NCBI GenBank assembly: GCA_000004985.1
Contig: GG738852.1
Origin: Naegleria gruberi
Taxonomy: Eukaryota
Reading direction: 5' to 3' (one strand)
DNA: 64,000 nt
Under the pieces are notes generated by a model that saw only the letters and a program-made list of their open reading frames with translations, did not search any database and was not told the origin of the DNA. Of the stretch, positions 1 to 64,000 are shown one piece after another (positions within the stretch are counted from its first letter, which is position 1; each line of letters begins with the position of its first letter). Made by a program: the position numbers and the translations under genes.

Positions 1-1471
1 AAAAGGAGGCCTTTTGGGAAAGGGTGCTTATGGAGAAGTTTACAAAGGGCTTAATGTCAATACAGGTCAGTGGATGGCCGTAAAAATTATTGATCTCTCT
101 GCAACTTCGGAAAAGGAGAAGAGTTTAGTGGAAAAGCAAATACTTAACGAAGTCAATCTCATGAGCGATTTACGTCATGATAATATTGTTCGGTATCTGG
201 GAGCCGAATTCAACAGGAAAAGGACCAGACTATTCATTTATATTGAATTGGTTGACGGTGGAAGTCTTTCTGAAATCCTCAAAAATGTTGGTAAGCTAGA
301 TGAAAGTGTAGTAAGACAATATACCAGACAAATATTGTTTGGCTTAAAATACTTACACGATAAGAATATTATCCACAGAGACATCAAGGGTGGTAATATT
401 TTAATAGAAACAAAGAGTGGTACTATCAAATTGGCTGATTTTGGTCACAGTAAGAAAATTACAGAAAATGTACAAGCTTCTCTTCGTATTTGTGGTACTC
501 CAATGTGGATGGCTCCAGAAATCATCAAAGAATCCAAGTATAGCAAAGCTTCAGACATTTGGAGTGTTGCTTGTACAGTAATCGAAATGCTAACAGCTGA
601 TGTTCCATTCCCAGATCTTGTTTCACTTGAAAATACTGGTGTCATGTATAGAATTGCCACAGGTGCTGTTCCAAAAATACCAGAAAATTTGAGTGAAGAA
701 GGTAAGGTTTTCCTTGCCAAGTGTTTCAATCAAAGTCCAGGTTCCAGACCAACTGTTGATGATTTATTGAAGGAACCTTTCCTCACAACATTGAGGTACG
801 TTGGTGTCTCTTATCCAAATGATGAAACATCCTCAGAGGAGGAAGAAGAAGAGGACGATGAATCTTTCCCATCCCTTGATGATTCTGATTATGACGAAGA
901 TACTAATTCTTTCGATAAGGGGAAACGTCCATTGTCAACAGGAAGCGAAGAGTCTGATGGAATGGAAAATCCAAATCCAAACAATAAGGGAAAAGGTCCA
1001 CTCGTTGAAGAGGAAGAAGATGAGGATGAAGATTTTACCGATGAGGACGAAGACGAAGATGAAGAAGATTTTTCTGATGACGAAAGTGAATCTTCTTCCT
1101 ACAGTGAAGATAAATCTTCTCAAAGTATCACTCAACAATTGAGAAACATTCAAGCCAACAATCCAATTTTATCTATGGGATTAAGAGGAAATTTACCAAC
1201 TCAAGCACAAGTGGCCCAAGCAGCTCAATTAAGGAGAGCACCTCCACCCCTTGTTTCAACCCCTTCGACTGGCACTTTAAGAGGTGTTTTGAGAAACGAC
1301 ATTAATCAAATGAATCCATACATTGCACAAACAGTAACACAAGTAGCTTCTACTCCAAGTTCTACTCTGAATATTGGTTCCTCAGCTTCACACAGCAAAA
1401 GTGTTACTAAAAGTGCTTGTGATAACGACGTAATGTCCTTCTTACAAACCAAACAACACAACAATCAATAA
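1..1471 (+). CDS. Ser/Thr protein kinase (STE/MAP3K-like), 5'-partial at window edge, with acidic D/E-rich C-terminal tail
   Basis: The frame is open from position 2 and the G-loop LGKGAYGEVYKG sits at the very start of the window. Downstream motifs are VAVK, HRDIKGGNILI, DFG and GTPMWMAPE. The C-terminus has EEEEEEDDE and EDEDEDEE runs, and the stop is at 1469-1471. The true start lies upstream of the window. Confidence 0.85.
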   Translation, partial: KGGLLGKGAYGEVYKGLNVNTGQWMAVKIIDLSATSEKEKSLVEKQILNEVNLMSDLRHDNIVRYLGAEFNRKRTRLFIYIELVDGGSLSEILKNVGKLDESVVRQYTRQILFGLKYLHDKNIIHRDIKGGNILIETKSGTIKLADFGHSKKITENVQASLRICGTPMWMAPEIIKESKYSKASDIWSVACTVIEMLTADVPFPDLVSLENTGVMYRIATGAVPKIPENLSEEGKVFLAKCFNQSPGSRPTVDDLLKEPFLTTLRYVGVSYPNDETSSEEEEEEDDESFPSLDDSDYDEDTNSFDKGKRPLSTGSEESDGMENPNPNNKGKGPLVEEEEDEDEDFTDEDEDEDEEDFSDDESESSSYSEDKSSQSITQQLRNIQANNPILSMGLRGNLPTQAQVAQAAQLRRAPPPLVSTPSTGTLRGVLRNDINQMNPYIAQTVTQVASTPSSTLNIGSSASHSKSVTKSACDNDVMSFLQTKQHNNQ

Positions 1472-1510
1472 AATGTGCCATCAAATGTCATCGCTCTCTT
1501 TTAAAAAAAA

Positions 1511-2702
1511 ATGTTACAACTCATTCTCATTACCACCAACACTGGTGTTCCTAAATTCAAAAAATCACTAATAACTGATCTTGACCGAGATATTTTCCTC
1601 AGACTTTCCAATCTAATAGTAACACTCTATGTAAAATCTAAACGAGAAGTTGATCATAAATTATCATATTTTGAATTAAATAATCGAGGAGTGACAATAG
1701 AAGAAAATACACAAACAAAATTATTATGTATTCTAATGCACGATATTTCCGATGTATGTTATTTCTCTAAATTTACTAATTAAAATTATATTTGAAAATT
1801 TCCATTTTTATTGGAAACTCCTTGTATCACCAATATTGACATGAAAAATTAACAACATCATTCTCATCTTTATTGTCATCTTTATATGCAGGGCCATGAA
1901 TTTGCCAAGTTAGTAGCTGAGGAATTACTCGATCGTTTCATTTCCACATTCAAAACACCATCTCTCGTTTCTAAAAAAACTCTCTATTCGAATTCATTCA
2001 AAAACAATACCATCACAACACCATCAGGATTGCCTGGTGGTGGTAGTGGTTCTTCTGGAAATCAAGTGGCCGATAAGAAATCCTCACCACAACCACAAAA
2101 TCCACCCAATTTATTTGGTGGTGTGAATTCCATTGATTTGAATGATTTGGAAACAAGTGTTGATACCTCACATCGATTTGATCAAATGATGAATGTTGAA
2201 CAATTGTCGGTCGATGATTTGGAACAGGATGAGTTTGATTTTAATAATGTGAATGTGGATGAAAAGATTTTTGAGGCCAAGTTGGCTGAAATTTACTTGG
2301 AATTGGTTTATCCAATTATTGAACATTGTAAGTGAGAGTTGAGTTTTAATTTACAAAATATTTGAAAATGTTGAAATAGTGGATAGCGTGAGAGGAATTT
2401 TAAATTCATGGGTTATTGAGAGTGGCGATGAGGGAATTTTAACCACAACTAAACCTCAATTGGAAGCAGATTTAAAGTTTCTTGTGAATAATTGCGACAG
2501 ATTACTGAATGGTGAAATGCAAAATTTATCAATTAAGGGAAATGGAAAAAATCTTCATATTGTAATTGTTGAACACAAGTGTCATTTAGTTGTCTTGTTG
2601 GAATCTAATGTACAACCTGAAATTACAAGTTTTGCCATTGAGAAGGCAGTCTTTTTATTGAGGAAAGTTTATGCACTCAGGAAGAATATTAAAATTCAAT
2701 AA
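1511..2702 (+). CDS. Hypothetical protein, 3-exon model (possible longin/roadblock-like small domains); alternative start at ATG 1886
   Basis: The model is exon A 1511-1753 (ends ISD, GTATGT donor at 1754), exon B 1892-2327 (acceptor tatatgcag at 1883-1891; GTAAGT donor at 2328) and exon C 2380-2702 (acceptor gaaatag at 2373-2379). All junctions keep the frame (phases 0 and 1). The B-C junction is required because ORF 2379 begins with GTG, not ATG. Including exon A is less certain. Confidence 0.4.
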
Positions 2703-2703
2703 A

Positions 2704-5700
2704 TTATTTCTTTCTTCTCTCAAAGAGATATGATTTCAGTAATGTTTGTTTCTCTTGCTTTTCTTCTTGTGACATGGTTTTCAAGGAAAGTTGTGCGTAT
2801 ATGCCAATGTAAGCAATCTCTGGTGATGGATGAGATGAGAGTTGGAATAGCAACTTTTTCACATCTTCAGGTACTGTTACTGTTCCGTCCTTTTCCAATG
2901 CAACTCTCTCTAAATAATTAAACACACTCTCTGGAAATTCGATTGTTTGTTTTAAAGATGTCAATTTCTTGTTAAGATCAAACCATTTCTTTGCAATTGT
3001 TGTTAATCTTTTTGTAGACGTATGGTCTCTCTTGTCCGAATGTACTTTATCCAAGTTGTAAAGCAGTTCATAGATTGAAATATCCCTTAATGCTAAATCA
3101 AAATTAATACTGATTCTATTATCTGAATTGCTGCATCGAACACTGCTTGAAAGGGATTTGGGGTGTTTAATGGAATCAATATACTTGACAGTGTAAAATG
3201 ATGTGTAAATGGTATCGATCTTTTTCCCGCGTTCCTCACCCTCAAAACAAGAAGGAAATCTGAGCTTGGCCAAAGAGATAGCATAAACCCCTGTAAGTAT
3301 ACAATTCTTAAATAAATCACTACCATGTAATGAATATTGTATCTTTTCTTGATTGATTTCAGTTAATCTTAATGAGTGTAAGATTTCAATTAAATATCCA
3401 GAGTATGTTTCAATGTTCTTCTTTGTACTGAGTCGAGTCAAAGTGGTGGGTTCAGTTAATCCAGGTCTTGTTTTCTCGTAATAGAAATATAAATCAGAAA
3501 TAATAAATCTCGATAATTTCAATAGGATAAGGCTCACTGAATCATATGAACTAAAAGGAATAATCCGGCTGTTAGAATTCAAGATTGACCTGACTGTTTC
3601 AATAATTTCTAATGTTTCGAATTCTTTAGAAATATAATAATCTGCGTAATCAACTGCATCTTGATTTTCTACTTTCCATGTAAGCTTTTTACAACCATAC
3701 AAATAGTTATCAACGGGTTGACAATTTGAAAATTTCCTGATATAATCCAATTCGGTGAGTATTTCAGATTCCAGAGATGTGCTATCAGTTTGTGTTTCTA
3801 TATATCCTCTAAATTGTCTTTCTTGTTTTTGATTATTGGTACCAATATTCAAACCAAGTTTCTCAAGTATGTGTAATTCTCTTGAATATTTAAACTTGTT
3901 GAATATTGAGAGAAGGTCAAAATACATGTCAATATTTAGTTTTCTATAAATCAATAAATGGTCTGCAAATTTTCTGTGGTTACTATTGAATAAAATTGAT
4001 AGTCTAATAGTCCACGAATGGATGTTTGATAGTTCTTCTTCATCAAGACCTTCTTCTTGTTCATCTATTTGTATCAAAGAATCCCACAATTCATAAATAT
4101 AATGAATGGAATTTTCATTGTGAGGATTATTGAAATACTTTTCAGTTTGGAAATAGAAGAGCTGAGTGAGATGATTGAATTTCTTCCATTTTGAAAGTAA
4201 TTTAACTATTTCATCAAAATGAATAGTCTTATCATTGTAAACACATTCAACCAAAAGATTTGAAAATTCTTTCTCTTGTTTTTCGTCCATATTATTTGTG
4301 TGAGCGTATGTTATTATATAAATATCAGAGGTTTCATCAATTTGAGCATTATTAATAAGGTCAAATGCCTTTTCATACTCTGATTTTCTAATGTAATAGG
4401 ATGCCAAATATTTCTTCCCATCATTGGAACCTAATTCGTTGGCTCTTGTCAAATGACTTTCGCACAAGTTTTCATTATTGGTTTCACTCGATTTGTTATT
4501 CACACAATTCTTAAAAAAGTAAATTCCTAATTTTGTGTTAGCTTTTGTGAAGATATCCATCTCCAAAATAGATAATGTTTTGGAGGTTTTGGGAATGTCT
4601 TGTATTATTTGGAAAATACCAAAACCAAGAATGGAATCACTTAAATACGAAATCGAATCTAATTGATTGTCTTCTCTTTCCATTAATTGCGTGATTAACA
4701 GCCGTAAACATTTGGCTGACAAATCACACATGAAAGGATGATAAATGTCATGTAGGTCCATAACCAAAGATGAGTAACACTCATTCTTTGGACCACAAGA
4801 AAAAGGTTGCAACTTTACAATGGTCTCAATAAGTGTCTTGTAAAAATTGAAGGAGTGATCATTTTCATTGTGTGATTTCTTCTCAATGTAAGTTGTTACA
4901 ATGTCACGGCATAATTGGATCACATTAATGGATTTTCTTGCACAAGAGTTTTCTTTGCATTCCAAAAAAACAGAAGCAAGAGTTTGTAATAACTTGAGCA
5001 CATACTTGTCATTGGTCATGTTGGGCGCATTAAAGAATAAATCTCTTGCATTCATGGTCAATAAACTTGCTTCTTTCACTTGACATTCACAACAACTAAA
5101 ATCTTTTACAAATTGTAAAAAATTATCAAACTCTTCATCAGCAAGGCTTGTTTTGACTTTTTTGTTTGGATGGAGAAATTCTTGATCCTCCTTTTCTTCA
5201 TCATCTTGATGCTTTCTTTTCAACAAGTTGTTACTTTCCAAATTATCCATTCTTTCTGCAATCACATCCTGTTTCTGTCTAATTTCTGTTAATACATTCA
5301 TAATATTCTGAAACATTTCGCTATGTGTATACATATTTGATGAGGTTGAAAGCATATCAATGAGGCTATCTGAACTTTCTGAATCAAATAATAAGCTGTG
5401 TTCTTGGCTATCGTCTTCTAATGGTGGAATAATAGTGTCCTTCCATAGAGGCGTTGGATTGTCCACTGGTTTTCCCCATTCAAATTGAGTGAGAATTCCA
5501 TTCATATCATTGGATTTATGTATGAAAATTACAAAACTGTTGCCATTGACACAGTTATCTGCTTTTTCAGTGATTGTTTCATAGGGACAAAAAGGTTCTT
5601 TGCTTAATTCACCATCTTCTTTTCTTATAATTTTGTATTCATAACTTCCAGAAGAGGACTCCAATAGATGTTTAAAGAAAAATTCTTCATCGTCCACATG

Positions 5701-6522
5701 AGAATAATCATAATAATCAAAAACTCCTTGATTCAATACCTCACCGAGAATATAAATTCTGTCATTTTGCAATTCCATACCATTTTTACAAAAAACAGTA
5801 TGGAAACAACGAACAGAAGAGTCCTCAGCTTGATCTGCCAATTTAAATTCAACTTCTCTTTTGTACCATCTATAACTAAAATATCTCAATTTTCCTGGCT
5901 CAATTTCTACTAGGTTTATGTCCCTCTTAGGACCATTGATTCTCTCTTTTGAGCTTGCACCACCAGAAGTTCTTCTTGTAGTCTTGTTCTTATTATTCTT
6001 GTGACAGGGTAACATTGATTTGTCAATATTTAGTTGGATAGAGCCTTCAAGATTAATTTCCTTTCTTGATTTGTTATCATCCTCAACAAAATATTGAGAT
6101 TCTGATTTAACATGGAGTTCATCTTCACTCTTTCTCGAATAACTGGAGATTATTAGATTCAAAGTCTTATTTTTGGATGGTATTTCGCTAATGTTAAATT
6201 CAATTCCCTCCTTCTTCTTTTTACTATTCTTTTCAATAAAATTGTAGACAGTAATACATTCATGATCCTGATTGATGCCTTCATATGCAATTTCCAAATA
6301 ATCATGTTTAACATTTGAAATGACAAGTTTCGGTTCACTGTGTTTTGCAATTTCCTCAACTTTTATCTGATATGAATTACTAGCCGAATCAGCAGGCAAA
6401 ATATAGGCCCACTCTGATCTTATATCAAACAATCTACAGGAAATACTTTCATAATTTTGAGTAAATCCCTCTTCTGTTGGCTCCCCGAGTACAATGTCTT
6501 TGGGTGTTTCTTTTCTTGCCAT
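2704..6522 (-). CDS. Large hypothetical protein (1272 aa), no recognisable domain
   Basis: This is a continuous 3819-nt ORF on the minus strand with ATG at 6522 in an aaaaaaaATG context. Composition matches the neighbouring genes. It ends 2 nt from the stop of the upstream plus-strand gene. Confidence 0.75.
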   Translation of the reverse strand: MARKETPKDIVLGEPTEEGFTQNYESISCRLFDIRSEWAYILPADSASNSYQIKVEEIAKHSEPKLVISNVKHDYLEIAYEGINQDHECITVYNFIEKNSKKKKEGIEFNISEIPSKNKTLNLIISSYSRKSEDELHVKSESQYFVEDDNKSRKEINLEGSIQLNIDKSMLPCHKNNKNKTTRRTSGGASSKERINGPKRDINLVEIEPGKLRYFSYRWYKREVEFKLADQAEDSSVRCFHTVFCKNGMELQNDRIYILGEVLNQGVFDYYDYSHVDDEEFFFKHLLESSSGSYEYKIIRKEDGELSKEPFCPYETITEKADNCVNGNSFVIFIHKSNDMNGILTQFEWGKPVDNPTPLWKDTIIPPLEDDSQEHSLLFDSESSDSLIDMLSTSSNMYTHSEMFQNIMNVLTEIRQKQDVIAERMDNLESNNLLKRKHQDDEEKEDQEFLHPNKKVKTSLADEEFDNFLQFVKDFSCCECQVKEASLLTMNARDLFFNAPNMTNDKYVLKLLQTLASVFLECKENSCARKSINVIQLCRDIVTTYIEKKSHNENDHSFNFYKTLIETIVKLQPFSCGPKNECYSSLVMDLHDIYHPFMCDLSAKCLRLLITQLMEREDNQLDSISYLSDSILGFGIFQIIQDIPKTSKTLSILEMDIFTKANTKLGIYFFKNCVNNKSSETNNENLCESHLTRANELGSNDGKKYLASYYIRKSEYEKAFDLINNAQIDETSDIYIITYAHTNNMDEKQEKEFSNLLVECVYNDKTIHFDEIVKLLSKWKKFNHLTQLFYFQTEKYFNNPHNENSIHYIYELWDSLIQIDEQEEGLDEEELSNIHSWTIRLSILFNSNHRKFADHLLIYRKLNIDMYFDLLSIFNKFKYSRELHILEKLGLNIGTNNQKQERQFRGYIETQTDSTSLESEILTELDYIRKFSNCQPVDNYLYGCKKLTWKVENQDAVDYADYYISKEFETLEIIETVRSILNSNSRIIPFSSYDSVSLILLKLSRFIISDLYFYYEKTRPGLTEPTTLTRLSTKKNIETYSGYLIEILHSLRLTEINQEKIQYSLHGSDLFKNCILTGVYAISLAKLRFPSCFEGEERGKKIDTIYTSFYTVKYIDSIKHPKSLSSSVRCSNSDNRISINFDLALRDISIYELLYNLDKVHSDKRDHTSTKRLTTIAKKWFDLNKKLTSLKQTIEFPESVFNYLERVALEKDGTVTVPEDVKKLLFQLSSHPSPEIAYIGIYAQLSLKTMSQEEKQEKQTLLKSYLFERRKK

Positions 6523-6918
6523 TTTTTTCTCTGATGAGAATTAATTATCGGATTTCACGTTGTTTGTAATATTTGACGCATCCATCATTATCGAATCGAG
6601 AAATCACAAAAATATGTTTTTAATTTTGTATGAGCCAAGAAAATTTGTTTCATAAAACTATTAATCTTGTTGTTGTCGGTGTTCAACAACAGCATTAGGT
6701 TCCGATATTATTGAAAAGTAAATATTATTTGAGTCAAAAGAGTTGGTCACCCAACTTCGCGCTATTTTTTTTAATTGAAACAGGTAGCAGAATTTTAATT
6801 GTGGCGGGAAGTTGAATTCCACAAGTTTTCTAAAAGAAAGTAATTCAGAAAGGTACACATTCAGAATTGATTCAAATGATTGAATCCCAACAAGATGATG
6901 AATAGATTAACGACTAAA

Positions 6919-7890
6919 TTACATGCAAATACATTTCTTTTTCTTTAACATCATTACATCTTGTGAAATTACTTTTTTCAATAGTTCAACATCCTTCCAA
7001 GTTCCATATCTATATCTTTTAACACAATCTTCAAATAATTCATTCACGTTCTTCTCTACATTTGTATTTTTAACAAAACATGTTTCGAAAATTCCAACAT
7101 TATTCAATTTGAATTCCTTAATCATTTCTTGAATTTTTTCTCTCCAAAACTCAATTTGAGATTTAGAATCATCTCTATCAACCTTATTAATTGCAAATAG
7201 AATTGGAATATCAATTCGTTTTTCTTTCACTTCCAATAAAACAATAAGCTGTCGTCGTGTCTCAATGAATGAGTTTAGATCATTTTCTGACACTACAATG
7301 ACAAATGTTTCAACCTTTTCAATGTAGATTGGTCTCAATACCTCATATTCAGAATTTCCTTTCATCTCCAAAATATCAATATACACCATCTCATCGTCTA
7401 CACAAATTATCTTGTGCATGCTGTCTTCAATTACTTGGTCATGCCATCCCGATTGTAATTCCATTTCCAATTCTTTAGCGAAATATTGATTGACCAGTGT
7501 GGATTTACCACACCCTGATGGTCCAAGCATTAATACTTCAACCTTTCCCATTCTATTTGTTTCTCCATTAGAATGATTCATTTTCCTTTTACACATTCTT
7601 GTTAATATCACTTTTCTTTTTAAAGTTTTTGATACAATTAATTGTCTTTCCAATTCTTCCTCATGAAATAATTCCAAATTCACAACATCTCTTTTCAATA
7701 CATTTGACCAAAATAAATTAAAAACACTTTCCATGGCTTCAGATAATTCACGATTGAGAGATTGAAATTTTGCAATACATTCTATTTGCTCCTTTTTTGA
7801 ATAGAGTCCTTGTTTCCTATATTCAAAATCAATTGCAAATTTTAAAATGTGATGAAGAACATCATAGGAAAGTAATCCAGGTAATGTCAT
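6919..7890 (-). CDS. Atypical Ras-superfamily small GTPase with about 110-aa N-terminal extension and polybasic-CaaX C-terminus
   Basis: The P-loop is GPSGCGKST, the NKxD motif is present as AINKVD, and ETCFV is a G5-like SAK equivalent. The C-terminus KKKKCICM is a polybasic stretch plus CaaX prenylation box. ATG at 7890 has an A-rich context. Confidence 0.6.
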   Translation of the reverse strand: MTLPGLLSYDVLHHILKFAIDFEYRKQGLYSKKEQIECIAKFQSLNRELSEAMESVFNLFWSNVLKRDVVNLELFHEEELERQLIVSKTLKRKVILTRMCKRKMNHSNGETNRMGKVEVLMLGPSGCGKSTLVNQYFAKELEMELQSGWHDQVIEDSMHKIICVDDEMVYIDILEMKGNSEYEVLRPIYIEKVETFVIVVSENDLNSFIETRRQLIVLLEVKEKRIDIPILFAINKVDRDDSKSQIEFWREKIQEMIKEFKLNNVGIFETCFVKNTNVEKNVNELFEDCVKRYRYGTWKDVELLKKVISQDVMMLKKKKCICM

Positions 7891-8015
7891 TTTTTTTATG
7901 AATTTATTTCTAATTTTACAACAAAGTTCGTTACAATGTGAACTTGGACAAATAATCTGTTTTGAATGAAGAGAATTATATTAGGTTATTAATTAATAAT
8001 TCCATTCATATTTGT

Positions 8016-9002
8016 TTAAAATATCTTGACATTGGAAAAAGAAAATGCTTCAGTGAAATTGTGTGCCTTTCTTGCAGCGAGTGCAATACCATCATATGGC
8101 AATGAAGACTTGATTTGAATGGATGTTATGGTGTTAGGTTTTGTTGGTTGAGCTTCTAGAAAATCCAGTTTAGGCATCAATAAGAATTCCTCTTTAGGTT
8201 CAGTATATATCTTTGTTAACAATTGTCCAACAGAGGATCCAAGCTTATCACCATTAATTGGGTTAGCACTTCTCACTACTCCTTTTGGTTGGATAACACC
8301 ATATACATAAATATGAATATCTTCATTTCCAGTAATTTCCTGAACCTGAACTGAGCATTCAATCTTTGAAAATTCAATTGGATGCTTGAAATATATAATA
8401 ATAGGCTCCAAATTCTCTATACTGTATTGGAAATTATTAGAAATTGATTGTTGTGCGAATCTTGTAACTTGGTATCCGAATCCGGTTGTGTTAACACTTG
8501 ATTGATTAAGATTAGGATATTTCTTATTAGTTCTTTTCAATGATACCAATTCTCTTTGTCTATTTGTAAGTTGGTCCCAATTAGAGACATACTTTTCAGA
8601 CAACTTGTTTAAATCTCTATCTGTGTACCATAGTCTCTCCTTCAGCTCTGTAATTTCCTTCATCATAATTTCAAACATGGTGTTTAACTTATCACTATTG
8701 TCTTTCTCTTCTTTAACAAGATTAAATACCATATATTGATCATCAGAACCAGATTCACCAACCTTTATGGTGATCGATTCTCCAACTGCTGTGGAACATG
8801 TGATTTTATTCATCATCAAACATGTCTTGTAATATTTGAAATGAATCAATGTTGAATTTTCCTCTCTAAATAAATATTGATGATAATTGAAGGTACATGA
8901 CATGGTAATCGCTTGTTCACTCTCCAAGAAGGAAAGAAGCAATTCAATTCTTTTACCAAATCTATCATCACACTCAAAATTAAAGCTTTGTTGATTTACC
9001 AT
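8016..9002 (-). CDS. Hypothetical protein (328 aa)
   Basis: Continuous ORF with ATG at 9002 in aaaaacaATG context and no recognisable motif. It is divergent from the sedolisin gene across a 317-bp intergenic region. Confidence 0.6.
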   Translation of the reverse strand: MVNQQSFNFECDDRFGKRIELLLSFLESEQAITMSCTFNYHQYLFREENSTLIHFKYYKTCLMMNKITCSTAVGESITIKVGESGSDDQYMVFNLVKEEKDNSDKLNTMFEIMMKEITELKERLWYTDRDLNKLSEKYVSNWDQLTNRQRELVSLKRTNKKYPNLNQSSVNTTGFGYQVTRFAQQSISNNFQYSIENLEPIIIYFKHPIEFSKIECSVQVQEITGNEDIHIYVYGVIQPKGVVRSANPINGDKLGSSVGQLLTKIYTEPKEEFLLMPKLDFLEAQPTKPNTITSIQIKSSLPYDGIALAARKAHNFTEAFSFSNVKIF

Positions 9003-9319
9003 TGTTTTTTTGGTTTGTTTGTTGACCTTTCCAATTGTTTCTTCAATAGCTATTTATGTTGAAATGATGTTGGTGAGCCAAAAATAATATTTCTTTCGAA
9101 ATACCTTCCAAGATGAAGCATAACGTCTTAATACCAACGTTTCGAAGAGCATAATTTACAACTTTTCATATAAGGTTATTGAGCTTTATAGGATTACGTC
9201 TATTCGAGTGCAAATAATTATCGAAGAATTTTTCCAAAGTTTGAATTTTCCTCTCTTCCACCTGACATCTTTATTCCGTAATTAAAAGGAGTTTCAGGAG
9301 TTTTCAAACCAAAAAAAAA
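9003..9319. promoter_or_regulatory. Divergent intergenic/promoter region between the 8016-9002 gene (minus) and the sedolisin gene (plus)
   Basis: 317 bp between opposing start codons, with an A-run immediately 5' of the sedolisin ATG. Promoter function is inferred. Confidence 0.3.
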
Positions 9320-11495
9320 ATGGCAAATTCAAAGACCCACTCACCAGCCACCCTTGTGGTCTTGGTGATGAGTTGTTTCATGTTAATGACAATCGGAATG
9401 GTCCACTCTCTCAAACTCACTTCCTCTCTCGCCGATGATTTATTATCATCATCAAATTATATCGGGATGGAAAATAATCAAGAACATACCTCATTGAAGG
9501 TGATGAAGGCTCATTATGAGATGAAAGGCTGGAAGAGAATTCATCATCAAGATGATTTGATGAGATTATCTGGTAGTGAAAAGAAATCTATTGAAGAAAA
9601 GATTGAAAATCAAATGATTCATGTTACTTTTGCATTGAAGAATCAAAATGTTGAATTGTTGAGAAAGAAGGCAATTGCTGTCAGTACTCCAGGACATCCA
9701 GATCATGAAAATTATTTGACTATGGAACAAGTTGCTCAATATACAAAGCCATCTGCTGAAGATAGACAAAATGTCTTGCATTATATTAGTACTATTCCAG
9801 GAAGCATTGTTTTGAAGGTTTCAAAGCATGAAAACTTTATTGAATGTTTAATGCCAGTTTCCTCCATTAACAAGTATTTCAAGGCTGATATGAAGCCATA
9901 TATGCATCAAGAAAGTAAGACTGTCTTGTTGAGATCTTTGGAACAAGGTTATTCATTGCCAAAGGAAATTGCTGATTCAGTTACTTTGATTTCTGGCATT
10001 GTTCGTCTTCCAAGCATGGAAAATAGAGTCAAGATGACCAAGACAGCATCTGCTCAAGATGATGGATTGATTACTCCACAAGTTATTTGGAAGAGATATA
10101 ACATTACTGTTCCAACATTTGTTAGTTCAAACAGTTCTCAGTCTGTTGCTTCATTCTTGCAACAATATTATAGTGAAAGTGATTTGGCCTTGTTCCAATC
10201 TACTTATAACTTGGTTAGACAATCACCAATTGTTTATGGACCAAATGATGAATCCAATCCTGGTGTTGAAGCTTCTTTGGATATTCAATATCTTATGGGT
10301 GTTGGTTACAAGATTAGAACTACCTTTGTCTCAACTCCTGGTGTCAGTAATGTTACTGGACAAGAAAGATTCTTGTACTGGGTTACTCAACAACAACAAA
10401 TGGGTGATGCTTCTCCTTGGGTAAGTTCTTTTTAATTCACAATTTTTCATCTTAATACCTCATTTACAGGTTCATAGTGTTAGTTATGGAGACGATGAAT
10501 CTACTGTTACCAGAGCATTGGCTGATCAATTAGATATTGAATTTATGAAATTTGCTGCCACTGGACGTACAGTTATGGTATGTTGACAATTTCTTATTTA
10601 CCGATAATATTAACCAATCAATTCATAACAGATAGCATCAGGTGATAACGGAGCTCAATGTAATAATCAAGGAACCAAATTCTCTCCAACGTAAGTTTTT
10701 TACAAATTTTCCATGGTTTTACAATTTAAATAGTTGGCCAAATACATCTCCTTGGGTTACCTCTGTTGGTGCTACAAGACCATCAAGTGATTATTGGGAA
10801 AAGTCAGTTGACTGGAGTGGTAAGTTAACAATTTAATGACATGCTCATTCTTATAATATTCTTCATACTATCCCTTTTTAATTTAACAAATTAGGTGGTG
10901 GTTTTTCTTCTCTGTAAGTAATATATTGATTTAAATAATATAATATAACATATTTTAAAATAGTTACTCTCGTCCACAATATCAAAATGATGCTGTCGCC
11001 AAGTACTTGAAGACTAATAACATTCCTCCAGCCTCATTCTTCAATCCATCCGGTAGAGCTTATCCTGATGTCAGTGCTCTCGGTAAGTAGCTCAATATAT
11101 TTCCATCTCATTTCTTACATGTTATTTTTTAGGTGTTGAGTAAGTATATTCCAAAACAATTTATTTCTCATTTTCAAAATAGTTATCAAGTTTTCGTTGG
11201 TGGTTCCATTCAAAATGTTGCAGGTACTTCAGCAGCTTGTCCTTGTTTCGCTGGTGTTGTCAGTTTGCTTAATGATGCTCGTTTCAAAGCTGGTAAGAAA
11301 CCACTCGGATTCCTTAATATCTTCCTCTACACTCAAATTCCACAAAATCCAAAGGCCTTCTTTGATATCACTCAAGGTTATAATAGTGCTAGTCCTTGTC
11401 CTTATGGTTTCCCAGCTACTAGTGGATATGATGCCATTTCAGGTTGGGGTGTTCCTAATTTCCCAGTTTTGAGAGATCTTGCCTTGAAGAAATAA
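9320..11495 (+). CDS. Sedolisin / tripeptidyl-peptidase-like S53 serine peptidase, 8 exons including 19-nt and 7-nt micro-exons
   Basis: Exons are 9320-10420, 10470-10577, 10632-10690, 10734-10819, 10895-10913, 10964-11082, 11133-11139 and 11183-11495, with introns of 43-75 nt that all begin GTAAGT or GTATGT. The spliced product has a signal peptide, a pro-domain, then VHSVSYGDDE, SPWVTSVGAT, SGGGFSSLYSRPQYQ, RAYPDVSAL and GTSAACPCFAGVVSLLND (catalytic Ser), which are characteristic sedolisin blocks. Confidence 0.85.
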
Positions 11496-11676
11496 TTTGA
11501 CAGATCTATGAATGTTTAAGTTTCCAATAAACTATTGGAAAATGTTTTACTGTAAAATTTAGCATTTAAAGATTAAATCTCTCTTTAATCCAAGTACTCT
11601 CTAAAAAAGGAACCAGAATTATGAAAGAAACTGAAAGTGATGGGAAGAAACTAAAGACGAAACCAAACTAAAAAAA

Positions 11677-13785
11677 ATGTTCTCCTCCAACAAGGCTCTC
11701 GAAGGTGAAATCAGTGATTCACCCCGTAGACATTCTCTCAATATTACGAGTTCTCTGACGGTCAACCCTCCAAAGGCAGCACAATCACTCAATTCAGAGC
11801 AAATGAAAGAGATGAAAAAAGAGAAACGAATTCCTTCGATTCTTCCGAGTAAATTGATGAAATTCAAGACGAAATCATCCGATACATCATGTAGGTTCAC
11901 TATTTACCTCCCTTTCGAATAGTTCGAAAAATTTCGAATATATTTTATTTCGAATAACAGTTGATAAACAAGAATTGAAACAATTATTGGAACAATTTAC
12001 CGCAATCGATGCCAATCAAAAAAAGAATGGACAAATCAGTTTACATGAATTTCTCGTTTGTCTCGGAAGATTAAACGGAAATGAAGATTGCATACTTGAC
12101 AATTGTCAGGCAGATGTCGTTCTAGGAAAGATTTTATTCAGAGCTTTCGATAAAGATAACAGTGGTTCAATTGATTATCGTGAATTCTTAGCAACAATGG
12201 CAATTCTTTCAAAAGGAACAATTGAACAAAAATTGGAATTTGCATTTTCAATGATTGATTTGGATAATGATAAGAAATTGAGTAGAGAGGAATTGCAGAA
12301 AGTTATCGTAGCTCTCTATAAGGTTTTACAATCTTTGGGGTTGAATAGTATGCCAGATCCAATTGTTTATGCCAACAAATTGTTTGATGATATGGATGAG
12401 GATAAATGTGGATATTTGACTTTGGAGGCGTATAAGAAGGGGGCTACGAGGAATTCTAATGTTTTTCTTGGAATGGGATTGTTGGAAAATTCGGATAATG
12501 AAACTATAGGTAGGTTTGAGATTCAAATTTTTGAAATCAATGTGAAATAGAATTTGATGAAAATGGAATCAAGTTACTGAATGAAACTGATTTGAAAAAT
12601 AGAAGTAGCAATGATCCTTCCAAGGCACCTGGTAAAATTATTGGATTTGGAAGTAAAAAGTGGAATTTATGTTTAAATATGATGATTGGCATTCGTCTCT
12701 CCTCTGATTGCATTGGTTCAATTGATCAGAGAGATGTTAGAATGGAAGATTTCAGTGTGAGACTCATGTTTAATTTACCAAAAGATTCCAATAGAAATAT
12801 GACTAATCCAGAGCTATCTGAAATTGATGAGGAGGAAGATGTTGGAGCTACATTTATTGATTATGCACCTTTCGTATTCAAACACATTAGAAAAATGACT
12901 GGAATCAGTGAGGATAGTTACATGATGAGTTTGGGACCTGAACAATTATTGGGAGGTCTCTTATTGGGAAGTTTGTCAACTCTTTCGTGTTCCATATCAG
13001 ATGGTAAATCAGGTTCATTCTTCTTTTATAGTAGTGATCGTAAATTTATGGTCAAGACAATTTCAAAGTCTGAAGTGGCATGTTTGAAAAGAATCTTACC
13101 ATTCTATTACAATCACATGATTTCGAATCCAGATTCTTTAATTGTCAGAATTTTGGGTTTCCATGAAATGGTAATTGACAATGAAAAGTTTAACTTTATT
13201 GTAATGGGAAGTATTTTCCCACAATCAAGATCGATTGACGAACTCTATGATTTGAAAGGATCAACTCATGGAAGAAAGAATCCAAATGGATTTTGTAAGA
13301 AGGATCTCGACTTGATTGAGAAGGAAAGAAAATTCAAAATTGGAAATGAAAACAAACTATTGTACATGAAAATCATTGAGAAGGATGTTGAATTTCTCTC
13401 AAAATGTAATTTATTGGACTATTCACTATTGGTTGGAGTTTGCAATGCTTCGAGAAATATCAAACAAGATCAAGAAGTTGGAATTAATGTAAACTTGGTC
13501 GAAAGTTCTCCAAGAAAGAATAGTGGAAGTCTTGCTGGTTCCAGATTTTCCAGAAGAAACAAGTGTGTCTGTGGAATTCCAAGTATTGATATTGCAAGAG
13601 AATTGCAAGACGATGGAGAAGTGTACTATATTGGAATAATCGATATCTTGACAGAATATAATAGAAAGAAGGAAGCTGAACACACTTTGAAGAGTATCAC
13701 AAACAAATCGGATACTATTAGTGCCATTCCTGCAAAGCCGTATTCTGAAAGATTTTTCAAATTCATGCATCAATGTTTCGAATAA
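11677..13785 (+). CDS. Phosphatidylinositol-4-phosphate 5-kinase (PIPK catalytic domain) with an N-terminal NCS/calcineurin-B-like 4-EF-hand module; 3-exon fusion model
   Basis: Exon 1 is 11677-11890 (ATG at 11677, Ser-rich leader, GTAGGT donor at 11891). Exon 2 is 11961-12509, with EF-hand loops DKDNSGSIDYRE, DLDNDKKLSREE and DMDEDKCGYLTLE and a GTAGGT donor at 12510. Exon 3 is 12551-13785, whose AG acceptor coincides with the TAG that ends the EF-hand ORF. The exon 2-3 intron is 41 nt, both junctions are phase 1 and keep the frame. The PIPK hallmarks are DFxV, GKSGSFFFYSSDRKFMVKTISKSE and a conserved C-terminal block. The PIPK frame has no ATG before its conserved N-terminal strand (KIIGFGSKKWNLCLNMMIGIR), so it needs an upstream exon. 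Confidence 0.6.
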
Positions 13786-13822
13786 TAAATGATATGAAAA
13801 TTTTGTACAAAATTTGGTGATT

Positions 13823-15376
13823 TTAATCTTGATTAATTCTAGTTCTGTGTGGTATTGTAATTCTGTAACCTTTTTGTAACTCCCCTATTTCTTTACCTGT
13901 TCCTCCAGTTACCATTGCATCATCGTCAAAGAAGAAAAAGCTAGTCTTGGAAAGTGCCTTGTACTTTTGGTTTTCAGGTTCCTTAATCGATTTGGCATCA
14001 AATACCATATCATAAATGTGTAAAAAGTCATAATCCTCCCTTCCTGTATCACTAACCCAAAAGTTTTCAATCTCTGTCGATCTTTCCAAGCTGTACTTTT
14101 TAGCAAATCCTCCAATAATTGATAAATGTGAAATAGTAATACCAAAAATATCTAATTGAGCTCTAGATTTAAATTCAATAGCTTCGTTATTTACAATAAA
14201 CTCAACCTCTTCCTTGGAAACTTGAAGTGAGGTAGCAACTTCTTCAATCCAGTTTGGATTATTCACAAACACATCAGCTGTTTCCTTAATAATTGACTTG
14301 ACTGCCTTGGAATAAAAGTATTTCAGTCTATATTGGCCTCGCTTCAACTCTTCAAAATATCCATACTTATTAGAAATGACACTATCTAAATTCAATCTCG
14401 ACAATACAGCCGAAACAAAATGTTGACTATTACAATTGGATTCGTCATAGTAATGTTTGCCGTTATATTTACAGCAAACTCTAGCAATATTAATAAGAGC
14501 CATTGAGACTTTCTTAGTTCCTTCAATCTTGGAGATGGGAACCAATTTTAATTTTCTTCTATTTGTATGTGTTCTGATATTACTGACAACATGCCTAGAT
14601 GAAGACCAAAAGAGGACGGCAGTACCCACTTGAAGAGCTAGAGGTAAAATGCCTTCTCTTTCCTCTCCCATGGTATTGAAATCTTCCAAAAAGATGAGTC
14701 CAATATTTAAACTGCTCATAGCAGCGGATTCTTTTGTAAGCTCATTCATTGATAGGAATACATCCAATACGAATCTGTCTGGAAGAATCAAGTTTTGTAT
14801 TTCTGCATTCGTCAAGTGTTCATTTCCTGTAAAATTACGTTTAGTTTGTTTAAACAGGGTAACATTCTCACGTTCCTCACTCGTAAGCACATCATCATCC
14901 CAGACACTTTCCAGAACTTCTATCGATTTCTCCAAGTTGATTCCATGAATGGCATATGATTGTTGAGTTGGTGATAAATCCTTTCCAGCATTACGCAAGT
15001 TAGAAAATGACGATGATGGATAGAGTAAATGATGGTTTTGACTGGTCATGTTAGGTAGAGAATTTACAGCAACAATTGGTTGTGCACTTGTTTCAATATT
15101 TGGTGGCAAATCCAAGTTTCGTTGAATTACATCAGGTGATGAGATGGATGCTTTTGTACTACTCGCAGTAATGGAACTATTGATGAAATTTTGTGTGGTT
15201 GATGTAGATCCTCCCTTCTTACATTTCTCAATGTATTTTAATAAATCATCCATGGTTGGCTCGTCGAAATGTTCCAAACCTTCCTGACGAGCCTCCATTC
15301 TATTCGAAACCATCTCAGACCTACTCACTGCAGATTCCGAATAACAAGGAAAAGGCTGACCCATTTTCTCTTTCAA
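13823..15376 (-). CDS. Hypothetical protein (517 aa)
   Basis: Continuous minus-strand ORF with ATG at 15376 (alternative start at MGQPF). It is convergent with the PIP5K gene, with only 37 bp between the stop codons. No recognisable domain. Confidence 0.65.
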   Translation of the reverse strand: MKEKMGQPFPCYSESAVSRSEMVSNRMEARQEGLEHFDEPTMDDLLKYIEKCKKGGSTSTTQNFINSSITASSTKASISSPDVIQRNLDLPPNIETSAQPIVAVNSLPNMTSQNHHLLYPSSSFSNLRNAGKDLSPTQQSYAIHGINLEKSIEVLESVWDDDVLTSEERENVTLFKQTKRNFTGNEHLTNAEIQNLILPDRFVLDVFLSMNELTKESAAMSSLNIGLIFLEDFNTMGEEREGILPLALQVGTAVLFWSSSRHVVSNIRTHTNRRKLKLVPISKIEGTKKVSMALINIARVCCKYNGKHYYDESNCNSQHFVSAVLSRLNLDSVISNKYGYFEELKRGQYRLKYFYSKAVKSIIKETADVFVNNPNWIEEVATSLQVSKEEVEFIVNNEAIEFKSRAQLDIFGITISHLSIIGGFAKKYSLERSTEIENFWVSDTGREDYDFLHIYDMVFDAKSIKEPENQKYKALSKTSFFFFDDDAMVTGGTGKEIGELQKGYRITIPHRTRINQD

Positions 15377-16416
15377 AGCCTAGTTGACTCAATATGTACA
15401 CTATAGAAGCAACACGAGCCTCTACTTTAATATTATTATTATATAAATTGATTTACTACTAGTAAGTAATTTTGGTAATCTCCTCTCAGAACAAAAACAG
15501 GCTAATTTTTCTCTCCTCCTTCGTTTCTGCTCTTTTCTCGCTTGTTGCTTGTTGTATTTTTGTTGTTTTTTTTTTGGTTTTTTCTCCCCCAAAAACAACC
15601 GCAGACTTGCCGTTATCAGCACCTAATATCAATTATCAAAGCCTGAAAATAAAAATAACAGCAACGAGAGACAAGATTATCGATATTGTTATTATTAGCA
15701 TTGCATCATCACCATGAGCAGAAGAATTTCTGCAACATCATATTATTCATACAACTGAATGATGGCATTTCGTATCTTTAACCAACAGGTCACTCCAAAA
15801 TGTTCATCAAAATGCACAATTAGCAAGTGAAAGGTGAAAGATGTTTCGAATAAGGAGTGAGTGATGAAGAATGCATAGTAATTGGTAATAGAGAACATAC
15901 ATTGTGGTGAGAGATGGGTATTTTTCAAAGTTTGAGTGTCTAAATATGAAATGTTGTAAACTATTGTTAGATGAGTGAAGAAAAGAATGATTCGTAAACG
16001 AAGGGATTGTAGATTAAACAAGATGGAGAAGGATTAATATTGGGATAGAGTTTGAATAAATGATGACTGTTCTCATTAACTGGTAAAAGAAGGAGAAGAA
16101 AGTTTATTAGAATGTAGAAGGAGGGTCACAGGATTTCGAATATTATTGGAATAGTGTATTCGAACTGTTCGCCATTTATCTAGATGCGAAAACTGTTCAT
16201 TGGAATGGAGAAATGCTAGAATGTTTCCAAGTGATTCTTTCCAATATTGATTATTTCGTTTCGAATGGAAAGGTTTCTCTTTAATGACTAATAGTACACT
16301 AACATATTCTCTACAGCACATTTATTTGCCTGATTGAACAAGTTTGTTAAGCATTTCCAAATAAATGTTTGTTAAAACTGTTGTACTGGATAACGATTAA
16401 AATTCAAAAAAAGAAA

Positions 16417-16656
16417 ATGTCTAATTTGGAAGCATTTACAGTTTCACAACCTCAACAAGTGAATGAAGATCATAGTGCATTAGTAAGGACACTGATTGAT
16501 GAAAGTAATCAATTGCCAGTTAAAACACTTGTAGAAATTTACGAACATAACATTATTGGATCAATAACCACTTCCACACAACCAATCATGAATCATAAAA
16601 TTGTAAATAAGGAAGAGGAGGAGGCAGAGATTTTCATCCGACAAGTGTACTATTAA
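16417..16656 (+). CDS. Small hypothetical protein (79 aa), speculative
   Basis: ATG at 16417 in aaaagaaaATG context. This is the only clean ORF in an otherwise ORF-poor 1.3-kb region. There is no homology signal. Confidence 0.3.
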   Translation: MSNLEAFTVSQPQQVNEDHSALVRTLIDESNQLPVKTLVEIYEHNIIGSITTSTQPIMNHKIVNKEEEEAEIFIRQVYY

Positions 16657-16696
16657 TAAAGTGATACTTATTATGATGATGCTTTTATTCCTACAT

Positions 16697-19600
16697 TTAA
16701 GGGAACATGATGAGTGGCATTGAGTATTCCTTTTCATTTCTGAGAATGGATAAACATTGAGTGAGGAATTTTGTGAGTTTGAGTTCAGGAGCAGGTTCTG
16801 GTGATGATCCAGTGCTTGAAGTATTGCTGGTGAGAGGTTGCATTGGAAGAGAGGTTGTTTCACTCCAATAACATTCATACATTACCATGAGGAATTCCAC
16901 AAATTTTCTATAGCAACCATCTGGAACAAAGGTCATCATGCTTGATGGGAGAGATTGAGTGATTTGAAGATGAAGTGAAGTGGCATCTAATAGGTCAGTC
17001 CAAGGGAAGAGGAATACAGGATACTGATCATCTTCTATGGATGATTCGACTGATTTGATAACTCGTGGAATGTCAGAGAGCACTTTGGATAATTTCAAAA
17101 ACTCAATATGTTCGTACTTTTTCTTGTATGATTTGCTTGATGGTTTCTTTCCGTATTTTACAATTGGAATGTGGAATGGCATGTTGATTTTAACATCATC
17201 ATTTTCTCTAGTTTCACATGTTGGTACTAGATGGAGCTTTTCACACATGACATTACTCCAAATCCAGTACTTTCTCTCATCCTCTGCTGATTGAATAAAT
17301 TTAGGATCGTCACTAGAGTAAAAGCAAAAGAATTTTGGTCTTGTCTTGTTTTTTGGAACGAAACCAGATTCCACTCGCTTCTTACTTCTCGTTAATATAT
17401 CCCTAATTGACATGCATCTTACTGCATTCTCCTCAAATATTAATTCCCAAGGAATTGCTTGCAGAGAGGTTGGAGCAATGAGAGTGATAGGTGTCGAAGG
17501 AGTTGGAATCATTTCTGGTTTTGGCATTGGAACACTCTTCTTTTTTGTAAAAGTACTCGTTTTTTGATTCATACTGGAGCAATAGTTAAACTTGTCAAAT
17601 CCATTCCTTTTCATATATTCAGCATTTTCCAAAAATTGGACAGGATCAGGTTTGTACGAAAGAATGTCGTTGATTGAGGAGAAGTGGTCTTTCAACATGG
17701 CAATGTTGGACTTGTTCATGATCTTTTCCTTCTTATCTCTCATACTCTCTGTGATTATTGCCTTGATAAATTCAGACATGCTAACATCTTCTGTTTTTTC
17801 CATGCTATGAATGGTCTTGTAAAAGATATTGGTAGATACGGAACCAAGGAGTCTACTGAAGGAAGCATTAGGATCAAAAGTATCATTTACCTTTGCTACA
17901 TCATGCTCAGTATTCAGGAAAAGTTTACCTCCAAATGATACAAACTTTTTCTGCAACAAGTTAGGAATGTAAAAACTAATGACATTATCAAAATGTGAGA
18001 GGAGAACAATTCTTTCAAAGCATTTGGTTTTCTTCAATTTCTTAAAAGCACGTTTAAGAGGAGTGAGACATGGGGCTAGGGAAGCTTGCTTTTGTACATT
18101 GGCATTGTGGGTATTAGCGTCTATTACTTGCAAATTCATAGTATTCTTCAATGTTCCTGAAATAAGCACACCTTTAGACTCATTGAATGTTGACAGCAGT
18201 GACTCTACTACAGATTTATCACCTGGAAGTAATGTCAAATTGGATGAATCTAATAACTCTATGGAATTAATAGTCTTTGTACTGTCATTTGAAAGTTTGG
18301 AGCTCTTGTTGTAGAATGATCTCTTTTTGTGAGTTGAGAGTTTGCTTTCTCTAACAGCATTCATCAAGTTATACAATCTTCTCATGGATTGTTGATTCTT
18401 AAATCTCAATTGACCATCAATTTCTCCTGGATATTTTCTTCTATCAAACTTCATACTCAACAAGCAATAGAATAATCTTTCACAAACTCTGTGCTTGAGA
18501 TGTGTTCTGTGAGAGTCTTCTTTTGGTTCGATTTTATAGGTGGCATCCAGTGAGGACTTTAGAGTTGGTGATCTCAACATGGATGAAAAGGAAAATCCCT
18601 TGAGGGGCAATGTTAATGTTGATGGAGTGTTCACTTTGTTAAGACCTTCATACGGCTTGTTTTTATCCAATAATTCTGGATCAATGAAACAGGAAATTCT
18701 AGTGACCTTGGCATCATTTTGTTCAATGGAGAGACAGGTAGGTTCTTGAGTTCTCTTCAATGACATTTCATATTCCATTGATAATATGTAGAATGTATCA
18801 AAAACTCCAATATTGGTATTAATGAAGGTAGTTTCAAAGAGTAGCAATAATCTAACACAACGTTTCAAGAGTAGTAGAATTTTTTCTAGCATTGCAGGGG
18901 TAGCTCCACTCGAAACAACAACCTGAGAACTATTGTCAACAAAGAGAGTAAAGAAAATGTCTCGCATTTCACACCAATACTTTTTAGAACTGTGTGTTCT
19001 TCCTTGGAGATATCTGCATTCGGCTGCAGTTAAATTCACATCCATACACATAAATACATCAGATGCAGTTACAGCAACATCAAGTGTTGGTTCAATATAA
19101 TCATTAAATACTTCTTCAAGGTCAATGTATGTCATTTTTGAATCATTGGAACATAGATCAAGATAATCTTCTGGCTTTTTAGACATGACAGTAACTGGAG
19201 TAAACATATAGTCAACCAAGACTTGGGCGATCAAAATGTCCATCTTGGCTAAGCTAATCTCATTCGAACAGGCTTCATAATATTTCTTTGCTTTTTGGAA
19301 GCAATCTACAGAGTCAGAAATAATTATAGCCAAAGAATCATAAACAGGTCTCTTGGAATAGAGATATTTTTCCTTTGGTGCATCTCTGAGAACTTCTGAT
19401 TTTTGAATCAGTGTCAAAATTGAAAGCCTATCTTTCTCTGATGGTATCAATTCATTTGGGAAAGATATTGGATGACTCCATTTGGCAACACTCATCAATA
19501 TTTTTCCTTTCAGTTTGAAGAGTTGAGCCAGTGTTGAAAATGTTCTATTGCACCTATAGAGAGCAATGTTGATTGTCTCAATGGAGTTTCCAAACATTGA

Positions 19601-22600
19601 CCTCTTCATATAGTACTTGGTTATAATTTCTAGTAACCTCATTTCTTGTTGTTGCTGAAGTTGCATAAAGTTATTCTCCATAATCATTTCCAATTCTTTT
19701 AAAACCCTTTCACATTCCTTGAACCATTTCTTTTTTAAATAGGCCTCAGCCAGAGTAATGTAGAGATCTGGATTTTTGATAGAGAGTGAAGATTGAATGA
19801 GGCCAAGGCAAATATTGACACATCTTTCTAAATTTCCACCATTTAAGAGTAATTTAGCATAATCAATTTCAAGTTCCATCTTGAAATCAAATGATGATGA
19901 GAGGGATTTGATCGTTTCCAGAGCATCTCTTTTAACTCTCTCAGCATTTCTGAATTCACCTTTTTCCATAAATAAGGCAGATAATTTTGAGGAAATATTT
20001 GCAATTACTGCCACACGTTTGTCACGGCAAGCTTTTTCATTCAGGATGGTATAATATCTGATGGATCTACTCCAATCATCACTCTTAACGGCAAGGGCTG
20101 CCAACTCATCAATAAACTTGTAGTCATGATCTGAGGAGAGAAGTCTATAGTTTTGAGTGTACATCTCGTAAATAATTGATGCATACTGTGGCTTTCTGTT
20201 TGAATAGAGGGCGTCTCCAAATTTTCTCATTGCTTTAAGTGCTTCTGCACTTACAATTGTTGGAATTCCCACACAAAGAGGAGGACATTTTTGGAATAGA
20301 TAAACACTTTCAAAAAGTGCACACTCTCCAAGTCTGGTCATGTCAGAATCACCCTGTTTGGCCCAAAAAGATCCCAACGAATAAGCTACATAGGCTTTGT
20401 TCTTTGAGATACCCATTCTACTGTAAAATTTGCTGAACATGACAGCAATTCTCTCGTGAGAACTTAATAGTGGATGTCTGAATTGAGGTATCCATGTCTC
20501 AGAGCCAGCATGTTTTCTCAATGTAGAATCATACAATTCTAATAATGTTACAATTAGTGCTCCACAGTCACACAAGCTTGGGAAGCTAAAATAGGGGGAA
20601 TTGAATGTGGTACCCATGGTTGAGGAGCCAACAAAAATAGGTGCATCCCTAATCTTTTGATCAACTACAGAGTAGAAGAGTGCATTATTTTCCATTCCTT
20701 CCTCTGGTATGTCAAAGACTTCATTGAAAATCATGGCCAAAGTGGTAAAAACTTCGCTAATACTGTCAAAATCAGGGAACATGCCAGTTTCTAATTGGAA
20801 TATGTGGTACTTGATTTGAATTTCACATTGGAGAACAATAATGCTTGCTCTCTGAGTTGGATAAGCATTGAACAGCAGGGAAATCATTTCAGTATATTGA
20901 GCACTCTGTTTTGGATCTTCCAAATTGAATAATCTTGTAGAATTTGCACTTTTCAATAAATCTACACAAATGTGAAAGAGGTATGCTCTCTCATTTAGAG
21001 CGAGTTTGTTAACAACTTCAGGTGTCATATTTTCGAAAAATTTAACCAGAATACTCTGAGTAGTAATTTGCTCCTTTGCAATATGAATCAGTCTGTAACA
21101 AATTTCATAGAAATTCTCAATAAACTCCATTGAAAAGTCATAGCTTTGCACTCTCTTCTCCAACCTCGAGAGGAGAAAATTTGTTAAATCATCTCTAGAG
21201 CAAGAGTCAATCACATTCTGATCTTTGACTTTTTTAGGTATTAGAGATTGAAACCACAGCAACAATTCACGTTTTCCTTCATGGAATGATTTTCCACCAA
21301 TCAATCCTTTAGTTAAAACAACTTCTGGTAGCATTAGCTCTTCCTTGTAAGTCCTCGATTTAAAGAGTCTATACTTGTTAGGGAAGAATTCTTCTTCGAA
21401 AAGATCATTTTCTTCATCTTTAGATTCCCTGTCGTCTGTTTTATCTCCAAATAAAATCCCAGCCAATGAAGATTTTGGAGCAGAATTAAAATCAATTTCA
21501 TCTCCCCAATCACTCTCACTATCACTTTCATCACTATCCTCTTGCCACTTGGATTTCTTTGGAAGATCGGTATTGGTTTTTTCTTTTTGCTCGATTTCTT
21601 TCAGAACCTTGTCCATCTTTCCATAAATTTCAAGTTCCAATTCACTAAAGTTTTCACTACATGCATCTTCAGGCATGTCAATTTCCTCCATAGATGAAAA
21701 AATCAATGTACTTCCCTTTCCAAGTCTGTTGACCAAATGTAAAACTCGTTTTGCCAATTCCATTTCAGAAAGAGCTCGCAAACAAATACCCATATAATAT
21801 ACAATCAAGAGAAAAACTTCGAGATTTAACACAGAGACAAAACCTGTCGAAGTGTACGACGTCAAATCACGAAGAGCAGGCACAAGAAATGATGCCAATA
21901 CCTTGTACAAGTATTTCTTTTCACTAATTGTCATTTCGAGACTATTAAAAGTAGGTTTGATAATCTCACTCATATCTTGTGAATTGATCATTTCCTCTGC
22001 CAAACACAGTAAAATTTCTGAATGTAAAATCCGTGTGGACAGTACAATAAATGATGGTGAATTTGAGCAAATAAAATCAGATGGAGCAACAGATTGCAGA
22101 AGAGCATCAGTTTTCTCCTGTGCACTTTCCAGATATTCATTTGCATCGTCAACTTTTTTCTTTTGTTTGAGGATAATGGATTTGAGGAATAGACATTTCG
22201 AGTGTAGCAGTTCAATTTTTGGTACAAATTTACCATATTGATTATTGGTGGCCAACTCCTCAACCCTAGACAGTTGGGCAAAAGATTCGGCAAACTGTTT
22301 GTGTTCTCTGTGAATTTGAGCAATTTCCAATCGTTTTGTCATTTCATTAGCAAGAAGTGTTTCATACTCTTCTGTTGTTGCACATGTTGGATCCCTATCA
22401 TCGTCCTTATAGTATTTTCCAATTAAATTATCCAATTGTTCGTTCAAAACTCTGACATCTCGGAAGAGTGACCACTTTTGATCTAAAACAATTGTATTGG
22501 CATCACCGTAACCATTATGTAAATCCAAAATCCTCTCTGTTTCAGCTCCCTCCTCAATAACACTATTCAAATCATGATCCGACTCTGTTTTAGAATTACT

Positions 22601-23148
22601 CTTATTGGTGATAATGTAGGTGATATTCTGTTGGGGATTTAAACTCACAAATGATACATTGGGTGAGAAGTTTGAATTCAATCCGGCATAGGTTGTTGTA
22701 GTAATTGTTGAGGCATCAGAGAGAAATCTATTGTGATACTTGTGTTGATGTTCCTTCAGGGACCGATGTTTGGTTTGTGTTGCTGTTGTATTGTTATTAT
22801 TATTATTGGATGATGAGGTAATATTGATTTTAGAGTCATCACTAACGGATAATGAAATTGATTTAGTTACACTCAACATTTGCTTCTTCCGATCTTCCTC
22901 TGATTGTATCCAAAATTGAGGAAGTTTAGATTGGTTCTTGAAGAATGTTGCTTGGATGGGAAGGATGGGTCGTAAATCGTTACATTTTTCAGCTAATGAT
23001 ATTAAAGATGATGATGAACACAAATGTTTCTCCTTTTCTACTGCTTACCTGCTATTACGAAAGATTCGATAAATTGAATTTCTAGAGCCAGTTGCTCGTT
23101 GAGTTGGTCGAATGATGTGACCGTACTGGCTGATTGTGTTCTTTGCAT
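16697..23148 (-). CDS. Giant hypothetical protein (about 2131 aa) with TPR-like helical repeat stretches; 2-exon model
   Basis: The 6.3-kb ORF begins at TTG, not ATG. A true ATG at 23148 (aaaaaaaacATG) opens exon 1, 23148-23049, encoding MQRTQSASTVTSFDQLNEQLALEIQFIESFVIA. A GTAAGC donor at 23048 and a cattag acceptor ending at 22993 (56-nt intron, phase 1) splice in frame to exon 2, 22992-16697, which starts AEKCNDLRP. Confidence 0.7.
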
Positions 23149-23344
23149 GTTTTTTTTAATGATGATGGCTGACGGAATGATCTGTTGAGTTTTGTTTCAG
23201 TGATAATGAATGAATATTAAAATGGTTGCTCGTACGTTTCATTAGGTTTTTTATTCTTCTTGGTTTATCTTTGCAATATTTGAACATGTTGAAGTTTGAC
23301 ATTTAAGGATATCTCTCACTACTAAGGTTCCTTCTCGAAAATTT

Positions 23345-25110
23345 CTAGTACTCAGGACGTGAAGATATTCTAATCGTTAAATCTGAGAAATGATTAAAGA
23401 TAGCTCTGGAAAAGCCCTTTCTTTTACCAGGTAATATAAACATGGAACGAATGGTTCCTTTGCTATACATCATACTCGTTGTGTCATCGTAAATAGTTCT
23501 GTACAAGAGGTGAGAGAGGTGGGAAACATACTTCTTGATAACAGACTCTGGTTCATTTTGTCTGTGAGCAAAATCCAACCTCATATCACAAATTAGTAAG
23601 GCATTTTCAATATTAATCGGAACATCCACTCCAATAAAACCTTCAATTAATGGAACATATTGACATGATCTGGCAAAGAGGAAATAATCACACTTCCTTT
23701 CCAATAGTTGAGGAACACCAGTATTCCAAGCTCTACATATTTGAATGTAGGGACTGACAACTTTATCCTCTCCTTGTGCCAAAGTATGATATTCCAATTT
23801 GTAGTAAATTTCTGTTAGTATATCTTCTATCAGTTTCGCCTTGTCTGTTAATCTTTTATGTTCTCGATACTTTTCTGTAATAATACTATATGCTTCATCA
23901 CTTGTTATTTTTTCAATCATTTTCTTTACAACGTCTCTCTTAGCTTCATAGGCATAATATATTGAAAGAATATCGTAATAAGGTTGGGAGTGTGTGATAA
24001 CACTTGTTAAATCATCAAGAGCAAGATCCAATCTTCCAAAATGCCTATAGATAGCTTCTCTTTGTAGGTATGTATTTGCGTCACTGAAAACAACTCCTGA
24101 CATAGATTTGTACTTTCTTGTCATTATTATTGATATTGTAAAAAATTTGAGTGCCTTTCTCAAGAGTTTTTCCTTTTCTTCCTCACTAGTATTTTCATCG
24201 TTAGCAATGTGGTAACATGATTGTCCAATCATTGATGGAATTTTAACCTTGTAATAAGGATTGAGTATAATTTTTCCCCTTTCAATTTTTCTCTTTTTTC
24301 CACTTGATTGTTTAGATGATCTGAATTCTGGAGGAAGTTCAGATTTATAATCACATTCTCTATTAGATGTCATTTTCCAAATAGCCATCAATTCCTCCAA
24401 GGCTTTAGGAAATTGGGAATTATAATAATGATGGTAACCAATAGAATAATGTGGTTCAACTTCTGAATAGTAAAAGTATAATCTCTGATCATCACTACCA
24501 ATATTTAACTTTTCCAACCTTTGTTGTACCTGTTTGTCAAAGTAATCCTTCTGGGTTTTTGCTGAATTTAATAAAGTTTCTGCAGGTGCAAAATTAGCAT
24601 TTACAATATGTTTCCAAGCTTGGAATAAAGTAATTATCCAATTCGGATATTCCAAAATATCAGGACTCTTATGTGATGCTTTTTGAATTGATAAAATCAT
24701 TAAACTCTTATCCAAATCACTCTGTGCTAATTTTCTCAATTCCTTGTGGAAGTAACTAACTTGATACCACTTTGAAAAGATGAATTCCGATATCGGAAGT
24801 AGAAATAAATTAAATCTGAATCTATTCGTCCAATTTTACATACCCAAGGTATCCATTTTGCTCTCTGAAATTGTGGTTGATAATTTGTACTATTTTCATT
24901 GATACATTGATTTAAAATTCCTAAACTCTTATTAATAAAATTGTCTCTTCTTAAAAACTGTTGCTCGCACAACAAGGATTCCATCTGAATATTACCAGTT
25001 GAGAAGGTATTTTCCGTTAGGAAGGGACACTTCTCCAGTAATTTGTCTAGCGTATCAACTTCATCACTTTTTGTTGTTTCACCACCGAAGAACACTTGTC
25101 TTAAAAACAT
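23345..25110 (-). CDS. Hypothetical protein (about 560 aa), 2 exons
   Basis: Exon 1 is 25110-24844 (ATG at 25110; ends ...AKWIPW with a GTATGT donor). The intron is 24843-24770, 74 nt. Exon 2 is 24769-23345, with a caaag acceptor and phase 0. The second ORF in the track starts at an internal TTG. Confidence 0.6.
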
Positions 25111-25184
25111 TTTTTTATGTTGTGTTGGTATTCAAGAAGGAAGAGTTAATTTGGACAATTAATTGAGATTAATAATATCAAAAA
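25111..25184. promoter_or_regulatory. 74-bp divergent (bidirectional) promoter region between start codons at 25110 (minus) and 25185 (plus)
   Basis: Two ATGs in opposite orientation are separated by 74 bp of AT-rich DNA. A shared core promoter is inferred only. Confidence 0.35.
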
Positions 25185-27281
25185 ATGAATCACTCACCAT
25201 TCTATCAACATCATGTTCATCATCCATACCCTCCGAGTCACCAACAACAAGTACACCAACAACAACAGCAGGATCATCATTATCTTCCTCCATCAATGAG
25301 CCATCATCATATGACTCCACCACCAACATCAAATATGTATCATCAACACCACTCCTATCCTTCCAGTCATTTATATGCTGTAAATTCAAATTATCAAAAT
25401 TCAGGCTTTGGTTATCAACCCCATTTACATTCCTACTCTTCTGCTGTGCCATCACCATATCCACCACCTGTTAGTGAGCCACATTATTATGATATCCATC
25501 CTCCTCATAGTACTAGTGGGTCATCTGGTTATATGCCACCTTCTCAGGCTTCATCAAGAATGGAAGACAAGCCTTATGATTACTATCCTCCACCTCCACC
25601 AAGGTATTCAACAGGAAAAGAATATGGAAGAGTAAATAACAACAAGCCTAATAATCCAAATACCAATACCAATCACAATAACAACAAGAGGTTACATGCT
25701 AACAACCAGCACACTGAACAACACAACAAGCCTTCGGAAAAAATTGGGACAACAAACACAACAAATAATTCAATAACTAGAAAACCCCAATTTGAAAATA
25801 AGAGAAAAATTACAGTGGATATGCAGCCCAACAAGAAACAAAAACAAGCTGTTCCAACATCAAAAATTTCAACAGAAAAAACTAACGAAAAAATTGTAAA
25901 TAATAGTAATAGTAATAATAAGAATGAGGATAAATCGAGTGATGAAAAATTGGATATTTATAGAGTATTACGAGTTTGTGCAGAGAATAGTTCTGCTGAT
26001 TTGACAGAAAATGAAATTTTCAAATATTTTCCTAATGCTTTAAAGGTAAGAATGGAAAATCAAAGAGATTTTCTTGTTGAATTTTCTTCATTGGTCGACA
26101 TGATACCATATATTGAGTCGGAGACTTTGCAGGAAGAAGAGACTGTAAATATTTCCATACCAAAAAGTTTGATACCACCAGAGTATGCAAACAATACCCA
26201 AAAGTTAGTTCTTGAATTTATAGATTTCCTCAAACAAAAGCAACCTCAATCATCATCTAATGGTTCTGCTTTTGACCCTTCTAATTGGAATAAGCTGATA
26301 TCCTCAATCAAAATACCTCAAAATGTTTCTCCTTACGAGTTGTTGGAATTTAGAGAACGAAGAGTTAAGAAAGTTCTTGGTAAGAAGGAGTTTGGAATTC
26401 TCATTCATGATAAGCCTAAAATAACAGATAAGATAGGCTTTCCACTTTTTTCAAATCCTAATATGACAGATAATAGGGGCAATGAAAGGTTCTTCTTTTT
26501 TGCATTTTGCAAAACTGGTACAACATTCTTGGGCAAGGAAGAAATTTCCAAATGTTTTCCAAATGCCAAGGCCATACATTTTGATCCTGGTGATCATAGA
26601 ATAATTGTCGAGTTGAATAATCAAAATGACTTTAATGCCTACAAGAAGATTAGCCATTCTGGAAAACTACTTGTTCGAAATCATTCCTTCCTACTGAGAA
26701 AGGCCAATCCTAAAGACATTCCCCCAGATATTCTCAACCCACCACTCCAACAAAGTACAGATATTCCAACAGTTACTCAACCAAGTTCTGAAGAATCAAA
26801 GAATGCCTCAACTCCAGACAAGAATCTACTCTTACAGCAATTACGTCAACAAATGGATCATCCATCAGAAACGCCCAAGCAAGATCCAAAAGAATTGAGA
26901 AATGCCTTACTTGCCCAAATGAAAACACAACCATCAAGCGTTGAATCTTTGGAGAGTTTTATCAGCCTTTCTGATCCAGAAAGTGAATCATCAAGTGAAG
27001 AGGATGAAATGATTGAGGAAACAGAGGAAGACGTGAGGTCTTACTCGTCTTCTGAATCAAATAATGAGGAAGCTCCATCATCTCCCCAACATCCAACAAC
27101 ACCCAACAAGACTCAATTACTATCAGCACTTAGAGAACAAATGCAACAATCAGCTGAAAAGAAGAAAGAACCAACTCCAAGCACAACCTCAGTCTCTGCA
27201 TCAAGCTCCAATATTCTTGGTATAAAGAGAAAGACTTTTGCCAGTCACTATGCTCTATTTCACCCTAAATTTAACAAATAA
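25185..27281 (+). CDS. Low-complexity H/Q/P/Y/N-rich protein (698 aa) with two copies of a conserved FPNA-containing module of about 35 aa
   Basis: ATG at 25185 in aaaaATG context. The N-terminus has His/Gln/Pro runs (HHVHHPYPPSHQQQVHQQQQQDHH). The internal duplication is FKYFPNALKVRMENQRDFLVEFSS and SKCFPNAKAIHFDPGDHRIIVELNN. The C-terminus is Ser/Glu acidic. Confidence 0.65.
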   Translation: MNHSPFYQHHVHHPYPPSHQQQVHQQQQQDHHYLPPSMSHHHMTPPPTSNMYHQHHSYPSSHLYAVNSNYQNSGFGYQPHLHSYSSAVPSPYPPPVSEPHYYDIHPPHSTSGSSGYMPPSQASSRMEDKPYDYYPPPPPRYSTGKEYGRVNNNKPNNPNTNTNHNNNKRLHANNQHTEQHNKPSEKIGTTNTTNNSITRKPQFENKRKITVDMQPNKKQKQAVPTSKISTEKTNEKIVNNSNSNNKNEDKSSDEKLDIYRVLRVCAENSSADLTENEIFKYFPNALKVRMENQRDFLVEFSSLVDMIPYIESETLQEEETVNISIPKSLIPPEYANNTQKLVLEFIDFLKQKQPQSSSNGSAFDPSNWNKLISSIKIPQNVSPYELLEFRERRVKKVLGKKEFGILIHDKPKITDKIGFPLFSNPNMTDNRGNERFFFFAFCKTGTTFLGKEEISKCFPNAKAIHFDPGDHRIIVELNNQNDFNAYKKISHSGKLLVRNHSFLLRKANPKDIPPDILNPPLQQSTDIPTVTQPSSEESKNASTPDKNLLLQQLRQQMDHPSETPKQDPKELRNALLAQMKTQPSSVESLESFISLSDPESESSSEEDEMIEETEEDVRSYSSSESNNEEAPSSPQHPTTPNKTQLLSALREQMQQSAEKKKEPTPSTTSVSASSSNILGIKRKTFASHYALFHPKFNK

Positions 27282-27302
27282 AAAAAGATCTAGTATCCAC
27301 AC

Positions 27303-30300
27303 ATGTTTTGTAATCTGTTCAATTCCAAAACTGAAAAAAACAATGCAACAAGATCACATCACATCAACTCCACTCTAAATGACGACTATCTGTTCGAGTT
27401 GGATGATGACGATTCCACTCAGGACAATGGTGAATCAGCCACTTTAAATTCAATGCAACATTATAAACAATTCGACATTCATCCTCTCCTCTTACATAAT
27501 ATCATTCATCAAATTTTGGAATATTCCGATAATCCAACCAACATCCTACTTGTTAATAGAAGTTGGTACATTTATTTCCATCATGTTTATGTTTTGCAAA
27601 AAACAGCAAATCAGTCATTAATCTTGGATCGGATTGCAAAATCAATATACAACAAGGATGTACAAAAGTTTACAAATTATCTTCATACCATGGTACAGTG
27701 CCACGATTATTTAATGAAGGGAATTGTTCATTTGCAAATTCAATCAGAACCAACACCACCATTGGAAAATAATAATACAATTTTAGAAGAAGATCAAGTA
27801 ATTATGTGTTTATCCAATTCATCAGTTATTACTTGGAAAATTGGTAAATTTAAAATAGGAAAAGAGTTTAAAATTTCCTCACAGAAAAAGAAACAATCAG
27901 AAGGACAAAAATCAAAATCGAATACTTCTGTTTCATTCTCAGAGTTAGGTGAACAAGCAGAAGCTTCACTTTTCACTAGTATACCATCCTTGTCTAATTA
28001 TAATAATGTCATTGTAAGTAAGGTGAAAGCTGGTGAGAAGAGATTCATTGTTGTTGGAGGATCTGATTGTACCATTAGAGTTTTGGATTATGAAACAGGT
28101 GAAGTTAAGGCAAGTTTCTCAAAAGCCAATCGTCAACCTATTCTGGCCTTGAATTTGTTTGGTGATAAGATTTTGAGTGCAAGTGATGGAGTCTATGTAA
28201 TTCAATATCAAGATGTGAAGGAAGAACAAGAAAACGACAATGATGAGGAGGAAAATGCTCTCGAAAATGAATTTGAAGAGGAAAAGAAAAAAACAAAACC
28301 AAAAGTGAAACTCAGTAAGGAAGAGGAAAGAAAAAGGGAAAAGGAATTGAAAAAGCAATATCAGAAAAAGAAAAAGCCAAAAGATAAGAGCAGCAAATCT
28401 GCCTCAGTGACGAAACCAACTCTAACTCTTGTGAAAAATTTCAGGCACAACAATGCTGGTCTGGTAACATCTGTCAATATTCACAAGGGTGGAAAATCAT
28501 CCCTTTTGCTGATTACATCCCATAGTGAAAATAGTGTACGTTTGTGGGATTATGAAAATGAGAATGTGCTATTGGTTATTAGAGGAGACTACTGCTCTCC
28601 AGTATTTTCCTCATTTCTCTCATTTAAGGGATATGGAAAATCGAAAACATTTGATATTTGCTCAATCAATGACAATTTTGAGAATGTTTATGTGTGGAAT
28701 CCAAAAACTCATGATCCTTATCCAACTATTCAATTCCAGAGTAATACTGTCTCAACAGTTGAGGATATTCTATTCAGAAAAAGATCTTCCCACTCTAATT
28801 CATCAAATATTTTAATTCCAGACAGAGATTCAAAGAGTAATCACTTCTTTTTAATGTCCATCTTCCAATTTAATTATTCCATACCATTCCAAATTGAAAA
28901 TAATAACATATCTAGTTTGGGAAGAAGAAGTTCTGAAATTGGACTTTATGAACAATATGTTACTTTAGAACCTATTCACAAAAAGGAAATTCCACCATTA
29001 GCTGAATTGAAGAAAAACATAATGAATAGCCCAAGCAGCTATCTATTAGATGAAGTTTCATTGTAAGTTTTTTTGCATTTACATTTTCTTAAATATGGTG
29101 ATGAACTAGTTTATTGGAGAAGATTGGTTGGACCTCTTCGAAGGAAATTATTTCAGACCTTAAGGATAAAATTGATAAAGCCCAAGAAGAACCTCATGTA
29201 GTCTGCAAAATATTCGAACTCATCTTGTGGTATGCATGTAGAGTTGGAAATTCTCATTTGACATTGGTGTTCTCTGAGATAATACACTCAGTACTGTCAC
29301 AAATGAAACCTGGCAAAGGAAAAGATCAATCCTTTGAAATACTCCATACCTATGACGAAATCATTGACCGAGAGGATACCAAAACAAAGTATTTGCAACA
29401 GAAAAAGCTATCCTACACTTATCTAATGTGCACTCTTATGCGTCTTAACATGCATTACTTTTGGGATACTTTCAACAAAACATCTAAAAATTTTATTTCC
29501 AACTTGTCAGAGCAAGATCCAACTGCTCTCACTCGTTTGTTCCTTTACCTAAAGTTTTCTTCTGAAGGAATAATGGTAATTACCGATATATTAACAATGG
29601 TTGATAAGATGAAAGAATTCCTCCACAATTTAAGGGGAAATGTTTCCATTTATCACTCTTACATGGTAGATGATTTAATCTCCGTTTTGGATCGTCAACA
29701 GAAAACTAAAGCGATAGTCCCTTCTATTGATAGAGATTTCTTCAAAACTCTCCATCATATGGTTGTAACATTTCGTTCCAACTTTACCAAGAAGTTCATT
29801 ATGGATAATATTTACAACTCGAAGGAGCAAAACATCTTGGTGGAGAAGGATGTAGTTCCTTATTTATTTGGAGTTGGAAAGAAGAATATCATGAAAATTC
29901 AACAACAAAGTGGTGCAACAATTTACATTTCAGGAAGGGATAAAGACAAACATTTCGAACCAAGAAAGAAAGAAGATTCAATCCACAATAATAAGAATGA
30001 TAAGAAGAAAGGTGACCATAAGAATAACAATAAGAGTGAGAAACCAAAATATCCAAAAGAAAAGAAAAAGGTACAATATGATTTCTCTAAATTCTCCAAT
30101 GTAAATATTAAGGGTGATATCAAACAGGTTGATTTGGCCATTGCTCTTATAGATATGGTTATTAACAACTTTTTTGATAAGAACAAGTTGAATAGAAGAA
30201 ATCCACCAATTACCAAACTTGTTATCGACCATGATACTATAGATGTAGCGAATCAGTACTTTCAATTTGTACCATATTCTCGTCTTCCTCTGAGCATCAA

Positions 30301-31477
30301 ATTTATTAATGTGAAAAGATCCTCACTGAGAATTATTCCATCGAGTATTGTTGAATCCTTCAGCAATGTAACCAATGTTCCAAAAGTTCATAATTCTTCC
30401 AAGTTGGACAATGTAACTTTTGGTTGTTTGAACACATTCGAAAGAAGTATTTATTTTACCAATGAGAAGGAGGTATCATTCTTTACTAAAAAGTCATACT
30501 CGAAAGAGTTGATGGATTGCCTTTTGAAACCAGTGAAGCAGGTGAATGAATTTAAGGAGGAAAGCGGACTTACCTTGAGATTAAGTCTTGGAAAACTCTT
30601 TTTCTATCAGCTTCCAAACTATATCGAAAGTAACAGCAACTTTATTCAATTCTCAGATTTGGTTAATATTTTAAATAGGGAAATTGAATCCACCTCTCAA
30701 GAGGTTAGAGACATAATTTCTGGAGAAACCAGTAATTATCCATCTATCAAGAATGATTTCAAATTCTCATTTGATGATAATCTCAGTAAGCAACACCAAG
30801 CAACAATAACCTCAAAATTATCACCAACCGTATCTCAATTGCACAAAGTACTATCTATAGAGATGATCGACAAACAATCCAATCAATTCATCCAATTGAA
30901 TATGGCATTGTTGGATAGTGGTGTAAAACTCAAGTCAGTGAGAATAGTCAACTCTCCAATCATGAATATGTTCCATTTGAATTTGAAGGAAAACAATGGT
31001 ACCAAACAAGAATGTGACTATCTATTGAGCGCTTCAAGAAGTTCACAATTAACAGACATTGAACAATATCCAAACCTTTTCAATTTTGTTTCCTTATTAG
31101 AATTCCAATCATCAAAATGGAACCTCTCTCAAATTATTGAATTTACCAAGGATCAATTCAGTTCAAATGAAGGAGATCTCTACAATTCATTCTATATTTC
31201 CAACATGGCTGTGAAACACAAATTTATTTACAAAATTAATTTCACACCAATGGAAGATGGAATTTCTTCATTTGAAATCTCTCCAATCAACAACAACAAC
31301 AATACTGAACCACTCCTCGTCAATCTCACATTCCTTCAATACCACTGCTCTCAACACTCAACTGTAACAAGATATCAATGGAAATTGAATATAAAGAGAC
31401 AGATTCCAGCAGAGAGAGATGTTTCAGACATGGATATTATTTCACTTTTAGATTTTGTAAACATACTCACTGAGTAA
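27303..31477 (+). CDS. F-box-like/WD40 protein spliced in frame to a KH-domain protein (about 1370 aa if fused); alternatively two adjacent genes 27303-29066 and 29114-31477
   Basis: Exon 1 is 27303-29062, with an F-box-like N-terminus and WD repeats (GGSDCTIRVLDYETGEV, SENSVRLWDYENE) separated by a KE-rich insert. Its TAA at 29064-29066 lies inside a GTAAGT donor starting at 29063. The intron is 47 nt with acceptor aactag ending at 29109. Exon 2, 29110-31477, continues in the same phase (tt + t = F, then LLEKIGW...). It has no ATG of its own and contains the KH motif VPYLFGVGKKNIMKIQQQSGATIYISG. Confidence 0.5.
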
Positions 31478-31582
31478 ATAATTAAATTGAGATTTCAATT
31501 TTAATTTAATTGAAAAATGTTCAAAGATCTTGAACACCAAATTTGAACCGCCAAAATTCAATTTTTTTTTGTTTTTAAAAAA

Positions 31583-32386
31583 ATGGCTCCAAACACAAAG
31601 AAGGTCAAACTCTCCAAGGAAGAAGAAAATCAATCTGCTGCTTTTGAAAAGATTGCTCTCCTCCAAGAAGAAGTTTCAAAGCTCGATGAAGAATTAGAAG
31701 CTGAAACTGCTGTTCTCCAAGCTAAATATGATAAGATGAAGAAGCCATTCTTCGATCAAAGAAAGGAACACATTTCTAAACTCACCGAATTCTGGGCTAA
31801 CGTTGTATGTAGAATTATTGTTATTGGATTCTAACCATATTCACATTTATTATTGGTACTATTCCGCAATGTTATTATTATTTTAATCATCATGCATAAT
31901 TGATTATCACAGTTCGCTGCTCATCCACTCCTCTCCAACTTTATTGGTGATAAGGATATGGAAGTCTTGAAGTACATTTCTGATGTTGAAGTTGAATCTG
32001 ATGCCACCAAGGACAGCAAGGTTTTCAAGGTTATCATCAAGTTCAAGGCTAACCCATTCTTCAATAATACTGAATTGTGGAAGAACATTTCCTCCAAGAA
32101 GACTGGTGCTGATGTTTCTATGGACGTCACCCAATCTGGTATTGACTGGAAGGCCGGAAAGAACTTTTTGGCCAAGCCAGCTGCTGAAGAAGGAAAGAAG
32201 AGAAAGAAGTCAGCTGTTGAAGAAGATTTGGAAGACAGTGAAGGTTTCATTGGCATGTTTGCCCAAGAAACTGAAAATGATGAAGATTTCCTCTCCATCA
32301 TTGTTGATGAAATTTATGATAATCCATTGAGCGTCATGTTGGGCGAAGGTGGAGAAGACTCCTTCATTGAAGATGATGAACTCTAA
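31583..32386 (+). CDS. Nucleosome assembly protein (NAP/SET family) histone chaperone, 2 exons
   Basis: Exon 1 is 31583-31804, a coiled-coil N-terminus ending ...EFWANV with a GTATGT donor. The intron is 108 nt. Exon 2 is 31913-32386 (acceptor tatcacag, phase 0), encoding FAAHPLLSNFIGDKDMEVLKYISDVEVE...KANPFFNNTELWK and an acidic tail, which is NAP-domain-like. Confidence 0.85.
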
Positions 32387-32525
32387 ATTATATGATGATT
32401 ATATTTTCACACTAGATTCCTAAAAAAACAATTTAAATCTAAGAATTTTAAATTATTTGAATAATTGTGAAATAAATTAATTTCATAATTATTTTTCACA
32501 ATCAGCACAACATTTGAAAATCATT

Positions 32526-33635
32526 TTATTCTTCTTCATCACAAAAATTGTGTTCTAATTGGACAAGATTCTTTAAATAAGGGCTATTTGATATTATGGA
32601 AGAAGATGAGGCAGAATAGGTATTCAATATTGGTCTTATTCTAAAGTTCTTGTTTCCATTATTGTTTAATAGATATAGAACTTGCAATTTTTTCATATTT
32701 GGACTATTTGAAAGTATTTTGATTCCTTCGTCTGTAATCAAATTACCAGACAAATTCAAGTGAGTTAAGTTCAACATGTTAGAACAAATACAAGACAGCC
32801 CTTCATCTCCAATACTATTTCCATCCAAATTAAGATTTGTCAATTGAGTTAAATATTGACTCGTGGCTAAATAGGATGCACCTTCTTTTTCAACTCTGTT
32901 TCTTTTCAAGTTTAAACAAGTAAGGTTTGAAAGAAAAGGAGAGCTTGCAAGGTATTTAACTCCTTCAGCTCTTAAATTATTTCCATCCAAATTGAGCTCA
33001 GTCAAGTTTGACATGTGTGGAGTATTGGCAAGATGACGTGCAAAGTTGGCATCAACTTTGCATCTTGGTAAATAAAGTTCCTTCAGATTTGAAAACTTTT
33101 CACTCTCAATAATCCTAATTGCTCCAATATTGAGAATTCTTGAGTCAGCAAACTTCAAACTAGTCAACCCAGAAACATTTCCACTTTTTGCAATGAAAAA
33201 AGCAGATTTTGGCCTGGCATTATACACTTGTAATTTCTTCAACTTTGAATTCTTTGAGCAATTAATAGTCTTGTTGACAATTCCACTATCTGTTCCTTGC
33301 ATACTCAACTCCATTACATTATTAAAGAATTTGCTCTTATAAAATTTGTGGTATTGAACCTGTGAGCGATAGGAACTTTTGAGTTCAATTTTACATTCTA
33401 GTTGCTTGATCATTAACAGCCATTCTTTGCACACTAATGCTAGCCGGGTGGCACAATTGAAAGGGCAAATAAATTGCATGATGACACTAATGCAATCTGT
33501 TTGATCTTTCAATCCTTCCAAACAATTCTTTTCATAATAAATTTCAGGTTCCTCTTCATATTCTTCGTAGTCTCCCTGAAATTCTTCCTGTTCTTCACAT
33601 ACGGGAAGCAGAAGCTCATCAGTAATTGCAGACAT
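32526..33635 (-). CDS. F-box-like / RNI-type leucine-rich repeat protein (369 aa)
   Basis: ATG at 33635. C-terminal RNI-like LRRs appear as LTELNLDGNNLRAEGVKYLA, LTCLNLKRNRVEKEGASYLA, LTNLNLDGNSIGDEGL and LTHLNLSGNLITDEGIKIL. Confidence 0.75.
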   Translation of the reverse strand: MSAITDELLLPVCEEQEEFQGDYEEYEEEPEIYYEKNCLEGLKDQTDCISVIMQFICPFNCATRLALVCKEWLLMIKQLECKIELKSSYRSQVQYHKFYKSKFFNNVMELSMQGTDSGIVNKTINCSKNSKLKKLQVYNARPKSAFFIAKSGNVSGLTSLKFADSRILNIGAIRIIESEKFSNLKELYLPRCKVDANFARHLANTPHMSNLTELNLDGNNLRAEGVKYLASSPFLSNLTCLNLKRNRVEKEGASYLATSQYLTQLTNLNLDGNSIGDEGLSCICSNMLNLTHLNLSGNLITDEGIKILSNSPNMKKLQVLYLLNNNGNKNFRIRPILNTYSASSSSIISNSPYLKNLVQLEHNFCDEEE

Positions 33636-33732
33636 TTTTTCATTTCAAGATTGAACATCTCCATAAAATTGCATTTAAAAAATTGTGAAATTATTAATTA
33701 TTCTAAATACAAAGTTACAAAATATTTAATGA

Positions 33733-34953
33733 TTAACAATCCTTTTCAATGAATAATCTTCTCACATTGGGAAATATCTTTTCAATTTTGTAATCCAATT
33801 TGTTTTCTCTCAAATCCAAACTGTATAAAGAATTTAAATTACTTAAATAATTTGCACCATTTTTGGTAATTTGATTATTTCTTAATTGTAAATATTTTAA
33901 ATGAGAAAATTTAGAAATAATTTTTGCACCTTGATCCTCAATATTGTTACCATTCAAGTTTAAATCAGTCAGTTTCCTTAAATTTCCTAAATTAGTAATT
34001 CCAGAATCGCTCAATCCATTATATGACAAATTTAGAAAGGTTAAATTGGCTAATTTCCCAATATTTACTAATCCAGCATCTCGAATTACATTTCCACTCA
34101 AATTCAAACTTGTGAAACTTGAAATATTCGAAAGGAACTCAGCACCTTTCGAATTAATATTCGAATTCCACAATTTAAGATGATTCAAACTAGTCAATTT
34201 TGAAATATTTTCAATATCTTCTTCCTTATTGTATTTAACATTGAGAATTAATGAATTTAAACTTTTCATTTCGGATAAATGAGCAGAAGTTCCATAACTA
34301 TCTGGACTACAGTTCAATTCTTTCAGATTCGTCAATTTTTTCAAATAGGCAACCGATTCCGCCTCCAATCTTAACTCTCCCAATATCAAAGATTCCAATA
34401 ATTTCATTTCAGAAATATAAACAATCGACTGCTTTCCAATATCTGTACAGAAAATATTCAACCTTCTCATTGATGGAATTAATGAAATTTCCTTCACATG
34501 TGCATCAGTCACTAGTTCGTTATAACTCAAATCTAAAGCAGTTAAATTCTTTAGTTTTGAGAATATTTTGGTATTTGTTATTCGAACCTGGTGATGATTA
34601 AACGAAAGGTCAGTAACGGATTCTAGTGTTGGGAAGTAGTCAATCATTCTGGAATGAAACTTTCCTTCGATTTTTAAACAACTTTTCAAGACTCTGCTTT
34701 TGCAACATGCCAAGAAACTGTCAACATTTTTAGTGTTGACATTGACAGTGAAAGGTGTTTGTGAAATTAGCTGATTCCAATATTTGCAGACTAATCGGAG
34801 TTTGGAAATTAAATTCTTGTAGGAAAGGCAAATGAAAATGTGATGAGTAATAATTTCACCTGGAATGGAGTGAAATTCACAAGTTTCGTTTGGATTCTCC
34901 AACTTTATTTTCTCTTCCGAGAAGGAAATGAGTGAAATAAGTTGTTGCCACAT
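33733..34953 (-). CDS. F-box-like / RNI-type leucine-rich repeat protein (406 aa), tandem paralogue of 32526-33635
   Basis: ATG at 34953. The N-terminus is F-box-like (HHIFICLSYKNLISKLRLVCKYWNQLI). RNI-type LRRs appear as LTSLNLSGNVIRDAGL, LTFLNLSYNGLSDSGI and LTDLNLNGNNIEDQGAKII. Same strand and architecture as the neighbour. Confidence 0.75.
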   Translation of the reverse strand: MWQQLISLISFSEEKIKLENPNETCEFHSIPGEIITHHIFICLSYKNLISKLRLVCKYWNQLISQTPFTVNVNTKNVDSFLACCKSRVLKSCLKIEGKFHSRMIDYFPTLESVTDLSFNHHQVRITNTKIFSKLKNLTALDLSYNELVTDAHVKEISLIPSMRRLNIFCTDIGKQSIVYISEMKLLESLILGELRLEAESVAYLKKLTNLKELNCSPDSYGTSAHLSEMKSLNSLILNVKYNKEEDIENISKLTSLNHLKLWNSNINSKGAEFLSNISSFTSLNLSGNVIRDAGLVNIGKLANLTFLNLSYNGLSDSGITNLGNLRKLTDLNLNGNNIEDQGAKIISKFSHLKYLQLRNNQITKNGANYLSNLNSLYSLDLRENKLDYKIEKIFPNVRRLFIEKDC

Positions 34954-35049
34954 TTTTTATGTTGATCCATTAGAAATTCAATGATAACTCCAACACTTTA
35001 CAATAATTCTATTTTAATCAAAAGTTTAATTCAATCCAATAATATTATT

Positions 35050-36465
35050 TTACACAGTTACTTCAACTAAATCATATTCAGAACCACTCCAACTTCTGCC
35101 ACATAATCCACTAATAAAGTCCCAACAAGAGGATAGATATTCTCTTCTTGTCTTGGATTGAGCATCTTTCTGTTTGCCTTCTCTCCATTTGGCTGTAATG
35201 ACAACAGCAACACCGATGAGAATTAAGGCAGCTCCTGGAACAACTAATGGAGTGACACGTTCTCCCAAGATGAAAAAGGCCATCAAACTTGTAACAATTG
35301 GATTCAGAGTTGAGTAAACTCCAATAATGGTTGGAGTTGTTAAACTTGAAGCTTTAGAGTTCAAAACAAAGAAGAGAGTTCCATGAACCAATCCACCATA
35401 TAAAATTCCCGCATATGCCATCACGTCCATTCTCAACACAATTTGAATTGGTGAATAACCATAATCAGCAGTCAAGAAGTAAACTGAAGGAAGCAGAGGA
35501 ACTAAACTACCAATTGTCCAAGTCCATAAAGCAAGTGTCAATACAGGAATCTTTTCCTTTTCAAATGTCTTTTTGAAATTAATCAAGTACAAGGCATAGA
35601 AAAACATATTCACACATAAAAAGAGCATACCAATAGTGAACGAAAAGGTGTTAATGAAATTGTCGATGGCACTTGCTGTACTGCTATCTGCATCATCAAT
35701 TACATCCTTCTTTTTAGGATTGAACAATGTGGAAACTACCAACATGGCCACAGCCCCTCCGACAGCTAAGAAAACTCCAAAAAATTTCAATATTGATCTA
35801 CCCTCTCTCTTCAAAATAACAGACATGATACAAGTAATGATAGCCACCAATGGCTGCATAATACCTGCAATAGTTGAATTTGTCCATCTCAATCCCATAA
35901 AGAAGAGAATTTGATTCAGATTAATAAACAATCCCAATACGAAAATCTGCTTTGCTTGTCTCCAATTTGGAGTCTTTCTTAAAATATATCTGTAAATACG
36001 TTTCAAAATTCCAATACCTCCAAATTTTGACAATTTCCTCTCCAGAACTTTCTCTGAACGAAACGAAAATGCTGAATCCTTAATAACTGTCACTGGAAAC
36101 AAACCAATGACAATTAACAAAGATCTAAATAATGCAAATGTAGTCGGATGCATAATTGCTATAGAATGTGGAATCAACACAACATATCCACCAAATGTAA
36201 TCAATGTAGTAAATAACAGAATATGAGCCAATAATTGAGATTGACCAAACCAATTAAACACCTTCTTAGTTTTGCTCCAACAATTAGTATTCACATGTTC
36301 TTCTTCCATTGATGAATAGGTTGGATCATCATCAATTGTATGTTTTCCATGATGATCAAAATCATCAGCCACATTATTATAATATACAGAGTTTGTTTTT
36401 TCAAAATTTGAATGTATCAGTGATGCACTCTCGGTATTCAAAGATCCCTTCTCTACCACCACCAT
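35050..36465 (-). CDS. EamA/DMT-superfamily membrane transporter (about 10 TM, SLC35-like)
   Basis: 471 aa with ATG at 36465. The hydrophilic N-terminus is followed by about 10 hydrophobic helices arranged as two EamA-like halves (GLFPVTVIKD...; IGSLVPLLPSVYF...). Confidence 0.65.
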   Translation of the reverse strand: MVVVEKGSLNTESASLIHSNFEKTNSVYYNNVADDFDHHGKHTIDDDPTYSSMEEEHVNTNCWSKTKKVFNWFGQSQLLAHILLFTTLITFGGYVVLIPHSIAIMHPTTFALFRSLLIVIGLFPVTVIKDSAFSFRSEKVLERKLSKFGGIGILKRIYRYILRKTPNWRQAKQIFVLGLFINLNQILFFMGLRWTNSTIAGIMQPLVAIITCIMSVILKREGRSILKFFGVFLAVGGAVAMLVVSTLFNPKKKDVIDDADSSTASAIDNFINTFSFTIGMLFLCVNMFFYALYLINFKKTFEKEKIPVLTLALWTWTIGSLVPLLPSVYFLTADYGYSPIQIVLRMDVMAYAGILYGGLVHGTLFFVLNSKASSLTTPTIIGVYSTLNPIVTSLMAFFILGERVTPLVVPGAALILIGVAVVITAKWREGKQKDAQSKTRREYLSSCWDFISGLCGRSWSGSEYDLVEVTV

Positions 36466-36897
36466 CTTTTTCTATACACAATATCCTCCTATTGGTTTAG
36501 CTTGTTTTTGATATCAACTATCGCAGCAATGATGTTTGATCAAAACTCTAAGTTGTTTTTGCGCGGGGCTTTTTTTTTCTTTATGAAAATTGAAATCATC
36601 ACAACAGGATTGTGTGTGGCAATTCAGAGAGATAGCAAATGTTGTGAATGCTTGATTGGAATTTATTGGAATTTCTCGGAGTTACATTTGCAAAAAATTT
36701 CCACAGCATCCCCGCAATTACTGTAAAGGAAAGCGATTAATGCATCCACTTGGGCAAACTCCTGGCCAGGAGGAAGGACATTGTTTCTTCTTACTAAATA
36801 TTGTTTAATATTACAGAATGAGTTCCATAATGTACTGCTGTAATGGTTATTAATACAAGTTAGAAATCGTTTCAGAACTTTTGTGAGGAGCTTTGTG

Positions 36898-39273
36898 TTA
36901 GATTGTTTTGTTTTCTGTTTCTTCTTGTGGTTCAGTGGTGAGAGCTTGTTTGGAGTGCACTTCATAAACAATGAGCCAATTTCTGTATTGTTGAGTGGTT
37001 TGTAAACGACCATACGTATCCCACATATTATAGAGCATGTCACTGGTCAATTGGTGCCAAAGTGCTTCAACTTGTTTGTCAATTTCTGAGCCAGATACTG
37101 AGAATTTTTCTGCCTTCTTTTCTCTGATTTGGTCTAATAATTCATAGAAACGTGCCTTACTTTTGTGATGAATATTGACTTCATTGGGTGAATACATTCG
37201 AATAAAGTTGGATTCAATATGTTCCAATTGTTCCATTGTTGCAAATCCTGCCTTTTTAATTTCCAAAAGTTTGTCAAACAGATTACAGTTTTCCAATGAA
37301 GTTTCATAATAACTGTACTCTTTGAATAGTGTAGAGAAAGAAGGATTATTTGTGAGGAGGTGTTCGAATAAATTTTGTTCTCTTTCAACACTGGAACGAT
37401 TTGTTCTTTTGAATCGTCTTGCCTTAATTTTGTTGACTATTTCAATTGTCATGGCAATGCCTCCACTCACAGCTAACAACCAAACAGCAATTATAAATCT
37501 GACAATGTTACTTCCTAGTTGTGTTTGATTGGCTGGTGTCAATATAACCAATATAATGGCTAATATCACTTGAACAAACAGGGCCATCATATCCAATCGA
37601 ATGTGAGCTGGATCAGCAAAGAAAAAGTATTTTTGAAGTCCCTGTTCCTTGATCTCTTTCCAATTTAGAATTGCATCTATTGCACTATACAGTAAGGCAA
37701 GTACAATGGCTAATGCTGCCAACACTACAAAGTAAATATTGTTGAAAACCACCAAGTTATTAAAATCAACTGCAGCTGCAATGATGGAAGGTGCAACAAA
37801 GATAAATTGTAAAAATAGAGGAAGAATTAAAACAATTCCCCATCCAACCTTTTCAGAAGCTAACCATCTTGCAAATCTTGGATTCTTTGAGTTTTTGATA
37901 ATTCTATATAAATTCTTAATATATAAGAATCTCACAACCATCAATAGATATGCAGATCCAGCATAACCTGTAAATAGTAAAGTGAGTGGTAGCAGTACAG
38001 AACGACAATAATTTCTGACCATTGTTGAAAAGAGAAGTTCTACAAAGACCACCACAATTGGAGAAATGTAGATGGTTGCCAATCTGGTTCTCACTGATGG
38101 AGTTTTGTAAAGTGAAAATCCAAACAGAATTACAAAATAGAAAAATACTGGGACAATGATAATAAAGAGAAGGTAATCACCAATATCAATATTCTCAGCA
38201 GCGCAGGTTGTGGTGGTGCAACAGTGACATGTGGAATTGTAGAGCAAGTTTGATACTTGTGTTTGATTGAATTGATCTAGGGAATTGTTTAAAGTAAGGT
38301 AACTCTCAATGAAAGACCAATCCCTCTGTAATTTGATGGATTGTACACTTTCCAATAAATCAATCTCAGTATGTGTGAAATTCACAACACCATGCAAAGT
38401 GTCCAACACATAAGTGTCATGATATCTACTCAATGAGCAATCTGTTACATTTGTGAAATTTCTCATATTGATTTGACTCGAAAATAAAGAACCACTTCCA
38501 TCAATCGAATTGACCAAAACCTGTGATGGAAATAATGGAATGGGTACAAAATCAGTTGGATTGTAATAAGTACCATCACTCGATGGTGTCGTTCCCATTC
38601 CATAAAATAGACCCTTCCTCGTCACAAATTGATTCACTCTCACGTAGAATGCAAAATCAAAACTATTCAACAATAAGGCATCTCCCAATTCCAAACTAGA
38701 TCCATAAATACAATCAGGATAGAATGAAGAACGTGATTCCACAACAAAATTCTGATCAATCCATGTCTTGTTGTAATTTGTTGTCAGTGAGCTCCATATT
38801 TTCTGACATGGATACAGTTGTGGACAAAGAATTTTAAATTTCCTTGTCTTTCCAAATGGCTGTCCATTGGTTGAATAAAACTTTGTAAAATCTTGAGAAT
38901 TATTCGACACTCTCCCTATCAAATCATCCAAACTAAATGGATTTGTATTTTCTATTATCCCATTCGGATAAACAAATTTCCTCCATACAAATATAGAATA
39001 ATAATTGAAGGCACCAACAATTATCGAATTATTCTTCAAGTCTTGCATGTTGACCATGCTAACCTTATCTTGTATTTGCTGTTGTTGATATCCTAGAACA
39101 TAATTGGGTAGAGCGGAAAAGGTCAGTATTAGCAGTAAAATGTAAAATAGTTTGGTTTCTAATAAACTAATAGGAATGTTAGAATAAATACTCCCATAAG
39201 GTAAGAACCCAGTTCTTGTTGTGTGACCTATTATAACAGTCTGCACGTGTTGTGTGGTGTAACTTTGTGCCAT
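36898..39273 (-). CDS. Seven-transmembrane receptor with about 370-aa N-terminal ectodomain and C-terminal RGS domain (7TM-RGS)
   Basis: Probable ATG at 39273 (MAQSYTT...) with a signal anchor LFYILLLILTFSALP. Seven hydrophobic helices run from YLLFIIIVPVFFYFVILFGF to IVRFIIAVWLLAVSGGIAMTIEIV. An RGS-like block follows: EREQNLFEHLLTNNPSFSTLFKEYSYYETSLENCNLFDKLLEIKK...FIRMYSPNEVNI...ARFYELL. Confidence 0.7.
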   Translation of the reverse strand: MAQSYTTQHVQTVIIGHTTRTGFLPYGSIYSNIPISLLETKLFYILLLILTFSALPNYVLGYQQQQIQDKVSMVNMQDLKNNSIIVGAFNYYSIFVWRKFVYPNGIIENTNPFSLDDLIGRVSNNSQDFTKFYSTNGQPFGKTRKFKILCPQLYPCQKIWSSLTTNYNKTWIDQNFVVESRSSFYPDCIYGSSLELGDALLLNSFDFAFYVRVNQFVTRKGLFYGMGTTPSSDGTYYNPTDFVPIPLFPSQVLVNSIDGSGSLFSSQINMRNFTNVTDCSLSRYHDTYVLDTLHGVVNFTHTEIDLLESVQSIKLQRDWSFIESYLTLNNSLDQFNQTQVSNLLYNSTCHCCTTTTCAAENIDIGDYLLFIIIVPVFFYFVILFGFSLYKTPSVRTRLATIYISPIVVVFVELLFSTMVRNYCRSVLLPLTLLFTGYAGSAYLLMVVRFLYIKNLYRIIKNSKNPRFARWLASEKVGWGIVLILPLFLQFIFVAPSIIAAAVDFNNLVVFNNIYFVVLAALAIVLALLYSAIDAILNWKEIKEQGLQKYFFFADPAHIRLDMMALFVQVILAIILVILTPANQTQLGSNIVRFIIAVWLLAVSGGIAMTIEIVNKIKARRFKRTNRSSVEREQNLFEHLLTNNPSFSTLFKEYSYYETSLENCNLFDKLLEIKKAGFATMEQLEHIESNFIRMYSPNEVNIHHKSKARFYELLDQIREKKAEKFSVSGSEIDKQVEALWHQLTSDMLYNMWDTYGRLQTTQQYRNWLIVYEVHSKQALTTEPQEETENKTI

Positions 39274-39473
39274 TTTTTTATGTCTGAATAAATATAATAC
39301 GAAAAGTGACAATATTTAGATGTTAATGGTAGAGTGACGGCCAAAGATATATCAAAGTCTCCTTTAGGTAATTTTAATATCTCACCTGAATAAGGCAATA
39401 ATATGGTAAAGAACTTGGTTTGCAATTATCCTTTGAATCGATTATAATGAAATTTGTTCATCAGTATTTGAAA

Positions 39474-39992
39474 TTATTGTTTCCACAAGCCAATTCCTCT
39501 ATTTCTTGCACTTGTTTCATATTGCTTGTATTCACTTTGATATTTAACATTGGGATGATAGAAAACAGCTCTAGCATAACCTCCTTCCAATAGCATTTTC
39601 TGAAAATTATTTCCTCCAACCCAAACATGTGCCAATAATCTTCCATAACCATCTCTCAATTCATTTTCAAACTCTAGAATGATACTTGCATTTTCTAGTA
39701 CCTGCTTTGTGTAATCTGAAGCAGCCTGTCCATAGTATTCCTTCTTCTTTTTAGGATGAACTGTTTCGGGTGTATCCACTCCAATCAATCGAATTCTTTC
39801 CTTCTCTCCATCACGCATTTTACAAATAATTGTATCACCATCGACAACTCGCAATACACGAATATTCTTCATTTGGGAATTTCTGGTCGGTTCCTGAACG
39901 AGTGGTAAATTTAAATTTGAATTTTGAAAGGAATTCTTCCAAATAATCGTTCCGATCAAGAGGATTGCAAAAATCAGCACTTTGAGTTCCAT
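39474..39992 (-). CDS. Staphylococcal nuclease (SNase/thermonuclease) homologue with N-terminal signal/TM anchor (LCL3-like)
   Basis: 172 aa with aaaaaaaATG at 39992 and an N-terminal hydrophobic segment LKVLIFAILLIGTIIW. SNase blocks are VLRVVDGDTI, RIRLIGVDTPE, EYYGQAASDYTKQ and GRLLAHVWV. Confidence 0.8.
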   Translation of the reverse strand: MELKVLIFAILLIGTIIWKNSFQNSNLNLPLVQEPTRNSQMKNIRVLRVVDGDTIICKMRDGEKERIRLIGVDTPETVHPKKKKEYYGQAASDYTKQVLENASIILEFENELRDGYGRLLAHVWVGGNNFQKMLLEGGYARAVFYHPNVKYQSEYKQYETSARNRGIGLWKQ

Positions 39993-40040
39993 TTTTTTTA
40001 ATGCATTTTCTGTTGTTCATGAACTAGCAAATCGAACAGT

Positions 40041-43000
40041 TTATTTTGTTTCAAAATAGGAATGTTCCATAATTTCTTTAGCTTGTGGTCTTTTGGATGG
40101 GTTTTTCTCCAACATTAAAATGATGATTTCCTGTAGTGTGTCTGAATACTTGCCACATTCAGAGAGCTTGTTTTTAAGCCATTGCTTTACATCATTGGTA
40201 GACTCTGATTGCATGTATAAATTACTAATGGATGTAACTAGGTCACCTGTGCATAATTGATAAATTGCAACTCCTAGAGAATACACATCAGTGTTAAAGC
40301 TATACTTTGCTCCAAGACCTAATTCTGGAGACATGTAAAGAGGAGTTCCAGCATAAGAATTATTGACAGAACCAAACATTTGTTTCGCAAGACCAAAATC
40401 TGCCAATACTATCGATACAGAATTATCTGATAATTCATTAATAAAGATATTGTTAGGTTTTACATCTCTGTGAATCATTTTAAGGTTGGTGTGAACAAAG
40501 CTCAAGGCATCACAGCCTTGATAAAGTATTTGTTTCACAATATCCTCACTAATAGTACCTGCTGCTTTAGGAATGAGTTTTGTCAAGTCTCCATTTTCAT
40601 AATAGTCCATGTCAATAAGTAATATTTGATCCTTGTCAATAAATAAATCATTCACTTTTAAAATGTTTGGGTGATTGATATTCATCAATTGAGTTCCTTC
40701 TTTCATAATCGAGTTCAATTCCTCAATATCAGAATATTTGACAACTTTTAGCGCCTTCAGTTTATCGCCCATCTTGGTATCGTTGCATTTAAAAACTGAC
40801 CCAAATCCGCCTTGTCCAATCTTCTCCAAATTCTTATATCTTGAGGCAGGATCGAAATTAGATGCAGATGATATTATAGAAGTGACAGTAAGTCCATTAG
40901 AGTTTGTTGAACCTCCAATTATGGATTTGAAACGAACACTTTCGTCCGATGGAAAGTCTGAACTATATGATGATGGCGCAATGCTAGAATTCATTTTGTT
41001 ATACTGTGAATCATTGAGTTCAATCATGCTCTCTCCCTGATTAGGGAAATCATTGACAGTGTTTGGGACTGGTTTCTGCTTTTTCATTCCTCTAAAAACT
41101 ATAATGAAAACAATTATGACCACAATAATCAATATAACAATAACTAAAAGAGAAAGTCCGACTGCTAAACCAATTATTAAACCTAGTTGATTATTGCCTA
41201 CTATTGTTGAAGAACCAACTCTTGTTGCAATGTTAACATTGCAACTAGAACCTGTCCATCCAGCATTACAGTTGCAATAGTTATAATCAGTGCATTTTCC
41301 ATTTGAGGAACAAGAGTTGGTGTTATTGGAATAAATTCCATAACACATGGTTACTTCACAATATTTTCCATAGAAATTACTACCACAACTACAAGTATCA
41401 TGAGATGAACAACTTCCTCTCGAAGAACAAACAGAAGAATCAGTGCTTTGAGTACCATTACAAAGAGATACCTTACATTCAGTTCCTTGATAGAATGGTT
41501 CACACTGACAAGTGTCTGCTGCTACACAGGTACCATGGCCCCCACAAACAGAAGCATCAGTGGATAACTTTCCAAAACATTTTCTGGTATCACAATTGAC
41601 TCCATAAAATCCATTATTGCATGAACACGAATTGTAATCGATACATGTACCATTGGAGGAACAAACTGAAGTGTCATTCGAAAACTTTCCATAACACATG
41701 GTTACTTCACAATATTTTCCATAGAAATTACTACCACAAATACAAGTATCATGTGCGTTGCATACTCCCCTTAAAGATGAGCATACCAATGTAGAATTAC
41801 TTAATGTACCGTTACAAGTTGTAATTTTACAGTCAGCTCCAAGGTAAAGGCTGTCACATCTGCAAGTGTCACTAGAAATACATGCTCCATGGCCGCTACA
41901 AACATTACTTGTATCGTTTGATAATTTACCAAAACAACTCAATAAATTACACTGAGATCCATAGAATCCTGAGTTGCACTGACAAGTGTCTGGTGCAATG
42001 CATGTACCATTTCTTGAACAAGCATTTGGCTGCTCTGAGCTAAAACCAAAACATGTTGGGATGCATGCATTATAATATTGGTTCAAAATGTAGGGAGAGT
42101 CACAATATGGGGTCAATTGTCTTACAGTATTTTTCTGATTATCAACAAAAACAATTTCAGAAGTAGAGGTAATGAATGCTCCACTAGGGCTTAGAGTGGC
42201 TTTAGTGGCATCGGGACCATCATCATTGAATCCAACCAGGTTTGATCCACCATTTCCTGCCATTGTAGATATAATTCCATTTGCTGCTAATCGCATTCTG
42301 TTTTGTCCTCTGTCAGAAATGACAATAAAATTCGAAATACTTGATCCAAATACAGAAATAGGTGAGAGACCTGCATATAAAATATTACCATTATCATTCA
42401 GACTTGCACCCAACCCAGAGTAAACATTCAGAATATTGGTGCTTGAATCCACATACATGACGCTCAATTTCGAGTTATAGTATGCCAAAAAGTAAAATCC
42501 AGTCGGTGAAACATATATTCCTCCATCTACACTAATTGTGACAGAATTAGCTTGCGATGATCCAGGAATAAATGTTGATTCTGAACTGATAGTTCCAGCA
42601 ACATTTGTTATTATTCCATTGGAATTGATCTTCCTTATCAGAAAATTATCCACAATGAAAACCTCATTAGCAGAAGTGACAAAAATACCAGTTGGGAAGC
42701 TGAATACATTTGGGTGAGCAAAAAGAGTTTTGAAACTTACTAAAGTCTTGCACTGAGAGCATTGACACCATCATCACCTAAATATCCACTGGAAGGTGGC
42801 TGTGATCCAGTACCTGCAATAGTAACAATGGTACCATTAGTGAATATTTTTCTAATTCTTCTATTAACACTGTCTGATATGTATACTTCATTCTTGAATT
42901 CAAATACAGAACTAGGATAGTTCAGTTGAGCTGTGGAAGCATCCATATAATCGCTATTGTATCCAGCAACTCCGGTACCAGCTATCGTAATTATAGTTCC

Positions 43001-44594
43001 ATTAGCAAACACCTAACAATCATTTAAATCAAATATGAGAATTAGAATCAATACAAACCTTGCGAATTCTGTGATTACCAGTATCGGCAATCAAGTATTG
43101 TCCATTGCTAGTTTTAACAACATTGGCAAGTTGGTTGGTCATAAATTTGAATGTTGCCTTAGTTGCTTGAGAACCATCTTGTTGTAATGTTAAATATTAA
43201 TATTAAATAATGGAATTAATCATACATACCTCCACTAAATGTAGAACCTCCTATTCCAGCAACTGTTGTAATAATTCCAGTACTAGTAGAAATCCTTCTC
43301 AATCTCATATTATCTGAAATGAATACTTCACCAGGAGAAGTTGAAAAAACTCTAATTGGGCTAACATTTACCAAATTTGCTTGAACATTATCCTTATAAT
43401 TAGTATAAGAGGATGTTCCTGTTCCAGCAATAGTAACAATGGTACCATTAGTTAATACCTTTCTCAATCTATTACTGCCCAACTCTGCAATCCATATCTC
43501 ACCGTTACTGTCAACAGAAACACCATAAGGATAACTTGTCAAGTTAGTTAAAAAAACATACATCTAAAAAAACCTACTCAAGTTTAGCTGCAGTAGCCAG
43601 CATTCCATCACCATTATATCCCTCCTCACCAGTACCTGCGACAGTAATAATTGTTCCATTCGTTAAAACCTTTCGAATTCTGAAATTTCCTGCATCAGCT
43701 ATATAAATTTCATTGTTGCTCGTGACAAAGATTCCCTGAGGGTTAGTGAGACGAGCATAGGTGGCAGGTATTCCATCCCCATTGTACCCAAAACCCAAAC
43801 CAGTTCCACTTGTTCCAATTTGTGTGCCATTTCCAGCTACTGTTGTAATAACTCCCGTTGAAACATTAACCATCCTAATGTAATGATTCTGATATTCTGA
43901 AATATAAACGTTTCCATTTGAAGAAACAAATACGTCAACAGGAGAGTTGAGATAGGCATTTGTAGCAAGCATTCCATCTCCATTATATCCAGCATTTCCG
44001 TTTCCTTATGAAGGATTAGTCCTATATCTTTACAACAACAACCACTTACCTGCTATTGTCACAATATTGCCATTAGTTTGAATCTTTCTAACTCTAGAAT
44101 TTTGACTATCAGCAATATAAATTTCAGAATTAAAAACAAATACACCAGTGGGTGTATTGAGCTGAGCTGTAGTTGCTTGAATATTATCGCCATTGTACCC
44201 AGAAACTCCAGTACCTAAATTTTCCAGCACATCATCATACCAAGATGTGAAACACATTTGTTTCCATAACAATATGTGTGCATGTGTAAAATAAATTTTG
44301 TCATGAGAAAAACATACCAGCAATGGTGAGAACGGTTCCATTAGCTGCAAATACTCTCACTATTCTATGATTGCTATTATCAGAAATAAATAAATCACCC
44401 GAACTGAGATCTTTAAAACAACTATTGACATCAATATTGGCCATTTTGGCATCTATTCCACTGGATAATGAATTGTAGCCAGCAATGGTCGTGATGTTAT
44501 ACTTGACAGAGATTGCGCCAATAACTAAACCGCTGCCATGGTAGGTCAAAATGAGTAGGCACAGAATCCAAACAACCTTTGCATCTGCCAACAT
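40041..44594 (-). CDS. Receptor Ser/Thr kinase: signal peptide, 6-bladed NHL-repeat beta-propeller, tenascin-type EGF-like array, TM, kinase domain (about 1407 aa, 7 exons)
   Basis: Exons on the minus strand are 44594-44318, 44214-44050, 44004-43578, 43534-43230, 43177-43059, 43012-42741 and 42699-40041. Introns are 103, 45, 43, 52, 46 and 41 nt, with donors GTATGT, GTAAGT, GTAGGT, GTATGT, GTTTGT and GTAAGT, and all phases are consistent. NHL blades contain the repeated IYIADxxNxRIRKxxxNGTIxTIAGTG. Several CxCxxGxxGxxC EGF modules follow. The TM segment is LIIGLAVGLSLLVIVILIIVVIIVFIIVF. The kinase shows GQGGFGSVFK, VVK, HRDVKPNNIF, DFGLAK and GTPLYMSPE. Confidence 0.8.
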
Positions 44595-45019
44595 TTTTTT
44601 CTTGTTTGATTTGACATGGTCCAAAAGTGGCTAATATGTGAATGGTGCTGAACAGCAAAGATGAACTAGAATTTGATTTGTGATGCCAATGGAACTATCA
44701 GATCAAGTAAAGGTACTTCCTCATATCTTCCTGTAATCCAAAGCCAAAAACATAAAATTATGGATCACAGCCATCATCAAATTGACAATCACTAGAATTT
44801 ATCTTTTTGCACAGTTCATTGTCTGGTAAATTAAATCCAATTTGAAGTTATTAATGTTGAAGAGAATTCTTCCAAGCCAAACATTCCGATTCATCATTGA
44901 AGGGTAAAATAAAAAAGAAGCTTCATTCCATTTTTTTAAATAATTTTCCCGCCCAAAATAAATTTAATCCATCAAAATCTAAATATTGTAACAACTCATA
45001 TTTAATAATATTAAAAAAA

Positions 45020-47065
45020 ATGAGTCTATCAATTTTACCACAAGATTTAATTTACGAAGTGATGAAATTTCTTCGTGTCGATCAACGTATTCGCATCTCG
45101 AGAGTTTGCCAAGAGTTTTATCATATCATAGCGTCTCTTTTTCCCGCACTAGAATTAAATTTGAGTGGCGGGAAAATATTACCAGTAAATTTACCAAGTT
45201 TTCTTTCGTGTCCATTTCTTGAGCAGGTTACAGTGTTGGATCTTTCAGAGAATCTTTTATCAGAGGAGAATATTATTGCAGTTGCCAACTGTGAAAGATT
45301 TAAAAAATTAGAAGAGTTGATTTTGAAAAAGAATGAGTTTAGTTTAAAATGTGCCGAAGCTTTTACTAAATCATCATTTATTAGACAATTGAAATATATT
45401 GATCTTAGAAATGCATTCTTTGTATGGAAAGATGTAGATCATGTTGAAATTGGAAAGAAATTTATTACAAGTCAACCACAAGATTTGCAAAATTTTTGGT
45501 ATCTAGTTTTGGGTAATTGTGGAACAGAAATAGTACCTGAATGGTTATTGGTTGGATGTAAAGAGGGAAATAGTAAATTGCATTGGGAAACTCAATTGGA
45601 GTTTGGTGAATATTTATACCATTCTGAACAAAACACATCACTAGCAATTCAATACTTTGAGGAGTTGGGCAATAATCCACTAGCTCATAATAGAGCTATT
45701 GCCATGTACGTTTTGGGTAAAATTTATTCAACACTAGGTGAAAAGTATCATTCGAAAGCATTCCAGTTATTCTTAAAAGCGGCAAATCTTGATGATCAAC
45801 TATCCTATTTGTCTGTTGCCAACTTTTATTCATTTGGAATTGGTATTGGATCAGATCCAGATGAAGCATTGAAGTGGTATTTGAAATATGCAGAGAATAG
45901 TAATGATGATGATGGAGTTGTTGCACATCAAATTGGTGGTATTTATTTTGAGTACAAAAAAGATATCCCACAAGCTCTGAAATGGTGGAACAAATCTGCG
46001 GAAAAGGACAATACAGAAGCACAATATTCACTCGGTACAATATATATGAATGGGGATGGTGTTGAAAAGGATGTTAAGAAAGGTATGGCACTACTTGAGG
46101 ATTCAGCAAGATTGGGCAATTCTGATGCTCAGAATACAGTCGGTGCAATTTACTTAGAAGGTGAAGATTCAATTGAAATAGATCTCAATAAGGCCAAAGA
46201 CTTTTTAATTGCGGCAGCTGAGGCAGAAGACACAGATGCTCTCTACAATTTAGGGATATTAGCAGAAAATGAAAAACGATTCGAAGAGGCAATGCAATGG
46301 TATAAAAAGGCCTTAGATATGGGAAATACAGCTGCTGCTTATCCACTCGGAAGGTTTTATTTCCAAGGACTGGTAGCTCCAAAAGATGAAAAGAAAGCCA
46401 TTCATTATGTTGAAATCGCCGCCAATAATAATTCTTCAATAGCCCAAGAATATTTGGGTGATATTTACCACACCAAAGAGAGTGAAATTTATAATCCTGT
46501 AAAGGCAATTGAATGGTACACAAAAGCTGCCTCGAATGACTCTACCAATGCCATGTATAATTGTGGATGTATTAATGAGGAGCTTAATAATTTTGAAATG
46601 GCTTTATATTGGTATACAAAGGCGATAGAAAAGGGTAGTTCATCAGCAATGAATAATTTAGCAATGATATACTATGAAAAGAAGAATTATGAGAATGCTA
46701 AGAAATGGATAGAAAAATCAGTGGAGTTTAACAATTCATATGCAATATGCACGATGGGTGAGTGGTATATAGAAGGTTTATGCTATGAAAAGAGTTATGA
46801 AAAGGCTGTTCAACTCTTTACTAGATCAACTCAATTTACAGATGAAAGTGGTGACCAATCGATTTGTCCTCCTGCTTTCCTGCATCTCTATAAATTATAT
46901 GCTAATGGTTTGGGATGTGAGAAGGATTTGGAAAAGGCACAACAATTGCTCGAAACTGCTGCCAAATTAGAAATACAAGAAGCTATTGAAATACTCGAAG
47001 ATCAACAATCCAAAAAGAGAAAATCAACCACTGAATATGATGGCTCATCAAAGAAAATGAAATAA
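45020..47065 (+). CDS. F-box / LRR / Sel1-like (TPR-family) repeat protein
   Basis: ATG at 45020 (aaaaaaaATG; the track ORF begins at an upstream TTG). The F-box is LPQDLIYEVMKFLRVDQRIRISRVCQEF, followed by LRRs and at least 8 Sel1-type repeats (AxxWYxKAAxxGxxxAQxxLGxxY pattern). Confidence 0.75.
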   Translation: MSLSILPQDLIYEVMKFLRVDQRIRISRVCQEFYHIIASLFPALELNLSGGKILPVNLPSFLSCPFLEQVTVLDLSENLLSEENIIAVANCERFKKLEELILKKNEFSLKCAEAFTKSSFIRQLKYIDLRNAFFVWKDVDHVEIGKKFITSQPQDLQNFWYLVLGNCGTEIVPEWLLVGCKEGNSKLHWETQLEFGEYLYHSEQNTSLAIQYFEELGNNPLAHNRAIAMYVLGKIYSTLGEKYHSKAFQLFLKAANLDDQLSYLSVANFYSFGIGIGSDPDEALKWYLKYAENSNDDDGVVAHQIGGIYFEYKKDIPQALKWWNKSAEKDNTEAQYSLGTIYMNGDGVEKDVKKGMALLEDSARLGNSDAQNTVGAIYLEGEDSIEIDLNKAKDFLIAAAEAEDTDALYNLGILAENEKRFEEAMQWYKKALDMGNTAAAYPLGRFYFQGLVAPKDEKKAIHYVEIAANNNSSIAQEYLGDIYHTKESEIYNPVKAIEWYTKAASNDSTNAMYNCGCINEELNNFEMALYWYTKAIEKGSSSAMNNLAMIYYEKKNYENAKKWIEKSVEFNNSYAICTMGEWYIEGLCYEKSYEKAVQLFTRSTQFTDESGDQSICPPAFLHLYKLYANGLGCEKDLEKAQQLLETAAKLEIQEAIEILEDQQSKKRKSTTEYDGSSKKMK

Positions 47066-47258
47066 CTCTGGTTTTCTCTTAAATTGTCTTATCTAATTTT
47101 TCGAACATCAATTGGTTGTTGATTATCTTTCTTGTTATCTGTGTCTTGTTGCATGATACGATTGGTTATTCTTACTTGTTGAGCATTTCTTGTAGAGAAT
47201 TTTATAATAATTAGTTACAAAATATTCACACAACATTTATTCAAATATAACGAATTAT

Positions 47259-47643
47259 TTACCAATATCTATATGGATAGTATCCTCCATAATACGGCAT
47301 TGAATAGGCAGAACCATAATTATTACCATAACTGTATGGTCCATTATAATAAGAACCATAACTACTATATGGATTATAGGAAATTGCACTTATTTGATTA
47401 GAATAAGCTTGAGTATTTTGTGCATATTGATTGTAATTTCCACCTGCCACTCCATAATTTGAACCTAATCTCATTACAATTACATGATATTTTCCAAACA
47501 TTAATTGAAAATCTTAAAAAGCACTTACCGGCACCTCCATTGTATCCATAGGCACCTCCATATGCATTATTGTATTGTCCCAATGCAAAAGATAATAAGC
47601 CAAGGAAGAAGAAGAGCAGCGCTACCAAACAAGTTCTTTTCAT
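47259..47643 (-). CDS. Small secreted Gly/Tyr/Asn-rich protein (about 106 aa), 2 exons
   Basis: Exon 1 is 47643-47529, with signal peptide MKRTCLVALLFFFLGLLSFALG and ending ...YNGGAG with a GTAAGT donor. The intron is 47528-47465, 64 nt. Exon 2 is 47464-47259 (acceptor attag, phase 1), encoding GSNYGVAGGNYNQYAQ...YGGYYPYRYW. Confidence 0.6.
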
Positions 47644-48139
47644 TTTTGTTTCAAATTTGTTATTGGATTATGAAAGAAGCAGAGAAGGTAAATTTATAAG
47701 AAATTGGAAAGAATTGAAAAAGTCAATTCTTCAAATATAAATGTTATTTTGAACCTATTAAGGAAAAAATTCTTAAATGTTTATTGAACATTTCAGTGTA
47801 AGCAATAGACGAAATGAAGCCATCCACAATTCTCAATTCCTCATTCAATCCCAATGCAAAACTCAATCACGCACAAATTGACTAGTTTTTCTGAGGAACA
47901 GTCTCCATCCATCTATTTCACTACAGCATCAAGATGGAAGATTTCATACCTAATGTGGAACATTGGCACCATACCCGAATTATTTTAGCGATTATTTTCA
48001 GCAATTAAAACATAAAATACTGAGTTTATTCGAGTTGCATTTTGTAAATCTTCAATCAGTGATGAATATTCAGTTGATTCTGGTTCTTGTTTGGAAAGTA
48101 AAATACATTGTAATTGTTCAAATAATAAATCAAGAAAAA

Positions 48140-48736
48140 ATGTCATTCCTTGTTTATGAAGCTCCATCACACGATCCTCACCCAACACAATCACAAACCA
48201 ACAACAGTACAAGTTCCGATCTAGCAGTGGTGAAGAATTTATTTCTTGCTGGTGGAATTTCCGGATGTGGAAATTGGCATTTGGATATGATTGAATCACT
48301 CAAGAAGAAGTGTTTGAAGAATGATCATGTTCGGGAGAAGTGTTGTGTTAAATTGTACAATCCAAGAAGAGAGAATTTTGATGTGAGTGATAAGAGCCAA
48401 TCAGATGTTCAAATTAGATGGGAACATTCCTATTTACATACTGTGGAAGCTGTATCATTTTGGTTTTGTAGTGAAACTCTTTGCCCAATTACTGTAAGTT
48501 TTGTGAATAATATTGAGTTTAAAAAACTAAAACATCTTGTGAAATAGTTATATGAGCTAGGTAAAATTTCCATGATGCCAAGTGTTAAATTATTTGTTGG
48601 AGTTCATCCAGATTATTTGAGAAGAATGGATGTTGAAACTCAAACCCTTCTTGTAAGACCAGAGGTTACTATTGTCTATTCAGTTGAAGACTTAGCTCAA
48701 CAAGTATTTGATGAATATTTTGCAGTACAAGATTAA
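48140..48736 (+). CDS. Small protein with nucleoside 2-deoxyribosyltransferase-like motifs (tentative), 2 exons
   Basis: Exon 1 is 48140-48493 (ATG at 48140; FLAGGISGCGNW...VEAVSFWFCSETLCPIT, GTAAGT donor). The intron is 54 nt. Exon 2 is 48548-48736 (LYELGKISMMPSVKLFVGV...), phase 0. The GG...W and SFWF..E..ELG pattern resembles the NDT/Rcl fold. Low certainty. Confidence 0.4.
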
Positions 48737-48772
48737 AAATCTGATCTTAATAAAAAGTGAAAATATATTAAT

Positions 48773-51066
48773 TTAGAGAGTCAAGTAGAGTGGATTTTCA
48801 AGAAGAGTCTTGAATTCTTGCAACCATTGAGCACCAACAGCACCATCAACAACACGATGGTCACAGCTCAAAGTAACCTTCATAGTTGTCACAACCTTGA
48901 ATTTATCTTCAGCAGAGGTTGGCTTTTCATTGACAACAACCTTCTTTGAGGACTTACCAACAGCCAAAATACAGGCTTGTGGTGGATTGATAATTGCAGA
49001 GAATTCATCAATACCGAACATACCAAGGTTAGAAATAGTGAAAGTACCACCTTGGAATTCGTGTGGCTTCAATTTGTTTTCTCTTGCCTTACCAGCGAGA
49101 GCCTTAACTTCATTAGAAATTGAGGAGAGACCCTTAGTTTCAGCAGAGAAGACAATTGGAGTAATCAAACCAGAATCAGTTTGGACAGCAACTGAGAGGT
49201 CAACATTGTTATATTGACGAATGAAAGTATCTTGCCATGAGCTGTTGATTTCTGGAACCTTCTTCATGGAGAGAGCAGCAGCCTTAACGAGGAAGTCATT
49301 GACAGACAACTTGAATCCTCTCTTTTCACCAGCCTTGTTCAATTCTTCTCTGGCCTTCATCAAATTATCAACTTCAATTTCAACAGTCAAATAATAGTGA
49401 GGAATAGTTCTCTTTGATTCCAAGAGACGGTCAGCAATAATCTTACGAACGTTAGAAACTGGAATATCAACAAATGAACCAGATGAAACAGCTGGAGCAG
49501 CAACAGTTTGTTGTTGAGTAGTGGTGGTGGTAGTAGCTCTTGGTTGTTCTTGAACAGCTGGCTTACGAGTAAGGAATTCTTCAACATCAGCCTTGACGAT
49601 TCTGTTAGAATGACCACTTCCAGAACCAATTTGAGCCAAATCAACATTGTTATCTTGAGCTACCTTCTTAGCCAAAGGTGAAGCAAAGACACGTCCACCA
49701 GTTGAGGTAGTAGTAGTGGATGGAGCTGATTGAGTTGTAGTAGTGGTGGAAGTTTGTTGAGATGGAGTGGATGATGGAGTAGTGGAAGCAGCAGGGGTGG
49801 CAGCACCTGGAGTGTATGAAGCACCAGCAGCCAAATCCTCCTTATTTTCAACGAGAATAGCAATGATATCACCGAGATTAGTTTCAATACCAGCAGGGAT
49901 GACAATCTTGGCCAAATAACCTTCTTCTTGGAATTCAAAATCAACAGTTGCCTTATCAGTTTCAACTGTACAAATAATGTCACCTGGAGAAACCTTGTCA
50001 CCAACTTGCTTGGTCCAAGCACCAATACGACCCTTAGTCATGGTTGGGGAAAGCGTTGGCATGGTAATTTCGTGAAGACCCTTTGGCTTGGCAGATGGAG
50101 TAGCTTGTGGTTGAGCAGTTGTTGGTTGAGGTGTTGGAGTTGTTGATTGAGTAGTAGTAGTGGTTGGTTCTGGTGCAGAAGTAGCTCCTCCTTGCAAATC
50201 AGCCAAAGTTAAACCTTGAACAGAGGAAATCTTTGAAGCATCATCAACGAGAATTGCAATTGGACTACCAAGAGCAATAGTTTTACTTCCTTCTGGAGTC
50301 AAAATCTTAGCCAAGAAACCTTCTTCTTGGAATTCGAATTCTAATGTGGATTTATCAGTTTCAACTTCAACAATGAGATCACCTGGCTTGAGTTCATCAC
50401 CTTCCTTCTTTAACCATTTACCAATATTACCAGTATTCATGGTTGGACTGAGAGCAGGCATGGAAATGAGAGAAGCTAATAATTTTGATAAATACATATT
50501 CAAAATATCATGATATTATTACCAAATGGTGAGGAGTTGTACAAGTAGAGTAGAAGGAATAATACAAGTAATAATAAATTATCATGTTAATAATATTAAT
50601 AATACCAATCAATTTGAAAACATTCCGAAATAATATTATCACGGTTGAAAATTTCAAATGATGATTCAAAGTACCAAAAATGTCATTCATAAATTGTTTA
50701 TATTATCCGATATTAATGATAGTAATAATAATAACAATAACACAAATACAATAATATTATACATTCATAAAAACACAAATAATTTTCAATAATCCTTTCA
50801 ATAAATCAACTCCACAACATTATCAACTTACCTCCCTTTGGAAGAGTAGCATATCCTCTCATCATGGTGGTAGCTTGTTGATTGATCATCAAACCCTTCC
50901 ATGAAGTTTGTTTTGTAGTAAAAGTAGAAGTATTAACAAACTTTACACTAGAAATATTTCTCCTGGTTGCTGCTGCTGTTGATGAGGCAATCAACATTGC
51001 CTTCTTACTGTTACGAGAAAGGACAACCTTCTTGGTGAGTGATGAAATTGCAGAACGGGCCAACAT
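48773..51066 (-). CDS. Dihydrolipoamide acetyltransferase (pyruvate dehydrogenase E2), mitochondrial, 2 exons
   Basis: Exon 1 is 51066-50832: an ATG with MTS-like MLARSAISSLTKKVVLSRNSKK...MMRGYATLPKG and a GTAAGT donor. The intron is 356 nt. Exon 2 is 50475-48773 (acceptor attag, phase 1). It carries two lipoyl domains (each with ETDKAT/S), Ala/Pro/Thr linkers, an E3-binding domain and a catalytic domain with DHRVVDGA. Confidence 0.9.
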
Positions 51067-51372
51067 TTTTTTTAAACTCTTAAGCCTATTCTTGGTCTCA
51101 ACCTTTTCATTCAACGGAGTGCTGCATCAAATGAAAGTGTGAGTTTTCAAAAATGCAAACGCTCACATTCATAGAAATTTATCTTGTTTTGTTCATCACC
51201 ATTATTATGGAGAGTTGAATGGTTGTTAAAGAAGAGGATGAAGGAGAAGAGGATGATAGAATATACTCTATAAGAAATTGATGTGAATAGTGTTTCATGG
51301 AGGTAAGAAGGAAATGCATTTGAGAATCTTTTGGACTAAAGATTACAATATGTGTGGTTTCCGATAAAATAT

Positions 51373-52659
51373 TTAATGGGATTGTTTTTTGTCTTGTTCA
51401 ATTTGAGCGTCACATTTTCTCTTCAATTCTTTCATTCCTTCTTCTACTCTGGCAGCAAGTTGAATGTAGACTTGGTCTTCTGAAATTTCCTTGTTTCGTC
51501 CCTTCTCAATGATATCGTCCACTCTAATTTCATCTCCAAACATGATGGTAATATGTTTGCCTACACGTGGAACAATGCCATCATAAGGTAAAACATCTGG
51601 TAATCCTTTGTGATAGATTGGATAAATGTATGGAGTTGGATCACAATCATAGATCAGTTTTCCTATTCCTCTTCTACATTGGTGAATTTCACCGTCCACA
51701 TAAATTTTACCTTCAGGGAAAATATTAAGCCAACCTCCAGTTGAAAGTTTGTGTACAATTAATTTCATTGCAGATTGTTCCAGACCTCCAGCTCTCTTGA
51801 TAGGTAGTACTTTAACAGTCTTGAAGAATTCTCCCAATAAAAAGTGTCCAAAACACATATCAGATGCACATACAGCATATCTAATAATATCAGATTTAAA
51901 GAACCAACTCATTGGAGCCAAACCTGACATTAAGATTGGTTCATCAAGCATACTATTGTGATTGACAACTGTCAATAATCCACGAATCTTCTTTTCTGCT
52001 TTTGGTTCCGATAATGATGTAGTAGTGACTGGAGTTTCCTTCATTTCCTTTTGAACTGATTCATAATGTTCCTCAATGGTAGTTCTAAACTTTTCCTTTC
52101 CATAGAATTTACAACTATTGGCAACATTTAAGAAAAACTTGGAAAATGTTCCCAAATAAACAATCAATCCCATACTTGCCAATCTTCTCAAAAAACTAAA
52201 ATTATGATATTCATAGTGGAATTTTTCTTCATAATTGAAATATGGAAGTTTTGACAAATCTCTCAATACTGACCCAATTGAAGACAGTTTAAATCTGAAA
52301 ATTGCCTTATCATTCAATTTAGTTCCTGCCAATTTCTTATTCTCTTCAAAATATGGATTAAACAACAAAGATGATGACCTATTTACACCACTATTATTAT
52401 TATTCAATTTGCTCCCAGAAGAGGAGAAAAAGTAACCCGATGGTGGTTTCAATTCAAAATACCTCGAACACTCGTCCAAGAAGGATGGATAACTATAACT
52501 ACTCTTTTCAGCCTGTTGATAATACAACACAACAGGTTCCTTATTCAAAGATGACACCTTCGATGACGATGTATAGTATGTATTCTCTGGATGTGGTTTT
52601 ATCGTAACAGCAATATCATACTCACTGCTGACAGATGTGGCTACTCTCTTTCTTCCCAT
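51373..52659 (-). CDS. Tafazzin-like phospholipid/lysophospholipid acyltransferase with about 220-aa N-terminal extension
   Basis: The HX4D motif is VVNHNSMLDEP. A tafazzin-like core follows: FPEGKIYVDGEIHQCRRGIGKLI...PYIYPIYHKGLPDVLP. ATG at 52659. Confidence 0.8.
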   Translation of the reverse strand: MGRKRVATSVSSEYDIAVTIKPHPENTYYTSSSKVSSLNKEPVVLYYQQAEKSSYSYPSFLDECSRYFELKPPSGYFFSSSGSKLNNNNSGVNRSSSLLFNPYFEENKKLAGTKLNDKAIFRFKLSSIGSVLRDLSKLPYFNYEEKFHYEYHNFSFLRRLASMGLIVYLGTFSKFFLNVANSCKFYGKEKFRTTIEEHYESVQKEMKETPVTTTSLSEPKAEKKIRGLLTVVNHNSMLDEPILMSGLAPMSWFFKSDIIRYAVCASDMCFGHFLLGEFFKTVKVLPIKRAGGLEQSAMKLIVHKLSTGGWLNIFPEGKIYVDGEIHQCRRGIGKLIYDCDPTPYIYPIYHKGLPDVLPYDGIVPRVGKHITIMFGDEIRVDDIIEKGRNKEISEDQVYIQLAARVEEGMKELKRKCDAQIEQDKKQSH

Positions 52660-53283
52660 TTCTTTCTTGTGTTTATTCCGATGTGGTGATTGTTATAAAA
52701 TTGTTTTTTTTGATTAAAGTTGTGAAATTCGATAATTTTCCGTTACTTTTCAATTTTTGTGATTAAAATTTGGATTTGATTAAGAATTATTGGGTACAAT
52801 ATTTCTAATAAGGATTAATAATTTAATTTAATGCTTTAGAACAATTGGAAACTCAATCAATAAATATCATCATTTCTGAAGCAATTTCATACGGAGAACA
52901 AACCTCACTTGTTTCAAATCATCTCTCAATTGATAGAAAATAATTTAGACAATATTGTTTTGCTATTATCAGAATACATGCCTTCTGATATTATTTGAAT
53001 CAGTGTATTTCGAAATGAAGAATGAACTCAATATTTCAGTATTGTTTCCTTATTTTAACTAATTTAGAGCAAATGTGCAAACTATTTAACACTGCAGTCT
53101 TCTATCAAGAATTCAACGTGAGTGGGTCAAACATGTAAAATTTTCAACTAATTCTAACTCTATAATTCTTCCCTGTAACATTCAATAAAGTTATTCCATC
53201 ATTTACTCGAAATATTAATAAAATATTTCACAAACGATTCGAATTACCTTCCAAAAGGTTGAAAATCCACAAAAAAATGGCCA

Positions 53284-53363
53284 GAACAAAACATTCAACC
53301 CAAATCACTCGCCATCGTAAGAGAACGAAACATTCAACCCAAATCACTCGCTCACGATAAAAT
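53284..53363. repeat. Two tandem copies of a 40-bp unit sharing a perfect 24-mer aaacattcaacccaaatcactcgc
   Basis: Copy 1 is gaacaaaacattcaacccaaatcactcgccatcgtaaga and copy 2 is gaacgaaacattcaacccaaatcactcgctcacgataaaa. The identical cores are at 53289-53312 and 53328-53351. The repeat is located in the non-coding region between the tafazzin start and the 53539 gene. Confidence 0.8.
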
Positions 53364-53538
53364 ACAACACCACCGATGGGAGAGAAATAAAAAATTGAAA
53401 ATGGAAATATTAAGCAAGCTTGATGGTTAGGAGAGTTTTTGTGATTTATTAATAAGTACTTCAATAGGAAAGGACAAGAATGAGAGGAAGGGAAGTGATG
53501 ATCCACATCATTTGGATAAAAATCAACAAGAATTGATG

Positions 53539-54147
53539 AAATATTTACAATTTAAAATTAATGATAGAAAATATGATGTGTTATTTCCAAAGATTAAATA
53601 TTTGGAAGTTCAAGAGACGAATGAGATGGATGTATTTAATATGATTGAAAATGAAGATGTGAACTATTATTTACTTGTTGATAGAGAATGTATTGAAGAG
53701 TATTCGAAACTTGCTGAATGTATTCTTGAAGAATTTGTTAGAGATTATCCTTATTTTGAAAGTCCAAGGATTGTTAATGCAGACAGAAGTGATGATGGTA
53801 TATATTTTCGTGGAATGACAATTGAATTTCGAATGTGTGGAAAGAAATGTATTTACAAAACAATTGAGGACAGAATGGAATTGATATTTCTTCTCATTAA
53901 CAAGTACGAATATGTTTATTTTGGTTATTTCGATAGACAACCAATAATTGGAATGCCAGATTTTAGATTCACCTCTCAATCACAAGTCAATAATGGAATT
54001 CTTGTAAATTCTCTTGATTGGGAGGAAAAAATCTCGAATTATTTATTCGAAAATCCTGAAGAAGAAGTAGCTATTCCTCCCTTAAAGGAAATATTAGGAA
54101 AAGGAGGAAAATTTTTGGAAAATGCCTTGAAAAACTCATTCGAATAA
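53539..54147 (+). CDS. Hypothetical protein (about 203 aa from first ATG; may have an upstream exon)
   Basis: The track ORF starts at TTG 53512. The frame is open back to 53431 without an ATG, and the first in-frame ATG is 53539 (MKYLQF...). No recognisable domain. Confidence 0.5.
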   Translation, partial: KYLQFKINDRKYDVLFPKIKYLEVQETNEMDVFNMIENEDVNYYLLVDRECIEEYSKLAECILEEFVRDYPYFESPRIVNADRSDDGIYFRGMTIEFRMCGKKCIYKTIEDRMELIFLLINKYEYVYFGYFDRQPIIGMPDFRFTSQSQVNNGILVNSLDWEEKISNYLFENPEEEVAIPPLKEILGKGGKFLENALKNSFE

Positions 54148-54229
54148 CATATTTATTTTTATCGTAATGTGTTGGAAGTTTCAAACTTTCACTTTTTGTT
54201 AAACATTTGGTTGGAGGTAAAGTCACTGA

Positions 54230-56107
54230 TTATGGAAAGACAAAGGTTTGAGTGTTGTCAATGTTGAGAGATTTGTGGATTTTTGGATTGCCCTTCTTTA
54301 AGGAATAGAAAATAGGGAGTGATTCAGTTTTCAGAGTCAGTTGACCTCTTTCATTTTGGTAAATTGGAATACAGAGTTCACAATTTGATGCTCTCGCATG
54401 GAAAATCATTTGACATTCTGAATCGTCATTATTATCCAAAGAATAGACCACTCTTCCATAATTTAAACACTTGTAAACTGGCACTGGATGAGAGTGCATC
54501 ACATTTTCAATATCCAATCGATACATTTGTTGATTGTAGTTGTATCTTGGTAGTGGTGCAGTATTAGTCCAAGTATTTGCAAAGGTTCCCTCAAAATAAA
54601 TCACCTTCCCACCCATTTCATCGTATTCAACATGATGTGAGGGATTATAGAAATCATGCTTTGTAAACTTGTGTGAAACTATTTTTGTGGCATATTTGAA
54701 TGGTCCTAGTGGTGTTTCTCCTTCACTGTAATAAATCTCACCGAGAATGGATGGTGAGCTATTGTCTCCAAATTGTTCCAAAATCATAATGTACTTGTTT
54801 CTGAATTGATTGAAATTAACAGTTCCTGCATGAGCGATTATTTCCTTACCAGTTTCATGATCAATTAGATCAATGAATTTTGCTTGTTCCTTTTTAATTT
54901 TTCCCATCAAAACTAAATTCATCATTTGTTCGGCTGAAATAGGAGAAGTAGTCGATTTCCAATCATATATGAGTTGACCTGATGTTTCATTAAAATCCAA
55001 TTGAACATTTGAAAGATTGTACGAGTTAGTATTTGCTTTCAGTGGTGTGTAGGACTGATACGAGCTCAAATCTTGATAATTTCTTGTCCTTACGAGTGGA
55101 AATGGTTGACCAAAATAAATCCAACCATCCAATGATTTCACTCCTTTTCTATGAGCTACCACATGAGAACCATCAATTGGAAATGAAAAAAACTTTTCAA
55201 ATGCAATTTCAGAAATCAAATCAAATTTCTCCTTATCATCATTCCATTTCAATAAACCTCTCTTTGTGATTTCCAATTCTTGATTCGGTTTCATGAATGT
55301 GGCAAACATTTCGTCCTGTCTTTCGTCCACATAGAGTGCATGTATCCAGGTTGGTAAATTCAAAGATTGCATTGGAGCCACTCCTTTAACAAATCCATTT
55401 GTATTTCTAAAGTAGGTAATATTTGGAATGATTGATAATCCAAACTTTTGTAACTGTTCTACAGGTGTGAAACCTCCACTTGCTTGAAAATTTCCCAAAT
55501 AATACGAAATTGAATTGGTATCTCCATAAAACCAATAATATTTTCCCTTATAGATTGCATTCATAACACTGTCTTGACCAGTAACTTTTGAATTTAACAG
55601 AAATCGTTCCTTGATTGTTTCTCTGTTGACATTTGGCACATCAACATGAGCCACAAACGATTCTCGGAATATTCCTTCACCAGTCGATCTGTACAATCTC
55701 TCTGCAAGCTGCTCTCTCTTCATCAATAACTTTACAGATTCATCATCCGTATAGAGCAATGAAATTCCTTGAAATTCATCAGATTTTACCAATTGATAAC
55801 CATCACATTGTACTTTCAACCAAATAATTTGATTTTCGTAACCTGGCTCGAGAATTAGCACTATACCATTCGAATCACTCACATAGCTCACTTCATTGGT
55901 GCTTGTTGCCATGACCATGGGTATTCCCCTTCTGGTTTCTGCATCTAGAAATTGCAGAGTTAAAGCATGGACGATACCGAACCATAATGATGAAAATAAA
56001 ATCATCATGATGATTACGATCGTGAGAGAAATTGGGCGAGTTTGATTTTGTGTTGAGAACATTTTTTTCTGTGGGATGTGTGAAATGTGAAAAGTAATGT
56101 AGTTCAT
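54230..56107 (-). CDS. Hypothetical type-II membrane or secreted protein (625 aa)
   Basis: ATG at 56107. The N-terminal hydrophobic anchor LTIVIIMMILFSSLWFGIVHA is followed by a large hydrophilic domain containing the KYYWFYGDTNS motif. No confident family. Confidence 0.65.
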   Translation of the reverse strand: MNYITFHISHIPQKKMFSTQNQTRPISLTIVIIMMILFSSLWFGIVHALTLQFLDAETRRGIPMVMATSTNEVSYVSDSNGIVLILEPGYENQIIWLKVQCDGYQLVKSDEFQGISLLYTDDESVKLLMKREQLAERLYRSTGEGIFRESFVAHVDVPNVNRETIKERFLLNSKVTGQDSVMNAIYKGKYYWFYGDTNSISYYLGNFQASGGFTPVEQLQKFGLSIIPNITYFRNTNGFVKGVAPMQSLNLPTWIHALYVDERQDEMFATFMKPNQELEITKRGLLKWNDDKEKFDLISEIAFEKFFSFPIDGSHVVAHRKGVKSLDGWIYFGQPFPLVRTRNYQDLSSYQSYTPLKANTNSYNLSNVQLDFNETSGQLIYDWKSTTSPISAEQMMNLVLMGKIKKEQAKFIDLIDHETGKEIIAHAGTVNFNQFRNKYIMILEQFGDNSSPSILGEIYYSEGETPLGPFKYATKIVSHKFTKHDFYNPSHHVEYDEMGGKVIYFEGTFANTWTNTAPLPRYNYNQQMYRLDIENVMHSHPVPVYKCLNYGRVVYSLDNNDDSECQMIFHARASNCELCIPIYQNERGQLTLKTESLPIFYSLKKGNPKIHKSLNIDNTQTFVFP

Positions 56108-56130
56108 TTGTGAAAATATCTTTATGTTCT

Positions 56131-57726
56131 CTAAATGTAACTATTGCCAGTTGTGTGAAGTTCTTCATTCGAAATCTTTCCAATTTTTATACCTGATTGA
56201 GTTTGTTGTAAACAGTAAAAGATAGGTAAGCCACATAGAGCATATCTCTTTTCAATGACTCGAGGAATGAGAGCTTGATCGGTTGGTGGTGCAAGTCGTG
56301 CTTTCTGAATTGAACTGTTACCCAATCGATTGCATTGAACAATTATTCTATCTAACATGGAATAAATGTTAGGTATCGAGACGAAACCAGCATTGGTAAT
56401 TTCAGTAACCATGGAAAATGGTAAGAAGACTCGTTCAACTCTATGTCCAAAGTAGACACTTCCAACACTATTTGCATCTATTTTGGCAGGGTTATTGTTA
56501 AAATCTAGAGTGAAAATAATTTCCTCAATGTCATCTTTGAGACTCCATGAAGATATTGGATCTTCTCTTTCGAAATACGAAAGTCCAATATTATTTCCAA
56601 TCTTTTGGATAAAGCTCTCGAATGCATAGTATCCTCTGCAAATAAATAATCTCTTAGTTGTGACAACATAGGTCAATAATAATTTACAATATAGCAACTT
56701 GTAGGTGAAAGCATAAATAATCAAAAATAAATAAAGAATTATGAAAAGGTAATATAACAGTAAGTATGCTGAAATGATCAGATACGAGCTCGAGTCATAA
56801 TCTTCAATCTTGTGGGAAATATAGTCAATTGGTACATAACAAGCAATGCTTGTAACTACAACTCCAAATATAAACATGATAATGACATTCTTTTTAAATG
56901 ATGAGGCAGGAGTTTCAATATGAATGATGGATTCTGAACTGTCAAGAGTAATTCCTTTTGGAATATTTGCAGCAGAAGAAGAATTCAAAAGTGTTCTTCT
57001 TTCTCTTCTTTCGTTATTATTTACATATTCCTCAATTGAGTTTTCATCATCCTCCTCATTAATGTCCGAAACTGATGCACTCAATAAATTTCCCTCCTCA
57101 AAATCTTCATTCAGTAAATCAGGTGAATAATAAATTTGTTGATTCTGTGGACGTAACATGTGAATGAATGAATTTGAGAAATTACTCTCCAATCTCGGGG
57201 TAGAAACAGAATTATTCGAACTACTATTATCACCTTCATTGTTTCCTTCTCCTCCCTCTGCTGGTTGAACAACTTCCTTGATGAGTGCATTGAAATTTTT
57301 GGCAAACAAATTCAACTTGCTTTGCATTTGTTTGTTTACCCATGATGAGAAGACCTTCAATCTTCCCAATGGTTGATTGGATGCATGAATAAAACTCTTC
57401 GATTTACTCAATTTACCAATAGTTGTAGATGCACTACTTGTTGTTGGTAATAATTCTTCTTCTTCAATAGTACTAGTAGTATCATTGTGATGATTACTCT
57501 CAAAGATTGTTCCTGCTGTTGATGTTGATGAAGAATGGCTCAATCTCTTACTACTCACAACAGCAGTATTTCCTTGAAGATCACTGCTGTTGGTTTCCAA
57601 TTCACCATCATCCTCCGATTCTGCATGTATTATCGGATCGTTCGTGATGGGAGGTGTTTGTTGTTGATTGTTGTCGGATAATACAGTGGATGATGGAGTA
57701 TTGCCCTCTATCTGCAATGTGGCCAT
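56131..57726 (-). CDS. Hypothetical membrane protein (531 aa): S/T/N-rich N-terminus, central TM hairpin, C-terminal globular region
   Basis: ATG at 57726. The hydrophobic pair is VIIMFIFGVVVTSIACYV / YLIISAYLLLYYLFIILYLFLIIYAF. No confident family. Confidence 0.6.
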   Translation of the reverse strand: MATLQIEGNTPSSTVLSDNNQQQTPPITNDPIIHAESEDDGELETNSSDLQGNTAVVSSKRLSHSSSTSTAGTIFESNHHNDTTSTIEEEELLPTTSSASTTIGKLSKSKSFIHASNQPLGRLKVFSSWVNKQMQSKLNLFAKNFNALIKEVVQPAEGGEGNNEGDNSSSNNSVSTPRLESNFSNSFIHMLRPQNQQIYYSPDLLNEDFEEGNLLSASVSDINEEDDENSIEEYVNNNERRERRTLLNSSSAANIPKGITLDSSESIIHIETPASSFKKNVIIMFIFGVVVTSIACYVPIDYISHKIEDYDSSSYLIISAYLLLYYLFIILYLFLIIYAFTYKLLYCKLLLTYVVTTKRLFICRGYYAFESFIQKIGNNIGLSYFEREDPISSWSLKDDIEEIIFTLDFNNNPAKIDANSVGSVYFGHRVERVFLPFSMVTEITNAGFVSIPNIYSMLDRIIVQCNRLGNSSIQKARLAPPTDQALIPRVIEKRYALCGLPIFYCLQQTQSGIKIGKISNEELHTTGNSYI

Positions 57727-57940
57727 TTTTTAACGTTCTTGTTACTTATTAATAGTGGCTGGCAAACCATCAAGAGAAGTAATTTATCAAACAAGTAAGT
57801 TGGCTATTTAATTTTCTCATTATTGCCTCAATTCCTTTAATAATCACTTCTTTGTGATTGTTTAAAACCGATTCCGAGAATTTAAAATTAATTCCATGAT
57901 GAAGTTTGCTGATTCAATCAAAATTTAAAACTTTAAAAAA

Positions 57941-58162
57941 ATGTTTTCAAGACTTTTTAATACCATCTTCCCAAGGTCGAGAGTTACCGGAAGACGTCCA
58001 TTCCTTGCTGCTTCACTCCTTTTTGGTGCCTACATGGCTGCTACATTACCAGTTAATCGTACTGGTGGAGAAGCTACTGGTGCTGATATTGCACAATCTA
58101 CACTTGTTTCCGATCAACTTGCTGATGATTCTACTAACGAACAATTCTCTAAGAATAATTAA
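57941..58162 (+). CDS. Small protein (73 aa) with presequence-like N-terminus plus one hydrophobic helix; possible small mitochondrial membrane protein
   Basis: aaaaaaaATG at 57941. The N-terminus MFSRLFNTIFPRSRVTGRRPFLAASLLFGAYMAATLP is basic and amphipathic, followed by a TM segment. Confidence 0.4.
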   Translation: MFSRLFNTIFPRSRVTGRRPFLAASLLFGAYMAATLPVNRTGGEATGADIAQSTLVSDQLADDSTNEQFSKNN

Positions 58163-58351
58163 TAATTAGAATTAATTTTGCCATCATTTTACTATCAATT
58201 ATCAATCAATATATTGTGCAAATTAATTTTCGGAATTTATGAAGAATTAATAGCAACAATTTACTTTTTGGAAATAACTCTATCCTTCTTCCCTATCCTT
58301 CTCCCTACCTCCCAATCATCAATGACAATAAAAAACAAATAATTTATAAAT

Positions 58352-60490
58352 TTAATATTCTCTATTGAGGAAAGCATCAAGAGATAATTGTCTTGGATCA
58401 TTGTTTGGACCCTTGACAGGTTTTACAGATTTCACATAAATAACTTCATCATCATCATCATCTGACATGTCATCAGCAGCAGTTGTGGAATCAGTCTTAG
58501 TCTTTTTTGAAGACTTGCTACTGTCACTTTCTTCAGATTTACGTTTCTTTGGAGATTTGGCATCTTCACTAGTGGAGCTCTTCTTTTTAGGAGAAACCAT
58601 AGTTTCTGATGTTTTTCTTTTAGGGTTAGCAGGAGCTTCTGGATAAACACAATCTAATCCCTTCTTTGTGCATGTAAGACATGATGGAATATGTCTGCTA
58701 CACTTCTTGTGAGATTTTTTGCAACAGAGGCAAGAAAAATATGACAATTGTTCTTCAGAATTCTCAGTTTCTGATGATGAACTAGATGCTGTAGATTTCT
58801 TATCTTTCTTAGATTTGCTACGTTTTTCAGAAGCTTTTTCTTTTTTACCTGCAGATTTCTTATCTTTCTTAGATTTGCTACGTTTTTCTACTTTTTCTAC
58901 TTTTTCAACCTCACAAACAGATGTATCAAGTCCTCCAACCTCAAAATCCATCTCGTTTGGTATTGAGGAAGGAGTGGTAGAAGTTGGCGTAATTAAGGAG
59001 ATGGTTTCAATAGCCTTATCAGCTGAATTGCTATCGGGATTTTTGGTAACATCCAAAGTAAGTTGTCCTTTTTCATGTTTTTCATTCTTTTTGGTTTTCT
59101 TTTCAGCTTTCTTTTCATTCTTAGTGTCAGATTTTTGCTCGGATTTCTTTTCAGTCTTGTCTTCAATCTTATCCTCCACCTTCTTTTCAGACTTATTTTC
59201 AGTCTTGTCATCTACATTCTTATTATCTTCATCATTCTTCTTATTTTTTCTATTTTTCTTCGTTTTTTTGTTTTCTGTTGTTGGCTTTTCACTCATTTCA
59301 ACATCTTTTGTCTGTTCGAAAGGCTTTTCTTGTGGGCTTTTCACTGATTCTTGAGAGCTTATTTGAGAATTATCCTTTGAATTTTCCTTGTTCTTCTCTT
59401 TTTTCGACTTTTTGTCCTGTGTCGCCTTATTGTTTTGAGATGATTCCTTTTGCTCCTTTTGTACCTCTGTTGTTTTTGGTTGCTCTTTAGTTTGTTTTTC
59501 TGTGATTTTTGGTTGCTCTGGCTTCTCTTGAGAGCTACTTTGTAATGTTCCATTTGTTGGTTGAGTAACATGTTGATTTTCTATAGCCTTTTTTGATTTT
59601 TCATCCTTCTTTTGAAGATATCTTGGTTTATCCTTAGGCTGTTCCTTTGGTTGGATTTTTGGCTTTTCTTGTGAGCTTGCCACTGATTCTTGAGAGCTAT
59701 TTGGCAAAATTGCGATTGGACTTTCTTGTTGTTTCTGTGAGGTTCCATTTGGTTGGGCTAGAGGTTTCTCTTGTGTAACTTGTTGGATAGTTGGTTTAAT
59801 TGACTCGATTATATTAGATTTGGCTATTATTGGGGATTCCTTAGACAGCACGATAGCAGCTGGTTCAGGTTGTGAAATAGTTTCAGGCTTATTCTCGACG
59901 GAAGCAACAACTGGATTAAATTTTGCTTTGAAACTATTTTCTTTTTTGTCTTTCATTCTACCCTTCAGTCGGGAAACTAATTTGTTGAAGGTTTTGACTT
60001 GGCTTGGTGGTGTAGATGATGTTGTAATAATACTAGCATATGCATTTGTAGAGTTCGTAGCATTTGTATTTGAACAAGTTGTAGTGTTTGATGATTCATT
60101 AGAAGCTTGTTTAGGTGTTTGTTTTTTTGGTTTCTTCTTCACTTCCTCGGAATCTGATTCACTCTCATCGCAATACATTGACTCCCAATCTTCTTCTTCA
60201 TCTTCCGAATCATGATTTATACTAAAATCCTCATCCTCTTCCTCTCTATATTCTGTTGGCCTTGAAATAATGTCATCTTCATCACTTGATTCATCCACAA
60301 AAAAATCATCATTTAATACATCGTCATCCTCCTCGTCCTCCATTAAATTTAAAATGCTCGGATCCAATAAATCATCACCATCATCCTCCTCGTAAACTAC
60401 TACTGTCTTGGTCTTCCTTGGGGATTCAGCCTTTCCTTTGTCTTTACTGATTGTTTTACCGGAGAGTGTTTTCTGGACGGTCTTTGGCAT
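58352..60490 (-). CDS. Highly charged low-complexity protein (712 aa) with a Zn2Cys6 binuclear-cluster-like motif near the C-terminus
   Basis: ATG at 60490. The N-terminus is acidic D/E-rich, the centre is K/E/S/Q-rich, and C-L-C-C-x6-C-x6-C-x2-C-x6-C appears as CLCCKKSHKKCSRHIPSCLTCTKKGLDC. The C-terminus is a basic/acidic tail. Confidence 0.65.
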   Translation of the reverse strand: MPKTVQKTLSGKTISKDKGKAESPRKTKTVVVYEEDDGDDLLDPSILNLMEDEEDDDVLNDDFFVDESSDEDDIISRPTEYREEEDEDFSINHDSEDEEEDWESMYCDESESDSEEVKKKPKKQTPKQASNESSNTTTCSNTNATNSTNAYASIITTSSTPPSQVKTFNKLVSRLKGRMKDKKENSFKAKFNPVVASVENKPETISQPEPAAIVLSKESPIIAKSNIIESIKPTIQQVTQEKPLAQPNGTSQKQQESPIAILPNSSQESVASSQEKPKIQPKEQPKDKPRYLQKKDEKSKKAIENQHVTQPTNGTLQSSSQEKPEQPKITEKQTKEQPKTTEVQKEQKESSQNNKATQDKKSKKEKNKENSKDNSQISSQESVKSPQEKPFEQTKDVEMSEKPTTENKKTKKNRKNKKNDEDNKNVDDKTENKSEKKVEDKIEDKTEKKSEQKSDTKNEKKAEKKTKKNEKHEKGQLTLDVTKNPDSNSADKAIETISLITPTSTTPSSIPNEMDFEVGGLDTSVCEVEKVEKVEKRSKSKKDKKSAGKKEKASEKRSKSKKDKKSTASSSSSETENSEEQLSYFSCLCCKKSHKKCSRHIPSCLTCTKKGLDCVYPEAPANPKRKTSETMVSPKKKSSTSEDAKSPKKRKSEESDSSKSSKKTKTDSTTAADDMSDDDDDEVIYVKSVKPVKGPNNDPRQLSLDAFLNREY

Positions 60491-60705
60491 TTTTTTTCAA
60501 GTGAAAAACCTCCAAATTTTGTTGGATTTTATTTAAGAAATTGCAAAGAACAAGAAACTTTGTGCTCTGTTACAATGAAAATAAATGTTTTGTGATGATG
60601 AAACAAATGATCCGAATGATGATGAAAATGTATTATTTAGTATTCTTCAAAGATTAAATATTTTGTTTATTATATTAAAGAATATTAATAATTATATTAA
60701 AAAAA

Positions 60706-61333
60706 ATGTTGTACTCGTGTTGCATCTTTAACCGTTCGGGAGATTATATTTTTTATCGTGAGTGGAATACATCCGATAAATATAAAAAGCAAAGTGAATC
60801 AAAGCTCAAGTCACAAATGAAATTGATGTATGGTTTCTTGTTTTCCATGAAGAGATTTGCTGAAGGAATTTCACCAAAACCGTACGTTTTTTATTAGTAG
60901 TAGATTTTGTGGATGATCATTGAATATAATTATAATAATATTATTGTTATTGATAATTGGATGAATAATGTTTTGATACGGATCATGATTATTTAATTAT
61001 TTAAATTTAAATAATAATATTTATTGTGGATGTTGATGATGGATTGGATCGGATGATAATTTCTATCAAATTAGAAATTCACAATTCCAAAGTTTTAAAA
61101 CAAATAATTACAAGTTACATTTCTTTGAATCTCCCACTGGTCTCAAATTCATCTTAATGACAGATCCTAATGTTGGAAATATTGAAAATATCTTGCAGGA
61201 AATTTATTCAAAACTCTATGTGGAATTAGTTGTTTTCAACCCAGTTGAAAAGACACAAGATTTAATCACCAATACTCTTTTTGTGAAACATTTGGACAAG
61301 TATTTGAGCCAACTTCCATGGTTCTCCAATTAA
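60706..61333 (+). CDS. TRAPP complex subunit 1 (Bet5/TRAPPC1) homologue, 2 exons
   Basis: Exon 1 is 60706-60881 (MLYSCCIFNRSGDYIFYREWN...KLMYGFLFSMKRFAEGISPK, GTACGT donor). The intron is 193 nt. Exon 2 is 61075-61333 (acceptor aaattag, phase 2), encoding NSQFQSFKTNNYKLHFFESPTGLKFILMTD...LYVELVVFNP...LPWFSN, collinear with Bet5 family proteins. Confidence 0.8.
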
Positions 61334-61542
61334 AATTGTACTATAACATGATGAATTATGCACTCAACACAACACAGCCCCCTTCTTTTTTGACAATGTA
61401 CAGACCAAACAAATCTCTATAAATTATATCACATCATACATTTCATCACTATTCTCAACAACTAGTCCATTAACTTACTCTCATTATTTCAATGACCAAC
61501 TCTTCACGTGTTACATGTTACAAAATGTGCTGAGATGTCCAG

Positions 61543-62988
61543 ATGAACTTCCATCTCCAAAATGGAATGCAATTCAACGATGCAGAGATCACTTCTCAAC
61601 TCTCAAAGATTCAGCACAACAAAAAAATGAGCTTCTTTTCATCATTCTTCGGAGGGAATAGTTCTACCAACCAATCTTCGGATCCATTACAAGTTAAACT
61701 TAATGAATTAAATAGTAAGGTAGGTTTTAGTATGATAGTACAAATGAGGTGGAGATTTTTGTTCTGTATAATTGTATAATATTATACAATATTATTCTTT
61801 GCAATTGTTATCCTTTATTAATAATAATAATAATTGATATCGTCATCGTCATCATTGCTAATGTGTGTGGATGGAATTTTATAACGTTTATTTTAGGCTG
61901 ATAAAGTAGTACCACAAATTGATAATAGAAGAACCATTCAGGAATATTTTCAGTTTGGAGCTAATCTGATTAGACAGGCTGGGCAATATAAAAAGAGTGA
62001 GGACTATGAAAATGCTTATATTTATTTGAAGGCCTTTGAAATTTTGATTTCTAATCGTATTCCTTATCATCCACAAATTGAAATGAGTAGAGCGGAATAT
62101 AATTATAATTTAGAGGTATAGTATCAAACCGGGGTAATAATATTAATATATTTATTGAACTTTGTATAGAAATTGAAACAATTCCAACCAGAAATTGAAA
62201 AAATCAAACAACAATTGAAAGTCCAATGCACACCTCAACAAAAAACTCCATCATTCAATCCTTATTCGAATGAAACCAACTCCTATCCTCAACAACAACA
62301 ACAATATCCACCTCAACAACAACCTCAATATTCGCAACAATACATTCAACCACAACAACAACAACAGTACAATAATCAATCAGGTAATAGAAAATCACTC
62401 CCTCCTCTTCCACCTAACATGATGACAACAAATAATACTCAAATTGTTTCAACTCAAAAGAGAAATCTACCACCTCCACCTTCATCTTCTTCAGGATTGA
62501 CAAAACAAGAAGCTGTTGTTTATAACTCTGTTGGAAATGTTGTTTACAATGATAAATTCCAATCTGCTATGGGAAATCAAGTTGCCAACATGGCTCAAAA
62601 TGAAAAGATCCAAACTGCTGTTGCTACAGGTGTTGCCACAGCATCAACAAACAGAAATATTCAGAGAAGTGTAGGTGATGCTATTGCATCATCGAGTGAC
62701 AGCTATATGGTTCAAAGTTTGGCAAGAAATGAATCAGTTCAACAAACAGTAGGTGTAGTGGTTGCTAACACTGTAGGAAACAAGGAAGTTCAACAAAAGG
62801 TTGGCTCCTACATTGCTAAAGCAGCCACCAATAAGGAAGTACAACAAAAGGTTGCTAAAGGGTTCATGACTCTAGTCAAGGGCACAATCAAGGGAGGTCA
62901 AATTGTTGGAAAGGCAGCTATTGACGGAGGTAAAGTTGTAACTAAAATGGCCATTGAAGAAGGAAAGAAACAATATAACAATCAATAA
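61543..62988 (+). CDS. Hypothetical protein (about 405 aa), 3 exons: helical MIT-like N-terminal region, Q/P-rich linker, C-terminal degenerate tandem repeats
   Basis: Exons are 61543-61719 (GTAGGT donor), 61897-62115 (acceptor ttttag; GTATAG donor) and 62170-62988 (acceptor gtatag), all phase 0. The C-terminus has degenerate tandem repeats such as NEKIQTAV, NRNIQRSV, NESVQQTV, NKEVQQKV, NKEVQQKV. Confidence 0.55.
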
Positions 62989-63114
62989 TAGATCATTGAT
63001 TTTCATCACCTTTTCCATGCTACCCTACTAGATGTAATTTCAAAATAGATAAATCATGATGTACATTAAAAGAAAATGTTTATTTTCAATTCGGAGGGAA
63101 AATATTTACACAGC

Positions 63115-63429
63115 TTACTTGTTTTCATTGATAACATCCAAGAGGGCATTTGGGTTAGCACCGACAACAGACTTAATCTTTTGACCACCCTTGAAGAAGA
63201 GGAAAGTTGGCATAGCTTCAACAGAGTAAACTGAAGCAGATTCATCATTGATATCAACATCAACCTTCAAGAACAAGACAGTGGTGTGAGTCTTGGACCA
63301 TTCTTCAATGGTTGGAGCAATTCTCTTGCAAGGACCGCACCAAGTAGCAAAGAAATCGACAACGACGAGTCCTTCGTGTCCTTCAATCAATGATTTCAAT
63401 TCAGAGTGAGAATCAACTTGTTTGACCAT
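63115..63429 (-). CDS. Thioredoxin
   Basis: 104 aa with the WCGPC active site in VVVDFFATWCGPCKRIAP, consistent with a thioredoxin fold. ATG at 63429. Confidence 0.9.
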   Translation of the reverse strand: MVKQVDSHSELKSLIEGHEGLVVVDFFATWCGPCKRIAPTIEEWSKTHTTVLFLKVDVDINDESASVYSVEAMPTFLFFKGGQKIKSVVGANPNALLDVINENK

Positions 63430-64000
63430 TTTGTGTGTATGTAATATTTTTTTGTATTATTATTATTAATTGATTTCCGTTATGCAGGCTTAAGGATCTT
63501 TTAAGTCCTGACAGAGAGGCGGAAACAAGAACATGAAAATTTTAAAAATATGCTCAAGTACAATCAACGAATTAAACCGCACGATCGCAAGGATGTGCCG
63601 AAATACTTCCAACCGACCAACTAGTAAGCGTGAACGAACAAGTTCTTTTGGTTCATCAACACAATTGATTGAGGCACTAATTGGTTTTTCATTGTGTTGT
63701 AAAATTTACATTTATGAACCTTACGAAAAGAGGATTAGTACTTATTGCGTTATACTAGTCTGATTGAGGAGGTTTTAGAAGCAAATCACATTGTTTATGC
63801 TCAATAATTTTTTCAATGTTTGGTGGGCAATTCTAGAATTGCAGGAAAAAACAAGTTTCAACCATTTAGTTATAAAATTATAGAGCTAATTTCAAAAAGA
63901 AACTCAACTTCGATTTATAAGGTTGTCTAATAATAATAATAATCGTAAATAGTAGGAATAAACAATTATTGTCAATCATAATCTTCATACCATCGATAAT

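What the first reader, a model, noticed from the sequence alone, without database searches (positions are those of the whole stretch)
11677..13785. EF-hand Ca2+-sensor module apparently fused to a PIP5K catalytic domain through a 41-nt intron
Two adjacent ORFs encode a neuronal-calcium-sensor/calcineurin-B-like 4-EF-hand protein (11677-12550, itself spliced at 11890/11961) and a PIP5K catalytic domain (12592-13785). The PIP5K frame has no ATG before its conserved N-terminal strand KIIGFGSKKWNLCLNMMIGIR, and the frame is open back to 12535. A GTAGGT donor at 12510 and the AG of the EF-hand ORF's own TAG stop (12548-12550) define a 41-nt intron that joins the two ORFs in frame with matching phase 1. 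Other introns in this window are 41-56 nt, so the size is normal here. If spliced this way, the protein would couple a Ca2+-binding regulatory module directly to PI(4,5)P2 synthesis. I do not recognise this architecture; NCS proteins are known to regulate PI4K in trans.
Basis: partly seen in the sequence, partly recalled or inferred. Interest (0 to 1): 0.75.

Follow-up and report, generated by a model that had tools for sequence, protein, structure and literature searches.

The report
Naegleria calcium-sensor–PIP5K fusion gene
This is one three-exon gene of the amoeba Naegleria gruberi that joins a calcium-sensor-like EF-hand module to a lipid kinase that makes PI(4,5)P2; the public annotation splits it into two fragments, and the design is already known from malaria parasites and ciliates.

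Summary
Removing the 41-nt GTAGGT…TGAAATAG intron (12510-12550) joins the EF-hand ORF to the PIP5K ORF. The result is one 665-aa protein encoded at 11677-13785 in three exons.

The fusion is supported by orthologues, not only by frame arithmetic:
- A 66%-identical metagenomic orthologue encodes both modules in one uninterrupted ORF.
- Willaertia magna has EF3/EF4, the linker and the kinase in a single exon.
- Naegleria lovaniensis has a phase-1 intron splitting a G|AA codon three codons away in the same linker.

Short introns of 41-54 nt with the same TGAA[A/C]TAG 3' end recur in the window.

The window is Naegleria gruberi. Its public annotation splits the locus into two partial fragments of 145 and 261 aa. 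The first fragment reads through the intron.

The architecture is not new. PfPIP5K/NCS of Plasmodium and the Tetrahymena and Paramecium PIPK1 proteins have it. The literature calls it alveolate- or apicomplexan-specific. I also found it in Heterolobosea, Blastocystis, a haptophyte and a dinoflagellate.

Verdict: the gene-model correction is right, and this is a new member of a known kind. The wider taxonomic range has modest evolutionary interest. Ca2+ regulation of the kinase remains inferred.

The parts
11677..11890 (+). Exon 1: start codon and a Ser/Lys-rich N-terminal extension (residues 1-71 plus 1 nt). There is no Gly2, so no N-myristoylation signal.
   Evidence: First ATG after the in-frame stop at 11638. 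IPSILPSKLM is conserved with N. lovaniensis IPSLLPSKLL. N-terminus is MFSSNK.
11891..11960 (+). Intron 1: 70 nt, GTAGGT...AACAG, phase 1, inside the Phe codon of SFDK(Q/E)ELK.
   Evidence: An intron at the same position and phase is present in N. lovaniensis and Willaertia magna.
11961..12509 (+). Exon 2: NCS-like EF-hand module (residues 72-254).
   Evidence: Pfam EF-hand_7, _6, _1, _5 and _8. Best solved relatives are hippocalcin, neurocalcin and NCS-1/frequenin at E about 1e-20.
12149..12184 (+). EF2 Ca2+-binding loop DKDNSGSIDYRE (residues 135-146), canonical.
   Evidence: Matches the PROSITE-style EF-loop pattern in the window and in all Naegleria and Willaertia orthologues.
12257..12292 (+). 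EF3 Ca2+-binding loop DLDNDKKLSREE (residues 171-182), canonical apart from Lys at position 6.
12510..12550 (+). Intron 2: 41 nt, GTAGGT...TGTGAAATAG, phase 1 (G|AA). If retained, the frame ends at the TAG at 12548-12550.
   Evidence: The public N. gruberi fragment P0058 reads through it (...NETIGRFEIQIFEINVK). Orthologues have no counterpart of that tail.
12551..13785 (+). Exon 3: conserved linker (ENGIKLLNETDLKN), the N-terminal kinase strand GKIIGFGSKKWNLCLNMMIGIR, the PIPK catalytic domain and the TAA stop.
12976..13773 (+). Pfam PIP5K domain match (residues 397-662). It includes the G-loop DGKSGSFF, the catalytic Lys in MVKTIS, DLKGS, LDYSLLVG and GIIDIL.
   Evidence: E = 7.9e-78. Motif positions. 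PDB relatives are PIP4K2A/B and PIP5K1A.
13633..13722 (+). Activation loop (residues 616-645). In KKEAEH, a Glu sits at the position where type II PIP4K2-beta has Ala.
   Evidence: Residue-by-residue alignment to 3x05_A. Reading this as type I specificity rests on published activation-loop swap work, recalled from memory.

Best explanation
Window 11677-13785 (+) is a single three-exon gene of Naegleria gruberi. It encodes a 665-aa protein made of a short basic N-terminal extension, an NCS-like four-EF-hand module, a roughly 40-residue linker, and a type-I-like PIP5K catalytic domain. Two of the EF-hand loops, EF2 and EF3, are canonical Ca2+ loops. The 41-nt intron at 12510-12550 is spliced out. 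The public annotation, which gives two partial proteins, is a mis-annotation.

The protein belongs to the EF-hand-PIPK subfamily first described as PfPIP5K/NCS.

Likely mechanism (inferred, not shown): Ca2+ binding to EF2/EF3 changes the conformation of the sensor module. The module is attached in cis to the kinase and probably docked on it. The change alters PI4P 5-kinase activity or membrane engagement. PI(4,5)P2 synthesis then follows cytosolic Ca2+, for example to replenish the PLC substrate pool during Ca2+ signalling, motility or phagocytosis.
For: **Shown**
- Exact frames and phases; the spliced CDS is open.
- Both domains are present.
- A single BLASTP alignment to N. lovaniensis P0001 covers 92% of the fused protein at 66% identity. 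The alignment to P0002 covers 89%.
- P0002 is an uninterrupted 610-codon ORF on contig L003.
- Willaertia exon 3 spans from EF3 to the stop codon.
- N. lovaniensis has a 64-nt phase-1 G|AA intron in the linker, three codons from the window's intron. Intron 1 is at an identical position and phase in all three species.
- F287, G288 and W292 are invariant or nearly invariant. They lie upstream of the first in-frame Met of the PIP5K frame, so a stand-alone PIP5K would lose conserved structure.
- Other ORF-joining introns in the window measure 41-54 nt and share the TGAA[A/C]TAG end.
- The EF module is NCS-like.
- The kinase has all catalytic motifs and the type I Glu in the activation loop.
- In a neighbour-joining (NJ) tree of kinase domains, all 50 EF-bearing PIPKs fall on one side of a split with 97% bootstrap support.

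**Suggestive**
- The AlphaFold2 model of orthologue P0002 has pLDDT 81.6 and pTM 0.84 despite a disordered linker. This hints at a fixed arrangement of the two domains.

**Literature**
- PfPIP5K/NCS is a type I PIP5K with NCS-like EF-hands (PMC10543664).
- A Ca2+ ionophore raises PtdInsP2 in Tetrahymena, which has EFh-PIPKs (PMC3823935).
Against: - There is no transcript evidence for the splice in N. gruberi itself. A search for the spliced 29-mer junction in metagenome contigs found nothing, which is uninformative.
- The public N. gruberi record annotates two separate partial proteins.
- 41 nt is at the short end of intron sizes in this window.
- According to the papers read, Ca2+ regulation has not been shown directly for any member of this family.
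- EF1 and EF4 are degenerate, and there is no myristoyl switch.
- The pTM value is a single number.
Confidence: 0.9

Rival explanations
1. These are two independent genes, as in the public N. gruberi annotation: a stand-alone NCS-like EF-hand protein ending at the TAG at 12548-12550, and a separate PIP5K transcribed from its own start.
For: GenBank holds two separate partial predicted proteins from this locus: P0058 (145 aa, ending ...GRFEIQIFEINVK) and P0060 (261 aa).
Against: - Both models are flagged partial and cover little more than the domain cores. P0060 starts at SDGKSG and ends one residue before the stop.
- The PIP5K frame has no ATG before MMIGIR. Starting there would delete nearly invariant residues F287, G288 and W292.
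- The gap between the EF-hand stop and the conserved coding sequence ENGIKLL is only about 8 nt, which leaves no room for a promoter.
- The tail GRFEIQIFEINVK has no counterpart in any orthologue.
- Three orthologues are fused, and one has no intron at all at the junction.
Confidence: 0.04
2. It is one gene with regulated retention of intron 2. Splicing gives the EF-hand-PIP5K protein. Retention gives a 267-aa free NCS-like protein terminated by the TAG that also forms the acceptor.
For: - The acceptor AG is part of an in-frame TAG, so a retained transcript would encode an intact EF-hand protein.
- Very short introns are often retained at some level (general knowledge).
- Read-through of the N. 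lovaniensis linker intron also ends in a stop, about 31 codons beyond the donor.
Against: - In-frame stops are expected by chance in AT-rich introns.
- The two read-through tails, GRFEIQIFEINVK and GMCVVFEQMV..., are unrelated.
- The relatives without this intron (L003, Willaertia) cannot make such an isoform.
- There are no expression data.
Confidence: 0.08
3. The gene is fused, but the EF-hand module is a Ca2+-independent structural or scaffolding domain (for example a dimerisation or Arf-binding platform), so the kinase is not Ca2+-regulated.
For: - Only 2 of 4 loops are canonical here.
- In Acrasis kona and Stentor no loop matches the canonical pattern, yet the module is retained. This suggests it has a role beyond Ca2+ binding.
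- The papers read say Ca2+ regulation of PfPIP5K/NCS 'has not been directly tested' (PMC3823935).
Against: - The EF2 and EF3 loops keep all liganding positions in the window, N. lovaniensis, the metagenomic relative and Willaertia. That conservation argues for selection on Ca2+ binding.
- The Tetrahymena ionophore data link Ca2+ to PtdInsP2 levels (PMC3823935).
Confidence: 0.2

Closest known systems
PfPIP5K/NCS of Plasmodium falciparum (PF3D7_0110600) and its apicomplexan orthologues such as TgPI4P5KA
   Same: - An N-terminal NCS-like EF-hand module and a C-terminal type I PIP5K domain in one polypeptide (PMC10543664, PMC3942320).
- Apicomplexan PIPK kinase domains fall in the same 97%-supported group as the window protein in the NJ tree.
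   Different: - The apicomplexan proteins retrieved here are much longer than 665 aa. The Cyclospora, Eimeria and Theileria proteins are 848-1121 aa.
- Their EF modules are only weakly similar to the Naegleria module: 20-27 bits, against 77 bits to metazoan hippocalcin.
- The Naegleria protein is compact and has a short linker.
- Arf1 activation is shown only for the Plasmodium enzyme.
Ciliate PIPK1 group (Tetrahymena TtPIPK1a-d and Paramecium PIPKs with EFh motifs)
   Same: EF-hand motifs lie N-terminal to a type I-like PIPK domain. PMC3823935 describes them as relatives of PfPIP5K/NCS. They sit in the same clade.
   Different: - Paramecium and Stentor proteins have a roughly 150-200-residue predicted coiled-coil or low-complexity insert between the EF module and the kinase, and MLCCG N-termini.
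- The window protein has a roughly 40-residue linker and no lipidation motif.
Naegleria lovaniensis C9374_013612 (P0001) and Willaertia magna ABK040_016069 (P0003)
   Same: These are direct orthologues at 66% and 49% identity, with the same domain order and the same intron 1 position and phase. N. lovaniensis also has a linker intron.
   Different: - They are annotated only as hypothetical proteins.
- Their N-terminal extensions are longer.
- N. lovaniensis has six introns against two here.
- Willaertia has no linker intron.
NCS-1/frequenin activating PI4-kinase III-beta (Frq1-Pik1) in trans
   Same: An NCS-type Ca2+ sensor controls a phosphoinositide kinase. The EF module's best solved relatives are NCS proteins.
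   Different: - That system uses two separate proteins, a different kinase family (PI4K, not PIPK) and a myristoylated sensor.
- Here the sensor is covalently fused, lacks Gly2 and lacks the CPxG motif of EF1.
- The comparison rests on the reference cited in PMC10543664 (Zhao et al. 2001) and on general knowledge.

Membership tests
EF-hand-PIPK fusion subfamily (PfPIP5K/NCS type) | C-terminal PIPK catalytic domain | tested here: met
   Pfam PF01504, E = 7.9e-78, residues 397-662. PDB relatives are PIP4K2B and PIP5K1A at 1e-35 to 1e-31. All catalytic motifs are present.
EF-hand-PIPK fusion subfamily (PfPIP5K/NCS type) | N-terminal EF-hand module of NCS type | tested here: met
   Pfam EF-hand_7 at 2.9e-16. 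The top solved relatives are hippocalcin, neurocalcin and NCS-1 at about 1e-20.
EF-hand-PIPK fusion subfamily (PfPIP5K/NCS type) | Both modules in one polypeptide | tested here: met
   Met computationally. The in-frame phase-1 splice gives an open 665-codon CDS. Orthologues are fused, one with an uninterrupted ORF and one with the junction in a single exon. Transcript-level proof in N. gruberi could not be obtained with these tools.
EF-hand-PIPK fusion subfamily (PfPIP5K/NCS type) | Kinase domain groups with the other EF-bearing PIPKs rather than with other type I PIPKs | tested here: met
   NJ tree of 127 kinase domains with 100 bootstraps. All 50 EF-bearing sequences lie in a 71-member group separated from 56 fungal and other sequences at 97% support. 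Caveats: the sample was drawn by similarity to the query and contains no named metazoan, plant or amoebozoan PIPKs, and NJ was the only method used.
EF-hand-PIPK fusion subfamily (PfPIP5K/NCS type) | PI4P 5-kinase (type I) activity, stimulated by Arf1 | not testable with these tools
   Only the sequence proxy is available. The activation loop KKEAEH has Glu where PIP4K2B has Ala.
Neuronal calcium sensor (NCS) family proper | N-terminal myristoylation consensus (Met-Gly...) | tested here: not met
   The N-terminus is MFSSNK, and the EF module starts after a 71-residue extension.
Neuronal calcium sensor (NCS) family proper | Stand-alone protein of about 190-200 aa with four EF-hands, an inactive EF1 carrying CPxG, and active EF2/EF3 | tested here: not met
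   The module is fused rather than stand-alone. EF1 is non-canonical (DANQKKNGQISLHE, with a 2-residue insertion) but has no CPxG. EF2 and EF3 are canonical. EF4 lacks Glu12. It is NCS-like in sequence but not a member of the family in the strict sense.
Type I PIP5K (PI4P 5-kinase) | Glu at the specificity position of the activation loop, and conserved N-terminal strands shared with PIP5K1A | tested here: met
   The alignment to PIP5K1A (5e3s, 4tz7) covers query residues 44-406, including the N-terminal region. The alignments to type II kinases start at residue 100. The activation-loop Glu is present.

The most novel reading that the evidence does not exclude
The EF-hand-PIPK fusion is not an alveolate invention. 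It is an ancient eukaryotic Ca2+-to-PI(4,5)P2 coupling module that arose once, before Discoba (Heterolobosea) diverged from the SAR and Haptista lineages, and so possibly close to the last eukaryotic common ancestor (LECA). It was then lost in animals, fungi and plants. Free-living Naegleria would be a tractable, non-parasitic system for testing how Ca2+ controls PIP2 synthesis in cis.
Probability: 0.35. Interest if true: 0.5.

Novelty: new member of a known kind. Interest (0 to 1): 0.3.

Why it matters
**Annotation.** The finding corrects the gene model of a reference protist genome. Two partial "predicted proteins" of N. gruberi are one 665-aa enzyme.

[quoted passage not shown] A 2013 kinome study calls the group alveolate-specific. 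Full-length, intron-validated members in Heterolobosea show the module is much more widespread. So do hits in Blastocystis, Prymnesium and a dinoflagellate.

**Drug targeting.** The wider range weakens arguments that treat this architecture as a parasite-specific drug-target feature.

**Experimental use.** The compact Naegleria enzyme has a roughly 40-residue linker, compared with the apicomplexan homologues of 848-1121 aa retrieved here. It may be a better substrate for biochemistry and structure work on the still-untested idea that Ca2+ directly gates PI(4,5)P2 synthesis.

Tried and rejected
1. **AlphaFold2 of the spliced window protein.** I modelled orthologue P0002 instead. Only summary scores are returned, so the interdomain contacts could not be inspected.
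2. **Exact look-up of three candidate products.** I tried the fused protein, the EF-only protein with the retained intron, and a PIP5K starting at MMIGIR. None is in the 15-billion-protein collection.
3. **Locus look-up for P0058.** It returned no record, so the public N. gruberi gene table around the locus could not be read.
4. **Spliced-junction search.** The 29-mer was not found in metagenome contigs. This is uninformative.
5. **Single-origin test from EF-module similarity.** It was inconclusive. The Naegleria EF module scores higher against metazoan hippocalcin (77 bits) than against ciliate or apicomplexan EF modules (20-27 bits).
6. **DNA alignment of the junction across four species.** The sequences are too diverged in the linker to show a clean 41-nt gap. 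The protein-level comparison was used instead.
7. **Pfam on neighbouring ORFs.** ORFs 13823-15376(-), 11133-11495(+) and 10642-10836(+) gave no hits. My recollection that GTSAACP resembles a sedolisin or subtilase active site remains unconfirmed.
8. **Sequencing error or frameshift at 12500-12560.** Rejected. The intron has a consensus donor identical to that of intron 1, and the 3' motif it shares with other introns in the window.
9. **In-frame GT..AG joining as evidence on its own.** Rejected, because 23 such combinations exist.
Full report
**1. The observation**

The region was read directly and its ORFs were listed. The window is AT-rich, at about 34% GC.

An ORF starts at the ATG at 11677. 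The nearest upstream in-frame stop is at 11638.

Intron 1:
- A GTAGGT donor begins at 11891 and an AG acceptor ends at 11960.

Intron 2:
- The EF-hand frame runs on to a TAG at 12548-12550.
- A second GTAGGT lies at 12510.
- Removing 12510-12550 (41 nt) leaves G|AA, a Glu codon, and continues in the frame of the PIP5K ORF.
- That frame is open from 12535 and has no in-frame ATG before the Met-Met of LNMMIGIR.

The spliced CDS is 1998 nt, has no internal stop, and encodes 665 aa. Pfam finds PIP5K (E = 7.9e-78, residues 397-662) and several EF-hand models (EF-hand_7 at 2.9e-16) in that one protein.

**2. Is the splice more than chance?**

On its own, no. Enumerating GT..AG pairs around the junction gives 23 combinations that join the two frames without a stop. 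Three other lines of evidence single out 12510/12550.

(a) Conserved coding sequence on both sides.
- This is the only pair that keeps both conserved flanks: GMGLLENSDNETI upstream and ENGIKLLNETDLKN downstream.
- Both flanks align with orthologues.

(b) The intron fits the local pattern. I scanned the window mechanically for strong-donor GT..AG pairs that join two open frames of at least 60 codons where read-through stops quickly.
- The scan recovers introns of 41, 43, 45, 47, 52 and 54 nt.
- Four short introns end in TGAA[A/C]TAG: 2328-2379, 12510-12550, 29063-29109 and 48494-48547.
- TGAAATAG occurs 7 times on the + strand against about 2.3 expected.
- The donor hexamer GTAGGT is the same as in intron 1 of this gene.

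(c) Orthologues, described next.

**3. Orthologues show the fusion**

A homology search with the fused protein returned the following.
- Naegleria lovaniensis P0001: 770 aa, 66% identity, and a single alignment covering 92% of the query.
- A metagenomic protein, P0002: 610 aa, 66% identity.
- Willaertia magna P0003: 907 aa, 49% identity.
- Dozens of further proteins that carry both EF-hand and PF01504 domains.

Their loci were fetched and the exons were mapped exactly.
- **P0002:** on contig L003 it is an uninterrupted ORF (890-2722) running through the EF-hands, the linker and the kinase.
- **Willaertia:** everything from EF3 to the stop codon lies in one exon (L002 4026-5914).
- **N. lovaniensis:** there is a 64-nt phase-1 intron splitting a G|AA Glu codon in the linker, three codons from the window's intron.
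- **Intron 1:** all three spliced genes (the window, N. lovaniensis and Willaertia) have it at the identical position and phase, inside the Phe codon of SFDK(E/Q)ELK.

Retaining the window's intron would add the tail GRFEIQIFEINVK, which has no counterpart in any orthologue. With the intron removed, the window reads ...ETIE|FDENGIKLL, against ...ETIQDQQIEGNLTIL in the intronless relative.

Residues F287, G288 and W292 are invariant or nearly invariant across ten diverse family members. They lie upstream of the first Met available to a stand-alone PIP5K.

**4. Source organism and state of annotation**

Searches with each half separately found two GenBank entries labelled 'predicted protein, partial [Naegleria gruberi]'. 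Both are 100% identical to the window and come from the same 938,756-nt contig.
- P0058 is 145 aa. It runs from DVVLGKIL to NETIGRFEIQIFEINVK, which means it reads through the 41-nt intron.
- P0060 is 261 aa and runs from SDGKSGSFFF to MHQCF.

The window is therefore N. gruberi, and the public annotation splits this gene into two domain-core fragments.

The exact fused sequence is not in the 15-billion-protein collection.

**5. What the protein is**

EF-hand module:
- Its best solved relatives are the neuronal calcium sensor proteins hippocalcin, neurocalcin-delta and frequenin/NCS-1, at E about 1e-20. KChIPs (about 1e-17 to 1e-15), then calcineurin B and recoverin (about 1e-12), follow.
- EF2 (DKDNSGSIDYRE) and EF3 (DLDNDKKLSREE) are canonical loops. 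They are conserved in the window, N. lovaniensis, P0002 and Willaertia.
- EF1 has a two-residue insertion, and EF4 has Ala at loop position 12.
- There is no Gly2 and no CPxG motif, so there can be no Ca2+-myristoyl switch.

Kinase module:
- It has the G-loop, the catalytic Lys, DLKGS, DYSLLVG and IIDIL.
- In the activation loop, KKEAEH aligns with KKKAAH of PIP4K2-beta. This puts Glu at the position that distinguishes type I from type II enzymes. That interpretation comes from published activation-loop swap experiments, recalled from memory.
- Only the type I PIP5K1A structures align with the N-terminal strands (query residues 44-406).

Structure prediction:
- The AlphaFold2 model of orthologue P0002 has mean pLDDT 81.6 and pTM 0.84. 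The linker is disordered at residues 188-215.
- A pTM that high for a two-domain protein hints at a defined docking of the sensor on the kinase. I could not inspect the contacts.
- Foldseek against the PDB matches only the kinase half, with TM-score normalised to query length of at most 0.44. No two-domain structure has been solved.

**6. Comparison with what is known**

The architecture is not new.
- PMC10543664 describes P. falciparum PF3D7_0110600 as a bifunctional protein. It has a C-terminal type I PI4P5K domain and an N-terminal NCS-type EF-hand domain, and Arf1 stimulates it (Leber et al. 2009). The review states that the association 'is unique to Apicomplexa'.
- PMC3942320 makes the same point for the P. 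berghei orthologue.
- PMC3823935 reports EFh-bearing PIPKs in Tetrahymena and Paramecium and calls the group alveolate-specific. It notes that Ca2+ control 'has not been directly tested'. It also reports that a Ca2+ ionophore raises PtdInsP2 in Tetrahymena.
- I found no paper mentioning this architecture in Naegleria.

My searches show the same two-domain proteins in a wider range of organisms:
- Heterolobosea: N. gruberi, N. lovaniensis, Willaertia, and Acrasis with degenerate loops;
- Blastocystis;
- the haptophyte Prymnesium;
- the dinoflagellate Effrenium;
- Stentor.

A neighbour-joining tree of 127 kinase domains puts all 50 EF-bearing proteins in one group of 71. That group is separated from 56 fungal and other EF-less PIPKs with 97% bootstrap support.

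The sample is biased, because it was drawn by similarity to the query. Resolution inside the group is poor.

The EF modules themselves do not settle whether the fusion arose once. The Naegleria module is closer to metazoan hippocalcin (77 bits) than to ciliate or apicomplexan modules (20-27 bits).

**7. Mechanism**

Shown:
- one gene;
- two domains;
- intact catalytic and Ca2+-liganding residues;
- conservation across Heterolobosea.

Inferred:
- Ca2+ binding at EF2/EF3 changes the sensor module.
- That change alters kinase activity or membrane engagement.
- PI(4,5)P2 synthesis is thereby coupled to Ca2+ signals.

I give the gene-model claim about 0.9. I give the Ca2+-regulation mechanism roughly 0.5-0.6.

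Rivals:
- two independent genes (about 0.04);
- an additional intron-retention isoform giving a free sensor (about 0.08, and not exclusive of the main explanation);
- a Ca2+-independent scaffold role for the EF module (about 0.2).

**8. Verdict**

Its claim of an unrecognised architecture is wrong.

This is a new member of a known kind. It has a modest evolutionary twist, because the family is wider than the 'alveolate-specific' label in the literature.

Interest is about 0.3.

Noticed in passing
window 2328-2379, 12510-12550, 29063-29109, 48494-48547 (+): Four short ORF-joining introns (41-54 nt) end in TGAA[A/C]TAG. Two of them share the last 10 nt, TGTGAAATAG. TGAAATAG occurs 7 times on the + strand against about 2.3 expected. 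This may be a combined branch-point and acceptor motif of very short Naegleria introns.
   Followed up: partly
window 13823-15376 (-): A 517-aa ORF converges on the PIP5K gene. The two stop codons are only 37 nt apart (13785 and 13823), so the 3' UTRs must overlap or be extremely short. The ORF has no Pfam match at E <= 0.01.
   Followed up: partly
window 10642-11495 (+): Upstream ORF fragments in different frames (10642-10836, 11133-11495) look like exons of one gene. The motif GTSAACP recalls a serine-peptidase (sedolisin or subtilase) active site, but Pfam found nothing for these fragments. The resemblance comes from memory only.
   Followed up: partly
public N. gruberi proteins P0058 and P0060 (window 12113-12550 and about 12991-13779): The GenBank N. 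gruberi annotation holds only domain-core 'partial' models for this locus. One of them translates an intron. Other multi-domain genes in this genome with very short introns may be fragmented in the same way.
   Followed up: partly
L001 8939-14243 (-), N. lovaniensis contig PYSW02000069.1: In N. lovaniensis the gene next to the EF-PIPK orthologue encodes a 1595-aa PAS and guanylate/adenylate cyclase protein. The window has a different neighbour (the 517-aa ORF), so local synteny does not appear to be kept.
   Followed up: no
window 58001-60000; tandem repeats at 59145-59221 and 1006-1080: There is a strong AT skew (-0.32) at 58-60 kb. Two 36-nt, roughly 2-copy tandem repeats were found. One of them lies inside a T-rich stretch that also produced several alternative in-frame GT..AG candidates from the donor at 59058.
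   Followed up: no
P0016, P0081 (ciliates) and P0002 (L003 890-): Ciliate EF-PIPKs start with MLCCG, and the metagenomic Naegleria-like ORF starts with MCC. These are possible N-terminal palmitoylation sites. The window protein (MFSSNK) and N. lovaniensis (MFQSPSE) have none. The MCC start of P0002 may simply be a mis-called start, given that the Naegleria genes have an upstream exon.
   Followed up: no

What the first reader, a model, noticed from the sequence alone, without database searches (positions are those of the whole stretch)
40041..44594. Receptor kinase with NHL beta-propeller plus tenascin-type EGF ectodomain, encoded by 7 exons
Seven exons, with consistent phases and classic donors, assemble a single 1407-aa type-I membrane protein: signal peptide, six NHL blades, about 8 CxCxxGxxGxxC EGF modules, one TM, and a complete Ser/Thr kinase (HRDVKPNN, DFG, SPE). 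NHL and EGF together resemble teneurin/tenascin ectodomains, but here they sit on a kinase. The ORF track splits this into six unrelated ORFs.
Basis: partly seen in the sequence, partly recalled or inferred. Interest (0 to 1): 0.55.

Follow-up and report, generated by a model that had tools for sequence, protein, structure and literature searches.

The report
Naegleria NHL-propeller/EGF receptor Ser/Thr kinase
This is a real, correctly assembled 7-exon gene of the amoeba Naegleria gruberi, already in RefSeq as an uncharacterised "predicted protein", and it encodes a cell-surface receptor kinase whose outer part is two NHL beta-propellers on a stalk of seven EGF modules, one of at least 13 such lineage-specific receptor kinases in this species.

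Summary
Splicing seven minus-strand exons (44594..40041) through six short GT..AG introns gives a 1407-aa protein. It is residue-for-residue identical to Naegleria gruberi XP_002680869.1 / UniProt D2V4M0 ("predicted protein", NAEGRDRAFT_63839), so the gene model is already public. No paper in the searchable library names it.

Pfam confirms NHL, teneurin-type EGF and a complete Ser/Thr kinase. Two counts need correcting:
- There are 12 NHL blades, modelled as two six-bladed propellers, not six blades.
- There are 7 six-cysteine EGF modules plus one extra Cys pair, not about 8.

The kinase has every catalytic motif. It is closest to NEK/ULK/STE20/CDPK-type kinases, with none of the classical receptor kinase groups among the listed best matches.

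The transmembrane, juxtamembrane and kinase cassette carries a conserved "DFPS[DE]xSxxF" motif. It recurs at 42-54% identity in at least 13 N. gruberi genes and in N. fowleri, N. lovaniensis and Willaertia magna. The ectodomains vary: NHL with or without EGF, RCC1 plus EGF, and GPS-containing forms.

It is not a teneurin: no YD shell or FN-plug was found and the topology is opposite. It is not a PknD homologue: the topology is inverted.

The likely mechanism, which is inferred, is ligand- or contact-driven clustering followed by trans-autophosphorylation. Interest is modest.

The parts
40041..44594 (-). Whole coding region (ATG 44594 to stop 40043-40041) of N. gruberi NAEGRDRAFT_63839, 1407 aa
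   Evidence: Own splice. Exact identity to XP_002680869.1 / D2V4M0.
44318..44594 (-). Exon 1 (277 nt): leader plus blade 1. It ends in phase 1 inside the Gly codon of 'TIAG'.
   Evidence: G93 is invariant in the homologue alignment A1.
44215..44317 (-). Intron 1, 103 nt, GTATGT..TAG, phase 1
   Evidence: Retention gives a stop at codon 98.
44050..44214 (-). Exon 2 (165 nt): blade 2
44005..44049 (-). Intron 2, 45 nt, GTAAGT..AAG, phase 1. It sits at the same position in the repeat as intron 1.
   Evidence: An in-frame TAA follows if the intron is retained. G148 is invariant.
43578..44004 (-). Exon 3 (427 nt): blades 3-4 and the start of blade 5
   Evidence: The best Pfam NHL stretch, aa 233-259, lies here.
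43535..43577 (-). Intron 3, 43 nt, GTAGGT..AAG, phase 2, with a TAACTAAC branch-like motif
43230..43534 (-). Exon 4 (305 nt): blades 5-6
43178..43229 (-). Intron 4, 52 nt, GTATGT..AAG, phase 1
43059..43177 (-). Exon 5 (119 nt): most of blade 7. It is absent from the list of ORFs of at least 40 aa.
43013..43058 (-). Intron 5, 46 nt, GTTTGT..TAG, phase 0
42741..43012 (-). Exon 6 (272 nt): blade 8 and the start of blade 9
42700..42740 (-). Intron 6, 41 nt, GTAAGT..CAG, phase 2. It sits at the same position in the repeat as intron 3 (after 'A.L').
   Evidence: L521 and P524 are nearly invariant on either side.
40041..42699 (-). Exon 7 (2659 nt including the stop): blades 9-12, the EGF array, TM, juxtamembrane region and kinase
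44529..44594 (-). Probable cleavable signal peptide, aa 1-22 (MLADAK / VVWILCLLILTY / HGSG)
   Evidence: Hydropathy. Low-confidence helix in the AF2 model. The cleavage site is a heuristic only.
43255..44507 (-). NHL propeller 1, blades 1-6 (aa ~30-383; the span includes introns 1-3)
   Evidence: AF2 half-model: pTM 0.83, six 4-stranded blades. Foldseek TMt 0.78-0.86 to six-bladed SOQ1, NHLRC2, Pizza6 and PknD.
42105..43254 (-). NHL propeller 2, blades 7-12 (aa ~384-720; the span includes introns 4-6). Blades 10-11 are degenerate.
   Evidence: Repeat anchors. AF2 ectodomain model. Foldseek.
41241..42104 (-). Cys pair 721/734 plus seven six-Cys tenascin/teneurin-type EGF modules (aa 738-1008, period 39-40 aa)
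   Evidence: Cys map. EGF_Teneurin 1.2e-27, EGF_2 2.4e-23 and EGF_TEN 5.6e-21.
41091..41186 (-). Single transmembrane helix, aa 1027-1058
   Evidence: Kyte-Doolittle maximum of 4.1 over 19 residues.
40929..40958 (-). Conserved juxtamembrane motif DFPSDESVRF (aa 1103-1112)
   Evidence: Present as [ST]DFP-S[DE]xS.xF in 13 of 16 aligned family members.
40053..40838 (-). Ser/Thr protein kinase domain, aa 1143-1404. Motifs: GQGGFGSV, K1173, E in MKEG, HRDVKPNN, DFG, SPE, DVYSLG, KRP.
   Evidence: Pkinase 184 bits, 3.7e-54. Motifs. Invariant columns in A3.

Best explanation
The locus is one intact protein-coding gene of Naegleria gruberi (NAEGRDRAFT_63839). It encodes a type-I single-pass receptor Ser/Thr kinase.

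Shown here:
- From the outside in, the protein has a leader peptide, two six-bladed NHL beta-propellers (12 blades), a rigid stalk of seven disulfide-bonded tenascin/teneurin-type EGF modules, one TM helix, an ~85-residue juxtamembrane segment with a family-conserved acidic/Ser motif (DFPSDESVRF), and a catalytically complete RD-type kinase.
- The kinase is nearest to NEK/ULK/STE20/CDPK kinases.
- The gene is one member of a receptor-kinase family found so far only in Naegleria and Willaertia. In this family the TM, juxtamembrane and kinase cassette is kept, while ectodomain modules (NHL, EGF, RCC1-like propeller, GPS-containing regions) are exchanged.

Inferred mechanism: the distal propellers bind an extracellular ligand or surface, which could be soluble, bacterial/prey or another cell. 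Binding clusters the receptors, and the RD kinases then trans-phosphorylate the Ser/Thr/Tyr-rich activation loop (DFGLAKQMFGSVNNSYAGTPLYMSPE) and probably the juxtamembrane motif, starting an intracellular phospho-relay. The ligand and the substrates are unknown.
For: - Gene model: my own splice gives 1407 aa, identical to the RefSeq/UniProt entry. Each retained intron truncates the protein, and the introns are more AT-rich than the exons.
- Junctions: every splice restores the NHL consensus. The split or flanking residues G93, G148, P292, R430, L521 and P524 are invariant or nearly invariant among 20 homologues. Introns 1/2 and introns 3/6 occupy equivalent repeat positions and phases.
- Domains: Pfam hits.
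- Fold: 12 blades in the ectodomain model. The first half alone gives pTM 0.83 with six blades. It superposes on six-bladed NHL propellers, TMt 0.78-0.86, including the PknD sensor domain.
- Topology: one TM segment lies between a Cys-rich, sequon-rich N-terminal part (17 NxS/T) and the kinase.
- Kinase: all catalytic motifs are present. The nearest solved kinases are NEK1/2, ULK1/2, MST3, HPK1 and CDPK. Pkinase scores 184 bits against 109 for PK_Tyr_Ser-Thr.
- Family: 42-54% identity over TM, juxtamembrane and kinase, with varied ectodomains. All named members are from Naegleria gruberi, N. fowleri, N. lovaniensis or Willaertia magna.
Against: - No transcript evidence could be consulted, so the six junctions rest on sequence logic, homology and agreement with the JGI model, which may itself be ab initio.
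- Signal-peptide cleavage was not tested with a dedicated predictor.
- The EGF stalk and the relative orientation of the two propellers are poorly modelled (pLDDT below 50 beyond aa ~720).
- Ligand, clustering and trans-phosphorylation are inferred by analogy with other single-pass receptor kinases. Nothing here tests them.
- The mature ectodomain has an odd number of Cys (C59 plus 44), which is left unexplained.
Confidence: 0.85

Rival explanations
1. The protein is mainly a teneurin-like cell-cell or cell-substrate adhesion molecule. The NHL propellers would make homophilic or heterophilic contacts, and the kinase would only report or modulate adhesion rather than sense a diffusible ligand.
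For: The best Pfam and PDB relatives of the ectodomain are teneurin or teneurin-like NHL and EGF modules. The membrane-proximal EGF stalk with distal NHL is the same spatial order as in teneurins (domain order from PMC13018210). Kinase-less NHL+EGF+TM proteins also exist in Naegleria.
Against: The protein lacks the teneurin superfold: no YD-shell or FN-plug hit. All seven EGFs have six Cys each. From my own recollection, not checked here, teneurin cis-dimerisation uses unpaired Cys in EGF modules, and no such Cys is present in these EGFs. Naegleria amoebae are solitary. This rival overlaps the main explanation, because contact-induced clustering is allowed there.
Confidence: 0.15
2. The 7-exon model is a mis-fusion. 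A secreted multi-NHL protein gene (exons 1-6) and a separate EGF-TM-kinase gene (the 870-aa ORF) would have been wrongly joined.
For: No transcript data were available. The mechanical ORF track shows separate ORFs. Some database relatives are kinase-only models of 283-290 aa (P0127 and P0130).
Against: The large ORF opens with GTG in the middle of blade 9. Its first ATG lies inside a blade, with no leader, which would leave EGF modules without a route into the secretory pathway. Repeat periodicity and conserved residues run straight across intron 6. Independent gene models in N. gruberi, N. lovaniensis and N. fowleri join NHL, TM and kinase in one protein. An environmental contig has the same layout.
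Confidence: 0.03
3. The propellers are enzymes of the lactonase/SMP-30 or PAL type rather than binding modules, which would make this an ecto-enzyme tethered to a kinase.
For: Weak sub-threshold Pfam hits to SGL (16.8 bits against a cut-off of 26.3) and to Vgb_lyase. Many bacterial relatives are auto-named 'sugar lactone lactonase YvrE'.
Against: Both hits are below the gathering scores. The NHL and TEN_NHL models fit far better. The closest solved structures listed are annotated as NHL repeat domains or as a sensor ectodomain, namely the teneurin-like protein, SOQ1, NHLRC2 and PknD, not as lactonases or lyases.
Confidence: 0.03
4. The gene is a decaying or silent paralogue, a pseudogene in the making, within a large expanding family.
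For: The family has many paralogues, some with truncated models. Blades 10-11 are degenerate. No expression data were available.
Against: The 4.2-kb coding sequence has no frameshift or internal stop, all splice sites are intact, and all catalytic residues and all 42 EGF cysteines are kept.
Confidence: 0.05

Closest known systems
Paralogous Naegleria/Willaertia receptor Ser/Thr kinases. Examples: N. gruberi D2VCE7, D2VUG2, D2VNU7, D2VI53, D2VPM5, D2VMZ5 and D2VGC0; N. fowleri FDP41_013523; N. lovaniensis C9374_012036 and C9374_002334; W. magna ABK040_001103. All are uncharacterised database entries.
   Same: Type-I topology. One TM segment lies ~90-120 residues before the Gly-loop. The juxtamembrane motif DFPS[DE]xS.xF is shared. 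The TM-to-C-terminus region is 42-54% identical among close members and 32-35% in outliers. Many have NHL blades, an 'R-K-L-x-P-Y-C' junction and tenascin-type EGFs.
   Different: Ectodomains differ in blade number and EGF number (0-13). Some have a large GPS-containing region before the TM segment, or RCC1-like propellers instead of NHL. The best kinase match (N. fowleri, 54-57%) has a quite different ectodomain. No same-architecture orthologue appeared among the hits examined.
Mycobacterium tuberculosis PknD (PDB 1RWI/1RWL): a bacterial Hanks-type Ser/Thr kinase with an extracellular NHL beta-propeller sensor.
   Same: A six-bladed NHL propeller outside, one TM segment and a Hanks-type Ser/Thr kinase inside. 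The sensor domain is a sequence hit (8.6e-7) and a fold hit (TMt 0.78-0.80).
   Different: By the standard description of PknD (my recollection, not tested here), its kinase is N-terminal and its propeller C-terminal, the opposite chain topology. It has one propeller rather than two and no EGF stalk. It is bacterial. The kinase domains are not specifically related: PknD is not among the best kinase hits.
Teneurins and bacterial teneurin-like proteins (BiTLP, PDB 9IFO/9PT5; PMC13018210).
   Same: The NHL propeller and the tenascin-type EGF modules are the best Pfam and PDB matches: TEN_NHL, EGF_Teneurin and EGF_TEN; BiTLP at 4.5e-78 and 38% identity over the propeller. The EGF stalk is membrane-proximal and the NHL part distal.
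   Different: No FN-plug, YD/RHS shell, TTR, ABD or Tox-GHH. Teneurins are type II (N-terminus inside) and have no kinase. Here there are two propellers, 7 rather than 8 EGFs, and none of the EGFs has an odd Cys count.
Other eukaryotic single-pass receptor kinases: plant RLKs including EGF-bearing WAKs, animal TGF-beta receptors and RTKs, and Entamoeba TMKs.
   Same: The overall logic is an extracellular repeat or EGF ectodomain, one TM segment and a cytoplasmic kinase. In plants there are also kinase-less receptor-like proteins alongside (established knowledge). Naegleria has kinase-less NHL+EGF+TM proteins as well.
   Different: The catalytic domain is not of the TKL/RLK-Pelle or TK type. 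Its best solved relatives are NEK1/2, ULK1/2, MST3, HPK1 and CDPK, and Pkinase scores well above PK_Tyr_Ser-Thr. The NHL ectodomain is not used by those families, to my knowledge.
Propeller-EGF receptors of the LDLR/LRP5/6 type, and Bacteroides hybrid two-component sensors with tandem periplasmic propellers (BT4663).
   Same: Tandem beta-propellers serve as the ligand-binding part of a membrane receptor. These are fold-level hits to the whole ectodomain model.
   Different: Their propellers are YWTD-type or seven-bladed, not NHL. The superposition is poor (rmsd 15-30 Å). Their output is endocytosis/Wnt signalling or a histidine kinase, not a Ser/Thr kinase.

Membership tests
Eukaryotic (Hanks-type) protein kinase, Ser/Thr-specific, catalytically competent | Pkinase profile above the gathering score | tested here: met
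   PF00069 scores 184.3 bits against a cut-off of 31.7, full length 1-263/263.
Eukaryotic (Hanks-type) protein kinase, Ser/Thr-specific, catalytically competent | Gly-loop, beta3 Lys, alphaC Glu, HRDxKxxN, DFG, APE-like motif, subdomain IX Asp and XI Arg | tested here: met
   GQGGFGSV 1150, K1173, E in MKEG, HRDVKPNN 1265, DFG 1289, SPE 1312, DVYSLG 1326 and KRP 1391. The same residues are invariant in the family alignment A3.
Type-I single-pass receptor kinase | Exactly one TM helix between the ectodomain and a C-terminal kinase | tested here: met
   The only strong hydrophobic segment besides the leader is aa 1027-1058.
Type-I single-pass receptor kinase | Cleavable N-terminal signal peptide | tested here: inconclusive
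   A hydrophobic segment at aa 7-28 follows K6, and small residues GSG at 20-22 fit the -3/-1 rule. No SignalP-type predictor was available.
Type-I single-pass receptor kinase | Ectodomain built of extracellular-type modules (disulfide-rich EGF, N-glycosylation sequons) | tested here: met
   42 Cys in seven 6-Cys EGFs. There are 17 NxS/T sequons N-terminal of the TM segment and 4 after it.
NHL-repeat six-bladed beta-propeller | NHL profile hits above threshold | tested here: met
   PF01436 scores 93.5 bits (cut-off 20). PF25021 scores 121.5 bits (cut-off 27.1).
NHL-repeat six-bladed beta-propeller | Closed six-bladed fold | tested here: met
   The model of aa 23-401 has pTM 0.83 and six 4-stranded blades. 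TMt is 0.78-0.86 to SOQ1, NHLRC2, Pizza6 and PknD. The whole ectodomain has 12 blades. Closure of the second propeller, and a possible N-terminal 'velcro' strand, are inferred only.
Teneurin / teneurin-like protein | Tenascin-type EGF repeats plus an NHL propeller | tested here: met
   EGF_Teneurin, EGF_TEN and TEN_NHL hits. BiTLP and teneurin-2/3/4 are top PDB hits.
Teneurin / teneurin-like protein | Superfold of FN-plug plus NHL plus YD/RHS shell (PMC13018210) | tested here: not met
   No YD/RHS, FN-plug, TTR or Tox-GHH family appears among Pfam hits at E<=0.1. PDB matches cover only the NHL and EGF parts.
Teneurin / teneurin-like protein | Type-II orientation with a small N-terminal intracellular domain | tested here: not met
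   The N-terminal leader, the TM segment at 1027-1058 and the C-terminal kinase give a type-I orientation.
PknD-type bacterial sensor kinase | NHL propeller sensor coupled through one TM segment to a Hanks kinase | tested here: met
PknD-type bacterial sensor kinase | N-terminal kinase with C-terminal propeller, and a kinase domain related to PknD | tested here: not met
   The domain order is reversed here. The PknD kinase is not among the best 60 kinase matches. PknD's own domain order is taken from established descriptions, not tested here.
TKL-group receptor kinases (plant RLK/Pelle including WAK, TGF-beta receptors) or TK-group RTKs | Catalytic domain closest to TKL or TK kinases | tested here: not met
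   For both the single sequence and the family profile, the best PDB hits are NEK1/2, ULK1/2/3, MST3, HPK1, CDPK and NEK7. Pkinase scores 184 bits against 109 for PK_Tyr_Ser-Thr. No formal kinome phylogeny was done.
NEK family | Kinase domain specifically grouping with NEKs | tested here: inconclusive
   NEK1/2 are top (153 bits), but ULK1 (151), CDPK (142) and MST3 (141) are practically tied. Pairwise identity was not tabulated but is low by eye in the NEK1 alignment.
Heterolobosean 'DFPS' receptor-kinase family (unnamed; defined here) | TM plus juxtamembrane [ST]DFP-S[DE]xS.xF motif plus kinase at more than 40% identity | tested here: met
   The query has DFPSDESVRF at 1103-1112. It is 42-54% identical to 13 of the 15 other aligned members over the TM-to-C-terminus region, and 32% and 35% to the two outliers, P0300 and the Willaertia protein P0294.

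The most novel reading that the evidence does not exclude
Vahlkampfiid heteroloboseans (Naegleria, Willaertia) may have built their own receptor-kinase system independently of animals and plants. A NEK/ULK-like Ser/Thr kinase with a private juxtamembrane motif would serve as a constant signalling cassette. Extracellular modules are shuffled onto it: tandem NHL propellers, tenascin-type EGF stalks, RCC1-like propellers and GPS/GAIN-like autoproteolysis regions. Kinase-less NHL-EGF-TM proteins would be possible co-receptors. The NHL(-EGF) cassette is as close to bacterial multi-NHL and teneurin-like proteins (38-46% identity) as to its own paralogues, so it may have come from bacteria by horizontal transfer. 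That would parallel the proposed bacterial origin of metazoan teneurins.
Probability: 0.35. Interest if true: 0.5.

Novelty: new variant of a known kind. Interest (0 to 1): 0.33.

Why it matters
Receptor kinases are textbook inventions of animals (RTKs, TGF-beta receptors) and plants (RLKs). How free-living protists outside these groups sense their surroundings through kinases is poorly charted.

This gene shows that Naegleria couples a teneurin/PknD-style NHL propeller sensor, held on an EGF stalk, to a kinase that does not match the classical receptor-kinase groups. It does so in a family of at least 13 genes in N. gruberi with shuffled ectodomains. The genus includes the brain-eating N. fowleri.

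This gives concrete candidates for prey, bacterial or surface sensing in Naegleria, and for surface proteins of the pathogen. It is also a further case of convergent receptor-kinase evolution.

The value should not be overstated. The sequence and gene model have been public since the genome was deposited. The parts are all known domain types, and nothing here points to a new biochemical principle.

Tried and rejected
- Exact-sequence contig look-up of the 1407-aa protein returned nothing, so the deposited exon table could not be compared directly. Only the product could be compared.
- The first homologue search did not return the protein itself. Its 90% cluster is represented by a 132-aa ORF fragment. 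That search was dominated by bacterial multi-NHL proteins, whose many repeats inflate the bit scores.
- I looked for paralogues inside the window. There are none, only an unrelated kinase at 14..790 with 27% identity.
- I tried to use the environmental contig L001 (ERZ2098899) to test conservation of intron positions. It is a more divergent paralogue type with degenerate blades, and its tblastn pieces (25-36% identity) are too weak for junction-level comparison.
- The AFDB Foldseek library was not available, so structural neighbours in other eukaryotes were not surveyed.
- Literature searches found no paper on this gene or on an NHL receptor kinase in Naegleria. The searches used Naegleria with NHL, kinase, kinome and receptor kinase, and the accession numbers. 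The Naegleria genome paper itself was not found in the searchable library.
- There are no tRNA genes in the window.
- Teneurin membership was considered and rejected: no YD shell or FN-plug, and the opposite topology.
- PknD orthology was rejected: inverted domain order and an unrelated kinase.
- An enzymatic propeller was rejected because the SGL and Vgb_lyase hits are below threshold.

Full report
**Source and gene model.** The window is AT-rich (about 34% GC). It carries long ORFs interrupted by short gaps, the pattern of a compact eukaryotic genome with short introns. I spliced the minus strand between 44594 and 40041 by hand from the sequence and by script. The seven exons are 44594-44318, 44214-44050, 44004-43578, 43534-43230, 43177-43059, 43012-42741 and 42699-40041. 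The six GT..AG introns are 103, 45, 43, 52, 46 and 41 nt long.

An exact-sequence look-up shows that this product is identical to EFC48125.1 / XP_002680869.1 / UniProt D2V4M0. That entry is "predicted protein" NAEGRDRAFT_63839 of Naegleria gruberi NEG-M, on a 938,756-bp scaffold. The neighbouring + strand ORF equals EFC47957.1 of the same scaffold.

**Are the introns real?** No RNA data were available, so I used internal and comparative tests.
- Retaining any one intron gives a stop at the junction codon or within 10 codons after it. This includes the 45-nt intron, whose length is a multiple of three. Introns are 27.3% GC against 36.3% for exons.
- Introns 1 and 2 interrupt the same Gly codon of the blade-ending motif "T-I-A-G" in phase 1. 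Introns 3 and 6 both follow the Leu of "A-x-L" in phase 2. This is what duplication of intron-bearing repeat units would produce.
- Splicing restores the NHL consensus at every junction. The residues split or flanked by introns (G93, G148, P292, R430, L521, P524) are invariant or nearly invariant in an alignment with 19 homologues.
- Independent gene models in N. gruberi, N. lovaniensis and N. fowleri join NHL blades, a TM segment and this kinase type in single proteins. An environmental contig shows the same layout of small NHL ORFs upstream of a large EGF-TM-kinase ORF.

The alternative of two genes is unattractive. The 870-aa ORF starts with GTG in the middle of a blade and has no leader for its EGF modules.

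**Domains.** Pfam gives the following hits:

| Family | E-value | Note |
|---|---|---|
| Pkinase | 3.7e-54 | aa 1143-1404, full-length match |
| TEN_NHL | 5.2e-35 | |
| NHL | 3.5e-27 | |
| EGF_Teneurin | 1.2e-27 | |
| EGF_2 | 2.4e-23 | |
| EGF_TEN | 5.6e-21 | |

Repeat anchors define 11 clear units plus a long degenerate one.

An AlphaFold2 model of aa 1-856 (mean pLDDT 75.9) shows twelve four-stranded blades between aa 56 and 720. It superposes best on the six-bladed NHL propellers of NHLRC2 (TMt 0.82, rmsd 2.6 Å) and SOQ1 (TMt 0.83). A separate model of aa 23-401 reaches pTM 0.83 with six blades. It matches SOQ1, NHLRC2, the designed Pizza6 proteins and the PknD sensor at TMt 0.78-0.86, and the NHL domain of the bacterial teneurin-like protein BiTLP at 38% identity.

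The ectodomain is therefore two six-bladed propellers, not one. The N-terminal strand (aa 31-39) is confident only in the full model, and blade 12 has only three strands of its own. This hints at a "velcro" closure by the N-terminal strand, which is an inference.

The cysteine map gives a Cys pair at 721/734 followed by seven regular six-Cys modules at aa 738-1008 with a period of 39-40 aa. That is seven EGFs rather than about eight, and none has an odd cysteine count. One strong TM helix lies at aa 1027-1058. The only other hydrophobic segment is the N-terminal leader at aa 7-28. There are 17 NxS/T sequons before the TM segment and 4 after it.

**The kinase.** All catalytic signatures are present: GQGGFGSV, K1173, the alphaC Glu, HRDVKPNN, DFG, SPE, DVYSLG and KRP. 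They are invariant across the family. It is an RD kinase with a Ser/Thr/Tyr-rich activation loop.

Against all PDB sequences the nearest kinases are NEK1 (2e-31), MST3/STK24, CDPK, HPK1 and NEK2. A profile of 12 family members gives NEK1/NEK2 (153 bits), ULK1/2 (about 150), CDPK (142), MST3 (141) and NEK7 (138). No TKL kinase appears among the best matches. The one TK-group entry listed, an EGFR chain, has no stretch that passes the threshold. Pkinase also scores far above PK_Tyr_Ser-Thr (184 against 109 bits). The catalytic domain is thus a generic NEK/ULK/STE20-like Ser/Thr kinase, not the type used by plant RLKs, TGF-beta receptors or RTKs. Assignment to one group remains open without a proper phylogeny.

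**The family.** A full HMMER scan of 1.8 billion representatives with the TM-juxtamembrane-kinase part found a discrete set of proteins matching from the TM segment to the C-terminus at 44-57% identity. Generic kinases follow well below them in score.
- All family members have type-I topology with one TM segment ~90-120 residues before the Gly-loop.
- 13 of 16 aligned members share the juxtamembrane motif [ST]DFP-S[DE]xS.xF, and also "(F)[DN]PxSRY" just before the kinase.
- Their ectodomains vary: NHL only; NHL plus 1-13 EGFs; RCC1-like propellers plus EGF; and large regions without a Pfam match that end in a GPS-like "C-x-T-T-H-L-T-S-F-x-V" motif before the TM segment.
- Every member that carries a name comes from N. 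gruberi, N. fowleri, N. lovaniensis or Willaertia magna.
- At least 13 N. gruberi genes belong, counting two kinase-only models that may be truncated.
- Naegleria also has kinase-less NHL+EGF+TM proteins with short tails.

No other family member lies in this window.

**Mechanism.** What is shown is the architecture, the topology and an apparently active kinase. What is inferred is the following. The distal propellers, held away from the membrane by the EGF stalk, bind a ligand or surface. Binding clusters the receptors. The RD kinases then trans-phosphorylate their activation loops, and perhaps the conserved juxtamembrane Ser motif, to create docking sites or release autoinhibition. A contact or adhesion role like that of teneurins is a sub-variant I cannot exclude. 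An enzymatic propeller is unlikely because the SGL and Vgb_lyase hits are below threshold.

**Comparison with known systems.**
- It works like bacterial PknD (NHL sensor, one TM segment, Hanks kinase) but is not a member. The domain order is inverted relative to the standard description of PknD, and the kinases are not specifically related.
- It resembles teneurins only in the NHL and EGF modules and in their spatial order relative to the membrane. It lacks the FN-plug, the YD shell and the toxin domain that define the teneurin superfold (PMC13018210; Pfam), and its orientation is opposite.
- It shares the general logic of plant RLKs and WAKs and of animal receptor kinases, but uses a different kinase lineage.
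- Kinases with predicted TM helices are already known to be numerous in other protists, for example 131 in Saprolegnia (PMC3681718). A protist receptor-like Ser/Thr kinase is therefore not surprising in itself.

**Novelty and score.** The gene model and protein are public, but no paper in the searchable library names the gene or describes an NHL receptor kinase in Naegleria. I rate it a new variant of a known kind. It is a single-pass receptor Ser/Thr kinase with an unusual ectodomain (tandem NHL propellers plus an EGF stalk) and an unusual kinase lineage, and it belongs to a lineage-specific expanded family. Interest is modest at about 0.33. The finding is correct and tidy and useful for protist signalling and Naegleria surface biology, but all its parts are familiar and no function has been tested.

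Noticed in passing
window 36898..39312 (-): An 804-aa single-exon ORF. It has a Cys-containing N-terminal part, about seven hydrophobic segments, and a C-terminal weak RGS match (PF00615, E=4e-4, 21.1 bits, just below the 23.9 cut-off; aa 649-737). It may be a 7TM-RGS receptor. No other Pfam family matches.
   Followed up: partly
window 39474..39992 (-): A 172-aa ORF with a hydrophobic leader and a staphylococcal-nuclease domain (PF00565, 8.5e-28). It starts only ~48 nt downstream of the kinase stop codon on the same strand. The exact sequence is not in the protein collection, so the deposited model, if there is one, differs.
   Followed up: partly
window 44897..47065 (+): A Sel1/TPR-repeat protein (Sel1 3.2e-50) with an F-box-like N-terminus (LPQDLIYEVMKFL). 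From the second Met it equals EFC47957.1 'TPR repeat protein'. It is transcribed divergently from the kinase gene, with the coding starts of the two genes roughly 300-400 nt apart.
   Followed up: partly
related proteins P0246, P0262, P0267, P0268, P0284, P0285, P0131, P0316 (Naegleria spp.): Many paralogues of this receptor kinase carry a GPS-like motif 'C-x-[TS]-T-H-L-T-S-F-x-V' about 20-50 residues before the TM helix. UniProt names one of them 'GPS domain-containing protein'. A GAIN/GPS-type autoproteolysis module on a Ser/Thr kinase, rather than on an adhesion GPCR or polycystin, would be worth its own look. The window gene lacks it.
   Followed up: partly
related proteins P0265, P0272, P0274 (N. 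lovaniensis, N. gruberi D2V8B1, ENA): In these family members the predicted extracellular part is an RCC1-like propeller (WD40_RLD, 1e-98 to 3e-104) followed by EGF modules. RCC1 repeats outside the cell are unusual.
   Followed up: no
related proteins P0065, P0102, P0012 (N. gruberi, N. lovaniensis): Kinase-less proteins with the same NHL + EGF ectodomain. P0065 and P0102 show a clear single TM segment and a short cytoplasmic tail. P0012 has a weaker C-terminal hydrophobic stretch that falls below the hydropathy cut-off used. They may be receptor-like partners, analogous to plant RLPs.
   Followed up: partly
window 16697..23023 (-), 2704..6522 (-), 25185..27281 (+): Three long uninterrupted ORFs (2108, 1272 and 698 aa) with no significant Pfam family. 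Only sub-threshold TPR-like hits appear in the first.
   Followed up: no
window 14..1471 (+): Another protein kinase ORF at the window edge (Pkinase 6.2e-69). It is unrelated to the receptor family (27% identity) and lacks its N-terminus in the window.
   Followed up: no
locus L001 2680..7962 (+) (ENA ERZ2098899 NODE_78): An environmental contig, presumably from a Naegleria-like amoeba, with a homologous multi-exon NHL-EGF-TM-kinase gene. The source called it as prokaryote-style ORF fragments, and P0126 is its last exon.
   Followed up: partly
protein collection, cluster of P0121: The 1407-aa RefSeq protein is filed in a 90% cluster whose representative is a 132-aa ORF fragment (P0122, exon 3). 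The full protein is therefore invisible to representative-based homologue searches, which is a technical trap for eukaryotic multi-exon genes.
   Followed up: yes
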